Assembly: GCF_055900595.2 (NCBI RefSeq)
Contig: NZ_JBVWEU010000002.1
Length of the DNA stretch: 64,000 bases
DNA from: a plasmid
Strand: one strand, 5' to 3'
In this document: positions 1 to 64,000 of the stretch, one piece after another
Numbering within the stretch: the stretch's first letter is position 1
How the letters are laid out: each line of letters begins with the position of its first letter
Made by a program: the position numbers and the translations under genes
Notes under the pieces: generated by a model
Told to the model about the DNA's origin: nothing
Seen by the model: only the letters and a program-made list of their open reading frames with translations
Databases searched by the model: none

Positions 1-978
1 GTGGATAAGTCGTCCGGTGAACTGGTGACACTGACACCAAACAATAACAACACCGTACAACCTGTGGCGCTGATGCGTCTGGGCGTTTTTGTACCGACCC
101 TTAAATCACTGAAGAACAGTAAAAAAAATACACTGTCACGTACTGATGCCACGGAAGAGCTGACACGTCTTTCCCTGGCCCGTGCTGAGGGATTCGATAA
201 GGTTGAGATCACCGGCCCCCGCCTGGATATGGATAACGATTTCAAGACCTGGGTGGGGATCATTCATTCCTTTGCCCGCCACAACGTGATTGGTGACAAA
301 GTTGAACTGCCTTTTGTTGAGTTTGCAAAACTGTGTGGTATACCTTCAAGCCAGTCATCCCGCAGGCTGCGTGAGCGCATCAGCCCTTCCCTGAAGCGCA
401 TTGCCGGTACCGTGATTTCGTTTTCCCGTACCGATGAGAAGCACACCCGGGAATATATCACCCATCTGGTACAGTCAGCTTACTACGATACTGAGCGGGA
501 TATTGTGCAGTTACAGGCCGATCCCCGCCTGTTTGAACTGTACCAGTTTGACAGAAAAGTCCTTCTCCAGCTTAAGGCGATTAATGCCCTGAAGCGACGG
601 GAGTCCGCCCAGGCACTCTACACCTTTATAGAGAGCCTGCCCCGGGATCCGGCACCGATATCGCTGGCGCGGCTGCGTGCACGCCTCAATCTGAAGTCTC
701 CTGTATTTTCCCAGAACCAGACGGTCAGACGGGCAATGGAGCAGTTGCGCGAGATTGGATATCTTGATTACACGGAGATCCAGCGGGGGCGGACAAAATT
801 CTTCTGTATTCACTACCGGCGTCCCCGGTTAAAAGCGCCGAATGATGAGAGTAAGGAAAATCCGTTGCAACCTTCACCTGCGGAAAAAGTCAGTCCGGAG
901 ATGGCGGAGAAGCTTGCCCTGCTTGAGAAACTGGGCATCACGCTGGATGACCTGGAAAAACTCTTCAAATCCCGCTGA
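1..978 (+). CDS. repA: RepFIB-type replication initiator RepA (iteron-binding Rep protein)
   Basis: 325-aa ORF starting at GTG at the window edge (5' control region is off-window); translation resembles the RepFIB initiator as I recall it; followed immediately by iteron-like repeats. Confidence 0.75.
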
Positions 979-1010
979 ACATAAACTGTAGTCAGTGAAG
1001 AGCGCTCCTT

Positions 1011-1245
1011 TACTGACTACAGCTTATATTAACCGGTGCAGTGAGTGGTCTGCTCACTGCAGTTTATATTCTGTTTCCTGCAGTGCTGTCTGTAGCTGAG
1101 CTGCCATCTGCCTGTCCCTTACGTAAGTGATCCCGTAACCTGATGCTGAGGCATTGCTCCCTTCATAAAACATGACTTACTCACTACAGCTTATATACAT
1201 GCTCCAGCTTATGTTATGTCTGTTCTGCTGACCACAGCTTATATA
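1011..1245. repeat. Iteron-like direct repeats downstream of repA (about 4-5 copies of a CACTACAGCTTATAT-type unit; a further copy near 1628-1640) plus an 11-bp inverted repeat at about 986-1023
   Basis: Repeated ACAGCTTATAT cores read directly at about 1014, 1054, 1180, 1232 and 1628; arrangement typical of Rep-protein binding sites. Confidence 0.6.
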
Positions 1246-1262
1246 AGGAAGCGCGTATGCCG

Positions 1263-2003
1263 TCACCTCAGGGGAGGCAGTGTACGCAGGATCTCCGCAG
1301 CATCCCGCCCGTCACCGGTGAAAGGCACTGCCAGCGTGGCAGCCATATCCAGTGCAAACACTCTGGTATAAACCTCCATCGAACGTGGATCCCTGTGACC
1401 AGCCAGTGCCTGGATGACTTTCCGGGGCTGGCGGTGATAGAGCATGTGCATGATATAGCTGTGCCGGAAGGTGTGTGGTGTGACCGGAATCGAAAAGTGT
1501 ACTCCGTCAGCTTCGGCCCGTCTGACAGCCTGCTTCAGCCAGTTGCGCATGGTTTCGTCGGTCACGGCCCATAATGGTTCACGACGACGGGGCCGGGTGG
1601 TGATCATCCAGCTTTCCATCTGCCTGACATAGCTTATATCTGTCAGCGGAACCAGGCGCACTTCATCTTTTGGCGGGCGTCCGCGTCGCGCACGCACTTT
1701 TTCGGACAGGATCCGCACAAACGGTCTTACTCCATTCAGGTCAAATGATTCCGGCGTCAGCATCCGGGCTTCGCCAATACGCATTCCGGTATTCCAGAGG
1801 GTGGCGAACAGCATATGGTGACGCTGATCCGGCATATAGAAAAGAAGGGCACTCACTTCCGGGGCCAGCAGGTAGGCCGGTGTGGCCCCCGTGGAAGTGG
1901 CCATTCTTCTCAGGGAGAGCGCTGTTGCAAAATCCACCCCCGGCGCAATGGGTAACAGGGAGACGCGTTCTGGTGAATTCTGCAGGGGAATGACATTGTT
2001 CAT
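1263..2003 (-). CDS. int: Tyrosine site-specific recombinase (phage-integrase family), the RepFIB-associated int/resolvase
   Basis: 246-aa ORF; C-terminal segments [13 protein letters not shown] and [11 protein letters not shown] fit the R-H-R-Y catalytic region of tyrosine recombinases; position next to RepFIB. Confidence 0.75.
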
Positions 2004-2686
2004 GAGTTATTTTTCACGTAGCACACGCACTGTTTATGGATACAGGTATTCTGACCTGAACGCCCGGATCCTTCCACGACAATAAATCGCAGCGCGCGGA
2101 TCCTTTTGTTTGATTATCACGCATTATTGCGGGTAAAACCAAATACGTAAAGGCGCATTTTGCCGCTGGGATCCCGTCTTAAGCCAGTCATGGTGCGGGC
2201 TGAGGGCTGGTTTACCGTTTTTGGGAGAATTGGGGTAATGCCAGGACAGGCAGAAACGGAGAAAAAATCCTGCAGACGCCCTTAAAAGACAACTGAAAAT
2301 TTCTGACTCCATATTCCTCTGGTTTCAGACTGCTTAATCACATCATCAACCTGATACATAACAAACAGATTCTGTTCACAGAATGAACAATTAAGTAAAT
2401 AGTTAGATTATGCGAAAAAGTTACAGATATTTCTCACCATCGTTATTGAATAATATGTCTTCACACAAACAATATTAATATTTTGAGTGTAAGCCCTGAC
2501 TCAAAGAAAGAAATGTCTGTTTTCGGAATCAAAAATATATAGTTATCAAAATACATTAATTTCAAATTTGAAATTAATGTAAAACGATTTAGTAAATGTT
2601 ATGATATTATAAATCTACTCCTCCATGTTTAGAGGAGTATTTGCAGACTGGACGCTCTTATATAGTTACTTACCTTTATACATATT

Positions 2687-3589
2687 CTAACATAAGCATT
2701 TACCAACCTTACAGGGAACAGACCATAGTAGTTTATATTTCCATTCAGGTCTGAATGCACCGATAGAATATATCATCTTTTTATTATTATCCTGACAATA
2801 CCTTCGTGCTTTATCTATATTCAGCCACATAAGGACACTTCCCGGACTTAGTTTCATGCAATTCTCATCATTCAGAACTGCACCATTTGGAACGTCATAA
2901 TAAACATTACATGAGCTTTCAGATTTCAGTACTATATCAATAGCACACGGTTTATTATCCCAGAATAGCACATGGCCAAACATAAGTTCTCGTAAGTGAG
3001 AAATAAACATTAACAGATTATCATATTCGTAGCAAGGTAGGGTACCTCCAAACCGGGAATGAAAAAGTGATATATAAGAGCTGGATATTTCTTTATCGGA
3101 TAACTGGCTTATACACTTAATCTCTCCGCCATTCCTGATAAATCTCTGGATTTCATTTCGGCGAGTTTTTTCAAATTTAGGTGAAAAAGATTCCTTTATA
3201 ATACAATTTTGTTTTTTTCTGGCTATTTTCCATGTTGCATTGATAATATTTTGTTTATTTATAATTGATAATTTATTAGTTTTATCCGGAAAAAAACATC
3301 TTGCATGTGGGGAAAAAGGAATTAATACCTCATCAGATGAAAGAGGATAAGACCTTCTTGCCATTATCCCAATTTGTTTTCCATTGCACAGAAAATATGA
3401 GCCTTTGATATCACCATCTTTTTCATAGTGAAAAAAATCAAACTTCCAGTCATGATGTATCATAAAGTATGAAACAACATCCGGATGCATGTTTACACTA
3501 CCACCGTATTTTTCAAAAGTTTTTTTGTACGTTTCGAATGTAGATGGTTTCCAGGCCGTAATAATGCGCTTTATATTTTTAATTGACAA
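2687..3589 (-). CDS. mig-14: Mig-14-like protein
   Basis: 300-aa ORF in a visibly AT-rich islet directly downstream of hlyF on the same strand; call rests mainly on the conserved hlyF/ompT neighbourhood of ColV-type plasmids. Confidence 0.5.
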   Translation of the reverse strand: MSIKNIKRIITAWKPSTFETYKKTFEKYGGSVNMHPDVVSYFMIHHDWKFDFFHYEKDGDIKGSYFLCNGKQIGIMARRSYPLSSDEVLIPFSPHARCFFPDKTNKLSIINKQNIINATWKIARKKQNCIIKESFSPKFEKTRRNEIQRFIRNGGEIKCISQLSDKEISSSYISLFHSRFGGTLPCYEYDNLLMFISHLRELMFGHVLFWDNKPCAIDIVLKSESSCNVYYDVPNGAVLNDENCMKLSPGSVLMWLNIDKARRYCQDNNKKMIYSIGAFRPEWKYKLLWSVPCKVGKCLC

Positions 3590-3657
3590 AGTTATATCCT
3601 CGGCGTTTTTATATATTATGAGTGCAACACCAACAATAATTCTGATTATGATAAATA

Positions 3658-4773
3658 TTATTTAAAATCAACTTCCATTTGTTGTTGAATTGAAAGGTGT
3701 TTTGTCGTTTCTATACAGTATTTAATATAATCAGTAAACTTTGGCGGTTTAGGCATTCCGATACTCAGTAGCTTGTCGTTACTGAAACAAACATTGAGCA
3801 TACTGAACGCTCCATATAAACGAATGGCTTTTAACATAAGGCGTTCGTTACAGGGACCAAAAATATTTTTAAAGTCATGACGGCTCATTGCCAGTATGTC
3901 ATAACTGACTTTAGTATATCTGTCTCCAACAGGAACACAGTTCAAAGCACGGGCTACAGCTTCGTCAATAGCAGAGAACGTCACACTACTTTCTTTACCT
4001 GCTGATATATGAACAATCTCACCATTAATTAACGAGCTTTCAAGCAACATTAGCAATGCATCAGCACAATAATCTACAGGGATAACATCTATTTTATCAT
4101 CCAGAGAGCACATAAATTTTTGCAACATTAACCCCATTCTGAATACCCAGAAAATACTGGTTGAAGGTAAGCACCCTAAACGACTGTGGCCAACAATAAT
4201 TGATGGTCGGGCAACCAACAAAGGTAAATCAGGACACTGCTTACGCATCAGATATTCTATTGTTGCTTTTGAATGCGTATACTCCACTAAATGTTCACCT
4301 GTTTCTGATGAAGCAGACTCTTCCTTAACTAGCGACCCCGTATGAGGTGTACAAGACATAGCAGTACCAACATGAAGGAAGCGTTTCAGTCCTGCCACTT
4401 TTGCCATTCTTCTTGCAAAAGCAAGTGTACCTGTAACATTCACATTCCATATAAAAGGATTATTACCAAAAGAAGCTATAGCCGCACAGTTTATAACATG
4501 AGTGACTTCATCAAGACGAGGATCCATGAGAAAGGCTTCCGGATTATTTAGATCCCCAGGCAAGATGTTATCATTAGTTAATGCATGCAACCTTTCCTCA
4601 CAAACATTAAATTTACGCATATTTTCTTTAATTCTTTCCAGTCCCGCTTGTGGAGTAGGTGCTCGTACTAAAAGTAGCAAATTTATATTATTACAGTTAT
4701 CCAGCAGCTTATCCAGGACCGCGCCACCAAGAAATCCTGTTGCACCTGTAAGTAATAACAATTTCATATCCAA
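3658..4773 (-). CDS. hlyF: HlyF-like NAD(P)-binding epimerase/dehydratase-fold protein
   Basis: 371-aa ORF with N-terminal Rossmann motif LLLTGATGFLGGAVL; AT-rich; adjacent to plasmid ompT and mig-14-like. Confidence 0.7.
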   Translation of the reverse strand: MDMKLLLLTGATGFLGGAVLDKLLDNCNNINLLLLVRAPTPQAGLERIKENMRKFNVCEERLHALTNDNILPGDLNNPEAFLMDPRLDEVTHVINCAAIASFGNNPFIWNVNVTGTLAFARRMAKVAGLKRFLHVGTAMSCTPHTGSLVKEESASSETGEHLVEYTHSKATIEYLMRKQCPDLPLLVARPSIIVGHSRLGCLPSTSIFWVFRMGLMLQKFMCSLDDKIDVIPVDYCADALLMLLESSLINGEIVHISAGKESSVTFSAIDEAVARALNCVPVGDRYTKVSYDILAMSRHDFKNIFGPCNERLMLKAIRLYGAFSMLNVCFSNDKLLSIGMPKPPKFTDYIKYCIETTKHLSIQQQMEVDFK

Positions 4774-5199
4774 CCTCTTTTGTTTTCATGTAATCATTAT
4801 AAAAATAAATTATCTTACATAAACAATTATTAAACAAAATCAAGAGAGATTAAATGTAAAAACAATGTTTGTTTTTATATGGCAGGATCCTTCAGGTTAT
4901 TGCGTATGTTTTTATTGGATGTTCTGCTTATTATTGATGAGTAATAGCATTATAATAAAGTTCATATTGTTAACATCGCTTATCAATTATTTTTATGTCG
5001 ATAACACTGTGTCGTTATGCATGAAGAGTGGCAGGGCAGCATCGTTAAAAATACAAGAGTTAACAGAAACACTTTTATCGTGGCGCACATATATCCTCCA
5101 CATATTATAAAAAATAAAAAGACCACCATCAGAAGTGCTGGCCTTTTGTTTATCATATTTAAAGTGTCATGAAAAAATTAAAAACAGGCATGTTTCAGG

Positions 5200-6159
5200 T
5201 TAAAAATAATACTTCAGACCAGCTGTGGTCATAAAGTTATAGCTTTCAATGCCTGCACCATTTTTGGTGTGATCAGATATATTCAAATTTCTGGAGTACA
5301 GAGAAGTATCACCTTTCTTATTAGTAATACGGTTCCATGTTCCTTCGACATAAACTTTAGCTGCAGGTGTAATATAATAACCAGCATGTAGTGAGACAGA
5401 GTAATAGTTCTGATTATTTACATCGCTACGATAGGTGATCCTTTTCTCAGGGTTGTAATGCTCATCATTATCCGATGCCTTCACCCATCCGCTATATTTG
5501 AAACTCCCACCGAACTCAAAGCTATCATACAGATAATTACCGGTTAACCCTATATAGGGCATTTTAAAGTGTTGTTTGTAGCCTATAGCTCTTTCACCAT
5601 CTGGAAATGATCCCGTTTCATCCCGGAAGCCTCCCTCACTACTATAGATATAAGAGCCTCCTTTTGCTGTAAAGCTATAACGATTTTCCTGGTAACCAGC
5701 CATAAGACCTAACTGATAGTCTGGTTGATTCAGGAGCCATCCCTTAATATTCAGGTCGAATTCATTAGCAAAATTTAGACGGGTATTCGGATGTTTACTC
5801 TCATCAGTCCAGGTTCCGGGATTGCTCGTATCCAGCCAGTCCCTGTCCACCATATTGCCTCCACGACCAGCTAATGTTGTCCACCCTGAGGCACCGACAG
5901 ATACTCTGGGTAACAGATCCCAGTTAAATGCCCCCTTGACAATTGGCGCATTACTGTATTTCCAGTCCAGCTGGCTGGCTTTGCGCCCTTTTTCTTCAGG
6001 CAGATAAACCCGTTCTTTGGCCTTGCCACTTAAAGTGCCAAAATCAATCTCCGTACTGATTTTCTCCGGTGTAAAAGAAAGCCCAGTATCAGAAGCCAGT
6101 GCAGCAAACGCTACAGGAGCTGAGAGTGCAGTAGCAAGAATCTTTAAGTACATAGACAA
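5200..6159 (-). CDS. ompT: Omptin-family outer-membrane protease (plasmid OmpT)
   Basis: 319-aa ORF with signal peptide; long stretches closely similar to E. coli OmpT as I recall it (e.g. WTDESKHPNTRLNFANEFDLNIKGWLL, DNDEHYNPEKRITYRS). Confidence 0.85.
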   Translation of the reverse strand: MSMYLKILATALSAPVAFAALASDTGLSFTPEKISTEIDFGTLSGKAKERVYLPEEKGRKASQLDWKYSNAPIVKGAFNWDLLPRVSVGASGWTTLAGRGGNMVDRDWLDTSNPGTWTDESKHPNTRLNFANEFDLNIKGWLLNQPDYQLGLMAGYQENRYSFTAKGGSYIYSSEGGFRDETGSFPDGERAIGYKQHFKMPYIGLTGNYLYDSFEFGGSFKYSGWVKASDNDEHYNPEKRITYRSDVNNQNYYSVSLHAGYYITPAAKVYVEGTWNRITNKKGDTSLYSRNLNISDHTKNGAGIESYNFMTTAGLKYYF

Positions 6160-7439
6160 GTTAACTCCATTCCACTCGTTTGTTTTTGATAAATATTTTT
6201 TATTTACTCGTAGTAGTCAACTGAAAAATGCTGTTTTATTTAACGTTTGTTTACAATGTGGCCGCATGTCGCTTTATTTATTCCCTTTTATGTCAGAATA
6301 TCAGGGGAGTCAGTCAAACCCGGTATGATTACTGCCCCGGTCATCCATGTTCCAGGAAATATCAGGGCATACAGGGTGCTGGTAACTGCGAATAAGGCCC
6401 TGGTCGGACACTTTATGCCGGGAACGTCTGTAACATGGAAACCGGTACCTTCTTCCTGGGTTTATTTTGTTAACTCTTATCTAAAGGGAGACAAAATGGC
6501 CAAATCCTGCGATTATGAAGCAATCAGGGGCTTTATTAGCGTTAATGTCGGCAAAGATACCAATAACGCCATTACAGTTAATTATTCAGATAGCGTTTGT
6601 GCGACAATGCATTACCATTCGACGAAAATAAACTCAGGTGGTTGATATCAGAAATCAACCGTGGCTCCACCTACAAAAAAAGTTGCTGGTTTATAAATCC
6701 CTCCTTTCTGATTAATAAGAAAACTAATAACATATGAGTGTGATTACTTGTTCAGATAAGTTAATTATCTTAGTGATTGATATTTATTTTGTTTCAGTGA
6801 AAATGATGCTTTTATTAGAAAATTTATAAATACCAAGTCGGTGGTGTTTATTAGTGTAATGGAGGGGAGTGCGTAAATCGTTCATGTAACACTTCCTTCC
6901 AATAATACTTTATAAATCAATAGATGTATGATTACTTATTTCCTGAAATATCATATATATTGCTATATTTCTTAACGAGATATTCTTATTTTATTGATAA
7001 TTGCATCTCTTTTATTTAATGTAAAGCTTTCTTATTAATCTTCTAATGTATTGCAAAATGGTAGATGCTGAGTAATCAACAGACTTGTATGTAAAGTCAA
7101 GATTAACGTTGCTAAAGCACGCATCAATTTTCTGATAAAAGGATGGGGTTGTTTTTTTCGATAAAAAAAATTCTTGTCTAACCACTGGTGAAATAAGATT
7201 ATTATTACCCCGAATTAATACTGAGCCTAACAATAGAATACAAAAAAAACAAAATGCTTTAAATAAGGGGAGCACTATAAGTTATCCTCTTTACTTTATG
7301 CTTACCAACTCATTTATGTTACTTTATAACATAACCCATCTTGCGTTGTAAACAGACTCGTTTTAGTTCCATGCACCTTTTGAGATCGTGACCAAATAAT
7401 GGCGTTAGTGATGTTCTTCCAGTGTCATATGGTTAAGTA

Positions 7440-8460
<1,021 letters not shown>

Positions 8461-9120
8461 AACAATTATTATCAACAACTTGGAAGGAGTAAGACTACCC
8501 GTGGCGATTCAATATTAGATCATTGATGGAGATATAAATGGCTCACTTTTTATCGGTTGTTGACGATACGTTTATCAAGTATACATGAAAATTTCTTCAT
8601 ACCAGCTATATGAGACGTTAAGACTAAAAATCTTACTCCCAAAATGACTATGTTGTTGCAGTTTGGTTTATTGACTCTTGTCTATAGTTCACCGAATGCC
8701 AAGATGAGGGAGCGAGGAACTTTACTGTCTACGCCTCTCTTCCTGGTTACAAAGACAAGCGTAAAACTCACCATCCATTAGAACTAAAGGCACTTTCCTG
8801 AGCAGAGTTTTCATCTGCAAGATAAAAGCTATTTTACAGCCGTAAAGTCCAGTGAAACGAAAGAGAGGTTAGTGAATTAATTACTTGATGTATTAAAGTA
8901 TAATGGGCGTAGATAACACCTTAATACGAAATCTTGTCAGACTTTCCCGGTAATTAGTAATACTGTTGAAACAAAGCGAGAGGGGGTTAGCCCAATTTAC
9001 GCAAATAAATAATAATCTTGATTATGATTAATTCCAAATAAGTATATTTTTCCAGTAGATGCTGGGCATTAACTAAGAAAACCCAGAATACCACTTTCAT
9101 TGTTATGGAAAACATGGACA

Positions 9121-10308
9121 ATGTTAATGAAATATATTTCTCACCGCGCCATCATTTGTACCTTGACACTGTTGATCATTATTATCACCGTTTTGTTCAC
9201 CTTTCTGAGAAGCTCTGATGTGCCAGAATATATTACTGCCCCGGTGCGCAAAGGCGATATAGAAAATTCTGTTCTGGCGACAGGCCGTATTGATGCAATT
9301 GAACGGGTAAACGTAGGGGCACAGGTATCAGGGCAATTAAAATCACTGAAAGTGAAACAGGGCGACCATGTGACTAAAGGGCAGTTGATTGCCGAAATTG
9401 ACGACCTACCTCAGTGTAACGATTTGCGTAATGCCGAAGCTGCACTCAACGAAGTGAAAGCAGAACTTCAATCCAAGCAGGCGCTCCTGAAACAGGCTGA
9501 ACTGCGTTTTAAACGCCAGCTCCGGATGCTAAGAGAAAATGCCAGCTCACACGAAGATTTTGAGTCTGCGGAGGCAATGCTTGCGACCACTCGCGCTGAA
9601 TTACTGTCTCTGAATGCCAAACTGGTCCAGGCACAGATAGAAGTAGATAAGAAAAAGCTTGCCCTTGAATATACGCGAGTCGTAGCGCCAATGGATGGAA
9701 TTGTTATTGCCATTGTCACTCAGCAAGGGCAAACCGTTAACTCAAACCAGAGTGCCCCAACAATTATTAAACTCGCTCGTCTGGATGTCATGACCATTAA
9801 AGCACAGATCTCCGAGGCTGATATAACCCGTATTTCTGTGGGGCAAAAAGCCCGCTTCTCTATCTTCTCCGAACCGGACAAGCACTACAGCGCAACACTG
9901 CGTGCCGTTGAACTGGCACCAGAATCGGTAATGAAAGATGACTCTCTCGCCAGCAACACTTCAGCATCAGGCTCCGGAACTTCAAATGCGTCCGTTTATT
10001 ACAATGCTCTATTCGATGTGCCTAACCCAGAAAATCGACTTCGTATTGCCATGACTGCTCAGGTTACCCTGATTACTGATGAAGCCCAAAATACACTGCT
10101 GGTACCCATTCAGGCAGTGCACAGAAATGAGGGGAAGAAGCAACAGGTCCTGGTGCTGGCAGCAGATGGCAGGCTGGAACCCCGGAATGTGAAAACTGGT
10201 ATCACGAACAGCGTGGATATTCAGATCCTCGAAGGTTTAAATGTCGGAGAAAATGTCGTGCTGTCGCTGCCGGATAAGAAAGAGCCCGAAGAAAGGATTA
10301 TGCTGTGA
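9121..10308 (+). CDS. etsA: Periplasmic adaptor (membrane fusion protein, MacA-like) of the ets efflux system
   Basis: ORF track starts at TTG 9100; first ATG at 9121 precedes an N-terminal TM helix; coiled-coil/barrel-sandwich adaptor-like sequence; overlaps the next gene by 4 nt. Confidence 0.75.
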   Translation: MLMKYISHRAIICTLTLLIIIITVLFTFLRSSDVPEYITAPVRKGDIENSVLATGRIDAIERVNVGAQVSGQLKSLKVKQGDHVTKGQLIAEIDDLPQCNDLRNAEAALNEVKAELQSKQALLKQAELRFKRQLRMLRENASSHEDFESAEAMLATTRAELLSLNAKLVQAQIEVDKKKLALEYTRVVAPMDGIVIAIVTQQGQTVNSNQSAPTIIKLARLDVMTIKAQISEADITRISVGQKARFSIFSEPDKHYSATLRAVELAPESVMKDDSLASNTSASGSGTSNASVYYNALFDVPNPENRLRIAMTAQVTLITDEAQNTLLVPIQAVHRNEGKKQQVLVLAADGRLEPRNVKTGITNSVDIQILEGLNVGENVVLSLPDKKEPEERIML

Positions 10309-12245
10309 AAAAACTTATTGAGTTAAAAGGGGTTAGCCGAACTTATGGCAACGGAGATCAAACGCGGACCGTCCTGAAAAATGTCGATTTGACAATCGTT
10401 GCTGGAGAAATGGTGGCAATCATTGGAGCCTCTGGCTCAGGCAAATCAACCTTAATGAACATAATGGGTTGCCTTGACGTACCCAATAGAGGTGATTACT
10501 ACATCGACGGACAAAATGCCGCCTGTCTTTCACCCGATGAGCTGGCTAGAGTGCGCCGGGAACACATTGGCTTTATATTCCAGCGCTACCATTTGATACC
10601 TGATCTTAGCGCACTTGGTAACGTGGAGATCCCGGCCATTTACGCCAACAGCGAACGCGACAGCCGTCGGCAACGTGCAACGGCGTTGCTGGGCAGACTG
10701 GGACTGGAAGGACGTGAGCATCATAAACCTTGCGAACTTTCAGGCGGTCAGCAGCAACGCGTCAGTATTGCCCGAGCACTGATCAACGGTGGAAAGATAA
10801 TTTTGGCGGATGAGCCAACTGGTGCTCTGGATTCGCAATCCGGGCAAGAAGTGTTAGCCATTCTGAATGAACTTAATCGACGTGGTCATACTGTAGTAAT
10901 GGTGACCCACGATATGAAGGTCGCCCGGCACGCAAAGCGAATCATTGAGCTGTGTGATGGCGAAATCATCGCTGATAGTGGAGGTTGCGTATCTGCGACG
11001 GAAACACTACCAAAAACCAACAGAATCCGGCAAAGCTATTGGAAAACACTGCTCGATCGAACGCGTGAATCGATGCAAATGGCGCTAAAAGCGATGAAGA
11101 CGCATCGCTTACGCACCACGCTTACCATGATCGGGATTGTTTTTGGTATCGCCTCCGTTGTCACTGTTGTGGCATTGGGTGAAGGAGCCAGGCAAGAAAC
11201 ACTGGAAGAGATTAAAAGTCTGGGGACAAACGTGGTCAGCATTTATCCCGGGCAGGATTTGTTCGATGACAGCATTGAGAGTATTAGAACATTGGTACCT
11301 GCTGACGCAAATGCACTGGCGAAGCAAGGGTTTATCGATAGCGTCAGCCCGGAAGTTAGCGCTTCAGACAACATTCGTTTTCTGGGTAAATCTGCGATAG
11401 CGTCCATTAACGGCGTTGGGCGGGAACATTTCCGGGTAAAAGGTATTGAGTTGTTGCAAGGGACTACTTTTAGAGACGATCGCAACGCTCTACAGGAAGT
11501 TATTATCGATGAGAATACTCGTAAGGCCATTTTCGACAACACAGGGTTACAGGCTCTGGGGCAAATAGTCTTTCTTGGTTCTGTACCAGCACGAGTGGTT
11601 GGCATCGCTAAAAGTAACAACCGTAGTGATGCATCAAATCGCATTACTGTGTGGATGCCTTACAGCACGGTGATGTACCGTATTGTGGGTAAACCAGTTC
11701 TGACCGGTATTAGCGTCAGGCTAAAAGACAATGTGGATAACGAGGCTGCAATCAGCGCTATCTCCCAACTATTAACCCGGCGTCACGGCATAAAAGACTT
11801 CCAGCTTTATAACTTTGAACAAATAAGAAAGTCTATCGAACACACCTCAATGACCTTCAGTATTTTAATTCTTATGGTCGCATGTATCTCACTAATGATC
11901 GGCAGTATCGGGGTGATGAACATCATGTTGATTTCTGTAACGGAACGAACTCATGAAATTGGCGTACGAATGGCGGTTGGCGCGAGACGCAGCGACATTA
12001 TGCAACAGTTTATTATTGAGGCCGTATTGGTTTGCCTGATTGGTGGCGCACTCGGTATTGCACTGTCGTATATCACAGGTGCGCTCTTTAACGCTCTGGC
12101 GGACGGGATATTCGCAGCTATATATTCGTGGCAGGCTGCTGTTGCTGCATTTCTTTGCTCAACCTTAATCGGCATAATCTTCGGGTATCTCCCAGCCCGC
12201 AAGGCAGCAAGGATGGACCCGGTTATTTCACTGGCCAGCGAATAA
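10305..12245 (+). CDS. etsB: MacB-like ABC transporter (N-terminal ATPase fused to C-terminal permease)
   Basis: 646 aa; Walker A GASGSGKST, signature LSGGQQQRVSIARAL, Walker B IILADEPTGALD, then FtsX-like permease region. Confidence 0.8.
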   Translation: MKKLIELKGVSRTYGNGDQTRTVLKNVDLTIVAGEMVAIIGASGSGKSTLMNIMGCLDVPNRGDYYIDGQNAACLSPDELARVRREHIGFIFQRYHLIPDLSALGNVEIPAIYANSERDSRRQRATALLGRLGLEGREHHKPCELSGGQQQRVSIARALINGGKIILADEPTGALDSQSGQEVLAILNELNRRGHTVVMVTHDMKVARHAKRIIELCDGEIIADSGGCVSATETLPKTNRIRQSYWKTLLDRTRESMQMALKAMKTHRLRTTLTMIGIVFGIASVVTVVALGEGARQETLEEIKSLGTNVVSIYPGQDLFDDSIESIRTLVPADANALAKQGFIDSVSPEVSASDNIRFLGKSAIASINGVGREHFRVKGIELLQGTTFRDDRNALQEVIIDENTRKAIFDNTGLQALGQIVFLGSVPARVVGIAKSNNRSDASNRITVWMPYSTVMYRIVGKPVLTGISVRLKDNVDNEAAISAISQLLTRRHGIKDFQLYNFEQIRKSIEHTSMTFSILILMVACISLMIGSIGVMNIMLISVTERTHEIGVRMAVGARRSDIMQQFIIEAVLVCLIGGALGIALSYITGALFNALADGIFAAIYSWQAAVAAFLCSTLIGIIFGYLPARKAARMDPVISLASE

Positions 12246-12248
12246 TAT

Positions 12249-22702: not shown

Positions 22703-22960
22703 TCAGCCCTGTTTAAAGCCCGGCTTGCCGTTTTTGGCTCGCCATTCCTTCACTTCTTTTACGATACCTTCAGGACTGTCCTCACGGTCATCCCTTGGAT
22801 AATAAATAAGATCAGAACCATCAGGGTGTTCAGCTAATCGACGAAATTCATCCACTAATTTATCATCATCAGCCTCAGTTTCACCTTCAGCCCGGCAGAT
22901 TTTTCTGACGAACTCCAGAAACTCCGCCTCGGTATAGTCAGAAATCGTTTTCTTTTCCAT
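22703..22960 (-). CDS. Nuclease-colicin-type immunity protein (Im family)
   Basis: 85 aa; [12 protein letters not shown] ... [12 protein letters not shown] ... GKPGFKQG closely parallels the DNase-colicin immunity proteins as I recall them; starts one nt after the toxin stop. Confidence 0.75.
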
Positions 22961-23296
22961 TTACTTATTTCCTCTGTGAATTTCAATATGATGCTTGGGT
23001 GTCACTACCCTGAGATTATCGATATCATAAACAGCGCCACCATCCGTAACGCGCTTGATATGGTGCAGTTCGAAACGTTCTCGTTCACCTACACGCTCTG
23101 ATTCAGGAACAAACGAAGATTTACCTTTTGTAACCAGAACCTTATTCTGATTTTTGAACTGCTTCAGTAACTCCGGATCTTTCCCCACTTCCATCCACAA
23201 CGCCTTACGGAACCACGGCAGCCTGGAGGCTGCAAATCGGGGTGTGGCAGAATATGAGCTTTCAGAGTAACCATCCAGAATGAGTTCCCATGTCAC
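22961..23296 (-). CDS. HNH DNase toxin domain (colicin E9/pyocin-type C-terminal nuclease), probably a truncated remnant
   Basis: 111 aa ending ...RERFELHHIKRVTDGGAVYDIDNLRVVTPKHHIEIHRGNK (HNH motif); no translocation or receptor domains upstream. Confidence 0.6.
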   Translation of the reverse strand: MTWELILDGYSESSYSATPRFAASRLPWFRKALWMEVGKDPELLKQFKNQNKVLVTKGKSSFVPESERVGERERFELHHIKRVTDGGAVYDIDNLRVVTPKHHIEIHRGNK

Positions 23297-23946
23297 ACAA
23301 CCTAGAGCACCAGAAAGTCCACACCAGAATGGTGAAAGAGGTTCTGAAAGCCGTCGCCAGAGCCAATAATCACCCTTATCAGTCCGTATTTACAGACTTT
23401 ATCGCCGGTCATCCCTCCTGCACGGTCTGTTTCTGGGAAACCTTCAACAAAATGTACCCGGATTCACCGTACGAATACGTCACGTTCTGCCATACCTGCC
23501 GTCGTTTGATTTATACGAAACAGAAGCGGAGATGAAGGCGGATGACCCGAAGTGGTGGTGATTTTCAGCCCCGACCGCTGAAACGCCTGTTCACAATGTC
23601 GCGGTATAAAAATCGACCATGCAGAGAGAGAAACCACCGGAGTGGTGGGAAAAGCAGAAAGGCTCACGTGGCATAAGGCGTGGACAGCGGTATCGTCTGG
23701 TTTTTCAATTTCCTATACGTGAACACAATCTGCAATTCGGTATACAGCGAACCTGCCACCATAAGTGTTTTTATACCACTTAACTGGCTCAGCACCGGGG
23801 GCAGGCTTCATTCTGAATTCATCGCGCAGACGTCCTTTCGAGAAACACCTGTCTTCGGCAATCTCCTGCGCACGTCTGGTGACCAGCTCATCATTATTCA
23901 TGGTTCTTGCATCTCCGTCAGACGTTTTTATATCCGGACAGCCCCT

Positions 23947-24100
23947 CTATGGCCACTTCTGTGCAGTATGCAATACACGCAGGATATACACTTTTCCCCA
24001 CTGGCTGTCGACCTCATAAACCAGAACAAAATGCGGGTGAATAACCAGTTCCCGGGTACCTTCCACACGACCATTGCGGCCTTTATACGGCTGCCCGGCT
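23947..24100 (-). pseudogene. 3' fragment of a RelE/ParE-family toxin gene
   Basis: C-terminal ...GTRELVIHPHFVLVYEVDSQWGKVYILRVLHTAQKWP; the N-terminal part of the ORF is antisense IS66 sequence. Confidence 0.4.
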
Positions 24101-24109
24101 AGGCTGCTG

Positions 24110-24942
24110 GCTGAACACCCGCAAGGTTCACACTGATGACACACCAGTAAAAGTACTGGCACCGGGCAGGAAGAAGGCGAAAACAGGATATGTCTGGACG
24201 TATGTCCGGGATGACCGGAATGCCGGTTCGCCAGAACCTCCGGCGGTCTGGTTCGCCTACTCACCGGACCATCAGGGTAAACATCCGGAGCAACACCTTC
24301 GTCCCTTCCGGGGTATCCTGCAGGCAGATGCGTTCGCAGGTTACGATCGGCTGTTCAGTGCCGAACGTGAAGGCGGCGCGTTGACGGAAGCAGGATGCTG
24401 GGCTCATGCGCGGCGCAAAATCCACGATGTATATATCAGTACCAAAAGCGCGACGGCGGAAGAAGCACTGAAACTAATCGGCGAACTGTACGCCATTGAG
24501 CACGAAATACGCGGGTTGCCGGTGTCTGAACGCCTGGCGGTCAGGCAAATGCAGAGTAAACCGCTACTGACTTCCTTGTATAAGCTGATGCAGGAGAAAG
24601 AACACACGTTATCGAAAAAATGCCGTCTGAGAGATGCGTTCCGGTATATCAGGAAGCACTGGGTTGCGTTGTGCAACTTCTGTGATGACGGTCTGGCGGA
24701 GGCGGACAATAACACAGCGGAAAGAGCGCTTCGTGCAGTCTGTCTCGGAAAGAAAAATTACGTGTTCTTCGGTAGCGATCACGGCGGCGAGCGTGGTGCA
24801 CTGCTGTACGGGCTGATCGGCACCTGCCGTCTGAACGGTATCGATCCGGAAGCGTATCTGCGCCATATTCTGAGCGTACTGCCGGAATGGCTTTCCAACC
24901 GAGTTGACGAACTCCTGCCATGGAACGTAGTACTCACCAATA
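24110..24942 (+). mobile_element. IS66-family transposase gene fragment (C-terminal half), frameshifted, cut at 3' by the IS629-like copy
   Basis: ...VKVLAPGRKKAKTGYVWTY... then CWAHARRKIHDVY...DNNTAERALR...LPWN. Confidence 0.6.
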
Positions 24943-25687
24943 TGAACCGCCCCGGGTTTCCTGGAGAGTGTTTTATCTGTGAACTCAGGCTGCCAGATCA
25001 TCGTTTCCGATGGAAGCATAATAAGCTTTTTCTGCTTCTGCCGGAGGAGTATGGCCCAGCCTTTCCAGCAATCGTCGATTGTTATACCAGTCCACCCACG
25101 TGAGTGTGGCCAGCTCCACTTCTGTCCGGTTTTTCCAGCTCTTACGGTGTATTACCTCCGCTTTGTAAAGGCCATTGATGCTCTCCGCCATCGCGTTGTC
25201 ATACGAGTCGCCTGTACTCCCTGTTGATGCCAGTAATCCGGCTTCCTTAAGCCGCTGTGTGTAGGCCAGCGATACATACTGAGAACCTTTATCACTGTGA
25301 TGGACTGTGCCGGACGGTCGACGGGCCCATAACGCCTGCTCCAGAGCATCCAGCACGAATGTCGTTTCCATAGACGATGCGGCTCAGTTCACGATTTTCA
25401 CGTTCCAGCTCTTTCAGACGCTGACGTTCAGCGGTGGTGAGCCCGCCATCACCGCCTCCCGTATCCCGCTCATGCTGGCGTACCCAGACACGCAGAGTCT
25501 TCGGTGTACAGCCAATCTTTGGGGCAATGGAACAAATTGCCGCCCACTGTGAGTCATATTCGCCCTGACTTTCCAGAACCATACGAATCGCCCTCTGACG
25601 GACTTCGGGGGAAAAACGAGTATTTTTAGTCATTCTGTTTACCTCTTTCTCAGGGAGTTTAGTCTCCAGGATTCCCGGGGCGGTTCA
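24943..25687 (-). mobile_element. IS629-like element with an internal deletion of roughly 570 bp (orfA 3' end through mid-orfB)
   Basis: Same terminal sequences as the 14012-15321 copy, but the orfA translation diverges after RENREL and the orfB N-terminal half is absent. Confidence 0.75.
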
Positions 25688-26121
25688 GTAATACCGGTGA
25701 TCTCGAGGCCCGTTTGCAGAAGAACGGGAGTGTTCGTTTCCGTGACCGTCGGACGGGAGAGTTTGTCTGTACGGATTATGGTGACAGGGTTGTTTTCCGT
25801 AATCACCATGACCGCAATGCGCTGGCAGATAAACTGGATTTGATTGCACCTGTATTGTTTGAGCGTGATCCCAGAATGGGCTTTGAACCAGAAGGAAACG
25901 ACAAACAATTTAACCAGGTCTTTGCTGAAATGGTTGCCTGGCATAATGTGACAGGCCGTACCGGTCACGAAGACTACAGGATTACACGACCGGATGTGGA
26001 TCATCACCGGGAAGGAAGTGAACGCTACTACCGCGATTATATCGCGGCGAACAGCAACGATGACGCATCACTGCCTCCGCCGGAGCAGGATAAACGCTGG
26101 GAACCGCCATCTCCCGTATGA
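25688..26121 (+). pseudogene. 3' fragment of an unidentified gene, cut at 5' by the IS629-like end
   Basis: Open frame from the IS boundary to a stop at 26121; no family recognised by eye. Confidence 0.25.
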
Positions 26122-26173
26122 CCTGTGTCCCTTAGCGAAAATCTCGTAGCTTCTCTCTCAATGAGGGCGGGTA

Positions 26174-26306
26174 TTTGACATCCTCCACGCCCTAAGGACG
26201 TGGGTTCCTGCTTCAACGGGCGGCATCCGTCATCCGCCAATACATTGAATAGCAGCAGACACCTGGTTAGGTGGAAAACAGCGCTTTATATCCCCGTTGA
26301 AGGACG
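26174..26306 (+). repeat. Copy A of a ~134-bp direct repeat bracketing cluster 1
   Basis: Near-identical to 34882-35016 (a few mismatches); begins TTGACATCCTCCACGCCCTAAGGACG and ends with hairpin CCCCGT-TGAAGG-ACGGGG. Confidence 0.8.
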
Positions 26307-26579
26307 GGGGTAAGGGGTATTTGTTAAAAATCAGCACTATCCCTGCCAAATAGGATGATTAATATCACAATATATCGACAATTTTTTTAATATTAAACAA
26401 ATAAACATTTGAAAAAAGTTGTTTATGAATGTCATAGATTGATGTAAATCACATTTTTCATAACAACATTTAGACACCTCAAAAATATTCGCTCCTGTAA
26501 AACAACTTTTTTTTCTGTTGTGGGTCACCTTTATATTGAATACTCGTCACCAGTAAACAATATATACTGGAGATTTGTC

Positions 26580-27248
26580 ATGACGATATCCATTTTTCAG
26601 GCTCAACCCTTTGAATTACCCTTTGATCCGTGCACAACGGCACTGATCATGATAGACATGCAACGTGATTTTGTCGAAGCAGGAGGGTTTGGAGAAGCAT
26701 TGGGTAATGATGTTTCACTGGTTCGCACGGCTATCGCACCATGTAAAGAAGTTCTGGCAGCCGCACGTCAAAAAGGAATTATGGTTATTCATACCCGTGA
26801 AGGCCATCGTGAAGACTTAAGCGACTGCCCATCAGCCAAACTGACGCGCGGCGGAAAAACCTTTATTGGTGAACCAGGACCGATGGGACGCATTCTGGTC
26901 AGGGGTGAAGCAGGTCATGACATCATTCCTGAACTGTATCCGGTGACAGGCGAACCTGTGATTGATAAACCCGGTAAAGGCGCTTTTTATCAAACCGACT
27001 TACATCTGATTTTGCAAAAGCGTGGTATCAAGACACTTATTGTTTGTGGCGTGACTACCGAAGTTTGCGTAACCACCACCGTGCGTGAAGCAAATGACCG
27101 TGGCTATGAATGCATCATACCGGAAGATTGCGTTGGCTCCTATTTCCCGGAATTCCAGAAATACGCCCTTGAGATGATCAAAGCACAAGGTGCCATTTTC
27201 GGTTGGGTTACTGATTCCAAAGCCATTATTGCAGGTCTGGAAGGCTAA
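26580..27248 (+). CDS. Isochorismatase-family cysteine hydrolase (amidase-type)
   Basis: Start taken at ATG 26580 (GGAG about 7 nt upstream); MIDMQRDF (Asp), DKPGKGAF (Lys) and LIVCGVTTEVCV (Cys) match the family catalytic triad pattern. Confidence 0.7.
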   Translation: MTISIFQAQPFELPFDPCTTALIMIDMQRDFVEAGGFGEALGNDVSLVRTAIAPCKEVLAAARQKGIMVIHTREGHREDLSDCPSAKLTRGGKTFIGEPGPMGRILVRGEAGHDIIPELYPVTGEPVIDKPGKGAFYQTDLHLILQKRGIKTLIVCGVTTEVCVTTTVREANDRGYECIIPEDCVGSYFPEFQKYALEMIKAQGAIFGWVTDSKAIIAGLEG

Positions 27249-27253
27249 CGCCG

Positions 27254-28114
27254 ATGGTACAGGTTACGCTTTGTGCATCGTCGTTGGGATATCTTTTCCC
27301 GCAGAATGAAACGCAAGATTTACGTCTACATAGCGCTTTTAAACATGCGGTAAATCTGTATTCAGACGCGGGAACATTCATCACTCTGTTGTGTGCGCAA
27401 ACGTATCTGAATCTCCCTGATGCTGCCAGAGTCTGGCTACCTGAATGTTGGGACTGGCGAAGAGAGATTGCCCATTCAGATCCCATTCAATTAACCCCAG
27501 GCTTACTGCGGACACCTCGATTTTGTGTGGCGCTCGATAACGCAACGCTCTGGCAGTCGCCATTTGTGGGGGGAATGCTGACTCTTGAGGCATTGCCTTT
27601 GGTTTTCCAGCACTACCCCACGATAGCATCGCAACGGCTTTTATTTTGTCTGGAGCATAACGTTCAAAGCACATTGCACCTGCCGGATAGTCTCACGCAC
27701 CAGGGATTAGATATTATGGAACATCCAGATGCGCTGGAACGCCAGGTACCCCAACTGATCGGCTTTGGTAAAGGCTTAACGCCCGATGGAGATGACTATT
27801 TGCTGGGCTATCTGGCAGCCCTCTGGTTATGGCAACTCCCTGCACCACTTGCCAATCATCAATACAGGTTGCAGAAGGCAATTGAACAACATGCACACAA
27901 CACCACGGATATAAGTCGTCATTATCTGCAACGTGCGCTTCAGGGACATTTTTCAGAACCGATTTGCCGGTTACTCGCACAACTGGTTGGGAGCGCATCG
28001 GCAATGACAATCGCATCCTGTACAGAACAGATCATGCAATTTGGCGCAACATCAGGAGTAAATTGCCTTGCAGGAATGCTGCATGGATTTCGAACCCTGA
28101 ACACCATGAATTGA
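27254..28114 (+). CDS. DUF2877-family protein (YlbF/YahE-like)
   Basis: 286 aa; same position relative to the FdrA-like gene as in cluster 2; motif GLTPDGDDYLLGYL shared with the 43104 paralog (GLTPSSDDYLVGL). Confidence 0.55.
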   Translation: MVQVTLCASSLGYLFPQNETQDLRLHSAFKHAVNLYSDAGTFITLLCAQTYLNLPDAARVWLPECWDWRREIAHSDPIQLTPGLLRTPRFCVALDNATLWQSPFVGGMLTLEALPLVFQHYPTIASQRLLFCLEHNVQSTLHLPDSLTHQGLDIMEHPDALERQVPQLIGFGKGLTPDGDDYLLGYLAALWLWQLPAPLANHQYRLQKAIEQHAHNTTDISRHYLQRALQGHFSEPICRLLAQLVGSASAMTIASCTEQIMQFGATSGVNCLAGMLHGFRTLNTMN

Positions 28115-28208
28115 TTTCAACCTTTTCTCCCGTAGCCCGTTTATGGGGCTACACGGGGATGCTTTGCCCGAATTTTGCTATCGGGCGGAATGGAACAGGC
28201 GTAACAGC

Positions 28209-29768
28209 ATGAAAGTTAAATATAAAGTTTTCAGTAATCTTTATCAGGACTCAGTTTCTCTGATGCAGATTTCCGCGCAAATCAGCAAGTTGCCCGGTAT
28301 TCAACAGGCCTCGGTCGTCATGGGAACACCCAATAATCTCGAGCAATTGCGCGATGCGGGTCTGGGTAACGAAATCAACGCCAGTCCCAATGATTTAGTG
28401 ATTGCAGTCATGGGTGAAGAAGATATTTGCAATGAAGCACTGCTACTGGCCCAGCAACGTCTGACCAGCAAACCCGATGATGAAACGGATTGTGGCATTA
28501 AATCACCGGAAAAGGTCAGCCTGGAAATGGCACTGGAAGCTGAACCCGAAGCCAACCTGGCACTCATTTCTGTACCGGGAGACTACGCCGCCGCCGAAGC
28601 AATTAAAGCGTTAAACCTCGGAATGAACGTGATGATGTTCAGCGATAACGTCAGTATCGGGCAGGAAAAATACATCAAAACGCTTGCCCGAGAACGTCAG
28701 CGCATCGTAATGGGACCTGACTGTGGAACCGCCATTGTTAACGGCATTCCGTTAGGCTTCGCTAATGTGGTGAAACGCGGAGCAATTGGTGTTATTGGCG
28801 CGTCAGGCACCGGGCTACAGGAAGTGACTTGCCGAATCGACCAGCTCGGAGCGGGTATTTCTCAGGCGTTGGGAACAGGCGGACATGATCTCAGTGAAGA
28901 GATTGGTGGAATATCAATGCTCTTTGCTTTAGATGCGCTGGCACAAGACGATGAAACTCACGTGATTGTGCTTATTTCAAAACCGCCTTCACCGATCGTT
29001 GCCCGGACTATTCTGGAGCGCGCCGAGGCTTGTGGAAAACCCGTGGTGGTGAATTTCCTCGGGGCGAATCCGCATGATCTGGCACGTCCCAATATCACTG
29101 CCGCCACCACACTTGCCAGCGCCGCCGACATCGCTGTGGCGTTACTGAATGATCAGCCACTTCCGGCTGTCGAGAACGAGGTTTCCTGCGACGATCTCAC
29201 AATGTTACAAAACGCCTGCCAAAGTCTGCCAGTCCATCGCCAGGCGATACGCGGTGTTTTCGCCGGAGGAACCTTCTGTTACGAAGCTCAGCTTATCTGC
29301 CAACAAAAGGGATTCCATGCCGCCTCCAATACGCCAGTTGCGGGTAATCGTGCTCTGGCAAATATCTGGCAAAGTGAAGATCATACACTGATTGATATGG
29401 GGGACGATGATTTCACCCGTGGCAAACCGCATCCAATGATCGACCCGACTCTGCGCAATCAACGTCTGCTCAACGAACTCAACGACTCACATACTGCCGT
29501 TGTGTTATTCGACCTTGTACTTGGTTATGGCACCTCCGCTACGCCTGTCAGCGAATTACTGGACCAACTTTCACACATCGACATGAATAATGCACCGTTG
29601 CTGATTGCCCACGTTTGCGGAACAGAAGCTGATCCGCAAATACGCAGTCAGCAGATAAGCTCACTACAAAATGCAGGCGTCATCATTGCCAACAGCAATG
29701 CACAGGCGGCGCTATGGGCCAGCACCGTTGCACAGACTCAGTTGCAGAAAAAGGAGCTAAATGCATGA
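28209..29768 (+). CDS. FdrA-like protein (acyl-CoA-synthetase/succinyl-CoA-synthetase-alpha fold)
   Basis: Start at ATG 28209 (MKVKYKVFSNLYQDSVSLMQIS...); clear paralog of ORF 43912-45459 (e.g. MGPDCGTAIVNG, GASGTGLQE, TRGKPHPMIDPT). Confidence 0.7.
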   Translation: MKVKYKVFSNLYQDSVSLMQISAQISKLPGIQQASVVMGTPNNLEQLRDAGLGNEINASPNDLVIAVMGEEDICNEALLLAQQRLTSKPDDETDCGIKSPEKVSLEMALEAEPEANLALISVPGDYAAAEAIKALNLGMNVMMFSDNVSIGQEKYIKTLARERQRIVMGPDCGTAIVNGIPLGFANVVKRGAIGVIGASGTGLQEVTCRIDQLGAGISQALGTGGHDLSEEIGGISMLFALDALAQDDETHVIVLISKPPSPIVARTILERAEACGKPVVVNFLGANPHDLARPNITAATTLASAADIAVALLNDQPLPAVENEVSCDDLTMLQNACQSLPVHRQAIRGVFAGGTFCYEAQLICQQKGFHAASNTPVAGNRALANIWQSEDHTLIDMGDDDFTRGKPHPMIDPTLRNQRLLNELNDSHTAVVLFDLVLGYGTSATPVSELLDQLSHIDMNNAPLLIAHVCGTEADPQIRSQQISSLQNAGVIIANSNAQAALWASTVAQTQLQKKELNA

Positions 29769-31189
29769 ATACCTTATTTAATCAGCCTTTGAAGGTCGTG
29801 AACGCGGGGCTACACAGTTTTGCTGACAATATTCAACATGCAGGAGGGCATGCTATATCCCTCAACTGGCAGCCGCCAGCACAAGGTGATATTGACACCG
29901 GTTTGGTTCTGGCGTCATTACTACGCCATCCACTGGTAGAAAGTGCCAACCAAATCGCCATGACACGTTATCTCGAAGCACAGCCCGTGTTGGTGGATGT
30001 CATGCTCGCTAAAGAAGCCATCCCCGAAATGGCTGAACAAAAACGCATTTTACACTCTGGTCCACCGATTGCCTGGGAAGATATGTGTGGTCCGGTAAAA
30101 GGGGCGATTATTGGTGCCATGCTGTACGAAGGCTGGGCTACAAGCCAGAAAGACGCAGAAAACCAGATAAACGCAGGCGAAATCGACCTTGCTCCTTGTC
30201 ATCATTATCACGCGGTTGGACCAATGGCAGGCATTATCAGCCCGTCGATGCCATTATGGGTGGTGGAAAACAAAACCAACGGCCATCGTACTTTTAGCAA
30301 TTTCAATGAGGGTCTGGGTAAGGTTCTCCGTTTTGGTGCCAATAACGATGAAGTTCTCAATCGTCTGGCCTGGATGCGTGATGAACTGGCGCCGGCCATG
30401 AAAGCAGCAATCGCACAACACGGCGAGCTGGAACTCAAGCCATTAATGGCGCAGGCGCTGCATATGGGGGATGAAGTTCATAACCGCAATGCTGCCGCTA
30501 CCGGTTTGCTGATTAAGCGCCTGCTCCCGGCATTGCTGGCCTGCTCTCTTCCACAGGAACATATCCAGCGCGTCGTGGCATTTATCACAGGTAACGATCA
30601 CTTCTTCCTCAATTTGTCGATGGCTGCCTGTAAAGCAATGATGGATGCCGCCGCCAATGTACCGTTCAGTTCAATGGTTACGGTGATGGCGCGTAACGGG
30701 GTGAATTTTGGTATTCGGCTTTCCGGTACTGGCGATCGCTGGTTTCAGGCTCCTGCCAATGCAGTTGAAGGTCTGTTCTTCCCCGGATTTGGCGTTGACG
30801 ACGCCGCTTCTGACCTGGGTGATAGCGCAATTACTGAAACCGCAGGTGTGGGTGGCTTCGCGATGGCGTCATCTCCGGCGATTGTTAAATTTGTGGGAGG
30901 CACCCCTGCCGATGCCACCAATAACAGCCGTCGGATGCAGGCAATCACCCTCGGCGGTAACCCCGCATTTACACTTCCAGCCCTCAATTTTGCCCCCACC
31001 GCAGCAGGTATTGATGCGTGTAAAGTGACCGATCGTGGCATTTTACCGGTCATCAATACGGGTATCGCCCACAAACAAGCGGGAGTCGGACAAATTGGTG
31101 CCGGGATCACCACTGCACCGATGGCCTGTTTTGTCGCTGCTGTACGTGAACTGGCGGAGATCGTCGCAAAGGAGAACCATCATGGTTAA
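29765..31189 (+). CDS. DUF1116-family protein (YlbE/YahG-like)
   Basis: Start ATG overlaps the upstream stop; paralog of 45459-46877 (LFNQPL..VN.G, HSGPPI.WE.MCG, GDSAITET.GVGGFAMA). Confidence 0.65.
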   Translation: MNTLFNQPLKVVNAGLHSFADNIQHAGGHAISLNWQPPAQGDIDTGLVLASLLRHPLVESANQIAMTRYLEAQPVLVDVMLAKEAIPEMAEQKRILHSGPPIAWEDMCGPVKGAIIGAMLYEGWATSQKDAENQINAGEIDLAPCHHYHAVGPMAGIISPSMPLWVVENKTNGHRTFSNFNEGLGKVLRFGANNDEVLNRLAWMRDELAPAMKAAIAQHGELELKPLMAQALHMGDEVHNRNAAATGLLIKRLLPALLACSLPQEHIQRVVAFITGNDHFFLNLSMAACKAMMDAAANVPFSSMVTVMARNGVNFGIRLSGTGDRWFQAPANAVEGLFFPGFGVDDAASDLGDSAITETAGVGGFAMASSPAIVKFVGGTPADATNNSRRMQAITLGGNPAFTLPALNFAPTAAGIDACKVTDRGILPVINTGIAHKQAGVGQIGAGITTAPMACFVAAVRELAEIVAKENHHG

Positions 31190-32138
31190 GCCACTGGCTG
31201 TCGTCGCGGTTGGCGGCAATGCGCTCATTCAGGACGATAAACGCAATAGTATTCCCGATCAATATGTTGCAGTAATGGAAAGCGTGCAGCATATCGTTGA
31301 TATGGTTGAAGCCGGATGGGAGCTGGTGCTAACCCATGGTAATGGCCCGCAGGTAGGCTTTATTCTGCGCCGCTCTGAACTTGCCAGTAACGAAGTTTCT
31401 CCGGTTCCTCTGGATTACGCCGTGGGTGATACCCAAGGCGCCATTGGATACATGTTCCAGAAAGCGCTGCATAACGAATTGGCTCGCCGTGGCATAAACA
31501 AACCGGTAATTGCCCTGGTGACACAAACGCGAGTCAGCCCATATGACGATGCTTTCGCCAGCCCCAGTAAACCGATTGGCGCGTTTCTTGATGAAGAAAC
31601 AGCACAACAACGCCAACAACAACTCGGCTGGACGCTGATGGAGGACGCCGGGCGTGGTTGGCGGCGTACAGTTCCCTCTCCTGCGCCACTGGAAATTATT
31701 GAGCACCACACCATCGCTCACCTTGTGCGCCAGGGATATCTGGTTATAGCCTGCGGCGGCGGCGGTATACCTGTGGTGCGAGACGGGCAACAACTGAAAG
31801 GTGTGGAAGCCGTGATCGATAAAGACCTGGCCTCCGCATTGCTCGCCAGTCAGTTAGGCGCTGATCTGCTGGTGATCCCCACCGGTGTAGAAAAAGTGGC
31901 GATTCACTTTGGTACACCACAACAACAATGGCTCGACGCTATCAGCGTCTACGAAGCTCAAACGCTGTTGCAGGAAGGTCAGTTTGGTGTCGGCAGTATG
32001 CAACCCAAAGTGGAAGCCATTATTGATTTCATCAATGCCAGCCAGCAACAAGGCAAACAGGCCAGCGGACTGATTACTTCACCGCAAACCATAAAAGCAG
32101 CCCTGGCACATCAGAGCGGAACATGGATAACCCTTTAA
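31182..32138 (+). CDS. Carbamate kinase
   Basis: Start at ATG 31182 (overlaps upstream gene by 8 nt); AVGGNAL ... THGNGPQVG ... ACGGGGIPVV motifs. Confidence 0.8.
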   Translation: MVKPLAVVAVGGNALIQDDKRNSIPDQYVAVMESVQHIVDMVEAGWELVLTHGNGPQVGFILRRSELASNEVSPVPLDYAVGDTQGAIGYMFQKALHNELARRGINKPVIALVTQTRVSPYDDAFASPSKPIGAFLDEETAQQRQQQLGWTLMEDAGRGWRRTVPSPAPLEIIEHHTIAHLVRQGYLVIACGGGGIPVVRDGQQLKGVEAVIDKDLASALLASQLGADLLVIPTGVEKVAIHFGTPQQQWLDAISVYEAQTLLQEGQFGVGSMQPKVEAIIDFINASQQQGKQASGLITSPQTIKAALAHQSGTWITL

Positions 32139-32154
32139 TTCTCTGGAGAACACA

Positions 32155-32544
32155 ATGACTACAACACTTTTAGCCGTTAACGGAACGCTGATGCGCGGTC
32201 TGGAACTCAACCCAAATATGCAAAAAGCTGGCGGTATTTTTGTCCGTGAAGACCGAACTGACGCCCATTACCGGTTATGGAGTATTAATGATCGTCATCC
32301 CGGAATGATCCGCGTGAATGAAGGAGGAGCACACGTAGACGTAGAAATCTGGCAACTGCCTCTGGCCAGTTTTGCCGAACTGTTAATGAACGAACCCGAA
32401 GGCCTGACCATTGGAAAAATCAAACTTGCCGATGGTAGCGAAGTACTGGGCGTACTGGCAGAAAGCTGGCTGACTGAAGGCCAGAAGGAGATTACAGCAC
32501 TGGGGGGCTGGCGCAAATACACCGGGAATTTTCACACGATGTAA
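32155..32544 (+). CDS. Small gamma-glutamyl-cyclotransferase-like (AIG2/allophanate-hydrolase C-domain-like) protein
   Basis: 129 aa; weak by-eye resemblance only. Confidence 0.4.
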   Translation: MTTTLLAVNGTLMRGLELNPNMQKAGGIFVREDRTDAHYRLWSINDRHPGMIRVNEGGAHVDVEIWQLPLASFAELLMNEPEGLTIGKIKLADGSEVLGVLAESWLTEGQKEITALGGWRKYTGNFHTM

Positions 32545-32569
32545 CGCGCATTTATAAAGGAAACATATT

Positions 32570-33790
32570 ATGCGTAAAGAAGATAATATGAATACGGCAT
32601 CAGGATTGCGTATTACCATGATTTTGCTGGGTATTGCCGTCACACCTGTGCTGTTGTCATCCTCAAGCCTCGGCAATCAACTTTCCAGTGGTAGTTTAAT
32701 TAGCGTCGTACTATTAGGCGGCGTCATTCTGACCTTACTTTCAGCCATCACCATTAGTGTGGGAGAAAAAGCCCGCCTGCCAACATACGGTATTGTGAAA
32801 TATTCATTTGGCGAAAAAGGGGCCATCGCCATTAATATTTTGATGGCTATAAGTCTGTTCGGCTGGATTGCCGTTACCGCTAATATGTTTGGTCATTCGG
32901 TGCATGACTTACTGGCGCAGAATGGGATTGAAGCGCCACTGGCACTGTTAGTGGCAGCTGGTTGTGTCATTTTTGTCGCCTCTACGGCCTTTGGTTTTTC
33001 CATTCTGGGCAAAGTTGCCCAGGTCGCCGTGCCGGTTATCGCACTGGTGCTGTGTTATATACTCTATGTGGCAACCCATACCGAAGTATCAGCGCCAGCA
33101 GCGATAGCGGAGATGAGTACAGGTGTCGCCGTTTCCACCGTTGTTGGCACTATTATTGTGCTGGTTGCTACACTTCCCGACTTCGGTAGTTTTGTACATA
33201 ACCGAAAACATGCTCTGATTGCCGCAGGTATGACGTTTCTGGTTGCCTACCCTCTGCTATACTGGGCGGGTGCAACGCCGAGTGCCATTAGCGGCCAGGG
33301 CTCTTTACTGAATGCTATGGCAGTATTCGGTGCGGTTATGCCTGCAGCACTGTTGCTGATATTCGCCTGCGTCACCGGTAATGCGGGCAATATGTTCCAG
33401 GGGACGTTGGTAGTTTCCACACTGCTTAGCCGCTTTCCCAAATGGCAGATTACCGTTGCGCTGGGTATCCTTTCCGCCATCGTAGGCAGTATGGATATTA
33501 TGGCGTGGTTTATTCCGTTTCTGCTGTTCCTGGGTATCGCGACTCCCCCAGTTGCCGGAATTTATATCGCTGACTTTTTCCTTTATCGCCGTAATGGCTA
33601 TCAAGAGTCGGTGTTAACTCAGGAGTCACAGGTTAAAGTACTGACATTCGCTGCATGGATCACAGGCACAGCGGTTGGCTTTATGACCGTAAAAGGCTTA
33701 TTCACCCTGACGACGATCCCTTCAGTTGACTCCATTCTGGTGGCATGTATCGCGTATGCGATTCTCAGTCGGGCAAGTCAACACCGCTAA
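32570..33790 (+). CDS. NCS1-family permease (cytosine/purine/hydantoin-type)
   Basis: 406 aa, about 12 hydrophobic segments; resemblance to CodB-type permeases. Confidence 0.6.
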   Translation: MRKEDNMNTASGLRITMILLGIAVTPVLLSSSSLGNQLSSGSLISVVLLGGVILTLLSAITISVGEKARLPTYGIVKYSFGEKGAIAINILMAISLFGWIAVTANMFGHSVHDLLAQNGIEAPLALLVAAGCVIFVASTAFGFSILGKVAQVAVPVIALVLCYILYVATHTEVSAPAAIAEMSTGVAVSTVVGTIIVLVATLPDFGSFVHNRKHALIAAGMTFLVAYPLLYWAGATPSAISGQGSLLNAMAVFGAVMPAALLLIFACVTGNAGNMFQGTLVVSTLLSRFPKWQITVALGILSAIVGSMDIMAWFIPFLLFLGIATPPVAGIYIADFFLYRRNGYQESVLTQESQVKVLTFAAWITGTAVGFMTVKGLFTLTTIPSVDSILVACIAYAILSRASQHR

Positions 33791-33867
33791 TTCCTGGGTA
33801 TACTCAGGCAATGATTACGGCTGAATCTGGAGAGATTCAGCCACTTTACCACTGACCAGGGAGCCTT

Positions 33868-34758
33868 ATGTTCATCTCAGACGAAACGATTCGAATTATT
33901 CATCTGGTCGCCAGACACCAGAACATCACCACCGCAGCCGAACAGTTAAATAAAGTCCCTTCTACTATCAGTTACACCCTGAAGAAAGCGGAAGAAACCC
34001 TGGGCGTTGAACTGTTCATTCGTAAGGGACGATATATTGAATTATCTCCGGCGGGGAGTTACTTCATCGAACATAGCAAAAATATTCTCCGCGATCTGGA
34101 TGCATTAAAGCGCAACACAGTGCTGATTCACGATGGTATTGAGCGTGAACTGACAATTGCGGTGAACAATATTATACCTGGTGATTTTCTGGTGTCATTT
34201 ATTCAAGATTTTGAACGGCAATTCACATCAACAACACTGACGGTAGATATTGAAGTATACAACGGCTGCTGGGATGCGCTGTACAGTAAACGTGCTGATC
34301 TGGTCTACGGTGCTCCTCATGCAGTACCAAGCAGTGAAGGCATCATTAGCGAACCGGTCGGACAAATAGAATGGGATTTTGTCGTCAGCCCACTTCATCC
34401 ACTGGCAGTGAAGCGGAATCCATTAGAAAATAGTGAATTGCGTCATTATCCTGCGGTTTGTATCCGGGATACCTCCGTTAACTTCCCCCCAATGCAAGCC
34501 TGGTTGTTGGAAGGACAAAAACCTATTTTTGTTCCTGACTTCGCCATGGCAATCAGCTTAATAGAACAAAACGTCGGTATTGGTTATATTCCACATCATC
34601 TGGCATTGCCGTTATTGAACAGAGGTAAATTGCTTAAAAAGCCAATGCGCGAACATAAACACGCCACCAAGTTATTTCTTGCCGCTCGTTCCGATGGTAT
34701 AGGAAAAGCCTGTCTGTGGTGCATGTCGTATTTAAGAAATAAGCAATTCATGGCGTAA
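33868..34758 (+). CDS. LysR-family transcriptional regulator
   Basis: 296 aa; N-terminal HTH (TAAEQLNKVPSTISYTLKKAEETLGVELFIRKGR). Confidence 0.75.
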   Translation: MFISDETIRIIHLVARHQNITTAAEQLNKVPSTISYTLKKAEETLGVELFIRKGRYIELSPAGSYFIEHSKNILRDLDALKRNTVLIHDGIERELTIAVNNIIPGDFLVSFIQDFERQFTSTTLTVDIEVYNGCWDALYSKRADLVYGAPHAVPSSEGIISEPVGQIEWDFVVSPLHPLAVKRNPLENSELRHYPAVCIRDTSVNFPPMQAWLLEGQKPIFVPDFAMAISLIEQNVGIGYIPHHLALPLLNRGKLLKKPMREHKHATKLFLAARSDGIGKACLWCMSYLRNKQFMA

Positions 34759-34881
34759 TACCATCAATACAGTGATATTGCCAGGCTCTTCCAGGGTTAT
34801 ACTGAATGCAATGATCCGAAAGGATGATGAATGGATTGATTCATACCACAAGTTTTCATTTTGACATCCTCCACGCCCTAA

Positions 34882-35016
34882 GGACGAGGGGTCCTGCTTC
34901 AACGGGCGGCATCCGTCATCCGCCAATACATTGAATAGCAGCAGACACCTGGTTAGGTGGAAAACAGCGCCTTATATCCCCGCTGAAGGACGGGGTTTTA
35001 CGGTGCACGGATAAAA
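34882..35016 (+). repeat. Copy B of the ~134-bp direct repeat bracketing cluster 1
   Basis: Near-identical to 26174-26306; ends CCCCG-CTGAAGG-ACGGGG followed by TTTTA (terminator-like). Confidence 0.8.
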
Positions 35017-35191
35017 GGAGCATGAATGATGGAGTATGTAGAAGTATCGGAGAAAATTTGATATTCTTCTTGATAAAATGAGATTTTCTGCACATATAAG
35101 CATACAGGAGATTCATAGTACAAAAATAAAAAATCATAATAATAAACTTAAATTGACATAACTATAATCAACTTTGAACAGGAATATATTA

Positions 35192-35581
35192 ATGATAAAA
35201 CAAAAGGTATTTTTCTCAGGTACTGTACTAGCTATTTTTTTATCTCTCAGCAACGTATCTTTGGCTTCCGGCCTGGATAAAAACATGCAGTCTCTTGCCA
35301 AAAGTATGAGTATTCTACAATCTTCCAATGATAAATCATCACTATTAAATGCTCTTGAAATGATGGATAAATCTGTAGATTCTTCTATGAATATTATTCC
35401 TGAAAAGATAGATGTTAATGATAAAGTTTCTGTAGATAATTATAAGGAAGAGTTAAAAAAACTACAACATGAAATCAATATTGCAAAAAAGAAAGTTGAG
35501 GACGGGAATATAGAATCATTACGTGAGTCTCTGGATAAAATGAACGATATAAAACTTGAAGGTCACCGAAAATTCAGATGA
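35192..35581 (+). CDS. Secreted cytochrome b562-family protein
   Basis: ATG 35192 then signal peptide MIKQKVFFSGTVLAIFLSLSNVSLA; mature N-terminus ...DKNMQSL and C-terminus ...LEGHRKFR parallel the Met/His heme-ligand positions of cytochrome b562 as I recall it; AT-rich. Confidence 0.5.
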   Translation: MIKQKVFFSGTVLAIFLSLSNVSLASGLDKNMQSLAKSMSILQSSNDKSSLLNALEMMDKSVDSSMNIIPEKIDVNDKVSVDNYKEELKKLQHEINIAKKKVEDGNIESLRESLDKMNDIKLEGHRKFR

Positions 35582-35832
35582 TCTACAAAAATAAATTTTA
35601 ATATTTAAATACGGCAATATATTTTATCATGTATTGCCGTCTTGGCGTATTCTTTCCGTTCCATTCAATTGCATCTGGCATAACAAGAGAAATAGTAGAC
35701 TCCTCATTACTGCTGTTGTATAACTGCGCACCATAATCTGCTAGACTGGCCCCCTGAATCTCCAGACAACCAATATCACTTAAATAAGTGATAGTCTTAA
35801 TACTAGTTTTTAGACTAGTCATTGGAGAGCAG

Positions 35833-36198
35833 ATGATTGATGTCTTAGGACCGGAGAAACGCAGACGGCGTACTACACAGGAAAAGATCGCTATTGTTCA
35901 GCAGAGTTTTGAACCGGGAATGACGGTCTCCCTTGTAGCCCGGCAACACGGTGTGGCAGCCAGCCAGCTATTTCTCTGGCGCAAGCAATACCAGGAGGGA
36001 AGTCTTACTGCTGTGGCCGCAGGAGAGCAGGTCGTTCCTGCCTCTGAACTTGCTGCTGCCATGAAGCAGATTAAAGAACTCCAGCGCCTGCTCGGCAAAA
36101 AAACGATGGAAAATGAACTCCTTAAAGAAGCCGTTGAATATGGGCGTGCAAAAAAGTGGATAGCGCACGCGCCCTTATTGCCCGGGGATGGGGAGTAA
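35833..36198 (+). CDS. insC: IS2 transposase OrfA
   Basis: [56 protein letters not shown]... matches IS2 InsC as I recall it. Confidence 0.85.
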
Positions 36199-36821
36199 GC
36201 TTAGTCAGCCGTTGTCTCCGGGTGTCGCGTGCGCAGTTGCACGTCATTCTCAGACGAACCGATGACTGGAAAGATGGTCGCCGCAGCCGTCACTCCGATA
36301 ATACGGATGTGCTTCTCCGTATACACCATGTTATCGGAGAGCTGCCCACGTATGGTTATCGTCGGGTATGGGCGCTGCTTCGCAGACAGGCCGAACTTGA
36401 TGGTATGCCTGCGATCAATGCCAAACGTGTTTACCGGATCATGCGCCAGAATGCGCTGTTGCTTGAGCGAAAAACCGCTGTACCGCCATCGAAGCGGGCA
36501 CATACTGGCAAAGTGGCCGTGAAAGAAAGCAATCAACGATGGTGCTCTGACGGGTTCGAGTTCCGCTGTGATAACGGAGAAAAACTGCGAGTCACGTTCG
36601 CGCTGGACTGCTGTGACCGTGAGGCACTGTACTGGGCGGTCACTACGGGCGGCTTCGACAGTGAAACAGTACAGGACGTCATGCCAGGAGCGGTGGAACG
36701 CCGCTTCGGCAACGAGCTTCCGGCGTCTCCAGTAGAGTGGCTGACGGATAATGGTTCATGCTACCGGGCTAATGAAACACGGCAGTTTGCCCGGATGTTG
36801 GGGCTTGAACCGAAGAACACA
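36156..36821 (+). pseudogene. insD: IS2 transposase OrfB, 3'-truncated
   Basis: First about 222 aa match IS2 InsD; the ORF then reads through into unrelated ABC-ATPase sequence. Confidence 0.8.
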
Positions 36822-37292
36822 GAGTTGAGTGCGTCTATCCTGGAGAACGTTGCTGTTGTGCCTCAAAAAGCCGTTCTGGTGCAGGGAACTATTCGTGATA
36901 ATATTCTGTATGGAACCGATGACATTCTTCCCGATGATGAACTGTTTTGCATCCTGAATTCATTAGGGTTAATTAAAGAGGACTGCGGAGAACATTTCCT
37001 TGCTTTCCTAGACCGGGATATTAATCCTCTGGGTAGTGGTTTGAGTGGTGGAGAGATCCAGCGATTATGCATAGCCCGCGCCCTAGCCCGTAAGAAAAAG
37101 ATTATCGTACTTGATGAACCCACGGCCTCTATTGGCGAAGAACTCGCGATAAAGATCATTACCTATATCCGGCAGCATTGCCCTACCGTTATTATTACAA
37201 CTCATAATCCACGAATTCTGGAGCTCGCCGATCATTTTTTTGATGGTATGTCAAAGTCTTGCGTCATTGCTGGAGAAGGCAGAGACCAATAA
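36822..37292 (+). pseudogene. C-terminal fragment of an ABC-transporter ATP-binding domain
   Basis: ...[11 protein letters not shown] ... [15 protein letters not shown] ... [12 protein letters not shown] ... VIITTHNP; no Walker A or upstream portion. Confidence 0.55.
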
Positions 37293-37493
37293 ACCACACA
37301 CGTTAATTCATTTATATCTAATCGGGGTTGTACGCCGGAAACGCCGAAATTTCCGATACAGCGAATTTGTTGATTTTTGAAGCATGTTTGGAAGGTTTTG
37401 ACGTGTACGTTTATGGTGCAGTAAGTGAGAATTTATTCGTACCAGCCATATGATACGTTACGGGCAGTGATTTTTCGCGCTAGACAGCTATTT

Positions 37494-37746
37494 GGGGTTT
37501 GGGGAGTAGTGGAACTCAAAAGGCGGTTAAGCGGTTCAATTGAATGGTCAATAACAGGTAAATCAATCTGTTGAGATCAACAACGTCGTTTGTTCCGCAA
37601 ACGGCCAGGATGAGTAAAGCCAACTTGGCCCCCCCCAAAACAGATAGCCAAGAACGCAGATTCACGATGTAAATTGGCTGGTTGATTTTTGGCTATTTAA
37701 AATGACCGCTTAACGGCGGTTATTGTTCCACTGAGCCTCAAACCCC
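37494..37746. repeat. Pair of inverted Tn3-family 38-bp terminal repeats about 250 bp apart (miniature Tn3-derived element or internally deleted transposon)
   Basis: Arms GGGGTTTGGGGAGTAGTGGAACTCAAAAGGCGGTTAAG and (reverse complement) GGGGTTTGAGGCTCAGTGGAACAATAACCGCCGTTAAG resemble the Tn3 IR GGGGTCTGACGCTCAGTGGAACGAAAACTCACGTTAAG. Confidence 0.5.
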
Positions 37747-37969
37747 GAAACCTGGATTTTTCCGCGACCAGTAACGGCGTGGGTTGTCACATAAACGACC
37801 GATTGAGTGACTGTCACTGAAACAACGATTTCTGCATCAGATTTCGTCACATAACCCGTCACCTATTCAACGTCATGCAAATCTGTCAATTACTGGCTTT
37901 GGTTACGGAATTTTCTAGGTTTTCGGCTTAGAACCCCAAATAGTCTTAACGTGGTTTATTTTCCGAATT

Positions 37970-38248
37970 TCAAGCGCCCCCCTGGATGAGCGTGATGATT
38001 ACTGGCGGACCTTTGACGTTCCAGCAAATTCCCCTGTTCCACATAGGTTTCCAGATATGACCGGTTATTTTCACGTTCGGTGTACGTGTTACAGCTGCAT
38101 TATCAATATCATCAGGGATAAAATTGTAAGATCGTGGAAAATGTTTATTCATAGCCCGGATGATGGCTGTCTGTGCATCCTTTGTTCGGGCGCGGTGTTT
38201 CCATTCACGCCAGCCATCCACCTCAGAAATAATAACAGTAATCATCAA
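37970..38248 (-). CDS. Hypothetical protein
   Basis: 92-aa ORF between the Tn3-IR pair and the FinO-domain gene; no recognisable motif. Confidence 0.2.
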   Translation of the reverse strand: MMITVIISEVDGWREWKHRARTKDAQTAIIRAMNKHFPRSYNFIPDDIDNAAVTRTPNVKITGHIWKPMWNRGICWNVKGPPVIITLIQGGA

Positions 38249-38302
38249 AACCTCGTGTCGTTACTCAATTTTGATTCCATAGCGGGACAGCATTTCACAT
38301 AA

Positions 38303-38968
38303 TTATGCCCCGTTATGAATGCAGGCGTCCTTCAAATTGCTGTCCGGTGTGACAGTTTTCGATGGTTGGTTGCAACGAGCATCTTCTGTCTCTTTCATCC
38401 TGGCGTTATAACGCTGCGTGTGTTTTTCAAGTTTTGCCTGCGCATACAGCGCTTCTTCCTCCGTTACAGTTCCATGAACTTTGCCATCCAGACCATAACG
38501 CGGAGTACCTGCGACTGATATACGCTGCAGATATTTGTAACCGCCAGTAATCATCCTTACAGCACAATTCCATTCTTTTACAGTTAGTCCACACTCAGGA
38601 CTGGCCGAAATAAAAGCCATGACATCCTTTGAGATGCCTATTTTAAATGCATGATATCCCCCCTCTTCAGCCCGTAACTGAGGGAATGTTTTTTTAACAC
38701 AGTCCAGACTGTGTCGGATAAACTCATGATTCCATCTATTGTTCTTCTTTTTTTTCTTCTTCTTACGTCCTGTTTTTTTCTGTTGTTCCGGGGAACCGGC
38801 CACTGTGGCTGGTATTTCAGGAGGTAATGAGTCGGTTTTAAATTCCATTACTGGCGCTGGTTTTATATCATCAGGAACTGCCTGTACAGCATCATCCTGA
38901 TGAGAAAGAATTCGTCTTTTTTTCTTAATAATAACAACAGGTGACGGTTTCTTTGTAACACTGCCCAT
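38303..38968 (-). CDS. FinO/ProQ-domain protein (putative RNA chaperone) with lysine-rich N-terminal region
   Basis: C-terminal region (FPQLRAEEGGYHAFKIGISKDV...LTVKEWNCAVRMITGGYKYLQ...GTPRYGLDGKVHGTVTEEE) parallels the canonical FinO at 60264-60824; KKKKKKKNNRW tract; start taken at second ATG. Confidence 0.55.
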   Translation of the reverse strand: MGSVTKKPSPVVIIKKKRRILSHQDDAVQAVPDDIKPAPVMEFKTDSLPPEIPATVAGSPEQQKKTGRKKKKKKKNNRWNHEFIRHSLDCVKKTFPQLRAEEGGYHAFKIGISKDVMAFISASPECGLTVKEWNCAVRMITGGYKYLQRISVAGTPRYGLDGKVHGTVTEEEALYAQAKLEKHTQRYNARMKETEDARCNQPSKTVTPDSNLKDACIHNGA

Positions 38969-39070
38969 ATACACACCTCTGCGTATCGTTAATATATAAT
39001 GCACGACATACAGATAGTATATATCTGAGTCGGTAAAGTCACCAACAGAAGAATAATAACATGTATTTCA

Positions 39071-39349
39071 TTACTGTTCGCGAATTATCACTCTGGATTC
39101 CTTCCTGGTGACATAAGTACAGTTATCAGGTACATCTTCCATAATAAAAGACATTGCCCCGATTTTAACATTACTTCCGATTTTCACATTTAACCCAATA
39201 ATACATGTATGGGCACCAATATCGACATTATCACCAATAACAATATAGTTTTCCCTACTGTCAGAAACCTTTTCACCAATGGTTGTATTCTGCCGTATAA
39301 TGACATTCTCACCGATATCAACATTACCATGAATGACGATTCCTGCATG
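39071..39349 (-). pseudogene. C-terminal half of a hexapeptide-repeat (LbH) acetyltransferase gene, separated from its N-terminal half (54358-54678) by the IS1-bounded unit
   Basis: Reads HAGIVIHGNVDIGENVIIRQNTTIGEKV...IGDNVDIGAHTCII... directly from the IS1 end; the 9 bp TCCTGCATG abut the IS1 end. Confidence 0.6.
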
Positions 39350-39631
39350 GGTAATGACTCCAACTTATTGATAGTGTTTTATGTTCAGATAATGCCCGAT
39401 GACTTTGTCATGCAGCTCCACCGATTTTGAGAACGACAGCGACTTCCGTCCCAGCCGTGCCAGGTGCTGCCTCAGGTTCAGGTTATGCCGCTCAATTCGC
39501 TGCGTATATCGCTTGCTGATTACGTGCAGCTTTCCCTTCAGGCGGGATTCATACAGCGGCCAGCCATCCGTCATCCATATCACCACGTCAAAGGGTGACA
39601 GCAGGCTCATAAGACGCCCCAGCGTCGCCAC
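39350..39631 (-). mobile_element. IS1 fragment (right-end about 280 bp, inverted), truncated internally
   Basis: Starts GGTAATGACTCCAACTTATTGATAGTG; encodes the InsB C-terminus on the minus strand. Confidence 0.8.
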
Positions 39632-40486
<855 letters not shown>

Positions 40487-41095
40487 TAATTACACTGTGG
40501 GTTGACGCCGGAAGAATCAGAGAACAGATACCGTTCTTACTGTAAAACGTGGCTAATATTAATTGAGCACTGCAGTGTTCAGAGCACAAAGAAGAAAAAA
40601 GATGTGTGCGAATGCCTGTAATGTGTTAAAAGAATGTTCCGCGTTTCCGGTACGCTTTTCGTAACTAACAATGCAGGGTGACGTAACGCTGGTTGTGCCG
40701 GAAACGCGTCCCTCCCCCTATCTTTCCTGTTTGGATTTGCCCCTATATTTCTGGATTATCCGACAAAACCGGCGTGAAGTATTACTCTCGTCGCCCAGCA
40801 CCATAAGGATAACGCCCATAAAATCATGAAACTTTTCTTCCAGATTGGATACAATCAGGCCGAAACGGTGATGAATATTATCCAAATCTGATGGTTCGTA
40901 GCGTTTTCAGCCCCCAGATTCTGAGTTGCCTGTAGGGATGATTTCAATTCCCGATTTGTCTATCGCATAGAGAAAAAGAATTTCATTTCTGTTCACCAGA
41001 ACCCATGTAACCCACTCCAATTCGTTATTTATCTCACTGATTGCCCTTCATTTATCTCATTGATGCACCGAAAGGTAAAACTGCCATCCGGTGCA

Positions 41096-42025
41096 TCACG
41101 CTCGATGCATCAAATCCTGATAAATCCCCGTCAGTATTCCTTGTAAGCTAAATTCTCTTTTTATCCACTGAGTGACTTGACCGCTTGCCGAATGCCTGGT
41201 TGCCAACAGCATTCGTGAATCCTGACGTGGGTTGTGGATCTGCCGTGTCACCAGCAATGACTTTTCCATCGCTTCACGCACCATATAGTCTGGCAGAAAA
41301 CCGATTCCCTCCCCCAAGATCTGGCACTGAAGCTTAGTATTAAAGTCGGGAACCAGAATCGACTCTTGCCCGTGTAACAGCCAGCCGACTTTTTTGTTTA
41401 TAGTGTTTGCAGTGTCTTCCACCATGATGTTCGGGTACAGACGTAACTGACTCTCAGAAATGGGCTCAGGAATAAACGCCAGCGGATGAGCCGGAGAAAT
41501 CGCGAACAACCAACGAATCATGCCGATTTCAATGTAATCAATTCCACCACCGTCCAGTAACGTATCGGGCGCGCCAATGGCGATATCAGCCTGGTTATTA
41601 ATGAGTGAATCCCAGACGCCATTATACACCTCTGTAGTAATAGCTATCTGGCAGGTTGGAAAGTGTTCCCTGAGCACTTGCAGAAGCCGAGCTGTATGCT
41701 GAGGGGTATACAACAGTTGATTAATACAAATGCGCACCCGGGATTTAATTCCCTGAGCGATGGCATCAACTCTACGTATGATGGAGTGGTAATCGTTGAG
41801 CAGGTCAGTTGCTTTGCAAAAAAGGTAGTGCCCGGGCTCGGTCAGCTCAATGCTACGGGTAGTTCGGGTAAAAAGCACCACGTCAAGCCCCATTTCCATA
41901 CGCTTGATAGTGTAACTAATTGCCGATGTGGTTAAGCCCAGTTCCTTCGCCGCCTTGCTGAAACTTCTATAGCGGGCAGCCATAGTAAATGCCAGTAAGT
42001 TTTCTTCCGTAAATATTGAATTCAT
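41096..42025 (-). CDS. LysR-family transcriptional regulator, divergent from cluster 2
   Basis: Start taken at internal ATG 42025 (MNSIFTEENLLAFTMAARYRSFSKAAKELGLTTSAISYTIKRME...); HTH plus LysR substrate-binding domain. Confidence 0.75.
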   Translation of the reverse strand: MNSIFTEENLLAFTMAARYRSFSKAAKELGLTTSAISYTIKRMEMGLDVVLFTRTTRSIELTEPGHYLFCKATDLLNDYHSIIRRVDAIAQGIKSRVRICINQLLYTPQHTARLLQVLREHFPTCQIAITTEVYNGVWDSLINNQADIAIGAPDTLLDGGGIDYIEIGMIRWLFAISPAHPLAFIPEPISESQLRLYPNIMVEDTANTINKKVGWLLHGQESILVPDFNTKLQCQILGEGIGFLPDYMVREAMEKSLLVTRQIHNPRQDSRMLLATRHSASGQVTQWIKREFSLQGILTGIYQDLMHRA

Positions 42026-42412
42026 CTTTCTTTCCTCTGGCGACAATACACATACACAACATGATGATTGTTGAATGTATTTGTAATTCTTATAACCGAC
42101 AATCAGTTTTGAAAAAACTAACACCGTATTTACATTTAATTTGAAGGAAATCACACATCTGAATTTTAATTACAGGCAGCTATCCGTGCTGCAGACCACC
42201 TTTATTTATATGACTGCGGATTAATGGCTAAAATATCCCCAGCTATAATAGAAATATTGCACTATATCACACTCTCTTATTATTGTTAATTTTGTTTCAA
42301 TAATTCATGGTCTAATGATGAGTAAATTTTAAATGGATGGTGCTCTATGCATTCTGTTGCTATTCTTGGCTTGTTATATTTGTAAAATCTTAAAAAGAGC
42401 AGGAGATCGATT
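42026..42412. promoter_or_regulatory. Divergent control region between the LysR gene and the cluster 2 operon
   Basis: 387-bp AT-rich intergenic region between divergently oriented genes; inferred from arrangement only. Confidence 0.35.
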
Positions 42413-43018
42413 ATGTCCAATAAAGAACTCATTACAGAATTTCTGCTGGCGGCAGAACAAGGTAATTCCGATGGATTAAAATCATGCCTTGATAAAAAGG
42501 TTGATATTAATGCGACTAACCGCGAGGGGCGTACTGCAATTATTATTGCCAGTCTGAATAAACATTATGACTGCGTTTCTTTATTGATTTCCGCAGGTGC
42601 TGATATTAATAAACAAGATCAAACTTGTTTTAATCCCTTCCTGATTGGCTGCCTGAATAATGATTTAACACTGTTGCGTACGGTATTACCGGCTAACCCC
42701 GACCTTAATTGCCTAACCCGTTTTGGCGGTGTTGGTATTACACCTGCCTGCGAAAAAGGCCATGTCGAGATTGTACGTGAATTGCTGATGCGTACTGATA
42801 TCAATGTCAACCATACTAATTTTGTTGGCTGGACGCCGCTCCTAGAGGCCATCGTGCTGAATGACGGCGGTGAAAAGCAGCAGGAGATCGTCAAACTGTT
42901 GCTTGAGCATGGCGCAAACCCGCACATGACGGATAAATACGGTAAAACCCCGCTGGAGCTGGCGCGAGAAAAAGGCTACCACAAAATTGCCGAGTTGCTG
43001 ATTTCGGCTGGAGCCTGA
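42413..43018 (+). CDS. Ankyrin-repeat protein (YahD-like)
   Basis: 201 aa; repeated ...G.TAL..A...GH...V..LL..GAD.N.. units. Confidence 0.75.
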   Translation: MSNKELITEFLLAAEQGNSDGLKSCLDKKVDINATNREGRTAIIIASLNKHYDCVSLLISAGADINKQDQTCFNPFLIGCLNNDLTLLRTVLPANPDLNCLTRFGGVGITPACEKGHVEIVRELLMRTDINVNHTNFVGWTPLLEAIVLNDGGEKQQEIVKLLLEHGANPHMTDKYGKTPLELAREKGYHKIAELLISAGA

Positions 43019-43103
43019 CAACAGGAGCACGATTATCGCTATATTATCACGGCAATCTTTTCGGGCACTAACCGCAGACTGCGCGTTTCTCACTTTTCGG
43101 GGA

Positions 43104-43952
43104 ATGGGCCAGGTTGAACAGGTTTTTTCCCATGCGGTAAATCTGTTAATACCTGAACAGCAGCGACTGCTGACGTTACTGAGTGAGGATTGTGATAACG
43201 CACCTAACAGTTGTCGTTTAGCACTGACACATTATGAAGACCTTTTTCACCCCGGTGAACAGGTCAATTTTAGCGGGTCTGGAATAACTGTTGGAAATGA
43301 TAAATGGATAGAAATAACCGGTTGTCAGATGTGGCGAATACCACGGTGGACATCTGATTCAGCAAGCCTTGCCAAAGTCGGCTGGCAGCATTGGGAAGAG
43401 TTTATCCGCCAACAACTAAGAAGCAACGACACATTATTTCTGTACCAGGGTGACAATCCATTTTATCAGGAAATTTCTCGCCAATTACTCAACCGCCGAA
43501 AAAATTTGCTGAAGGCGTTGTGTACAGGAGAAAACATCACTGCGGCAGTCAACCAGTTAATTGGTCTTGGAATAGGGCTGACGCCATCATCGGATGATTA
43601 TTTAGTAGGTTTAAGCACTATTTTATTTATTCAAGGACATCCACTAAGGAAGTATAGATACGATTTCTTAGCAGCATTACAACTTGCAGGAAATAACATA
43701 ACGCTTCTCAGCAAAATAACGTTAGAGGAAGCATTTAATCAGCGTTATCGGGAAAGAGTCGGACGGCTACTGAACCAATTTATTACTGAGCCACAACCCA
43801 TTTCTACGCAATATGTTACTGACATAAAAAATATAGGCTCAAGTTCTGGATGCGACATGCTGTATGGCATGGCGGATGCCTGCGCCCTGAGCCACAGGTC
43901 CGGAGGTAATTATGTCAATCAGGATAGTTGTAAAAAAAAACACGTATTTTGA
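43104..43952 (+). CDS. DUF2877-family protein (YahE/YlbF-like)
   Basis: 282 aa; paralog of 27254-28114. Confidence 0.55.
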   Translation: MGQVEQVFSHAVNLLIPEQQRLLTLLSEDCDNAPNSCRLALTHYEDLFHPGEQVNFSGSGITVGNDKWIEITGCQMWRIPRWTSDSASLAKVGWQHWEEFIRQQLRSNDTLFLYQGDNPFYQEISRQLLNRRKNLLKALCTGENITAAVNQLIGLGIGLTPSSDDYLVGLSTILFIQGHPLRKYRYDFLAALQLAGNNITLLSKITLEEAFNQRYRERVGRLLNQFITEPQPISTQYVTDIKNIGSSSGCDMLYGMADACALSHRSGGNYVNQDSCKKKHVF

Positions 43953-45459
43953 TTCTGTTTCACTGATGTCTATCTCCACGCGCGCAAATAAGCTTGATGG
44001 AGTTGAGCAGGCATTTGTTGCTATGGCGACAGAGATGAATAAGGGGGTGCTGAAGAATCTCGGTCTGCTGACCCCTGAGCTGGAAGAGGCGAAAAGTGGC
44101 GATCTGATGATTGTCATTAAAGGTACCAGCGAGGAGGCGAACGAGCGGACGCTAATAGCGATTGATGAGCTGTTTGCGCATAAAGAACAGGGAGGCCAGC
44201 ACGAAGCACGCTATGCCACGATTGCCAGTGCGAAGAAGCATGCTCCAGAGAGTAATCTGGCGGTGATCTCTGTCAATGGCCTGTTTGCTGCTCGTGAAGC
44301 TCGTCAGGCACTACAAAATAACCTCAATGTTATGCTGTTTTCTGACAACGTCTCTCTTGAGGACGAGCTGGAACTCAAGCATCTGGCACATGAAAAAGGG
44401 TTGTTGATGATGGGGCCTGATTGTGGAACCGCCATCATTAACGGCGCAGCGTTGTGTTTTGGCAATGCAGTGCGTCGCGGCAACATCGGAATCATTGGTG
44501 CCTCCGGTACGGGTAGCCAGGAGCTGAGCGTACGCATTCACGAATTTGGCGGCGGGATTTCCCAGCTGATTGGGACAGGTGGACGCGATATGAGTGAAAA
44601 AATTGGCGGCCTGATGATGCTTGACGCGATTAGCATGCTGGAGGCCGATCCACAAACTGAGATCATTACGCTTATATCCAAACCTCCTGCACCAGCGGTA
44701 GCCCGTAAGGTGCTGGAACGTGCGCGCACCTGTCACAAGCCTGTGGTGGTGTGTTTCCTCGGACGTGAGTCCACCCCTGCGGATGAAGAAGGCCTACAGT
44801 TTGCCCGCGGTACTAAAGAGGCTGCCTTGAAAGCGGTACTGTTGACTGGTGTGAAAAAAGAGAGTCTGGATTTGCATCCGCTCAACTGGCAGCTGATTGA
44901 AGAGGTTCGCTCCCGTCTGACTCCACAACAAAAGTATATCCGTGGCCTGTTCTGTGGTGGCACGTTATGCGATGAAGCGATGTTTACTGCCATGGAAAAA
45001 CTCTCGGATGTGTATAGCAATATTCACCCGAATCCGGCGTTCCGCCTTACAGATCTCAACCGTAGCGTGGCGCATACCTTCCTCGATTTCGGCGATGATT
45101 ATTTTACCAACGGCAAACCACATCCGATGATCGATCCCACCAATCGCATTACCCGGCTCTTGCAGGAAGCACAGGATCCTGAAGTTGGCGTGATCGTGAT
45201 GGACTTCATTCTTGGATTTGGATCACATGAAGATCCGGTTGGAGTGATGCTGGATACAATTGTTGAAGCCAAAGAAATTGCTGCCGCAGACGGTCGCCCG
45301 CTTGAGATCCTCGGCTATGTGCTGGGAACCGACCTTGATACACCGTCGCTGAAAAAACAGTGTCAGATGTTGACCGATGCCGGGGTTATTTGGGCAAGCA
45401 GTAGCACCAACACCGGATTACTGGCACGTGAATTTATATTTAAAGGGGAGGAAGGCTGA
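43912..45459 (+). CDS. FdrA-like protein (YahF-like)
   Basis: 515 aa; paralog of 28209-29768. Confidence 0.7.
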   Translation: MSIRIVVKKNTYFDSVSLMSISTRANKLDGVEQAFVAMATEMNKGVLKNLGLLTPELEEAKSGDLMIVIKGTSEEANERTLIAIDELFAHKEQGGQHEARYATIASAKKHAPESNLAVISVNGLFAAREARQALQNNLNVMLFSDNVSLEDELELKHLAHEKGLLMMGPDCGTAIINGAALCFGNAVRRGNIGIIGASGTGSQELSVRIHEFGGGISQLIGTGGRDMSEKIGGLMMLDAISMLEADPQTEIITLISKPPAPAVARKVLERARTCHKPVVVCFLGRESTPADEEGLQFARGTKEAALKAVLLTGVKKESLDLHPLNWQLIEEVRSRLTPQQKYIRGLFCGGTLCDEAMFTAMEKLSDVYSNIHPNPAFRLTDLNRSVAHTFLDFGDDYFTNGKPHPMIDPTNRITRLLQEAQDPEVGVIVMDFILGFGSHEDPVGVMLDTIVEAKEIAAADGRPLEILGYVLGTDLDTPSLKKQCQMLTDAGVIWASSSTNTGLLAREFIFKGEEG

Positions 45460-46877
45460 TGAGCCAGACACTGTTTAATCAGCCGCTGAACGTTATTAAT
45501 GTCGGTATCGAAATGTTCAGCGATGACATGAAAAAGCAGAATGTACCGGTAACCCAACTTGACTGGACACCGCCAGGCCAAGGAAACATACAAGTGGTAA
45601 CGGCACTGGACGACATTGCCGCTTCACCACTGGCAGACAAAATTGCAGCTGCTAATCAGCTGGCGCTGGAACGCATTATCCAGTCGCATCCTGTGCTAAT
45701 TGGCTATGATCAGGCGATCAACGTCGTGCCGGGTATGACCCGTAACACTATCCTTCACGCCGGGCCGCCAATCCACTGGGAAAAAATGTGCGGCGCAATG
45801 AAGGGCGCAGTAACCGGGGCTCTGGTATTTGAAGGACTGGCGAAAGATCTGGATGATGCCGCCGAACTAGCTGCTTCAGGTGAAATCATCTTCTCTCCGT
45901 GCCACGAACATGACTGTGTCGGCTCAATGGCGGGTGTCACGTCTGCATCGATGTTTATGCACATCGTCGAGAACAAAACCTATGGAAACCGCGCATATAC
46001 CAATATGAGCGAGCAGATGGCAAAGATCCTGCGTATGGGCGCTAACGACCAGAGCGTTATAGAGCGTCTTAACTGGATGCGAGATGTACTGGGACCTATG
46101 TTGCGCGATGCTATGAAGCTGGCGGGCGAAATCGATCTGCACTTGATGTTAGCGCAGGCGCTGCATATGGGCGATGAGTGCCATAACCGCAACAACGCCG
46201 GGACGGCGCTGCTGATTCAGACGCTGACGCCGTGGATTATTCAGACTGGCTACCCTGTTGAGCAGCAGCGTGAGGTGTTCGAGTTTGTCCTCAGTAGTGA
46301 TTACTTCTCAGGACCAACATGGATGGCAATGTGTAAAGCCGCAATGGACGCTGCGCACGGCATTGAATACAGCACCGTGGTGACAACGATGGCACGCAAT
46401 GGTGTTGAGTTCGGTCTTCGTATTAGCGGTTTGCCGGGCCAGTGGTTTACCGGTCCGGCGCAGCAGGTGATTGGGCCGATGTTTGCGGGCTATAAGCTAG
46501 AGGATTCCGGACGTGATATCGGTGATAGTGCAATTACCGAAACCTACGGCGTTGGCGGTTTCGCTATGGCGACGGCACCAGCTATTGTGTCACTGGTGGG
46601 CGGAACAGTTGAGGAAGCTATTGATTTCTCACGTAAAATGAGAGAAATCACTCTCGGAGAAAACCCCAACGTCACCATTCCCCTGCTTGGTTTTATGGGC
46701 GTACCGACCGCTATCGATATTACACGTGTAGGCAGTACAGGCATTCTGCCGGTAATTAACACAGCCATTGCGCACAAAGACGCAGGGATCGGCATGATCG
46801 GCGCAGGAATTGTTCACCCGCCGTTCACTTGTTTTGAAAAGGCGATCCTCAACTGGCGTGACCACTACTGCCAATAA
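45459..46877 (+). CDS. DUF1116-family protein (YahG/YlbE-like)
   Basis: 472 aa; start overlaps upstream stop; paralog of 29765-31189. Confidence 0.65.
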   Translation: MSQTLFNQPLNVINVGIEMFSDDMKKQNVPVTQLDWTPPGQGNIQVVTALDDIAASPLADKIAAANQLALERIIQSHPVLIGYDQAINVVPGMTRNTILHAGPPIHWEKMCGAMKGAVTGALVFEGLAKDLDDAAELAASGEIIFSPCHEHDCVGSMAGVTSASMFMHIVENKTYGNRAYTNMSEQMAKILRMGANDQSVIERLNWMRDVLGPMLRDAMKLAGEIDLHLMLAQALHMGDECHNRNNAGTALLIQTLTPWIIQTGYPVEQQREVFEFVLSSDYFSGPTWMAMCKAAMDAAHGIEYSTVVTTMARNGVEFGLRISGLPGQWFTGPAQQVIGPMFAGYKLEDSGRDIGDSAITETYGVGGFAMATAPAIVSLVGGTVEEAIDFSRKMREITLGENPNVTIPLLGFMGVPTAIDITRVGSTGILPVINTAIAHKDAGIGMIGAGIVHPPFTCFEKAILNWRDHYCQ

Positions 46878-46989
46878 CAATAACCGGGGCTAACGCAGTT
46901 AGCCCCACAGTAGCGGAAAACGTTGTTTACCTTCAGGGCTGGGCGATCTCCATGATCGCAAACGATGCTTAACCTGTTAAGGAGATTCC

Positions 46990-48540
46990 ATGAACAGCAT
47001 AAAACTAGAATGGAAACGTGGTGACTGGGCGGCTTACTTTGGACTGATGACCAACAATCTGACTAACCTGCTGACAATGATGGGTCTGCTAATTTTTGTC
47101 GTCGGAATCCCTACTGAAATTGTCTATGGACGCATTGCGCCTGCCTTTGGTCTTGCAGTGCTGGCGGCCAGTGTCTGCTACTCCTGGTTTGGTCTACAGA
47201 TGGTGAAGAAAACCGGTCGTAGCGATGTAACGGCGCTGCCGTCTGGACCGAGCGCACCCTCAATCTTTACCGTGACATTCCTGGTGCTGATGCCGGTTTA
47301 TCAGCAAACCAAAGATGCCAACTTTGCTATTCAGATAGGATTGGTGTGGTGCTTTGTCGAAGCGTTGATCCTGGTCGGTGGCTCCTTCCTGGGTGAGACT
47401 ATCCGCAAGATGATCCCGCGTACAGTGCTGCTTTCTTGTCTGTCCGGACTGGGGTTATTACTGCTGGCAATGAACCCGATGCTGCAAGCGTTCGAAGCGC
47501 CGACAGTTTCTTTCATCGTCCTGTTATTGATCTTCATTAACTGGTTCGGTAAGAAGCCGATTTTTCCCCATATTCCTACCGGTTTGCTGTTGCTGATTGC
47601 TGGTACGTCCCTAGCGTGGATATCCGGTTTACAAAGCCCGGAAGACATTAAAGCGTCGATGTCTTCCTTCGGCTTCAACCCGCCGGAAATTCATGTAAGG
47701 AGCTTCCTGCAAGGTTTGCCGCACGCTCTGCCATATCTGGCTTCTGCAGTTCCTTTGGGCCTGGCTAACTACATTTTTGACCTCGAGAACATTGAAAGTG
47801 CGCACGCGGCTGGTGATGAATACAACACCCGTAAGGTCATGATGGCGAACGGCTTTGCCTCCATGCTCGGTTGCATGCTGGGTAATCCGTTCCCGGTAAC
47901 CGTATATGTTGGGCATGCAGGCTGGAAAGCTATGGGCGCTAGTATCTGCTATACCCTCGCATCAGGCATCACTATGTTCCTGGTGCCATTGTTTGGGTTG
48001 GGCGCGTTTATGCTCGCCATTATTCCCATGACTGCTATAGTGCCAATTCTGGTTTTTATCGGTGTGGTAACCGCCAATCAGGTGGTGCGAGAAACTCCTA
48101 AAGTCGAGGTTCCCGTCATTTTCATCTGTCTGTTCCCATGGGTCGCCAACTGGGCATTGACCATCGTTAACAGCGTGATGGGCGCAGCCGGAACATCCGC
48201 TGAGAAACTTGGTAGCGACCTGTTGCACAGCAAAGGCGTCTATTACGATGGACTGATGCATCTGGGAAGCGGTGCACCGCTGGCCAGCATGCTGTGGGGA
48301 TGCATTGCTATCTTTGCCATTATGAATAAGCCGCTGCGCGGGGCGATAGCTGCATCCTTTGGAGCACTGTTATCGCTGTTTGGCGTGATTCACTCCCCAG
48401 CGGTTGGCTTTGCGGAAGGCAGCTCGATTGTGTTTGTTGTGGCCTACCTGATGATGCTTGCTATGTTTGCCCTCAAGCATGTTATTGATAGCCGTGAAAC
48501 AGTGGCTGCGTCTGAGCAGGAAGAGACTAAAACGACCTGA
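46990..48540 (+). CDS. Polytopic permease (nucleobase/NCS2- or AzgA-like; family uncertain)
   Basis: 516 aa with 12 or more hydrophobic segments; sits between the DUF1116 and carbamate kinase genes. Confidence 0.5.
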   Translation: MNSIKLEWKRGDWAAYFGLMTNNLTNLLTMMGLLIFVVGIPTEIVYGRIAPAFGLAVLAASVCYSWFGLQMVKKTGRSDVTALPSGPSAPSIFTVTFLVLMPVYQQTKDANFAIQIGLVWCFVEALILVGGSFLGETIRKMIPRTVLLSCLSGLGLLLLAMNPMLQAFEAPTVSFIVLLLIFINWFGKKPIFPHIPTGLLLLIAGTSLAWISGLQSPEDIKASMSSFGFNPPEIHVRSFLQGLPHALPYLASAVPLGLANYIFDLENIESAHAAGDEYNTRKVMMANGFASMLGCMLGNPFPVTVYVGHAGWKAMGASICYTLASGITMFLVPLFGLGAFMLAIIPMTAIVPILVFIGVVTANQVVRETPKVEVPVIFICLFPWVANWALTIVNSVMGAAGTSAEKLGSDLLHSKGVYYDGLMHLGSGAPLASMLWGCIAIFAIMNKPLRGAIAASFGALLSLFGVIHSPAVGFAEGSSIVFVVAYLMMLAMFALKHVIDSRETVAASEQEETKTT

Positions 48541-48566
48541 ATAGCCTGCAAACGGAAGATAATTCT

Positions 48567-49529
48567 ATGAAAGAACTTGTGGTCGTTGCCATTGGTGGCA
48601 ACAGCATTATCAAAGATAACGCCAGCCAGTCGATTGAGCATCAGGCGGAGGCGGTGAAGGCCGTCGCCGATACGGTTCTGGAAATGCTGGCTTCCGATTA
48701 CGACATTGTGCTGACCCACGGCAACGGGCCGCAGGTCGGTCTGGATTTACGCCGCGCGGAGATAGCCCACGAGCGCGAAGGGCTACCCTTAACGCCGCTG
48801 GCGAACTGTGTGGCGGATACGCAAGGCGGCATTGGCTATCTGATCCAGCAGGCGCTGAACAACCGGCTGGCGCCTCACGGCGAGAAAAAAGCCGTCACCG
48901 TGGTGACTCAGGTGGAAGTGGATAAAAACGATCCGGGGTTTGTCCATCCCACCAAGCCCATCGGTGCATTCTTTAGTGAAAACCAGCGTGATGAACTACA
49001 AAAGGCAAACCCTGACTGGCGTTTTGTTGAAGATGCCGGACGGGGCTATCGCCGCGTGGTCGCCTCGCCGGAACCGAAACGTATTGTCGAAGCACCTGCC
49101 ATTAAGACTCTGATCCAGCAAGGCTTTGTGGTGATTGGCGCGGGCGGCGGTGGCATTCCGGTGGTGCGTACTGACGCAGGGGATTACCAAAGCGTGGACG
49201 CGGTTATCGACAAAGATCTCTCTAGCGCGCTACTGGCTCGCGAAATTCACGCCGACATTCTGGTGATCACCACCGGCGTGGAAAAAGTGAGTATTCATTT
49301 TGGGAAACCCAACCAGCATGCACTGGATACAGTGGATGTCCTAACGATGGCCCGTTACATGCAGGAGGGTCACTTCCCGCCTGGGAGTATGTTACCGAAG
49401 ATTCTTGCCAGTCTGGAGTTCCTGGAACGTGGAGGTAAAAGAGTGATTATCACCACGCCTGAATGCCTGTCCGCGGCACTGCGTGGCGAAACAGGCACCC
49501 ATATTATCCACTCCCAAGAGGAGACGTAA
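48567..49529 (+). CDS. Carbamate kinase (YahI-like)
   Basis: 320 aa; AIGGNSI ... THGNGPQVG ... GAGGGGIPVV; paralog of 31182-32138. Confidence 0.8.
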   Translation: MKELVVVAIGGNSIIKDNASQSIEHQAEAVKAVADTVLEMLASDYDIVLTHGNGPQVGLDLRRAEIAHEREGLPLTPLANCVADTQGGIGYLIQQALNNRLAPHGEKKAVTVVTQVEVDKNDPGFVHPTKPIGAFFSENQRDELQKANPDWRFVEDAGRGYRRVVASPEPKRIVEAPAIKTLIQQGFVVIGAGGGGIPVVRTDAGDYQSVDAVIDKDLSSALLAREIHADILVITTGVEKVSIHFGKPNQHALDTVDVLTMARYMQEGHFPPGSMLPKILASLEFLERGGKRVIITTPECLSAALRGETGTHIIHSQEET

Positions 49530-50626
49530 ATTAAGGAAAGCGACCGCCGCCGTGAATTTTTAATGTTCATTGCAGATTATCGTGGGCTGGAAATGATAAC
49601 GGTTGGGGAGTTATTGTTTAGTTGCTAAAACAGAACGATAACCAACCCCAACCGTTCTCAATTTCGAATACTATCTTTTCCATTTATCTCTGGATAGGCT
49701 TTGACGTCGTCCCTACTGAGTAAAATCCCCCTCATCATCCACCTAAAACCGATTGAAAACGGTCATTACTCTTGTGGCAAACAGGCTAAAGCCGTTCACG
49801 ATGCTTCACTTCGCACCTTATCGTAATGAACAATACTGGTATTTCCAGTTCAGTTACGCCTACCCGTCTACCGCATTCTTTGCCCTAACTACGGCATAGT
49901 TCGGGATTATATCAGCTGGCTAAAGCCTTATGCTCATCAGACCACATGACTCATTGAGCATGTTGAGGCGTTACTCAAAATCTTGCCGATTAAACATATT
50001 TCGTAATTTCTTACCCTGCACTAGCATATCATCAATACTATCGACAAACGTCAGTTGCAAATAGAGGTCACAGGGTCTGATTGATGTACTGCCAAGGCCG
50101 GGTCATGAAAGAGTTTGCCCTGTTCAAAGCTCATCGTTACGCACCGTCGTAGCCGATGCGGATACTCATCAATCCTCTGGATAGGTGAGGTGCGTAGTAG
50201 AGAAGCTCGGTCGTTTTTCGTTAATCTGAATCAGTACTGTCAACATATTCAAGTCGTTAATATGGATATGAATACCTCCTTTGACCTAGAGGTACAGATG
50301 CACTACCCCCCAAGCTGTCAACGACGGATGAAAAGTGGCTCTTCCGCAACCTGGATGGAGATTTTCATGCCAGTGGACTCATGACCCTCTGCCTGAGTAG
50401 TTCAAATCCGGCTCGACCATACATCTGGCCTTTCAGCATTTTTAGCCAATTTACATGACTTTCGACACCCCCCATTATTCCAGCGACTGCTGATTGCCTC
50501 ACATATAGCCGCAGCATCAGCTGCCATCCTTGCAGCCACGCGCCGAAGTTACCACTTTCTCGTTGCTCTTTTAACCACTCCCTCCATGGGTCCAGAAGTC
50601 CTCACTCTGGAGGCCGGGTTGACATT

Positions 50627-51439
50627 TCAGGGAATGTTCCTGAACACACCCAGAGACTGTCTGTCACACGTGATAAGCCTGTAATACGGGATAAGCCTGT
50701 AATACGGGATATTTCCCCTGAACCCACATCCCTTGTTATGTAGTGCCATAACCTCTGTCCAACGCTGATGCCGTTTTTGGCGGGTTTGCTGTTTAAGGCG
50801 TTCCGGACGACGGAGCGATGCTACAGGCACAGACAGTACTGGCTTAGGTGATTTCTTTGGTGACAACCCACTGGCAACAAGACGTATCAGAGGCATCTGT
50901 CTGTACATCATTCGTTCAGGCGCATCGCCAATATTTTTTAGCCGGTGCCATCGAGCTGCTATCTGTCTGGCCTGAGGTGCACCTTCACGTGATGCTGTCG
51001 CATAGACTCCGCCACGGTCACATGAGACAACCTGTATTTCCGGATATTTTCTGAACCAGGTCGCCAGCGTACTCTGCTCGCAACCGGGAAGCAGGACGAG
51101 GGGACGGTGAGTATAAAGATTGACGATTAACGTACCGTAATGGTAGCCCCGATGCCACGCCCACTCATCAATACCGACATGAGGCGCGCCTGACTGTTTC
51201 GTCTCCGGGGTATTAATAACCCTGCGAAGAAGAGTATCAGCACTGCAACGGAGCCCCACTGCCGTTGCTGCCTGTTTCCCGGCCTCACCTCCGGCTATTA
51301 ATCCCAGTTGATGTTGTAAATTTTGTAACACCTGTGAAGAATGCTGGGAGTGAACCGGCGAAGGGGGCAAGCGACCCGGCAAAAATTTTACGTGAACAAG
51401 CCGGGTTACGGCAGTACCAGTGGCGGACGGAAAATACAA
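50627..51439 (-). pseudogene. ISL3-family transposase fragment (N-terminus missing), with an in-frame tandem duplication near the C-terminus
   Basis: ...GIDEWAWHRGYHYGTLIVNLYTHRPLVLLPGCEQSTLATWFRKYPEIQVVSCDRGGVYA...; NIPYYRLIPYYRL from a direct 18-bp duplication; upstream end cut near the IS1 left end. Confidence 0.45.
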
Positions 51440-51685
51440 GCCATAGCGTCTGCCCTGAGCAGGGTAGATGCTGTATCCGGCGCCGACGATAACTATGAAC
51501 AGAGTCGCTACGCTTAAAGCATTCAGGACTTGTGCTGTTTTGCGTTTTCCGTGGAGATGGAGGGTTATACCGTCAGAGCTAATAATTTGTCGACTGCATC
51601 TCCATCCGCAAGGTAACTGTAGAAGTGTCTGGTGATGCTGCCAACTTACTGATTTAGTGTATGATGGTGTTTTTGAGGTGCTCCA

Positions 51686-53992
<2,307 letters not shown>

Positions 53993-54357
53993 CTAAATCG
54001 CGCCAGCGCTGGCTGTTTTACGCGTATGACAGTCTCCGGAAGACGGTTGTTGCGCACGTATTCGGTGAACGCACTATGGCGACGCTGGGGCGTCTTATGA
54101 GCCTGCTGTCACCCTTTGACGTGGTGATATGGATGACGGATGGCTGGCCGCTGTATGAATCCCGCCTGAAGGGAAAGCTGCACGTAATCAGCAAGCGATA
54201 TACGCAGCGAATTGAGCGGCATAACCTGAATCTGAGGCAGCACCTGGCACGGCTGGGACGGAAGTCGCTGTCGTTTTCAAAATCGGTGGAGCTGCATGAC
54301 AAAGTCATCGGGCATTATCTGAACATAAAACACTATCAATAAGTTGGAGTCATTACC

Positions 54358-54678
54358 TCCTGCATGATGAGGTAACATGAGGCCTTTACCAATCCGCGCG
54401 CCCAGGCCGATATCACATCCATACCGTTCCATAAGTGCATTTTTTATCTTTATCGCACATTTCCTTTGTTTTTGGTTTCCAGAGATAAACATCTCATTGG
54501 CCAGGCGCCACCACATCAGAAAGCCTCGTTGTCTCTGCAACCCGTTTCTTATCAGGCGGTGTAAGACAAACTTATCCCGCATGATGACTTCGGCTTTCCA
54601 GTATTCTGACAGATTACGACTTTTACCTGACAATAAAAAGGTGGCAATATGAAAATAAGCTAATGGATTTTTCATCAT
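54358..54678 (-). pseudogene. N-terminal half of the hexapeptide-repeat (CysE/WcaB-like) acetyltransferase gene interrupted by the IS1-bounded unit
   Basis: MMKNPLAYFHIATFLL...WRLANEMFISGNQKQRKCAIKIKNALMERYGCDIGLGARIGKGLMLPHHAGG then IS1; joins in frame with 39071-39349 once the 9-bp duplication is removed. Confidence 0.6.
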
Positions 54679-54781
54679 AAAAACGACCTTAAAGAATAAA
54701 GAAAATATTCTGTATTGTGGAATAAAATAACATAACTATCAGAAATACTTTTAAAGTAATATCAGTCAGCTTTAAAGATAA

Positions 54782-55069
54782 CTATCTCATTCTCTCACTG
54801 GCGAGATTATAAACGTTACTACGTTCACGTTTACCTACCGCGACAACCGCAATAATTAGCATGTCATCAATAACCTGATAGACCAGACGAAACCCCGATG
54901 CGCGAAGTTTGATTTTGTAGCAGTCTTTTAATCCACGCAGTTTTGCGGAAGGAATATGAGGATTTTCGCTGCATTTCTTTAGTTTTTTCGCAAACTGCTG
55001 TTGAATGGATTTATCCAGTTTCAGCCATTCTTTGAGCGCATCATCCCTGAATTTTACTGTATAAGTCAT
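54782..55069 (-). CDS. RelE/ParE-family toxin
   Basis: 95 aa; ...GFRLVYQVIDDMLIIAVVAVGKRERSNVY; overlaps antitoxin gene by 4 nt. Confidence 0.75.
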   Translation of the reverse strand: MTYTVKFRDDALKEWLKLDKSIQQQFAKKLKKCSENPHIPSAKLRGLKDCYKIKLRASGFRLVYQVIDDMLIIAVVAVGKRERSNVYNLASERMR

Positions 55070-55317
55070 AAATAACTGTCCAGGTCCACATCATGCAGTG
55101 GCTGATTGCTGCGTTCAGTAACCAGTTTCACCAGTTCCTGGTCATCCAGCGCATCAAGCATCCTTTCATAGAGTTCCGCAGGCACACAGTAGAATGCCGG
55201 CTGATTCCGGTTAAGAATGGCGACAGGATAACCATCTCCGGCACTGACTGTAGCCATAGGATTTTTTTTCAGTTCACTGACACTTGCACTGGTGTCAGAC
55301 AGAATGATGTTAGGCAT
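55066..55317 (-). CDS. Phd/YefM/RelB-type antitoxin
   Basis: 83 aa, upstream of and overlapping the toxin gene. Confidence 0.7.
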   Translation of the reverse strand: MPNIILSDTSASVSELKKNPMATVSAGDGYPVAILNRNQPAFYCVPAELYERMLDALDDQELVKLVTERSNQPLHDVDLDSYL

Positions 55318-55427
55318 AACGTACCTTTGAGACTGTTTAACAAGTCTTAAAGATACCTCTGAAAGGACCGGTTAACAAGTCTGTATTACTCATACTTTTG
55401 CAAATACATTTAATGCTGGTTTTATTG

Positions 55428-55668
55428 TTCTGATGCCGCGTGAGCGGCATGGAAGGCGGTATAATGTAGCTACATATGGCACAAGAGTAAAACCGCCGAA
55501 GCCCGGCGTAAGCCGGTACTGATTGATAGATTTCACCTTACCCATCCCCGTCCTGCTAAGCCATGCCCGCTGTCAGCCATGAGAGAGCTTATGTGCGCGG
55601 TCGGAGTGGTCCCGACGAGGGTTTACCCGAAGTCGGGGCGTATCTCCGCGTTAGCGGGCCGTTAGGGC
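55428..55668 (+). other. Second, shorter copy of the structured IS110-3'-flank-like segment (no transposase gene attached)
   Basis: Aligns with 17036-17160 and 17330-17425 (e.g. shared GTGCGCGGTCGGAGTGGTCCCGACGAGGGTTTACCCGAAGTCGGG); lacks the about 165-bp middle segment. Confidence 0.4.

Positions 55669-64000: not shown

Follow-up and report, generated by a model that had tools for sequence, protein, structure and literature searches.

An in-frame IS2–ABC exporter fusion on a ColV-type plasmid as a probable deletion scar of a lost lasso-peptide cluster

Lasso peptides are the class of peptides that contains microcin J25, and their precursors carry threonine at position -2, glycine (or alanine, serine, or cysteine) at core position 1, and aspartate or glutamate at core position 7–9. 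In the microcin J25 locus, which we drew from pJKHS016_3 as the reference, mcjA is divergent from mcjBCD, and the ring of the peptide is formed by eight residues. Bacteriocin exporters of the CvaB/MchF type are also found on ColV plasmids, and CvaB is a 698-aa, peptidase-containing protein. IS2 is a separate matter from these exporters; its transposase belongs to the IS3 family, in which the catalytic Glu of the DDE triad falls within InsD codons 223–301. Here, we describe a locus in which part of IS2 is joined to part of an exporter gene whose intact relatives sit in a predicted lasso-peptide cluster.

The window analyzed is a 64,000-nt stretch of plasmid DNA (NZ_JBVWEU010000002.1). It contains a 378-aa open reading frame on the plus strand (36156..37292), in which InsD residues 1–222 are followed in frame by residues 417–574 of the lasso-cluster ABC exporter. 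The frame begins with a GTG codon at 36156, which is the conventional InsD start, and its position within IS2 matches that in K-12 IS2A. Pfam placed HTH_21 at amino acids 64–103, rve at 124–222 (65 bits), and ABC_tran at 226–324; the rve match stops at profile position 97 of 102, i.e., at the junction, and the ABC_tran match covers profile positions 55–137 of 137, the C-terminal two-thirds. The NCBIfam model for IS2 transposase TnpB matched amino acids 1–227 with 508 bits. By BLASTP, amino acids 1–222 corresponded to the same residues of K-12 InsD1 (211 of 233 identical in an alignment that overruns the junction by a few residues), and amino acids 221–378 corresponded to residues 417–574 of an intact 574-aa ABC exporter (157 of 158 identical). 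An Asn-Thr pair at the fusion point is common to both parents. The first-pass annotation had read this frame as InsD for about 222 residues and then an ABC tail, and the Pfam, NCBIfam, and BLASTP matches to both parents confirm a real fusion of part of InsD with the C terminus of an ABC exporter. The ABC motifs that it had named were located at residues 296–300 (LSGGE), 316–321 (Walker B, IIVLDE), and H350 (H-loop), and a Q-loop is present at Q237. No Walker A motif was found in the 378-aa frame; in the parent, it is PSGFGKST at residues 385–392, within the deleted part.

It had also been proposed that the IS2 right end and the 5′ part of an exporter gene were removed, and the extents of the two pieces bear this out: only nt 1–1079 of the 1,331 nt of IS2 are left in the window, and codons 1–416 of a 574-aa half-transporter are missing. 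The IS2 piece (35742..36820, plus strand) was delimited by blastn of K-12 IS2A (1,331 bp) against the whole window, which gave one match with 95.1% identity and 53 substitutions and no further IS2 piece elsewhere in the 64 kb. The left inverted repeat, insC, the A6G frameshift site, and InsD codons 1–222 are collinear with K-12 IS2A, whereas the window copy is a 95%-identity variant that ends at nt 1079 and does not have the right inverted repeat; the final 252 bp, including that repeat and InsD codons 223–301, are gone. The insC gene (IS2 orfA; 35833..36198, plus strand) is apparently intact, with an open frame that maps onto K-12 insC1 and matches Pfam HTH_Tnp_1 (69.8 bits), and the A6G heptamer was read from the sequence at 36150–36156. 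With a single terminal inverted repeat and an InsD match that ends at residue 222 of 301, the fragment is predicted to be unable to transpose.

The two parents meet at a 5-bp microhomology, AACAC (36816..36820, plus strand), which was defined by comparing the window with IS2A and with the intact ABC gene. It corresponds to IS2 nt 1075–1079 and to nt 1249–1253 of the ABC gene: IS2 reads CCGAAG AACAC GGCGG, the ABC gene reads CGGATT AACAC AGAGTT, and the window reads CCGAAG AACAC AGAGTT. Microhomology of 5 bp or more has a chance of approximately 0.005 at a random joint. The joint is in frame because AAC-AC (Asn-Thr) has the same codon phase in both parents, an outcome with a chance of 1/3 for any joint. 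The IS2 breakpoint is internal and not at an end of the element; therefore, the joint is attributed to illegitimate recombination, and adjacent deletion by the transposase was rejected on the same ground. We found the exact junction in 105 of 5,426 complete E. coli genomes (approximately 2%) and on at least 72 PLSDB plasmids, among them pAPEC-O2-ColV, pAPEC-O2-211A-ColV, and several Klebsiella pneumoniae plasmids. It is thus not an assembly artifact, and its identity across the 105 genomes traces it to one ancestral event.

Downstream of the joint, the remnant of the exporter gene, here called D (36816..37292, plus strand; 477 bp including the stop codon), has 99.4%–99.6% nucleotide identity to five intact genes. 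What survives is the final 157 codons of a gene for a 574-aa half-transporter in which membrane domain and ATPase are fused; the missing codons encode the whole membrane domain as well as Walker A, so that, of the motif set of a functional ABC ATPase, the Q-loop, signature, Walker B, and H-loop are kept. When distant relatives of the tail were searched for, the matches began exactly at the junction base inside full-length genes and extended past the gene end. Only two differences in the tail are available for judging selection, too few for a verdict, one synonymous and one non-synonymous. The synonymous base at 36965 is shared by the window and the relic of pAPEC-O2-211A, unlike the intact D genes, from which that relic differs by this single base. 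The other, G>A at 36846 (Asp>Asn, residue 231), is in the window but in none of seven copies compared (two relic and five intact).

The tail had been suspected to derive from a bacteriocin or microcin export gene, and this holds insofar as intact copies of D close a lasso-peptide cluster, but the gene is not of the CvaB/MchF type. The export-type origin stands: an importer-type ATPase was looked for as the contrary outcome and was rejected, given that parent D is a fused membrane-domain/ATPase exporter. CvaB and MchF are likewise bacteriocin exporters, found on ColV plasmids, and generic ATPase-domain motifs are common to them and D. However, the tail aligned with CvaB at 34% identity over 61 aa only, in these generic motifs, and on the 574-aa parent, which is shorter than CvaB, Pfam found ABC_tran alone and no C39 peptidase domain; an origin from CvaB/MchF was ruled out on these two grounds. 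McjD, the exporter and self-immunity protein encoded in mcjABCD, offers a closer likeness in architecture and setting, since parent D has approximately 575 aa, no peptidase domain, and the last place in a lasso cluster on E. coli plasmids. The two differ in that D is only 24% identical to McjD (over approximately 500 aa, E = 3e-25), and the window keeps merely the final 157 codons. In sequence searches of the PDB with full-length D or with its membrane domain alone, generic ABCB/Atm1 exporters scored at or above the McjD level, and McjD was not listed. By sequence, D thus appears to stand no nearer to McjD than to generic exporters of the ABCB/Atm1 type, and our claim that it takes the McjD role is argued from genomic context and not from membership of the McjD sequence family.

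That context is a four-gene cluster, A-C-B-D, which intact D closes in pRHB14-C14_3 and pEND_Eco19019-2. Another intact copy is in pVR50B (NZ_CP011136.1, 35370–39481). All four genes lie on the same strand, unlike the divergent arrangement of mcjA and mcjBCD. Gene A encodes the precursor (62 codons), recognized by a conserved motif and with no family match in Pfam or NCBIfam. Gene C encodes a 462-aa Asn-synthase-like cyclase that matches Pfam PF00733 (Asn_synthase) with 26.9 bits against a cut-off of 21; the dedicated NCBIfam cyclase models scored well under their cut-offs on this protein. Gene B encodes a 227-aa lasso B2 protease (NF033537 lasso_biosyn_B2, 82.8 bits against a cut-off of 33; PF13471 Transglut_core3, 60 bits), and gene D encodes the 574-aa exporter (Pfam ABC_tran). 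D stood beside lasso B, C, and the precursor in all 11 intact-cluster plasmids examined, and A, C, and B are absent from the window. The precursor, B, and C align with McjA, McjB, and McjC, with 23% identity between C and McjC and 37% between B and McjB over the catalytic C terminus. Homologs of D at 47%–70% identity, from Salmonella, Klebsiella, and a read-archive assembly, retain the C-B-D arrangement, and a small precursor open reading frame was found upstream of it in the Salmonella and read-archive loci.

Four precursors, one of them from a Salmonella salamae plasmid, whose exporters are 47%–89% identical share the invariant motif AS..TN directly followed by G.G.G..(I/V/M)E, and their tails vary. 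The motif lines up with Thr -2, Gly1, and the ring Glu of McjA, and the residues used to recognize lasso precursors are present as Thr -2, Gly1, and Glu9. The E. coli core is predicted to be GTGGGSIIEGSYTVYRCDGGSVPSRPFGPPFCP, 33 residues with two cysteines in the tail, and its predicted ring would run from Gly1 to Glu9 and so contain nine residues, one difference from the eight of microcin J25. On the strength of the family matches of B and C together with the conserved precursor motif, we regard parent gene D as the putative exporter of a predicted lasso-peptide cluster distantly related to mcjABCD. The intact cluster occurs on 23 PLSDB plasmids; among complete E. coli genomes, 24 (approximately 0.4%) have it, in every case on a plasmid. 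The exact precursor sequence occurs on at least 1,000 contigs. The cluster appears to be uncharacterized so far; an incomplete literature search, in which absence of evidence is all that a null result conveys, gave no match for the precursor sequence, the RefSeq accessions, or a link between lasso peptides and ColV or APEC.

The remnant is still joined to 201 bp of the native 3′ flank of D (37293..37493, plus strand), as shown by alignment with intact-cluster plasmids. Window positions 36816–37493 are unbroken against four of the five such plasmids compared, and the match to pEND_Eco19019-2 stops at 37323. Further downstream, synteny, a Pfam ProQ match, and annotation identify a native backbone segment (37970..39349, minus strand) with a small hypothetical gene, a ProQ/FinO-family gene (38303–39004), and one half of a serine acetyltransferase gene, interrupted by IS1 at 39350. 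Positions 37977–39349 match the sequence downstream of the intact cluster in NZ_CP027324.1 (12670–13977), and this match resumes at 54358–54916 and 55432–57114, past a 15-kb insertion (39350–54357) with inverted IS1 copies at its ends and a flanking 9-bp duplication, TCCTGCATG. The NZ_CP027324.1-like stretch holds the small open reading frame, the ProQ/FinO gene, the serine acetyltransferase gene, toxin-antitoxin genes, and a RepFII repA. Right-hand synteny is therefore shared with intact-cluster plasmids, which places the remnant in its native backbone position. The suggestion of a ColV-like backbone is also supported, as 15321–57108 is collinear with pAPEC-O2-211A-ColV, and 1–15300 matches plasmid regions annotated as a MacB-family efflux pump with its outer-membrane and adaptor subunits, together with an SDR oxidoreductase and RepB, which we read as the etsABC/hlyF/RepFIB region.

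Taken with the joint itself, the frame is very probably a non-functional deletion scar that records a lasso cluster lost from the ancestor of a ColV-type plasmid. That ancestor would have carried a complete A-C-B-D cluster adjoining the ProQ/FinO, serine acetyltransferase, and RepFII backbone, with an IS2 copy upstream in the same orientation. A single illegitimate recombination at AACAC would have joined IS2 nt 1079 to D nt 1249, removing the IS2 right end with InsD codons 223–301 and, judging from the intact relatives, also A, C, B, and the first 416 codons (1,248 bp) of D; the InsD frame, by chance in phase, would then continue to the stop codon of D. We infer that the event was an intramolecular deletion, that these genes made up the content between the breakpoints, and that peptide production and immunity were lost with them.

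The junction alone does not tell an intramolecular deletion from an inter-replicon recombination. IS2 recurs beside this cluster. A screen of the 11 intact-cluster plasmids for IS2 gave only one copy inside gene C, described below, and 120-bp remnants in pRHB14-C14_3 and in a second plasmid with a different backbone. Each remnant is the left end of IS2, interrupted by a Tn3-family element, and is found upstream of the intact cluster in the same orientation; because two backbones show this arrangement, a local deletion is the more economical route. The 120-bp remnants carry both diagnostic bases of the window variant, but there are only two such bases in 120 bp, and so they are only a hint of common ancestry. 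The left flank of the window IS2 (the cytochrome b562 side) is unlike that of the IS2 remnant in pRHB14-C14_3; therefore, at least one further rearrangement separates the lineages. This difference from the flank seen beside intact clusters could also be explained by illegitimate recombination between replicons, through a cointegrate or fusion of a plasmid carrying a metabolic island, cytochrome b562, and IS2 with one carrying the lasso cluster and RepFII, and the plasmids are indeed highly mosaic, with multiple replicons and IS1 composites. We consider such a fusion unlikely given the same-variant, same-orientation IS2 remnant upstream of the cluster on two backbones, an argument whose weight is limited by the two diagnostic bases. 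No pre-deletion intermediate was seen among the 11 intact-cluster plasmids: in none is an intact cluster preceded by an intact IS2 that is flanked on its left as in the window. No empty site was found either, as all 84 inspectable PLSDB records with the cytochrome b562 flank run into IS2 (in one, IS1 cuts IS2 after 15 bp).

In pZ1323HEC0011-2, a complete IS2 that is 98.1% identical to the window fragment lies in the same orientation inside gene C, which raises the alternative that IS2 first inserted into the lasso cluster itself and that a later internal deletion between IS2 nt 1079 and D nt 1249 was accompanied by replacement of the left flank, by rearrangement at the IS2 end or homologous exchange between IS2 copies. 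This course of events is more doubtful still than the fusion of two replicons: at least two extra events are required, the pZ1323HEC0011-2 cluster is another variant (93% identity, versus 99.5% between the window tail and pRHB14-C14_3), and the window has no gene C sequence to the left of IS2. A local deletion from an upstream IS2 remains our preferred route.

Whatever the route, the fusion most likely does nothing. Its ABC piece is predicted to be unable to bind ATP normally or to export because it has neither a membrane domain nor Walker A, and the missing motifs suggest that the fusion is neither expressed nor functional. Production of InsC may persist, and -1 frameshifting could in principle extend it into an InsC-InsD′-D′ polypeptide, but nothing points to a role for such a product. 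A new functional protein, e.g., a regulator that combines the DNA-binding part of InsC/InsD with the dimerization surface of the ABC domain, would account for a frame that is open over 378 codons downstream of an intact insC and that is kept in more than 100 genomes. We regard this as extremely improbable. An in-frame joint has a one-in-three chance of arising, and the fusion has lost Walker A, the membrane domain, the last part of rve, and the IS2 right end. The carrier plasmids are recent relatives and near-identical throughout, so neither the similarity of the copies nor the open frame in many plasmids is informative about selection. Moreover, the one coding difference seen in the window is non-synonymous and occurs in none of the other copies compared, and in another plasmid, the IS2 fragment has been lost almost wholly to IS1. 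The biological meaning of the scar is instead historical: this lineage would once have had a locus for lasso production and immunity, lost it in a single event, and passed on the loss widely.

Scars that join an IS fragment to a gene fragment are an ordinary kind of object, and this one is already annotated publicly as a pseudogene; what is new is which two parents it came from, where each was broken, and which locus was lost. In the PGAP annotation, the region is a single frameshifted "IS3 family transposase" pseudogene that takes in the ABC tail unremarked. An earlier annotation called the final 166 codons an "ATP-binding cassette domain-containing protein," and other submitters named the 378-aa product "IS2 element protein." These public labels miss the chimera of two parents, which may be counted wrongly among transposases as well as among transporters; the scar is of consequence chiefly in this respect. 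Recognized for what it is, the junction offers a clean, single-origin marker for one ColV-type plasmid lineage; it has also spread into Klebsiella plasmids. The scar also leads to an intact lasso cluster only distantly related to microcin J25, possibly a new family of lasso microcins. Tentatively, the remnant may point to an uncharacterized plasmid-borne family of lasso peptides, similar to class I microcins, in E. coli, Salmonella, and their relatives; ColV plasmids might then be former producers that lost both production and exporter-based immunity, and APEC/ExPEC strains carrying them could be targets of strains with intact clusters.

Other bacteriocin genes lie close to both the remnant and its intact relatives. 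A fragment of a pore-forming colicin gene, together with its immunity gene, adjoins intact lasso clusters, and the window holds a second bacteriocin remnant at 22703–23296, a DNase-domain fragment of a nuclease colicin with an intact immunity gene. Because of these two finds, we view the regions as graveyards of bacteriocin modules. Among such decayed IncF bacteriocin loci, the DNase-colicin remnant keeps its immunity gene, whereas the lasso remnant is predicted to keep no immunity function since the exporter itself was truncated.

The intact form of the locus was a four-gene lasso-peptide cluster, located at 6366–10477 in plasmid pRHB14-C14_3 (L002; CP057820.1) and encoding the precursor A (62 aa), the asparagine synthase-like cyclase C (462 aa), the protease B (227 aa) and the ABC exporter D (574 aa), the parent of the chimeric tail. 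The intact cluster occurs in E. coli on approximately 23 plasmids, which represent several replicon types and include pEND_Eco19019-2 (L003), NZ_CP027324.1 (L010) and the plasmids L009, L011 and L020–L025; frameshifts split C or B in several cluster plasmids (L009, L011 and L025). The predicted core of the E. coli precursor is GTGGGSIIEGSYTVYRCDGGSVPSRPFGPPFCP, with a Gly1–Glu9 ring and two cysteines in the tail. All four proteins have only generic names in the annotation, and no paper on the cluster was found in the literature searched.

Diverged sister clusters were found in Salmonella (L016, 3645–7728; GCA_011790145.1), in Logan SRR26673765 (L018, 3609–7728), on an S. salamae plasmid (L015, 5072–9171; CP053317.1), where gene D is frameshifted, and in Klebsiella sp. 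S69 (L019). Gene order in the four is as in the E. coli cluster, with D identities of 47–89%; their precursors conserve Thr-2, Gly1 and Glu9 and differ in their tails. A colicin M gene lies near the lasso cluster in Klebsiella sp. S69.

Plasmid pZ1323HEC0011-2 (L012; NZ_CP148386.1) is an independent case of IS-driven decay at the same lasso locus. Here, a 93%-diverged copy of the cluster carries a complete IS2 in gene C (10522–11852), 98.1% identical to the IS2 variant of the window, and a further IS3-family element also interrupts it; the remainder has been lost. In an IncK2/Z plasmid (L014; NZ_CP119733.1), IS1 has left only the first 15 bp (6843–6857) of the IS2 next to the cytochrome b562 gene, and the chimeric ORF is wholly gone.

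Within the chimeric ORF, a G>A change at window position 36846 replaces Asp with Asn at residue 231. This change was absent from every relic copy (those sharing the IS2/D junction) and intact copy compared, yet five public contigs carry the exact 378-aa sequence. On the left flank, the DNA separating IS2 from the cytochrome b562 gene measures 164 bp in the window (35578–35741) versus ~735 bp in the 2006 reference plasmid pAPEC-O2-ColV (L013, 6679–7413; NC_007675.1), where the stretch is annotated as a fimbrial-like protein. The same region of that record also has numerous small differences and gaps; the length difference could be a real indel or could reflect the quality of the older sequence.

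A 15-kb segment between inverted IS1 copies (window 39350–54357), flanked by a 9-bp target duplication, TCCTGCATG, interrupts a gene for serine acetyltransferase, the two halves of which adjoin each other in NZ_CP027324.1. The cargo of the segment is a second LysR/ankyrin/DUF2877/fdrA/DUF1116/carbamate-kinase cluster, paralogous to that at ~26–33 kb of the window. The counterpart in pAPEC-O2-211A-ColV is ~7 kb longer, with a Tn3-family element.

The window contains a second bacteriocin relic at 22703–23296 (minus strand), in which a colicin/pyocin immunity gene is intact (PF01320, 131 bits) and the nuclease colicin upstream is reduced to its C-terminal DNase domain (PF21431). The adjoining genes (18424–22918), annotated merely as ABC transporter and MFS transporter, are presumably the iron-uptake genes eitABCD.

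Follow-up and report, generated by a model that had tools for sequence, protein, structure and literature searches.

What are two Tn3-type terminal inverted repeats (IRs) doing face to face, about 250 bp apart, on a ColV-type virulence plasmid? An earlier note, made from the sequence of the 64,000-nt stretch of plasmid DNA analysed here (the window), had described them as a miniature element bounded by 38-bp IRs or else as a larger transposon reduced to its collapsed ends. Each description turns out to be right in a sense, as the segment, which we call TIME1, is made of two ends of a parent transposon and has spread as a unit. [quoted passage not shown] We consider it highly likely that TIME1 is a non-autonomous element of this class, derived from a ~3.87-kb Tn3-family transposon with the order IR-tnpA-tnpR-(res)-IR, that it belongs to a mobile family, and that the copy in the window is a fossil.

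The positions proposed for the facing repeats were exact (Table 1), and a repeat search extended the inverted arms to 64 nt, with 70% complementarity and 131 nt between them. With the Tn3 IR, the right arm agrees at 31 of 38 positions and the left arm at 25; with the gamma-delta IR, the figures are 30 and 27. Against the IRs of Tn21, Tn1721, and Tn501, both arms reach only 18–19/38. Among the references, the gamma-delta IR was verified on the F plasmid and that of Tn1721 was seen in one of the compared loci (L020). When nine reference IRs were searched against five shuffles of the whole window, 0–3 positions reached at least 24/38, so a facing pair with a 31/38 match is far beyond chance. The earlier note had made its reading depend on the arms aligning to Tn3-family IRs better than chance, and they do. 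Its observation that no transposase lies between the arms was also borne out: no ORF of at least 50 aa with transposase character occurs between the arms, and tblastn with Tn3-family TnpA returned no match anywhere in the 64,000 nt. TIME1 has several of the features by which a TIME is recognised, namely IRs related to the ~38-bp repeats of Tn3-family transposons (GGGG...TAAG), a size within ~50–500 bp, and absence of a transposase gene.

Table 1. TIME1, its internal parts, and the neighbouring elements, in window coordinates.
Feature	Position	Strand	Description
E3, first 170 bp	37324..37493	+	other miniature Tn3-family element, 265 bp when complete, cut where TIME1 begins
TIME1 (our label)	37494..37746	.	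complete 253-bp miniature Tn3-family element, non-autonomous
TIME1 left 38-bp terminal IR	37494..37531	+	GGGGTTTGGGGAGTAGTGGAACTCAAAAGGCGGTTAAG; corresponds to the tnpA-side end of the parent
Left subterminal block	37532..37575	+	highest mean conservation in the family (0.96); IHF-consensus match at 37561–37573
Junction segment (TIME1 positions 83–109)	37576..37602	.	presumed deletion scar; conservation 0.80
tnpR-upstream-homologous region	37603..37708	-	putative res and tnpR promoter region, by homology to parents
C8 homopolymer	37629..37636	+	lineage-specific replacement of an ancestral TTTGGCTACCGCA half-site
TIME1 right 38-bp terminal IR	37709..37746	-	GGGGTTTGAGGCTCAGTGGAACAATAACCGCCGTTAAG, read 37746–37709; corresponds to the tnpR-side end of the parent
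E2	37747..37937	+	miniature Tn3-family element, 205 bp when complete; outer 14 nt of left IR missing here
Solo Tn21-type IR	37945..37982	-	GGGGGGCGCTTGAAATTCGGAAAATAAACCACGTTAAG; 28/38 to the Tn21 IR

TIME1 is one member of a widespread family. Copies 100% identical to it occur in 76 PLSDB plasmids of ColV/ColBM type, and 295 PLSDB records match it, 142 of them near full length, in Escherichia, Shigella, Salmonella, Klebsiella, Enterobacter, Serratia, Xenorhabdus, Arsenophonus, and Pantoea. Among complete E. coli genomes, 188 of 5,426 (~3.5%) contain a match and 142 (2.6%) a near full-length one. These matches fall at 193 places on plasmids and 7 on chromosomes, none of which carries an annotated feature; annotation pipelines miss such elements because they encode nothing (PMC13367494). 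We aligned 12 copies with their flanks and found the same ends and internal structure throughout, with 69–97% pairwise identity and unrelated flanking DNA. In total, full-length family copies lie in at least 11 distinct flanking contexts in at least six genera.

Insertions of TIMEs duplicate 5 bp, sometimes 6 bp, of the target. Three family copies are flanked by the 5-bp target duplications that the earlier note had suggested looking for; the window copy is not. Perfect direct repeats surround the copies on a 4.4-kb ColE1-type Klebsiella plasmid (AAAAC; L002), on an Enterobacter bugandensis plasmid (AACGT; L003), and in an E. coli chromosomal island (AACTA; L024), these being the only three among ~11 sites examined. 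For the Klebsiella copy there is also an empty site: 4.1-kb sister ColE1-type plasmids read ...cagAAAACagcgctg... unbroken, and the filled plasmids read cagAAAAC[252 bp]AAAACagcgctg, inside the rop gene, a base-exact correspondence. Family members have therefore inserted at many sites, and the duplications together with the empty site are the signature of Tn3-family transposition.

Several individual copies merit description. The Klebsiella copy (L002 1501–1752, K. quasipneumoniae pWP3-W18-CRE-02_8), compared with the empty site L025, lies in codons 5–7 of rop, the copy-number regulator of ColE1-type plasmids, and in L002 the pipeline places the start of a rop ORF within the element; a higher plasmid copy number may result from the insertion. 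The chromosomal copy (L024 1501–1764, E. coli OkiPb01714) lies in a conjugative-island-like region with TraG nearby and has an internal 11-bp tandem duplication (GGTTGATTTTT). No empty site was found for it among E. coli genomes with that island, six of six being filled. In a Pantoea stewartii contig (L022 ~399–520), a ~122-bp derivative has been miniaturised further: the left ~105 nt of the element run directly into the final ~13 nt of the right IR. A livestock-plasmid copy (L026), matching through 'TATTT', is flanked by ATATT and ATTTG, with no duplication, and is uninformative. Among species-representative genomes, the exact 23-nt core was present in two only, Pantoea stewartii and Erwinia typographi, a number too small for statistics on flanks.

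Where does the family come from? The right ~80–140 bp of TIME1 match the DNA just upstream of a recombinase and Tn3-family transposase gene pair in Xenorhabdus nematophila plasmid II (L011), Salmonella Minnesota pCFSAN017963_01 (L013), and Salmonella Poona pATCCBAA1673_02 (L031). The transposons of this parent clade, which are unnamed in the records and occur in Salmonella, Xenorhabdus, and Klebsiella plasmids, are ~3.87 kb long and organised as IR-tnpA(992 aa)-tnpR(207 aa)-151 bp-IR. The S. Poona copy is intact, at 3,871 bp with a flanking direct repeat TTCAAA. Against the NCBIfam Tn3-family model NF033527, the parent TnpA reaches 948 bits; TnpR is an atypical serine recombinase with weak NCBIfam matches. 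TnpA proteins of at least 60% identity occur in ~57 PLSDB records, and those of E. coli and Shigella are mostly truncated.

Both ends of TIME1 align with the ends of these transposons, whose IRs are homologous at up to 37/38 positions and whose tnpA and tnpR genes TIME1 lacks. In the S. Poona copy, the tnpA-side end is 82% identical to TIME1 positions 1–61 and the tnpR-side end 97% identical to positions 172–236; the tnpR-upstream regions of the parents are 85–97% identical to TIME1. Compared with the IR of the Xenorhabdus transposon, the left IR of TIME1 matches at 29/38 and the right IR at 30/38, and the right IRs of two other family members (L004, L005) at 37/38. The right IR of TIME1 is a variant with a Tn3/gamma-delta-like tip, and the likeness of its arms to the Tn3 and gamma-delta IRs holds at the level of the subgroup only, with the true parent in another clade. 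We ruled out Tn3 and gamma-delta themselves as parents. Their subgroup has divergent tnpA and tnpR with res between them, whereas in the parent clade the two genes point the same way, with 29 bp between them, and the parent TnpA and TnpR are just 45% and 27% identical to the gamma-delta proteins.

Positions 83–109 of TIME1 have no counterpart in the alignment with the sampled parents, which implies that the immediate parent is unsampled, and we presume that the left ~110 bp of TIME1 come from such a closer relative. Two partial matches considered as a closer left-end parent, H242 (positions 3–69) and H237 (positions 1–124), were rejected as copies truncated by other insertion sequences. A 196-aa serine recombinase encoded in the window (17640–18230) is an unlikely cognate resolvase, being 30% identical to the parent TnpR.

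Conservation within the family is highest not at the tips but just inside them: positions 39–82 (0.96) and 171–215 (0.94) exceed both the two IRs (0.91 and 0.86) and the middle (0.77–0.80). In the left subterminal block, the sequence AATCAATCTGTTG at 37561–37573 matches the IHF consensus WATCAANNNNTTR exactly, with 0.02 such matches expected per 253 bp at the window's rate. IHF sites adjoin the ends of gamma-delta, and we infer that IHF would bind the left subterminal block of TIME1 at this place.

On the other side, TIME1 has kept about 144 of the 151 bp that separate the IR tip from the start of tnpR in the parent. Apart from the 29-bp tnpR-tnpA gap, the parent's only non-coding stretches are these 151 bp and 77 bp on the tnpA side; given how short the gap is, the tnpR-side interval is the only room for the parent's res. 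Half-site motifs of the type TTGGC/GCCAA start at 37619, 37625, 37647, 37674, and 37689 in TIME1, so that positions 110–215 hold five where 0.44 are expected, a number reached in 0 of 2000 shuffles. The Salmonella parent has a 30-bp dyad, TAGCCAAA-N14-TTTGGCTA, another dyad built from this half-site, and a fifth half-site 51–61 bp from the IR tip that is mirrored at the opposite end; a dyad TAGCCAAAA...TTGGCTG is also seen in the parents. The TIME1 interior shows no similarity to the res of gamma-delta. Judging by position, homology, and motif symmetry, TIME1 probably carries its parent's putative res. The C8 run that the earlier note had pointed out inside the element is real and lies in this region. 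At its place, other family members and the parents have CTAYCGYA, and the run is C7 in L007 and in the E. coli chromosomal copy, L024, and C8 in the window and in L026. In the window lineage it degrades one putative res dyad, the change lying within one putative resolvase subsite.

These observations suggest the following history. An internal deletion would have removed tnpA and tnpR from a ~3.87-kb transposon and left a miniature unit that kept both terminal IRs, the conserved subterminal blocks, and nearly the whole interval from the IR to the start of tnpR. Movement would be replicative, as in the Tn3 family generally, with TnpA supplied in trans by a full-length relative binding the IRs and producing a cointegrate; the existence of full-length relatives with matching ends lends this indirect support. 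The cointegrate would then be resolved by the relative's TnpR acting on the res-like dyads, with their TAGCCAA half-sites, or by homologous recombination.

Around the window copy, the DNA is 99.6–100% identical to that of IncF plasmids of the ColV/ColBM type from E. coli, avian-pathogenic strains among them, such as pAPEC-O2-ColV (NC_007675). On one side of this copy is a truncated ABC-transporter gene belonging to the accessory region, and on the other is the F-type backbone, at its finO end. TATTT precedes the copy and GAAAC follows it. It lacks a target duplication because on each side it abuts the interior of another miniature element, E3 on the left and E2, which is unrelated to TIME1, on the right. 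E3 is complete in L019–L021 and present in ~396 PLSDB records; its IR alone matches Pseudomonas syringae and Erwinia plasmids at ~94%. E2 reads GGGGTTCCAGGCCGGAAACC...CGGCTTAGAACCCC when complete, as in L014–L018, one of which (L017) has a target duplication GAAAT, and it occurs in ~220 PLSDB plasmids, including small colicin plasmids. The GTCACATAA repeats that the earlier note had listed with TIME1 are real, at 37786–37794 and 37846–37854, but they sit inside E2. E2 holds these and GTCAC/GTGAC repeats, including a 28-bp dyad-like TGTCACATAAACGACCGATTGAGTGACT, and the GTCAC-type repeats are conserved in E2. Neither E2 nor E3 resembles the published IS101, MITESen1, TIME244, or IMU above shuffled controls. 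We found no parent for E2: a match in Kosakonia is not beside tnpR or tnpA, and in L016 the adjoining recombinase gene points towards E2, not away from it.

Beyond E2, whose right IR lies 7 bp inside the inner edge of the solo Tn21-type IR, the outer tip of that IR abuts the finO side of the F-type backbone and overlaps the 3' end of a small ORF beside finO. The solo IR marks the exact boundary between backbone and accessory region, and the window copy of TIME1 is a rearranged, immobile fossil at this junction. Two routes would most simply have produced it. Two TIME1 copies in direct repeat, one in E3 and one in E2, might have recombined through res or by homology; alternatively, intramolecular replicative transposition might have deleted the intervening DNA. 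The copy has since been inherited with the ColV-type plasmid backbone. We searched PLSDB for the reciprocal junction that the two-copy route predicts, had TIME1 first entered an intact E3 (the right end of TIME1, TATTT, and the rest of E3), and found no record with at least 80% coverage.

Elsewhere in the window, an 852-bp unit (17425–18276) with facing Tn21-type IRs encloses only the gene for the 196-aa serine recombinase. Having no transposase, it is of the 'TIME-RES' type of Szuplewska et al. 2014, and its flanks, TTAGC and AAGGA, show no duplication. Its IRs are of the same type as the solo IR, so the ~20.5-kb block 17425–37982 might be bracketed by them. A 336-aa ORF (16052–17062) that resembles, by eye, an IS110-family transposase lies to the left of this unit, ~360 bp from its Tn21-type IR at 17425. 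Some members of the IS110 family target Tn21-type IRs.

How does TIME1 compare with miniature Tn3-family elements already described? We took the sequences of IS101, MITESen1, TIME244, and IMU from Table S2 of PMC13367494 and scored local alignments with TIME1 against shuffles. Here the comparison proposed in the earlier note has a divided outcome: TIME1 fits the class, but it is unlike these four members. IS101 of pSC101 is a 209-bp TIME that is mobilised by gamma-delta/Tn1000 and has a functional res (PMC13367494; PMC4133298). Like TIME1, it has Tn3-subgroup-type IRs, no transposase, a resolution-site region between the IRs (putative in TIME1), and 5-bp duplications. However, its local score with TIME1 is 22 (shuffle mean 17.9, maximum 27), with only the ~11-nt IR tip matching; the two have different parents, the TIME1 interior being unrelated to the gamma-delta res; and the mobilisation in trans and resolution that are proven for IS101 are, for TIME1, predicted. 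TIME244, a 244-bp TIME with a putative Tn21-type res for which resolution has been proposed (Gomi and Yano 2026, PMC13367494), shares with TIME1 the order IR-putative res-IR, a res assigned by homology to the parent, and a distribution that is plasmid-borne, rarely chromosomal, and missed by annotation. Yet TIME244 has Tn21-subgroup IRs and a Tn21/Tn1721-like res, whereas the IRs of TIME1 are closest to the Tn3/gamma-delta type and its res-like region is different. MITESen1 (a 256-bp TIME) and IMU (288 bp) are like TIME1 in size, in Tn3-family IRs, and in having enterobacterial plasmid hosts, and their copies often have no direct repeats (Fig. S4 legend of PMC13367494). The scores of MITESen1, TIME244, and IMU with TIME1 are 16–22, within the shuffled distributions.

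Other explanations of TIME1 can be weighed against this evidence. If a full-length transposon at this spot in the ColV plasmid had simply lost its middle, TIME1 would be a one-off remnant, and its origin as two ends of a larger transposon and the missing target duplication in the window speak for such a collapse. However, a ~252-bp unit with the same internal junction is found at at least 11 unrelated sites across genera, three copies having 5-bp duplications and one a base-exact empty site. Independent identical deletions at so many sites are implausible, which excludes collapse in place, and we give that account almost no credence. It is similarly hard to believe that TIME1 exists mainly as a structured RNA or as a regulatory signal, such as a small RNA, a terminator, or a promoter cassette. 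Its predicted fold is indeed strong (-106.5 kcal/mol, z = -8.5), and TIME1 contains one promoter-like and one terminator-like match, but the fold comes from the two terminal IRs pairing with each other, expected for any such element, and the promoter and terminator counts equal the shuffled background. No Rfam family comes near threshold (best 15.9 bits versus 50), and the duplicated flanks and the empty site identify the element as inserted DNA.

The agent of movement is another matter. Tn3 and gamma-delta transposases are end-specific, and it is unlikely that in E. coli TIME1 was mobilised by the transposases of Tn3/Tn2 or gamma-delta, and not by those of the parent clade, its right IR tip having shifted accordingly. 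In favour of this idea, the right IR of the window lineage is about as close to Tn3 (31/38) and gamma-delta (30/38) as to the parent (30/38), whereas other lineages score 34–37/38 to the parent and just 21–26/38 to Tn3/gamma-delta. It also has a precedent in IS101, which is moved by gamma-delta (PMC13367494, PMC4133298), and it accords with the rarity of full-length parents in E. coli, where most are truncated. Against it, the left IR is nearer the parent (29/38) than Tn3 (25/38), and the parent TnpA is only 45% identical to that of gamma-delta. Finally, TIME1 might be an element that already has a name, be it IS101, MITESen1, TIME244, IMU, or another one listed in ISfinder or TnCentral. Members of this known class have been described from enterobacteria (PMC13367494, PMC4133298), yet the alignments to the four published sequences score no higher than shuffled controls, whether the whole element or just its interior is aligned, MITEKpn1 and MITESen1 (PMC13367494 Table S2) differ from TIME1, and six IR strings looked for in full texts led to no paper. 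In January 2026, ISfinder had only three Enterobacteriaceae MITEs (PMC13367494). We regard a prior name as quite improbable. The TIME1 family thus appears, by comparison of sequences, to be unannotated and to match none of the four published miniature elements, the class itself being known.

A broader question is whether such elements attract one another. The window has five IRs of four types within 660 bp. In other plasmids, E2 lies directly against an E3-type IR (L015), E3 lies 3 bp from a Tn1721 IR (L020), and a MITESen1-like IR lies 133 bp from E3 (L019). In an unrelated Enterobacter plasmid (L029), a stretch of 2 kb holds E2, TIME1, and a fragment of TIME1. Of 20 copies outside the window, 3–4 have a foreign IR within 150 bp, versus ~0.9 expected, which is suggestive only. 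One could imagine that miniature Tn3 elements insert at, or recombine beside, other Tn3-family ends and so build nests of ends, which would serve as hot-spots of recombination where backbone meets accessory DNA. We think this generalisation doubtful; if it were true, the hot-spots would concern virulence and resistance plasmids.

Two bracketing copies of miniature Tn3-derived elements can move the genes between them (PMC13367494); in the copies examined here, we saw no resistance-gene composite bounded by TIME1. The named families occur in 0.4–2.3% of genomes (PMC13367494), a figure for a different set, Enterobacteriaceae, to be set beside the ~3.5% of E. coli for TIME1. For ColV/ColBM virulence plasmids, TIME1 explains an otherwise opaque junction and provides a marker for their rearrangement history. 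With a parent clade, an empty site, and a putative res, the family also offers a defined case for studies of mobilisation and resolution. Since the class and its mechanism are already established, no concept is changed; TIME1 is useful for annotation and plasmid archaeology, and conceptually ordinary.

Follow-up and report, generated by a model that had tools for sequence, protein, structure and literature searches.

Positions 38303-38968 of the window, the 64,000-nucleotide stretch of plasmid DNA analyzed here, hold a real and intact gene for a second FinO-domain protein on a ColV-type virulence plasmid. By its sequence, the 221-residue product is a member of the FopA/PcnR type, with a disordered, doubly polybasic N-terminus followed by a C-terminal FinO domain; gene order likewise places the gene in the maintenance module of the plasmid's FII/FIC-type replicon. 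The explanation that we favor, which leans on analogy, is that the protein is a FopA/PcnR-type chaperone of this replicon module, that CopA/repA is its likely ligand, and that the A-runs in its gene are mere by-products. Taken as a whole, we regard this account as probable. Existing annotation assigns the gene to the ProQ/FINO family, and the FopA/PcnR subfamily has been characterized before. The relevant features are collected in Table 1.

Table 1. Features of the window discussed in the text, with their positions
Feature	Position	Strand	Basis or remark
FopA-like ProQ/FinO-domain protein gene, 221 aa	38303-38968	-	= WP_000536047.1
FinO domain, residues 81-200	38369-38728	-	Pfam, AF2, Foldseek, nearly invariant columns, ProQ alignment
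Disordered N-terminal region, residues 1-80	38729-38968	-	AF2: pLDDT 59-77, no secondary structure
Seven-lysine tract, codons AAG AAG AAG AAA AAA AAG AAG	38744-38764	-	contains A8 and the in-frame A_AAA_AAG heptamer
A8 run, gene nt 214-221	38748-38755	-	
A7 run, gene nt 190-196	38773-38779	-	
A7 run, gene nt 46-52	38917-38923	-	
A7 run, gene nt 274-280	38689-38695	-	
Native 102-bp intergenic region 5' of FopA-like gene, with Shine-Dalgarno sequence	38969-39070	-	conserved with IncK2/Z plasmids
Small conserved hypothetical gene, 58 nt 3' of FopA-like gene	37970-38245	-	no Pfam match
Serine acetyltransferase (hexapeptide-repeat), 3' remnant cut by IS1	39071-39349	-	Hexapep E 1.4e-10; homology to L003 4770-5048
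15-kb IS1-bounded insertion (metabolic island and IS100)	39350-54357		IS1 ends, 9-bp direct repeat
Full IS1, left end of insertion	39350 to about 40117		transposase CDS 39365-40062
Inverted 281-bp IS1 end, right end of insertion	54077-54357		
5' remnant of the same serine acetyltransferase gene	54358-54678	-	homology to IncK2/Z L003
Toxin-antitoxin pair: phd/yefM (55066-55317) and relE/parE (54782-55069)	54782-55317	-	as in IncK2/Z plasmids
repA1, IncFII-family replication initiator	56281-57150	-	about 90% nt identity to IncK2/Z repA
CopA antisense RNA, FII/FIC replicon	57223-57313	+	Rfam RF00042, 97.9 bits
copB (repA2) transcriptional repressor, 82-aa ORF (putative)	57451-57699	-	DNA homology to repressor gene of locus L010
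Canonical finO, 186 aa, intact	60264-60824	-	Pfam: FinO_N and ProQ/FinO domain

The protein and its relatives

The gene is encoded on the minus strand and begins with an ATG at 38968, with a Shine-Dalgarno-like GAGGTG 7 nt upstream of it. A GTG at 39004, which would lengthen the product by 12 residues to 233 aa, was considered as an alternative start and rejected: homologs align from the ATG, and the RefSeq start is this same ATG. Comparison with a 95%-identical allele yielded a dN/dS of 0.13, indicative of purifying selection; the values for the N-terminus (0.17) and the FinO domain (0.11) were similar. A scan for promoters and terminators around the gene returned no more sites than in shuffled sequence, and an Rfam search of 37200-39500 at a permissive threshold detected no known RNA beside it. 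Compared with its counterpart in pAPEC-O2-ColV, the small gene downstream is shorter by an in-frame deletion of 15 bp.

Profile searching and structure prediction bear out the claim of the sequence-only reading that the plasmid encodes a second FinO/ProQ-domain protein in addition to an intact finO. The Pfam ProQ/FinO profile (PF04352, cut-off 27 bits) matched residues 87-192 over profile positions 7-108 of 109, with a score of 49.5 bits (E 4.9e-13). The NCBIfam models for ProQ and FinO hit this region too, though with scores under their full-length cut-offs, and Pfam found neither a FinO_N domain nor the C-terminal domain of ProQ. A sequence search of the PDB matched ProQ (5nb9, 2e-6), RocC and FinO. 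In an AlphaFold (AF2) model built from 39 homologs, residues 81-200 were predicted with a pLDDT of 97-98 and adopted a FinO fold, following a low-confidence N-terminus (Table 1). When this model was compared to the PDB with Foldseek, only FinO-domain structures rose above noise: FinO (1dvo, E 2e-6), RocC (7rgt/7rgu; target-normalized TM of 0.83-0.85 for 7rgt), Lpp1663, NMB1681 and ProQ.

Across the 39 homologs, two residues of the domain hardly vary: Tyr146 and Arg157. They align to the tyrosine of the ProQ 'WRY' motif and the arginine of 'TRVDLDG', which we take to be Tyr70 and Arg80 in ProQ numbering. The equivalent residues of FopA, the Tyr/Arg pair of the RNA 3'-end pocket, have been named (PMC7491321). 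Upstream of the domain there are two basic stretches, KKKRR at residues 15-19 and RKKKKKKK at 68-75, the second of which is followed by Trp79.

The closest characterized relative is YafB, also named FopA, which serves as RNA chaperone in Inc/repZ antisense control (PMC7491321). In a full-length alignment, the 221-residue protein is 41% identical to YafB and has the same architecture, versus 23% identity to FinO; in tblastn, yafB loci were matched with an E of about 1e-23. The layout common to the two proteins comprises a P-V-(I/V)-(I/V)-(I/V)-K-K-(K/R)-R motif, a variable acidic/proline linker, a polybasic stretch with a tryptophan, and the FinO domain. A disordered N-terminus with two basic stretches has been described for FopA (PMC7491321), and the two stretches recur in most full-length FopA-like homologs found in a search of 1.8 billion representatives. 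This exhaustive search was the source of the diverse homologs, the word-index protein search having returned near-identical proteins only. Relatives with 37-50% identity over the domain are borne by about 3,000 plasmids, including the yafB genes of IncI plasmids. Among them are proteins of ~60-kb plasmids, about 37.5% identical over the FinO domain, which, going by plasmid size, we take to be PcnR of IncI2 mcr-1-type plasmids. 'Putative ProQ/FinO family proteins' have also been mentioned for IncB/O plasmids (PMC8053102). On this evidence, we are highly confident that the gene encodes a functional RNA-binding protein of the FopA type.

The protein is 100% identical to the "ProQ/FINO family protein" of pAPEC-O2-ColV. 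Its gene is present in 131 PLSDB plasmids and in 141 of 5,426 complete E. coli genomes, where it is always located on a plasmid; most of these strains are from poultry or are avian pathogenic E. coli (APEC). In a collection of 15 billion proteins, the exact 221-residue sequence occurs on at least 1000 contigs, as does an intact allele of 218 residues. The latter, 98% identical, belongs to IncK2/Z (I-complex) plasmids; a 1-nt deletion in the ColV allele recasts the last ~18 residues. Most ColV-type plasmids that carry the gene have it intact and 100% identical. In one locus (L009), an intact allele is not adjacent to repA.

The replicon module and its interruption

In IncK2/Z plasmids, the order of genes is uninterrupted: repA, phd/relE, serine acetyltransferase, FopA-like gene, small ORF. 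Comparison of one such locus (L003) with the whole window recovered this module in two pieces. Positions 3621-5048 of L003 match 37938-39349 of the window, and 5040-7793 match 54358-57114 at about 90% identity; the second piece holds the 5' half of the acetyltransferase gene, relE/parE, phd, a small ORF and repA. Between the two lies a 15-kb insertion which, according to the annotation of pAPEC-O2-ColV, contains LysR, ankyrin, DUF2877 and carbamate-kinase genes and IS100. An IS1 stands at its left end (the usual length of IS1, ~768 bp, gives the extent in Table 1) and part of an inverted one at its right. The 9-bp direct repeat TCCTGCATG flanks the insertion at 39341-39349 and 54358-54366, and is present as a single copy in the uninterrupted acetyltransferase gene of L003, where the two alignments overlap (5040-5048). 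This arrangement is a classic IS1 target duplication: the 15-kb element split an ancestral module. On the minus strand, that module read copB, CopA, repA1, phd/relE, serine acetyltransferase, FopA-like gene and small ORF before the insertion divided it.

We had also considered that 37938-39349 was an orphan fragment, a 1.4-kb scrap of an IncK2/Z plasmid abutting IS1. This reading was rejected, given that the rest of the module is present at 54358-57114, the IS1 ends match and the 9-bp target is duplicated.

Once the IS1-bounded insertion is removed, the FopA-like gene adjoins an IncFII_repA-family replicon controlled by an antisense RNA. An analogous order is found in an unrelated plasmid, the Klebsiella IncFII(K) plasmid pIT-11C07: copB, CopA (81.8 bits), tap, repA and a gene for a ProQ/FINO protein of 187 aa. 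The latter protein aligns end to end with that of the window (31% identity, E 2e-24). The counterparts of the putative copB in loci L010 and L024 are annotated 'replication regulatory protein RepA'.

The antisense RNAs of the two replicon types resemble one another. The Inc RNA of IncK2/Z plasmids scored 41.7 bits against the CopA covariance model, which is below threshold; it shares with the CopA of the window a long GC-clamped stem, a CGCCAAAG loop and a UUUUC(G)CUU 3' tail. The repA leader of the window, in turn, partially matched the repZ stem-loop model. In pO145-13516, the copA-repA1 segment has been deleted and the FopA-like gene bears three homopolymer frameshifts. Rfam found no CopA or Inc in pO145 or in the other loci examined; in pO145, this is because copA and repA1 are deleted. 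The double loss fits a functional coupling of gene and replicon, as seen in one lineage.

The split module also invites a different reading: the gene could be a passenger lacking a cognate target on its own plasmid, uncoupled since the IS1 insertion, and drifting or acting in trans. In the latter variant, its targets would be co-resident I-complex plasmids (Inc/RNAI) or chromosomal terminator hairpins, much as FinO acts on RepX of pRSF1010. The gene is indeed part of an IS-rich mosaic, with repA 15 kb away, the scan near it yielded no convincing promoter, null alleles exist, and the C-terminus was recast by the single-nucleotide deletion in the ColV allele; in addition, some foreign RNAs are bound by both FopA and FinO (PMC7491321, PMC8136791). 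This reading, however, sits poorly with a gene that is intact and unchanged in most of its ColV-type carriers, in a family under purifying selection, and that has retained its native upstream region and Shine-Dalgarno sequence. Moreover, the gene and the CopA-bearing replicon still share one molecule, and RNA chaperones are trans-acting. We consider the passenger reading unlikely. Our preferred reading is that the gene belongs to the replicon module.

The lysine tract and its A-runs

The sequence-only reading had described a lysine-rich segment ahead of the FinO domain, encoded by A-runs of about 8 and 7 nt. Both parts of that description hold: KKKKKKKNNRW occupies residues 69-79, and an A8 and an A7 run are present on the coding strand. 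The lysine run is a normal feature of the family and most likely not a genetic switch; it would form the second basic, RNA-contacting stretch typical of FopA-like proteins. The A-runs would simply come along with the lysine codons and be no more than frameshift hotspots of low frequency.

Codon choice in the tract supports this. The tract follows directly on a CGT codon, and five of its seven lysine codons are AAG, versus 9 AAG and 19 AAA in the gene as a whole. Under local lysine codon usage, two or fewer AAA codons among seven has a probability of 0.004-0.015; having only two holds the longest run at 8. We then resampled synonymous codons for the same protein using the codon usage of the window. 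The longest A-run in these simulations had a median of 11, compared with 8 in the gene (P = 0.16 for 8 or fewer), and 2.8 runs of at least 7 were expected, compared with the 4 observed (P = 0.26). The FopA gene has kept KKKKK and yet contains no A-run longer than 6.

Frameshift alleles were sought at each run in the 15-billion-protein collection. At A8, the -1 allele was present on 35 contigs and the +1 allele on 4. The corresponding numbers were 9 and 2 for the A7 run at nt 190, and 10 and 1 for that at nt 274. The A7 run at nt 46 had a -1 allele on 1 contig, its +1 product being too short to look up. All told, about 62 contigs have a frameshift allele (assembly errors are possible among them), as against at least 2000 with an intact gene, i.e., ~3% or less. 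The A8 -1 allele recurs in ColV, IncK2/Z-type and pO145 backbones, and in-frame K6 and K9 variants of the tract exist elsewhere; p1ColV5155 is an example of a plasmid with a natural A7 allele. Some carriers of frameshift alleles have other split genes as well, and sequencing or assembly error or general decay may explain some of these cases.

The earlier proposal that the tract permits slipped-strand on/off switching of the chaperone is not supported by these results, and we judge an evolved contingency switch to be very improbable. Its attraction lies in the four A-runs of 7 or more, A8 included, with -1 and +1 alleles at three of them and -1 at the fourth; in the recurrence of the A8 -1 allele, the commonest, across three kinds of backbone; and in the K6 and K9 variants, which demonstrate that slippage happens at the tract. 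But the run lengths do not exceed the expectation from codon usage, the longest falls below the simulated median, AAG codons break the tract, and FopA does without long runs. A tract of eight adenines is short for phase variation in mismatch-repair-proficient E. coli. Homopolymer variation exists at every run, but at a frequency of null alleles of roughly 3% or less and, in some carriers, alongside other split genes that suggest assembly error or general decay. A pattern that is rare, biased toward deletion and scaled with run length points to a mutational hotspot rather than a contingency locus. At most, slippage marks the commonest route by which this gene is lost.

Programmed -1 ribosomal frameshifting or transcriptional slippage at A_AAA_AAG, which would produce a 77-aa N-terminal peptide plus the full-length protein, is scarcely credible: there is a dnaX-type slippery heptamer in the correct frame (gene nt 216-222) with AGGA 13 nt upstream, but a stimulatory hairpin is lacking at a distance of 5-9 nt, the closest one lying some 30 nt downstream, and FopA has G_AAA_AAG in place of the heptamer.

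A candidate role in copy-number control

What might a FopA-like protein do beside a CopA-type replicon? FopA binds Inc, shields it and accelerates its pairing with repZ, and PcnR binds the repR leader; each reduces synthesis of the initiator and copy number (PMC7491321, PMC8053102, PMC9977716). FinO domains read shape, namely a terminator-like hairpin with a 3' tail, and not sequence (PMC9977716), and Gerovac et al. found an equal phylogenetic distribution for Inc/repZ and FopA (PMC7491321). The synteny of the replicon module points to chaperoning of the CopA/repA antisense system of copy-number control as the likeliest role of the protein. Given the likeness of Inc and CopA, the reading of shape by FinO domains and the partial match to the repZ stem-loop, the main ligands would be CopA and/or the repA leader. 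On these analogies, we put the prospects of CopA/repA being the main target at about even. The suggestion in the sequence-only reading that a second chaperone may target a different antisense RNA was a reasonable one, for which synteny now names CopA/repA of the FII/FIC replicon as a candidate.

In the mechanism that we envisage, by analogy with FopA on Inc/repZ of IncI1 and PcnR on the repR/repA leader of IncI2, the FopA-like protein would bind CopA, the repA leader or both, and so stabilize the RNA or quicken its pairing. RepA synthesis would fall, and copy number and the cost of the plasmid would stay low; that is, the protein would act as a brake on copy number. Labor could be divided between the two FinO-domain proteins, with FinO handling FinP/traJ and the FopA-like protein handling CopA/repA. 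Near-identical alleles stand beside two types of antisense system, Inc with a repZ pseudoknot in IncK2/Z plasmids and CopA in the window; specificity, if any, must accordingly be for RNA shape. Further points speak against a CopA role: CopA-CopT pairing in R1 is regarded as independent of proteins, and the gene, which the IS1 insertion left some 15 kb away from the replicon, may no longer be transcribed from upstream.

A broader proposition, that FopA-like proteins are an unrecognized protein cofactor of CopA-CopT control in IncFII-family replicons (FIC of ColV, FII(K) of pKpQIL-type plasmids), is one that we advance tentatively and with more doubt than conviction. Our literature search found no paper tying a FinO-domain protein to copy-number control of ColV, CopA/IncFII or pKpQIL plasmids. 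Nor did it find a FopA-like subtype described as part of the CopA-type FII/FIC replicon module on ColV plasmids, or FopA-like genes beside copB-CopA-repA replicons in Klebsiella.

Gene dosage and fitness cost depend on copy number in two medically important groups, the pKpQIL-type plasmids of Klebsiella and the ColV/ColBM plasmids of avian and extraintestinal pathogenic E. coli. FopA and PcnR are FinO-domain proteins that tune the replication of IncI1 and IncI2; synteny suggests that the same layer may exist for CopA-type FII/FIC replicons. If the cofactor proposition is true, two FinO-domain chaperones on one plasmid split the work between transfer (FinP/traJ) and replication (CopA/repA). The plasmid of the window also offers a clean natural case, with both proteins together, for the study of target selectivity.

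Among known systems, FopA (YafB) of the IncI1 plasmid pCol1B9 (PMC7491321) is the nearest parallel. It, too, is plasmid-borne, with a FinO domain following a disordered N-terminus that has two basic stretches and a tryptophan, and its gene lies a few kb 3' of an IncFII_repA-family replicon controlled by an antisense RNA of ~70-90 nt with a CGCCAA loop. The protein of the window belongs to another subtype, its acidic/proline linker being longer and its C-terminal tail different; the replicon near its gene is CopA-type (copB-copA-repA1), whereas that of FopA is Inc/repZ with a pseudoknot. Unlike the FopA gene, that of the window is parted from its replicon by the IS1-bounded insertion. An even closer sequence relative, WP_000536048.1 of IncK2/Z (I-complex) plasmids, is a ProQ/FINO family protein with 98% identity and the same gene neighborhood. 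It differs in one extra C near the 3' end of its gene, which results in a different 15-residue tail, and in residing beside an Inc/repZ-pseudoknot leader and not beside CopA.

PcnR of IncI2 mcr-1 plasmids (PMC8053102) is comparable in being a FinO-domain protein that is encoded near repA and lowers copy number; it binds a stem-loop in the repR leader and does so without need of the antisense RNA. FinO of F-like plasmids has the same FinO domain and, like the protein of the window, a short N-terminal P-V-x-x-x-K-(R/K)-K motif. In contrast to that protein, FinO possesses a FinO_N domain and has FinP/traJ as its target; its gene closes the tra operon.

FopA-like genes and CopA-type replicons

In Klebsiella plasmid pIT-11C07 (comparison locus L024, 3259-6451), the pKpQIL-like IncFII(K) replicon (copB, CopA, tap and repA) has a FopA-like gene of the ProQ/FINO type 1.2 kb downstream, along with a gene for a DUF2913 protein. 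This arrangement suggests that the association of FopA-like genes with CopA-type replicons is widespread. In pO145-13516, copA and most of repA1 are gone from the replicon (comparison locus L010, position 6999, corresponding to window 56384-57422). That plasmid still has copB, the toxin gene and the acetyltransferase, and its FopA-like gene contains three homopolymer indels; the replicon and the chaperone may be decaying together.

In the window, the replicon and its downstream maintenance genes are kept apart by an IS1-bounded composite element. Its target was a serine acetyltransferase gene, the 9-bp target duplication is TCCTGCATG, and its cargo consists of LysR, ankyrin, DUF2877 and carbamate-kinase genes together with IS100.

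Features of the window
Feature	Position	Strand	Remark
IS1-bounded composite element, 15 kb	39350-54357		repeats 39341-39349 and 54358-54366
N-terminal motif, FopA-like protein	38918-38941		residues 10-17
Small conserved hypothetical gene	37970-38245	-	directly downstream of FopA-like gene
Chimeric ORF, 378 aa	36156-37292	+	IS3-family transposase joined to ABC-transporter ATPase
AS-pc02 antisense RNA	59834-60019	+	adjoins finO; Rfam match
sok antitoxin RNA	58120-58278	-	Rfam match
ALIL frameshift pseudoknot (IS3 family)	14870-14986	-	Rfam match
STnc490	13960-14033	+	Rfam match

The chimeric ORF, which joins the transposase portion (HTH_21, rve) to the C-terminal part of the ATPase, is probably an IS insertion scar. 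Many ColV plasmids are annotated with the same fusion.

The downstream gene and the C-terminal tail

In the IncK2/Z, pO145 and ColV contexts, the FopA-like gene is always paired with a counterpart of the small ORF, for which no Pfam match was found. Relative to pAPEC-O2-ColV, this ORF has an in-frame deletion of 15 bp (TGCAAATAATACAGG) at window 38095/38096. The FopA-like gene itself varies near its end: every IncK2/Z-type allele has one C that the ColV allele lacks (window ~38360-38365, gene nt ~605). The last ~18 codons are therefore read in another frame, yielding a different C-terminal tail and a protein of 221 rather than 218 aa.

The slippery heptamer and the N-terminal motif

The lysine tract contains a slippery heptamer of the dnaX type, A_AAA_AAG, in frame at window 38747-38753 (gene nt 216-222). 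An AGGA precedes it by 13 nt; no hairpin was found close downstream. Nearer the N-terminus, FinO (60264-60824) and FopA-like proteins have in common a short motif, P-V-x-x-x-K-(K/R)-(K/R), which reads RPVLTLKRK in the former and SPVVIIKKK in the latter. FopA, however, has been described as being without the N-terminal domain of FinO.

Follow-up and report, generated by a model that had tools for sequence, protein, structure and literature searches.

The AllF, AllG and AllH proteins of E. coli were shown experimentally in 2024 to constitute an oxamic transcarbamylase (PMC11326118), and this three-gene set together with a carbamate kinase makes up the oxamic transcarbamylase pathway of E. coli (PMC11326118, PMC9843812; Kim & Kim 2022, 2024), for which a comparison with the arginine deiminase pathway has been drawn (PMC9843812). 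E. coli K-12 also carries the yahB-yahJ locus (b0316-b0324), and its YahJ protein has been listed among Tat substrates (PMC7549933).

We analysed a related locus in a 64,000-nucleotide stretch (the window) of an IncF ColV-type plasmid, an avian-type E. coli virulence plasmid, which plasmid pR2-2 matches here at 100% identity. A check of open reading frames and protein families bore out the gene content claimed in the original prediction: seven intact genes on the expected strands span a predicted operon of about 8.5 kb (41096-49529), in the order divergent LysR, Ank, AllH/DUF2877, AllF/FdrA-like, AllG/DUF1116, 516-aa permease and carbamate kinase. The features of the locus are as follows:

39365-40410, unstranded: left boundary, with a partial IS1 (39365-39630) and an IS3-family transposase pseudogene (39780-40410), mapped from the pR2-2 RefSeq annotation
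41096-42025, minus strand: LysR-type regulator, YahB orthologue, divergent; the open reading frame extends to 42154
42026-42412, unstranded: divergent control region with conserved blocks in a 17-sequence alignment
42413-43018, plus strand: Ank, a 201-aa cytoplasmic ankyrin-repeat protein, YahD orthologue; ankyrin repeats found in the family test
43104-43952, plus strand: AllH-family (DUF2877) subunit, YahE orthologue; Pfam AllH, E 2e-22
43912-45459, plus strand: AllF/FdrA-like subunit, YahF orthologue; NCBIfam NF004760 (FdrA), 490 bits, cutoff 433
45459-46877, plus strand: AllG/DUF1116 subunit, YahG orthologue; Pfam AllG, E 6e-90
46885-46907, unstranded: GC-rich hairpin CGGGGCTAACGCAGTTAGCCCCA in the 112-nt AllG-permease spacer
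46990-48540, plus strand: 516-aa permease of an unclassified family, modelled with the 7+7 UraA/NCS2/SLC26 fold (AlphaFold2, Foldseek)
48567-49529, plus strand: carbamate kinase, YahI orthologue, a mosaic gene; NCBIfam NF009007, 629 bits, cutoff 266
49530-49563, unstranded: final 34 nt of homology to the Citrobacter loci, where the start of the missing yahJ is expected
50102-53906, unstranded: right boundary, with a transposase fragment, an ISL3 pseudogene, an IS1 fragment and IS100 (istB 52105-52887, istA 52884-53906)

All seven reading frames are real genes, far beyond chance. In comparison with Citrobacter and Trabulsiella orthologues they were under strong purifying selection, with dN/dS of 0.03-0.08 (0.16-0.19 for AllH). 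The proposed likeness to yahB-yahI was substantiated by alignment to K-12, which gave the same gene order and protein identities of 53-93% (YahB 85, YahD 72, YahE 53, YahF 83, YahG 90 and YahI 93%). The closest relative was a Citrobacter chromosomal locus, at 73-96% protein identity. By these comparisons the plasmid cluster is orthologous to E. coli yahB-yahI and represents a complete version of it, akin to that of Citrobacter. Promoter and terminator consensus scans of the cluster gave nothing above chance, and neither a riboswitch nor any other hint of the ligand turned up; gene spacing and synteny suggest that the genes are co-transcribed.

The first 43 codons of the LysR reading frame (41096-42154) are probably not translated, because the identical plasmid, as annotated in RefSeq, and every orthologue have the start at 42025, giving a protein of 309 aa. 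This regulator was 87% identical to its Citrobacter counterpart (dN/dS 0.04-0.08), and its best NCBIfam matches were AllS (268 bits, under the cutoff of 372) and PunR. In the control region, positions 42282-42304 form a conserved palindrome, ATTGTTAA-N5-TTTCAATAAT, with the cross-genus consensus ATTGTTGAA-N4/5-TTCAACAAT; positions 42067-42087 hold a half-site related to it, and 42258-42271 read TGCAC-N4-TCACA. In an alignment of 17 such regions, with genera ranging from Citrobacter to Proteus and Aeromonas, these blocks were kept amid otherwise diverged sequence, which suggests that LysR binds there and controls the operon.

The reading frames of AllH and AllF overlap by 41 nt, and the start codon of AllG overlaps the stop codon of AllF (ATGA). 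Since residues 12-53 of AllG match what in E. coli FdrA is the C-terminal tail, the boundary between the AllF and AllG genes has shifted. Together with the fusion of AllH to AllF in Zophobihabitans, these features point to AllF, AllG and AllH working as one enzyme. AllF, which carries CoA_binding and Ligase_CoA domains related to succinyl-CoA synthetase alpha, matched FdrA of PDB 3dmy (E 1e-83), and AllG matched PDB 3clq (E 2e-192). The core is paralogous to the characterised proteins, at 38% identity to AllF, 46% to AllG and 38% to AllK/YbcF, and similarity to the characterised AllH was undetectable by BLASTP; hence the substrate and even the reaction could differ. AllH was the fastest-evolving gene of the set (73-81% identity to Citrobacter), and 22 otherwise intact Yah-type loci had no AllH. 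As the AllFGH enzyme of E. coli cannot do without AllH, the subunit logic is not simply transferable. The pathway had been called uncharacterised, and this stands inasmuch as it has no established substrate; its core families are, however, those of AllF, AllG and AllH, an oxamic transcarbamylase since 2024 (PMC11326118).

The permease sequence had no match in Pfam (including Xan_ur_permease), NCBIfam or the PDB. Its AlphaFold2 model (pLDDT 92.4, pTM 0.89) showed a 14-helix 7+7 inverted repeat with short strands in TM3 and TM10 and without a STAS domain. Foldseek matched this model to SVCT1, prestin/SLC26, AZG2, UraA and BicA (E 3e-7 to 1e-5, probability 1.0), at TM-scores of about 0.5 and only 12-17% sequence identity to solved carriers. 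From the model we confidently predict a 7+7 carrier of the UraA/SLC26 type. The subfamily was sharply set apart, its orthologues being 61-95% identical across phyla and its nearest relatives at most 38%. In each of the 84 uncut loci, which came from Enterobacterales, Firmicutes and the alpha- and beta-proteobacteria, the permease gene adjoined Ank, AllF and AllG; it never occurred apart from AllF and AllG, and carbamate kinase was almost always there too. As had been proposed, K-12 lacks this gene and carries only REP repeats ('yahH') where it would lie; in the plasmid, the hairpin at 46885-46907 sits at the place of these repeats. The notion that Ank and the permease are decorations did not hold: both are conserved core parts across at least four bacterial classes. 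Their distribution indicates that they belong to the ancestral module, and that K-12 is a derived form that lost the permease.

Ank was 90-92% identical to its Citrobacter orthologues, 75% to that of Janthinobacterium and 63% to that of Brevibacillus. Its dN/dS of 0.04-0.07 equalled that of the catalytic subunits, and no signal peptide was visible in its sequence. In distant taxa Ank was an Ank-TPR fusion. It is kept without the permease in K-12 and is accompanied by a different membrane protein in Trichococcus, and a fused AlphaFold2 model of permease and Ank gave a pTM of 0.65, the no-interface baseline; for these reasons Ank presumably goes with the enzyme rather than with one transporter. 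Direct evidence for an enzyme partner was not found, the support being conservation and co-occurrence. Rate covariation, a confounded analysis, clustered Ank with LysR and YahJ and not with AllF and AllG, and so lends no backing to Ank as a subunit of the enzyme. In addition, no ankyrin gene adjoins the core in an Enterococcus-type locus whose AllG is 72% identical, a point against the proposed role. An assembly or regulatory subunit, as originally envisaged, is plausible.

DNA identity to Citrobacter was about 85% and confined to 41064-49563, homology to four Citrobacter loci stopping at 49563. The kinase gene was a mosaic, with 48570-49240 at 92-98% identity to K-12 yahI and a Citrobacter-like 3' end. 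Because of this confined identity, the flanking insertion sequences and the mosaic gene, we propose that the unit originated in the chromosome of a Citrobacter-like enterobacterium, that insertion sequences on either side captured it, and that it has recombined with the host's own yahI. E. coli strain 104 carries the same IS-bounded unit within an island of its chromosome. Copies at least 99% identical were found in about 70 plasmids and in 141 (2.6%) of the 5,426 complete genomes of E. coli, as a single allele; the seven reading frames and the control region were intact in these roughly 70 plasmids and at 45 sites in chromosomes. Intact reading frames, dN/dS of 0.03-0.19, the conserved control region and these near-identical copies all suggest that the cluster is functional.

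In nearly all Enterobacterales yahJ comes after the kinase gene, and tblastn revealed no remnant of YahJ or YahC anywhere in the window. The plasmid copy is thus truncated, having lost the gene for this Tat-exported deaminase at the IS boundary. YahJ homologues bear SRREFLS...AYAA, consistent with an accessory, periplasmic deaminase in Enterobacterales; Firmicutes had cytoplasmic YahJ-like or CDA-fold deaminases in its stead. The same yahJ-less gene set occurred in Janthinobacterium, Herminiimonas, Pantoea sp. A4, Providencia rustigianii, Paenibacillus and Azospirillum. The plasmid copy might nonetheless fail to use the natural precursor, unless served by chromosomal YahJ.

Taken together, we favour a self-contained catabolic operon under LysR control, mechanistically akin to the arginine-deiminase or oxalurate routes, that would import a ureide and draw ATP and ammonia from its carbamoyl group, a reading to which we assign a probability of roughly 0.55. 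The permease would import a small N-carbamoyl (ureido) compound, our leading guess being an N-acylurea like oxalurate, probably from purine or pyrimidine breakdown. This flavour is suggested by the regulator, nearest to AllS and PunR, and by Firmicute versions with PucR regulators, NCS1 permeases and cytosine/guanine-type deaminases. Since the core is paralogous to AllFGH with a linked kinase, a cytoplasmic AllF-AllG(-AllH) carbamoyltransferase, with Ank as a non-catalytic partner, would likely cleave the compound with Pi into carbamoyl phosphate and a de-carbamoylated product, the direction being likewise presumed, and carbamate kinase would convert carbamoyl phosphate and ADP to ATP, CO2 and NH3. 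In the ancestral chromosomal form, the cytosine-deaminase-like YahJ would first convert an amino/imino precursor in the periplasm. The plasmid copy without yahJ equals the minimal module natural to several lineages, and it would supply E. coli with a transporter absent from the chromosomal yah locus.

A second oxalurate system, i.e. a plasmid duplicate with the AllFGH-AllK substrate and its role in anaerobic allantoin use, would account for the three shared enzyme families with carbamate kinase, the AllS-like regulator and a fold that would suit an anion such as oxalurate. We regard it as unlikely, as identity is 38-46% to AllF, AllG and AllK against 83-93% to the yah paralogues, which coexist with all genes in E. 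coli genomes; moreover, allantoin genes were linked in none of about 90 loci, and the oxalurate branch does not need the recurring cytosine-deaminase-like enzyme, Ank or a different transporter. That the permease homologues are named xanthine permease or AGZA family in source annotations, that AZG2 and UraA are among the fold matches and that PucR and PunR-like regulators are linked could instead indicate nucleobase (xanthine/purine) uptake and salvage, with carbamoyl chemistry not central. However, the 'xanthine permease' label is an unvalidated propagated annotation, the permease fails the Pfam Xan_ur_permease model and every NCBIfam model, anion carriers were matched equally well at the same low identity, and its constant company of AllF and AllG, and almost always of the kinase, makes this decidedly unlikely.

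The IS debris on both flanks, the cut exactly at yahJ and the single allele in so few complete E. coli genomes would also fit a non-functional hitch-hiker, a chromosomal fragment trapped between insertion sequences and crippled without yahJ. We consider this quite unlikely, given the intact genes and control region in so many plasmids and chromosomal places and the natural yahJ-less gene sets; the recent spread of one allele says nothing on selection either way. It is very improbable that the FdrA-like protein activates an organic acid with CoA, the kinase acting on another acyl phosphate, despite its RefSeq name 'acyl-CoA synthetase FdrA' and its domains: carbamoyl transfer is the sole experimental assignment for this architecture (PMC11326118), the neighbouring kinase scores above the cutoff of the carbamate kinase model, and the cluster has no SCS-beta/ATP-grasp partner. 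Finally, a secreted, host-targeting effector unrelated to the neighbouring enzymes is barely credible for Ank. Its best NCBIfam matches are Legionella Dot/Icm ankyrin effectors and the plasmid is of avian-pathogenic type, but its scores reach at most 69 bits against cutoffs of 500-1400, reflecting generic ankyrin repeats only, it has no signal sequence, and its operon position is fixed in soil, insect-gut and Gram-positive bacteria.

Compared with known systems, the favoured carbamoyl-using operon shares with K-12 yahB-yahJ the orthologous LysR, YahD, YahE, YahF, YahG and YahI in conserved order, whereas K-12 additionally encodes a small membrane protein, YahC, and retains the Tat-exported amidohydrolase YahJ. 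With AllFGH and AllK it shares three protein families, the adjacent kinase and the expected route from ureide and Pi through carbamoyl phosphate to ATP; it is, however, a paralogue and not an orthologue, has no allantoin genes nearby, possesses Ank and its own permease, often dispenses with AllH in its relatives, and has its AllF/AllG boundary about 45 residues earlier. The arginine/agmatine deiminase pathways likewise combine a transporter, a deiminase/deaminase, a phosphorolytic carbamoyltransferase and a carbamate kinase that yields ATP, but the Yah-type transferase has a fold other than that of OTC/ATC, the transporter fold differs, and the deaminase is a CodA-like amidohydrolase, periplasmic in Enterobacterales. 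The permease resembles NCS2/NAT, AzgA and SLC26/SulP carriers (UraA fold) in its predicted 7+7 fold, and differs in lacking STAS and any sequence-level match. The other copy of the core that had been announced for the window is indeed there: cluster 1 (26520-34758), of the type of the APEC O1 tkt1 island and BEN2908 GR29, also has AllH-AllF-AllG-carbamate kinase, a LysR regulator and a permease. It is only 34-48% identical, a paralogous cluster without Ank and with equipment of its own, namely an isochorismatase-type cysteine hydrolase, an allophanate-hydrolase C-terminal-domain protein and an NCS1 permease.

The seven genes of cluster 2 (window 41096-49529) form a real, intact and mobile operon with a transporter and without a deaminase, which is a Citrobacter-like orthologue of the E. 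coli K-12 yah locus (yahB-yahJ) and a paralogue of the characterised oxalurate system. Our ORF calls agreed with the gene positions of the original prediction.

Genes of cluster 2. Coordinates are those of the window; dN/dS was calculated against the Citrobacter and Trabulsiella orthologues; identities are those of the proteins.
41096-42154, minus strand: LysR regulator, conserved start 42025 giving 309 aa (ORF call and family search); dN/dS 0.04-0.08; 85% to K-12 YahB, 87% to Citrobacter
42413-43018: Ank, ankyrin-repeat protein (ORF call and family search); dN/dS 0.04-0.07; 72% to YahD, 90-92% to Citrobacter
43104-43952: AllH, DUF2877 (Pfam AllH PF11392, E 2e-22); dN/dS 0.16-0.19; 53% to YahE, 73-81% to Citrobacter
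43912-45459: AllF, FdrA-like (NCBIfam NF004760, 490 bits against a cutoff of 433); dN/dS 0.04-0.07; 83% to YahF, 91-93% to Citrobacter
45459-46877: AllG, DUF1116 (Pfam AllG PF06545, E 6e-90); dN/dS about 0.03; 90% to YahG, 95-96% to Citrobacter
46990-48540: permease, 516 aa (ORF call); dN/dS 0.05-0.07; 94-95% to Citrobacter
48567-49529: CK, carbamate kinase (NCBIfam NF009007, carbamate kinase subfamily, 629 bits against a cutoff of 266); dN/dS about 0.05; 93% to YahI, 90% to Citrobacter

The reading frames of AllH and AllF share 41 nt, and those of AllF and AllG overlap at the stop and start codons; the remaining intergenic gaps are 85, 112 and 26 nt. The AllF architecture consists of HMA_AllF_N, CoA_binding and Ligase_CoA, three Pfam domains present in the orthologues, and the protein matched FdrA of PDB entry 3dmy with an E-value of 1e-83. 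CK scored 345.6 against the arcC equivalog TIGR00746, slightly under the cutoff of 358.25. The LysR regulator has HTH_1 and LysR_substrate domains and a divergent neighbouring gene, and its top NCBIfam matches, AllS and PunR, were both under cutoff. In both comparisons, with K-12 and with Citrobacter, AllH had diverged the most. The G+C content was about 41% over the control region, Ank and AllH (42000-44000), compared to about 52% for AllF through CK.

A palindrome at 42282-42304, a dyad of the T-N11-A type and putative LysR site, and further blocks of the shared control region were conserved from Citrobacter to Proteus and Aeromonas, which supports a regulated expression of cluster 2. Consensus promoter and terminator scans gave counts equal to the shuffled expectation. 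An Rfam search for a riboswitch or another RNA clue to the ligand gave nothing relevant, either in the window region (E-values up to 1) or in 12 diverse loci related to it (gathering score). A perfect 10-bp GC-rich hairpin lies directly after the AllG stop (46885-46907), in the 112-nt spacer before the permease gene; it had no Rfam match and might act in attenuation or mRNA stability, or represent a precursor of REP repeats.

To place the operon among its relatives, one genome per GTDB species was scanned with the permease alignment; 159 relatives were confirmed, and the best 80 loci of these were analysed, with ORFs called crudely and labelled by BLASTP. Permease homologues of 61-95% identity were found in Citrobacter, Enterobacter, Aeromonas, Providencia, Janthinobacterium, Brevibacillus, Paenibacillus, Bosea and Pasteurellaceae. 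Ank, AllF and AllG adjoined the permease in every locus uncut by a contig end (84 of 87, counting the best 80 and added loci), and CK was almost always present in these uncut loci. In Enterobacterales the order was fixed, with LysR divergent from Ank-(AllH)-AllF-AllG-permease-CK-YahJ; as far as CK it was identical in more than 70 Enterobacterales loci, and cluster 2 matches it.

The original prediction noted a likeness to yahB-yahI, apart from a large permease between the DUF1116 and carbamate kinase genes, and the alignment to the K-12 locus bore out both points: six orthologous proteins were found, with identities of 53-93%, and the K-12 yahG-yahI gap holds REP repeats only. This gap (8745-9165 of the extracted K-12 locus) consists of about 420 nt of tandem REP repeats, in which neither blastn nor tblastn detected a permease remnant. 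The annotated yahH lies wholly inside four to five tandem REP/BIME repeats, and REP sites in yahH were also noted earlier (PMC11551758). These repeats occupy the exact position of the permease gene of all other Enterobacterales. The K-12 locus has yahC and yahJ, whereas the plasmid cluster is without either, and no remnant of YahJ or YahC was found anywhere in the window.

Among the best 80 of the 159 relatives and the added loci, the nearest to cluster 2 were those of Citrobacter youngae, C. braakii and C. werkmanii. The DNA was collinear with Citrobacter at about 85% identity, and this homology was confined to 41064-49563, stopping 34 nt past the CK stop. Because of these limits, the gene order of the wider family and the lack of a YahJ remnant, the plasmid carries the ancestral arrangement minus yahJ, and the E. 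coli chromosome is the form that lost the permease. The CK gene is a mosaic: over about 48570-49240 its identity was 92-98% with K-12 yahI and 75-83% with Citrobacter, and the last 290 nt were Citrobacter-like again. The incoming unit therefore recombined with an Escherichia yahI, and the mosaic is evidence of exchange with the chromosomal yah locus of the host.

The cluster-2 region was 100% identical to that of pR2-2, an IncFII conjugative plasmid of a chicken E. coli with eitD and colicin-immunity genes. Compared with pR2-2, the window has a 625-nt deletion inside the IS1 left of the cluster (39365-39631), and the two were otherwise 99.8-99.9% identical over 42 kb. A partial IS1 and an IS3-family pseudogene form the left boundary of the operon, and transposase fragments, ISL3 and IS100 its right boundary. 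An 8.6-kb query matched 70 PLSDB plasmids at 99% identity or more, chiefly from poultry, pig and human sources. Of 5,426 complete E. coli genomes, 141 carried the permease gene, with 105 sites on plasmids and 45 on chromosomes, always at least 99% identical and with no divergent copies; in a chromosomal example, the cluster-2 unit lay between the same IS fragments within an island. Our literature search found no account of the plasmid cluster and no function assigned to YahB-J.

AllH, essential in the E. coli AllF-AllG-AllH system, was nevertheless cleanly missing from 22 otherwise intact loci of the Yah type (Enterobacter, Leclercia, Lelliottia, Silvania and Huaxiibacter), in which just 14-109 nt separate Ank from AllF; the cluster-2-type copy of Avibacterium was also without it. 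In Zophobihabitans, AllH and AllF were fused in one 817-aa ORF (5967-8420 of its extracted locus). The first ~45 residues of AllG (window 45459-45620) were homologous to the last ~45 residues of E. coli FdrA/AllF (8200-8348 of its locus). The boundary between the two genes is thus placed differently in the Yah-type and the E. coli systems, which speaks for AllF and AllG working as a single enzyme.

The constraint on Ank was on par with that on the catalytic subunits, as judged by dN/dS. In Bosea, Photobacterium, Neobacillus, Peribacillus, Paenibacillus and Trichococcus its place was taken by a 374-480-aa ankyrin-plus-TPR protein. Since Ank occurs with the 516-aa permease, with a different 394-aa membrane protein (Trichococcus) and without a dedicated permease (K-12), it tracks the Yah-type enzyme and not one transporter. 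The association is strong, though not absolute: in the Enterococcus-type locus, with an AllG of 72% identity (the protein of PDB entry 3clq), PucR, AllH, AllF, AllG and a 393-aa membrane protein were found, and no ankyrin gene, CK or 516-aa-type permease was adjacent or nearby. Oxamic transcarbamylase was first studied in enterococci; this locus gives no substrate identification. In both the Enterococcus-type (11198-12379 of its extracted locus) and the Trichococcus-type (10485-11669 of its own) loci, a conserved membrane protein of about 394 aa stands at the transporter position; the two are 67% identical to each other, belong to no Pfam family and differ from the 516-aa permease.

Several other roles of Ank were weighed. 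A chaperone role in the Tat export of YahJ was rejected because Ank persists in loci without YahJ, and that of a LysR anti-activator because it persists in loci with PucR instead of LysR. Rate covariation over seven genes in 66 loci grouped Ank with LysR and YahJ and not with AllF/AllG, a signal that was judged to be confounded by saturation, gene position and recombination and was set aside. To model docking of Ank on the permease, AlphaFold2 was run with a paired alignment on the permease joined to Ank through a (GGGGS)6 linker; each protein was predicted confidently, with a disordered linker between them, and the pTM was 0.65, where about 0.62-0.68 is expected without an interface and the permease alone gave 0.89. 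This lends no support to docking and is weak as a negative. A secreted Dot/Icm-type effector does not fit either the best score (68.5 bits against a cutoff of 500) or a gene embedded in an operon of non-pathogens. Judged from its genomic company, Ank is most likely a non-catalytic partner of the enzyme.

The permease had no Pfam match even at an E-value of 10, no NCBIfam match and no PDB match, either by sequence (phmmer) or by a 54-sequence profile. A library of 1.84 billion representatives contained 2,118 relatives; members of the orthologous group share at least 61% identity, and the next relatives at most 38%. The Pfam model Xan_ur_permease (PF00860) was matched at E 0.001 or lower by one of 54 distant relatives. 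The AlphaFold2 model built on the 54-sequence alignment (pLDDT 92.4, pTM 0.89) shows a 7+7 inverted repeat in which, as is typical of UraA-type folds, a pair of short strands lies in TM3 and TM10, and Foldseek matched it to SVCT1, prestin/SLC26, AZG2, UraA, BicA and SLC26Dg (E 3e-7 to 1e-5; TM-scores of about 0.5, 12-17% identity). The predicted structure establishes a UraA-type fold but does not bear out the database name 'xanthine permease': no nucleobase-permease model was matched, and anion carriers fit as well as nucleobase carriers. The permease represents a widespread and strongly conserved transporter family outside Pfam and NCBIfam coverage.

With 713 bits to NF005312, YahJ falls in a subfamily of cytosine-deaminase-like amidohydrolases, and a twin-arginine signal (SRREFLS...AYAA) was present in all enterobacterial homologues. 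YahJ is listed as a Tat substrate, and deletion of the chromosomal yahJ in ExPEC mildly attenuated the strain in mice, with a competitive index of 0.70 (PMC7549933). The gene lies downstream of CK in nearly all chromosomal Enterobacterales loci, and not in the plasmid cluster. Firmicutes and Bosea have cytoplasmic YahJ-like enzymes, at times in two or three copies, or a small CDA-fold deaminase, often with an NCS1 permease and a PucR regulator alongside. The deaminase-free gene set of the plasmid recurred in Janthinobacterium, Herminiimonas, Pantoea sp. A4, Providencia rustigianii, Paenibacillus and Azospirillum. We infer that the transferase acts directly on the imported molecule, and that the deaminase would allow more precursors to be used.

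Cluster 1, the second set of this type on the plasmid (26520-34758), is a paralogue of cluster 2 with 34-48% identity and encodes an isochorismatase-type cysteine hydrolase, AllH, AllF, AllG, CK, a 129-aa allophanate-hydrolase C-terminal-domain protein, an NCS1 'cytosine' permease and a LysR regulator. Its hydrolase and AH_C domain recall biuret, triuret and allophanate chemistry. The type also occurs in the tkt1 island of APEC O1 and in GR29 of BEN2908, and both clusters were contiguous on at least 23 plasmids. On the chromosome of the chicken pathogen Avibacterium paragallinarum (5487-19721 of the extracted locus) both types stand side by side, the cluster-2-type set being LysR-Ank-AllF-AllG-permease, and share one AllH and one CK. 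This pairing, like that on the avian E. coli plasmid, hints that the two systems may act on related substrates in birds.

By analogy with E. coli AllF-AllG-AllH, the reaction type of cluster 2 is predictable. The best-supported scheme would comprise the uptake of a ureide, its phosphorolysis to carbamoyl phosphate and substrate-level phosphorylation of carbamoyl phosphate to ATP, with the pathway controlled by the divergent LysR activator. The AllS/PunR-like and PucR regulators, the cytosine/guanine-type deaminases and NCS1 point towards purine- or pyrimidine-derived compounds. A bolder reading, to which we give as a whole a probability of only about 0.3, is that the Yah-type clusters encode a distinct carbamoyltransferase holoenzyme, in which Ank or the ankyrin-TPR protein would be an obligatory structural partner of AllF-AllG, able to replace AllH. 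Fed by an unrecognised transporter family, it would serve an ATP-yielding pathway for a ureide other than oxalurate, such as a compound formed when uric acid or guanine is oxidised, or a cytosine- or guanidine-like compound after deamination. In the same tentative reading, E. coli would regain through the plasmid copy a pathway that lost its transporter on the chromosome, and the joint travel of this copy with a second cluster, its paralogue, a pairing shared with Avibacterium, would be an adaptation to avian hosts, which are rich in uric acid. If the substrate is a host-derived nitrogen waste, the paired clusters on plasmids of avian-pathogenic E. coli would be a metabolic fitness trait and not cargo.

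Within the E. coli 'y-ome', the yah genes have long formed a block (PMC11551758), and the 2024 assignment of AllFGH makes their chemistry testable now. The informative version of yah is not that of K-12; it is the transporter-complete form of Citrobacter, Enterobacter, Providencia, others and these plasmids. Cluster 2 defines a minimal seven-gene module and flags an ankyrin protein as a core part of a bacterial catabolic enzyme system, which is unusual.

With respect to known transporters, the permease model shares the 7+7 UraA fold with the NCS2/AzgA nucleobase permeases, although membership of their sequence families was not found, and its predicted likeness to the SLC26/BicA anion carriers is equal to that with nucleobase carriers. 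On the enzyme side, experiments have defined this architecture only for E. coli AllF-AllG-AllH, which convert oxalurate and phosphate to oxamate and carbamoyl phosphate, from which AllK then makes ATP (PMC11326118, PMC9843812). Against this system BLASTP did not find AllH of cluster 2, and no all genes of the allantoin regulon were present in cluster 2 or in about 90 related loci. Cluster 2 has the AllF architecture, AllG and AllH encoded beside AllF and an adjacent CK; with identities of 38% for AllF, 46% for AllG and 38% for CK, it is a paralogue of AllFGH/AllK and not an orthologue.

Follow-up and report, generated by a model that had tools for sequence, protein, structure and literature searches.

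In the 64-kb stretch of plasmid DNA analysed here (the window, 64,000 nucleotides), a pseudogene of an ISEc38-like ISL3-family transposase carries an exact 18-bp tandem duplication. Over 10 kb the region shows 99.8% identity to E. coli plasmids of the ColV/IncF type, whose sources include poultry, humans and other hosts, and its annotated neighbours are ets, eit, ompT-like, RepFII and tra genes. The features of the locus are as follows.

about 49770-50315, plus strand: second, older and heavily decayed ISL3-family fragment (transpos_ISL3, E 2.5e-13)
50316-50336, plus strand: IS100-type tip of 21 nt, TGTCAACGACGGATGAAAAGT, abutting the ISL3 inverted repeat tip
50337-51630, minus strand: remnant (pseudogene) of an ISEc38-like ISL3 element, located by alignment and tblastn, with PGAP annotation at the same place in sister plasmids
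50337-50351, end of the minus-strand element: right inverted repeat tip, GGCTCTTCCGCAACC
about 50365-50367, minus strand: stop codon of the ancestral reading frame
near 50469, minus strand: +1 insertion relative to ISEc38
50548/50549, minus strand: junction of a 349-bp internal deletion that removes roughly transposase residues 367-480
50604: stop codon created by a private substitution, in this window only
50675-50710, minus strand: exact tandem duplication, 2 x 18 bp, in the ISEc38-like transposase pseudogene
50715-50719, minus strand: +1 in a run of C, also in copies that have no duplication
near 51350, minus strand: +1 insertion relative to ISEc38
51346-51530, minus strand: N-terminal segment with the zinc-ribbon region in a shifted frame, between the -1 and the +1
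51529/51530, minus strand: -1 deletion relative to ISEc38
51631-52038, plus strand: 5' part of an IS1, left inverted repeat GGTGATGCTGCC..., cutting the ISL3 remnant
52039-53992, minus strand: IS100 (IS21 family, istA/istB, 1954 bp), inserted into the IS1
53993-54357, plus strand: 3' part of the same IS1

An earlier note on this DNA had recognised an ISL3-family transposase remnant at 50627-51439. The family assignment is borne out by Pfam and NCBIfam matches and by the alignment with ISEc38, but the remnant itself is longer, ending on one side at its inverted repeat tip (50337) and on the other at 51630, immediately before the IS1 left end (51631). The catalytic domain DDE_Tnp_ISL3 (PF01610) is matched by the window open reading frame (E 2e-12) and by the intact relative (E 7e-35). 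The second ISL3-type domain, Zn_ribbon_ISL3 (PF14690), is present in ISEc38, and the window encodes the corresponding segment, CPECFKRSDSVHS...CRNPACSRKIF, in a shifted frame. As for the GGCTCTT-like ends of ISL3 elements, the right inverted repeat is in place and the left one is gone at the IS1 junction. No direct repeat that could represent an 8-bp target-site duplication is found around the remnant, one end of which is missing. Variants (isoforms) of one IS are by ISfinder convention those with roughly 90% or higher DNA identity. Over 1257 aligned nucleotides the remnant shares 93.0% identity with ISEc38, where the reference is the element encoding WP_001596155.1, and this high identity along the element places it among the ISEc38 variants. 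The intact relative (L002), annotated as "ISL3-like element ISEc38 family transposase" (539 aa), and the 1722-bp chromosomal copy of E. coli 536 (L004) were both reached via less similar matches. In sister plasmids, PGAP labels the same locus 'ISL3 family transposase, frameshifted', so that the pseudogene is already part of public annotation.

Both borders of the remnant are junctions with other mobile DNA. At the border with the higher coordinates, the IS1 is split by IS100, whose 5-bp target duplication CTAAA is found at 52034-52038 and 53993-53997. The flanks of the IS1 itself show no matching 9-bp target duplication. The missing left end of the ISL3 element was sought beyond IS1 and elsewhere in the window and was not found, and we rejected the idea that it had been displaced beyond IS1. 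Since the IS1 has no matching target duplication, the left end appears to have been deleted rather than displaced, which suggests that an IS1-associated deletion removed it. Compared with ISEc38, the loss comprises the left inverted repeat, the leader and codons 1-8. In other words, the N-terminus, which the earlier note had taken as lost near IS1, is largely still there: apart from about eight codons and the element end, residues 9-313 of the transposase remain encoded in the window, interrupted by one -1 and one +1 frameshift. At the opposite border, the older ISL3 fragment, which PGAP annotates as 'transposase, frameshifted, incomplete', stops exactly where the IS100-type 21-mer starts (50315/50316).

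The largest lesion of the remnant, the 349-bp deletion, did not figure in the earlier note. The deletion, the +1 in the C run near 50715 and the +1 near 50469 are common to the copies in plasmids pMTY1886_IncF (L003) and pAPEC3701 (L006) and on the chromosome of E. coli SMS-3-5 (L005), none of which has the duplication. Because these copies carry the three lesions without the duplication, the deletion and the two frameshifts are the older events. The transposase gene was therefore dead by the time that the 18-bp duplication arose.

These lesions also determine how the duplication reads in protein. The 270-aa open reading frame on the minus strand at 50627-51439 is present and includes IPYYRLIPYYRL. 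It scores 139.7 bits (E 1e-40) against NCBIfam transpos_ISL3, under the full-length cutoff of 180 bits, as a fragment should. This frame is a chance opening across at least two frameshifts: its first and last 30 or so residues are outside the ancestral frame, and the transpos_ISL3 match begins at residue 31, in agreement with an out-of-frame start. In the direction of the gene, the +1 C near 50715 comes shortly before the repeat, so IPYYRLIPYYRL is an out-of-frame translation. The protein repeat reported in the earlier note can thus be found in the open reading frame, but its IPYYRL unit is not the native one. The native frame across the repeat reads EISRITGLSRITGLSRVT (ORF 50602-50727; tblastn segment 315-366), and in it the 18-bp repeat is an in-frame duplication of SRITGL within a helix-turn-helix. 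The corresponding part of ISEc38 (residues 293-338) gives helix-turn-helix matches to Pfam HTH_7, HTH_38 and similar models.

At the nucleotide level, the 64-kb window holds two exact occurrences of the unit AAGCCTGTAATACGGGAT and no more, head to tail at 50675-50692 and 50693-50710, with no sequence between the copies, and the 18-bp direct duplication described earlier is confirmed as it stood. No match of this kind is expected by chance, and none was seen in 100 dinucleotide-preserving shuffles. Tandem Repeats Finder, run over 50300-51700, returned one array only (period 18, 2.4 copies, 96% matches, 50668-50711). The exact period-18 tract spans 50672-50711. Since GATA is found at both boundaries of the 18-bp unit, the phase in which the duplication is written is arbitrary.

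A single 18-bp unit is found in intact ISEc38 (L002), in the chromosomal copies of E. coli 536 (L004) and SMS-3-5 (L005), in the further copies L010-L013, and in pMTY1886_IncF and pAPEC3701, where the IS1::IS100 context is the same as in the window. Alignment with intact homologues, which the earlier note had proposed as a check, thus gives a clear outcome, the 539-aa ISEc38 transposase and several remnants all having one copy. A 400-bp probe over the site, made without the duplication, matches 82 records from complete E. coli genomes at 99% identity or more, most of them chromosomal. The same probe finds 105 records in the 95-99% band, as expected for the duplicated form; the number of duplicated copies (about 105-125 records) is accordingly one taken from identity bands and not alignment by alignment. 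Across the repeat, the alignment with the window is free of gaps for at least 30 plasmid assemblies, and the duplicated form is also present in one K. pneumoniae plasmid. These comparisons show that the 18-bp duplication is derived and lineage-specific.

The SMS-3-5 copy (3266793-3267977 of that chromosome) is a deleted remnant adjoining shiF-iucABC. It is nearly identical to the plasmid copy until about 51300 and then continues as a much more divergent ISEc38-like variant, which retains its own left end. Because the sequence type switches at about 51300, this copy is a mosaic.

It is also worth pointing out that the window has peculiarities of its own. Its sequence departs from that of every other duplicated copy at 14 positions, which lie between 50448 and 51507 and cluster in the pseudogene (50604-51145, plus 50448, 51134, 51191 and 51507). 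Ten of the 14 (10-11) are private to the window, seven of the ten being transversions, and the private change at 50604 makes a stop codon. A search of 5,426 E. coli genomes and 72,556 plasmids gave no record above 98.1% identity for 50590-51160. The idea that a chromosomal ISEc38-like copy had donated the private changes by gene conversion was considered and rejected, as 10 of the 14 differences match no copy examined. The private substitutions could be either a sequence error in the source record or a real local change. In the 24 kb around the remnant, only seven other positions differ from plasmid pR2-2. At 30877-31149, within a carbamate kinase (arcC) gene, there are 15 substitutions in 273 bp relative to pR2-2; they resemble a recombination tract, for which the window's two paralogous fdrA-ylbE-carbamate kinase clusters may have been the partners. 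At position 38096 the window is without the 15-bp TGCAAATAATACAGG that pR2-2 has.

How did the duplication arise? The unduplicated sequence, GTGATAAGCCTGTAATACGGGATATTT, has GATA repeated 18 nt apart (L003, L005, L006), and the stretch is already imperfectly periodic (repeat family D3, 83%). Functional ISEc38 has GCGACAGG where the dead lineage has GTGATAAG, the first GATA being GACA in ISEc38. It follows from this comparison that the GATA microhomology predates the duplication and was made by three transitions in the dead lineage. Exact head-to-tail copies missing from ancestral-type sequences, with a short direct repeat bounding the unit, are what slippage should leave. We therefore consider it very probable that the ISEc38-like remnant was dead first and then acquired, in one plasmid lineage, a neutral 18-bp slippage duplication. 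The 349-bp deletion and single-base frameshifts had already inactivated the transposase gene; later, during replication, a nascent strand ending in GATA would have re-paired with the identical GATA 18 nt upstream, and the 18-nt interval would have been copied again; finally, drift or hitch-hiking would have fixed the duplication in one plasmid lineage, which later spread widely. The core of the earlier reading, slippage within decaying IS DNA, is upheld, and the GATA microhomology fits it. Slipped-strand mispairing is the mechanism that we infer from the sequence, and some other microhomology-mediated route to a duplication is an alternative that sequence alone cannot separate from it. Because the gene was already broken, the duplication was presumably neutral, with no functional consequence.

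The only alternative of some weight is that the plasmid lineage had the duplication from the start and that the copies without it have lost one unit by repeat collapse. Tandem repeats collapse easily, and pMTY1886_IncF and pAPEC3701 are otherwise almost identical to the duplicated plasmids. Nonetheless, functional ISEc38, the copy of E. coli 536 type (91% identical) and the majority of the 82 records, which are mainly chromosomal, have a single copy, which makes a single copy the root state, and collapse could account for only about five plasmids without the duplication. We regard this explanation as unlikely. It is far less probable that the 18-bp repeat is a target-site footprint, left behind when a mobile element came in and was subsequently excised. 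The region is indeed saturated with insertion sequences (IS1, IS100 and two ISL3 remnants), but 18 bp fits no target duplication seen here, that of IS100 being 5 bp and that of an ISL3 relative (L017) 8 bp; moreover, the two copies abut, and the GATA microhomology is a prediction of slippage.

Two other explanations are scarcely credible, and we rejected both. A sequencing or assembly artefact of this particular record might be suspected, since the 10-11 private substitutions in the same pseudogene make the local sequence quality questionable. The duplication itself, however, was found without a single base change in at least 30 plasmids of independent assembly and in the K. pneumoniae plasmid. 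Nor is the 12-residue repeat native to the transposase subfamily, as intact ISEc38 and seven further copies show when aligned: one copy is present in the intact 539-aa transposase, in L004, in L005 and in L010-L013, and structurally solved IstA aligns through the region without a repeat. A slippage duplication in an element already dead thus remains the preferred reading.

The helix-turn-helix in which the duplication sits leads to a different question. Residues ~298-400 of the ISEc38 transposase form an IstA-like module inside a split DDE_Tnp_ISL3 domain; the window equivalent is at about 50540-50760 on the minus strand. Over 93 aa the module shares 33% identity with the IstA of IS100 (window 52884-53906; pairwise E 9e-13) and is homologous to IstA residues ~9-107. 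Its only PDB matches are to IS5376 IstA (8B4H, 8Q4D; E 2e-11). In IstA, HTH-1, linker and HTH-2 bind conserved boxes of the IS21 terminal inverted repeats (PMC10122671). The 18-bp duplication falls in HTH-1 of the IstA-like module.

IS21-type sequence is also found immediately outside the element. The 21-mer at 50316-50336 is identical at all 21 positions to the outermost right terminus of IS100 (copy at 52039), a terminus that starts with TGT, the ends of IS100 being defined by the CTAAA target duplication inside IS1. Repeat family D1 is this 21-mer plus one base that matches by accident, and its second occurrence is at 52039. We compared such arms for the window (50316-50351), L002, L004, L005, L009-L013, L015 and L018, with the following results.

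E. coli 536 (L004): IS100 left-type 21 nt / right-type 21 nt
L002 and L018: left-type 46 nt / right-type 20 nt
L010: right-type 21 nt on both sides
L011: right-type 55 nt / left-type 21 nt
K. pneumoniae L009: 56 nt / 21 nt, diverged
K. pneumoniae L013: 21 nt / 21 nt, diverged
Enterobacter L012: an arm on one side only
Agrobacterium L015 (33% aa identity): TGTC-initiated arms of 56 and 45 nt

Nearly every enterobacterial ISEc38-group copy examined is thus bracketed by pieces of IS21-type outer terminal repeats. In every case the arm gives way to ISL3 sequence where the AT-rich spacer ends, directly 5' of the position that the GATCCA box has in IS100. No IS21 interior sequence adjoins any of the copies examined, and no target duplications were seen around the enterobacterial ones. 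The distant Acaryochloris relative (L017) has plain ISL3 ends and an 8-bp target duplication, GATCAGAA. Searches for empty sites with the joined flanks of L010, L013, L011 and L018 returned no record in which the flanks are contiguous. Since every copy lies at a rearrangement junction, target duplication and pre-insertion state are unreadable. An exact-protein look-up of the ISEc38 transposase returned one conserved chromosomal locus only, and hence no independent insertions.

Based on these observations, it is tempting to speculate that the ISEc38 group and its ISL3 relatives of ~520-555 aa are chimeric insertion sequences, in which an ISL3 core has received an IstA HTH-1/linker/HTH-2 module. 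We put this forward tentatively, as a possibility with somewhat less than an even chance of being right. ISEc38-group elements might home into IS21-family ends, replacing the IS21 interior, or they might use composite IS21/ISL3 ends; either is possible. Among the papers that we searched, none dealt with an ISL3/IS21 link, and ISEc38 was met only in mobile-element inventories. The connection between ISEc38 and IS21 is apparently undescribed and may be new. If true, this would be a natural case of domain capture, in which a transposase of the ISL3 family has acquired the end-binding module of IstA and is found consistently between IS21-type termini. The captured module could steer elements of one insertion-sequence family towards the ends of a different one. 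This is the only part of the analysis that might repay more work, and it is relevant to the mobile-DNA field. The 18-bp duplication is an ordinary scar, and the pseudogene that bears it already has a RefSeq annotation in many ColV-type plasmids. Presence or absence of the duplication is at most a convenient lineage marker for ColV-type virulence plasmids.

Among known systems, ISEc38 is the closest to the remnant. The window copy shares with it the inverted repeat tip and the gene order, and its zinc ribbon, split DDE_Tnp_ISL3 domain and internal helix-turn-helix module can still be made out. What sets the window copy apart, besides the 349-bp deletion and the 18-bp duplication, is the absence of the left inverted repeat and eight codons, together with four single-base indels and a private stop codon; it cannot encode a transposase. 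The pseudogene of RefSeq ColV-type plasmids (such as p1540-4 and pR2-2) agrees with the window in locus, flanks, lesions and the duplication, and the window departs from it at the 14 positions described above. With classical slipped-strand mispairing duplications, the window case has in common the exact head-to-tail copy, the 4-bp direct repeat at the ancestral unit boundaries and a site in non-functional sequence, and it is otherwise undistinctive. As to the IS21 family, the module that contains the duplicated segment is homologous to HTH-1, linker and HTH-2 of IstA. In ISEc38, however, the module lies within an ISL3-type DDE domain, whereas that of IstA stands at the N-terminus of an rve-type protein, and ISEc38, unlike IS21-family elements, encodes no IstB partner.
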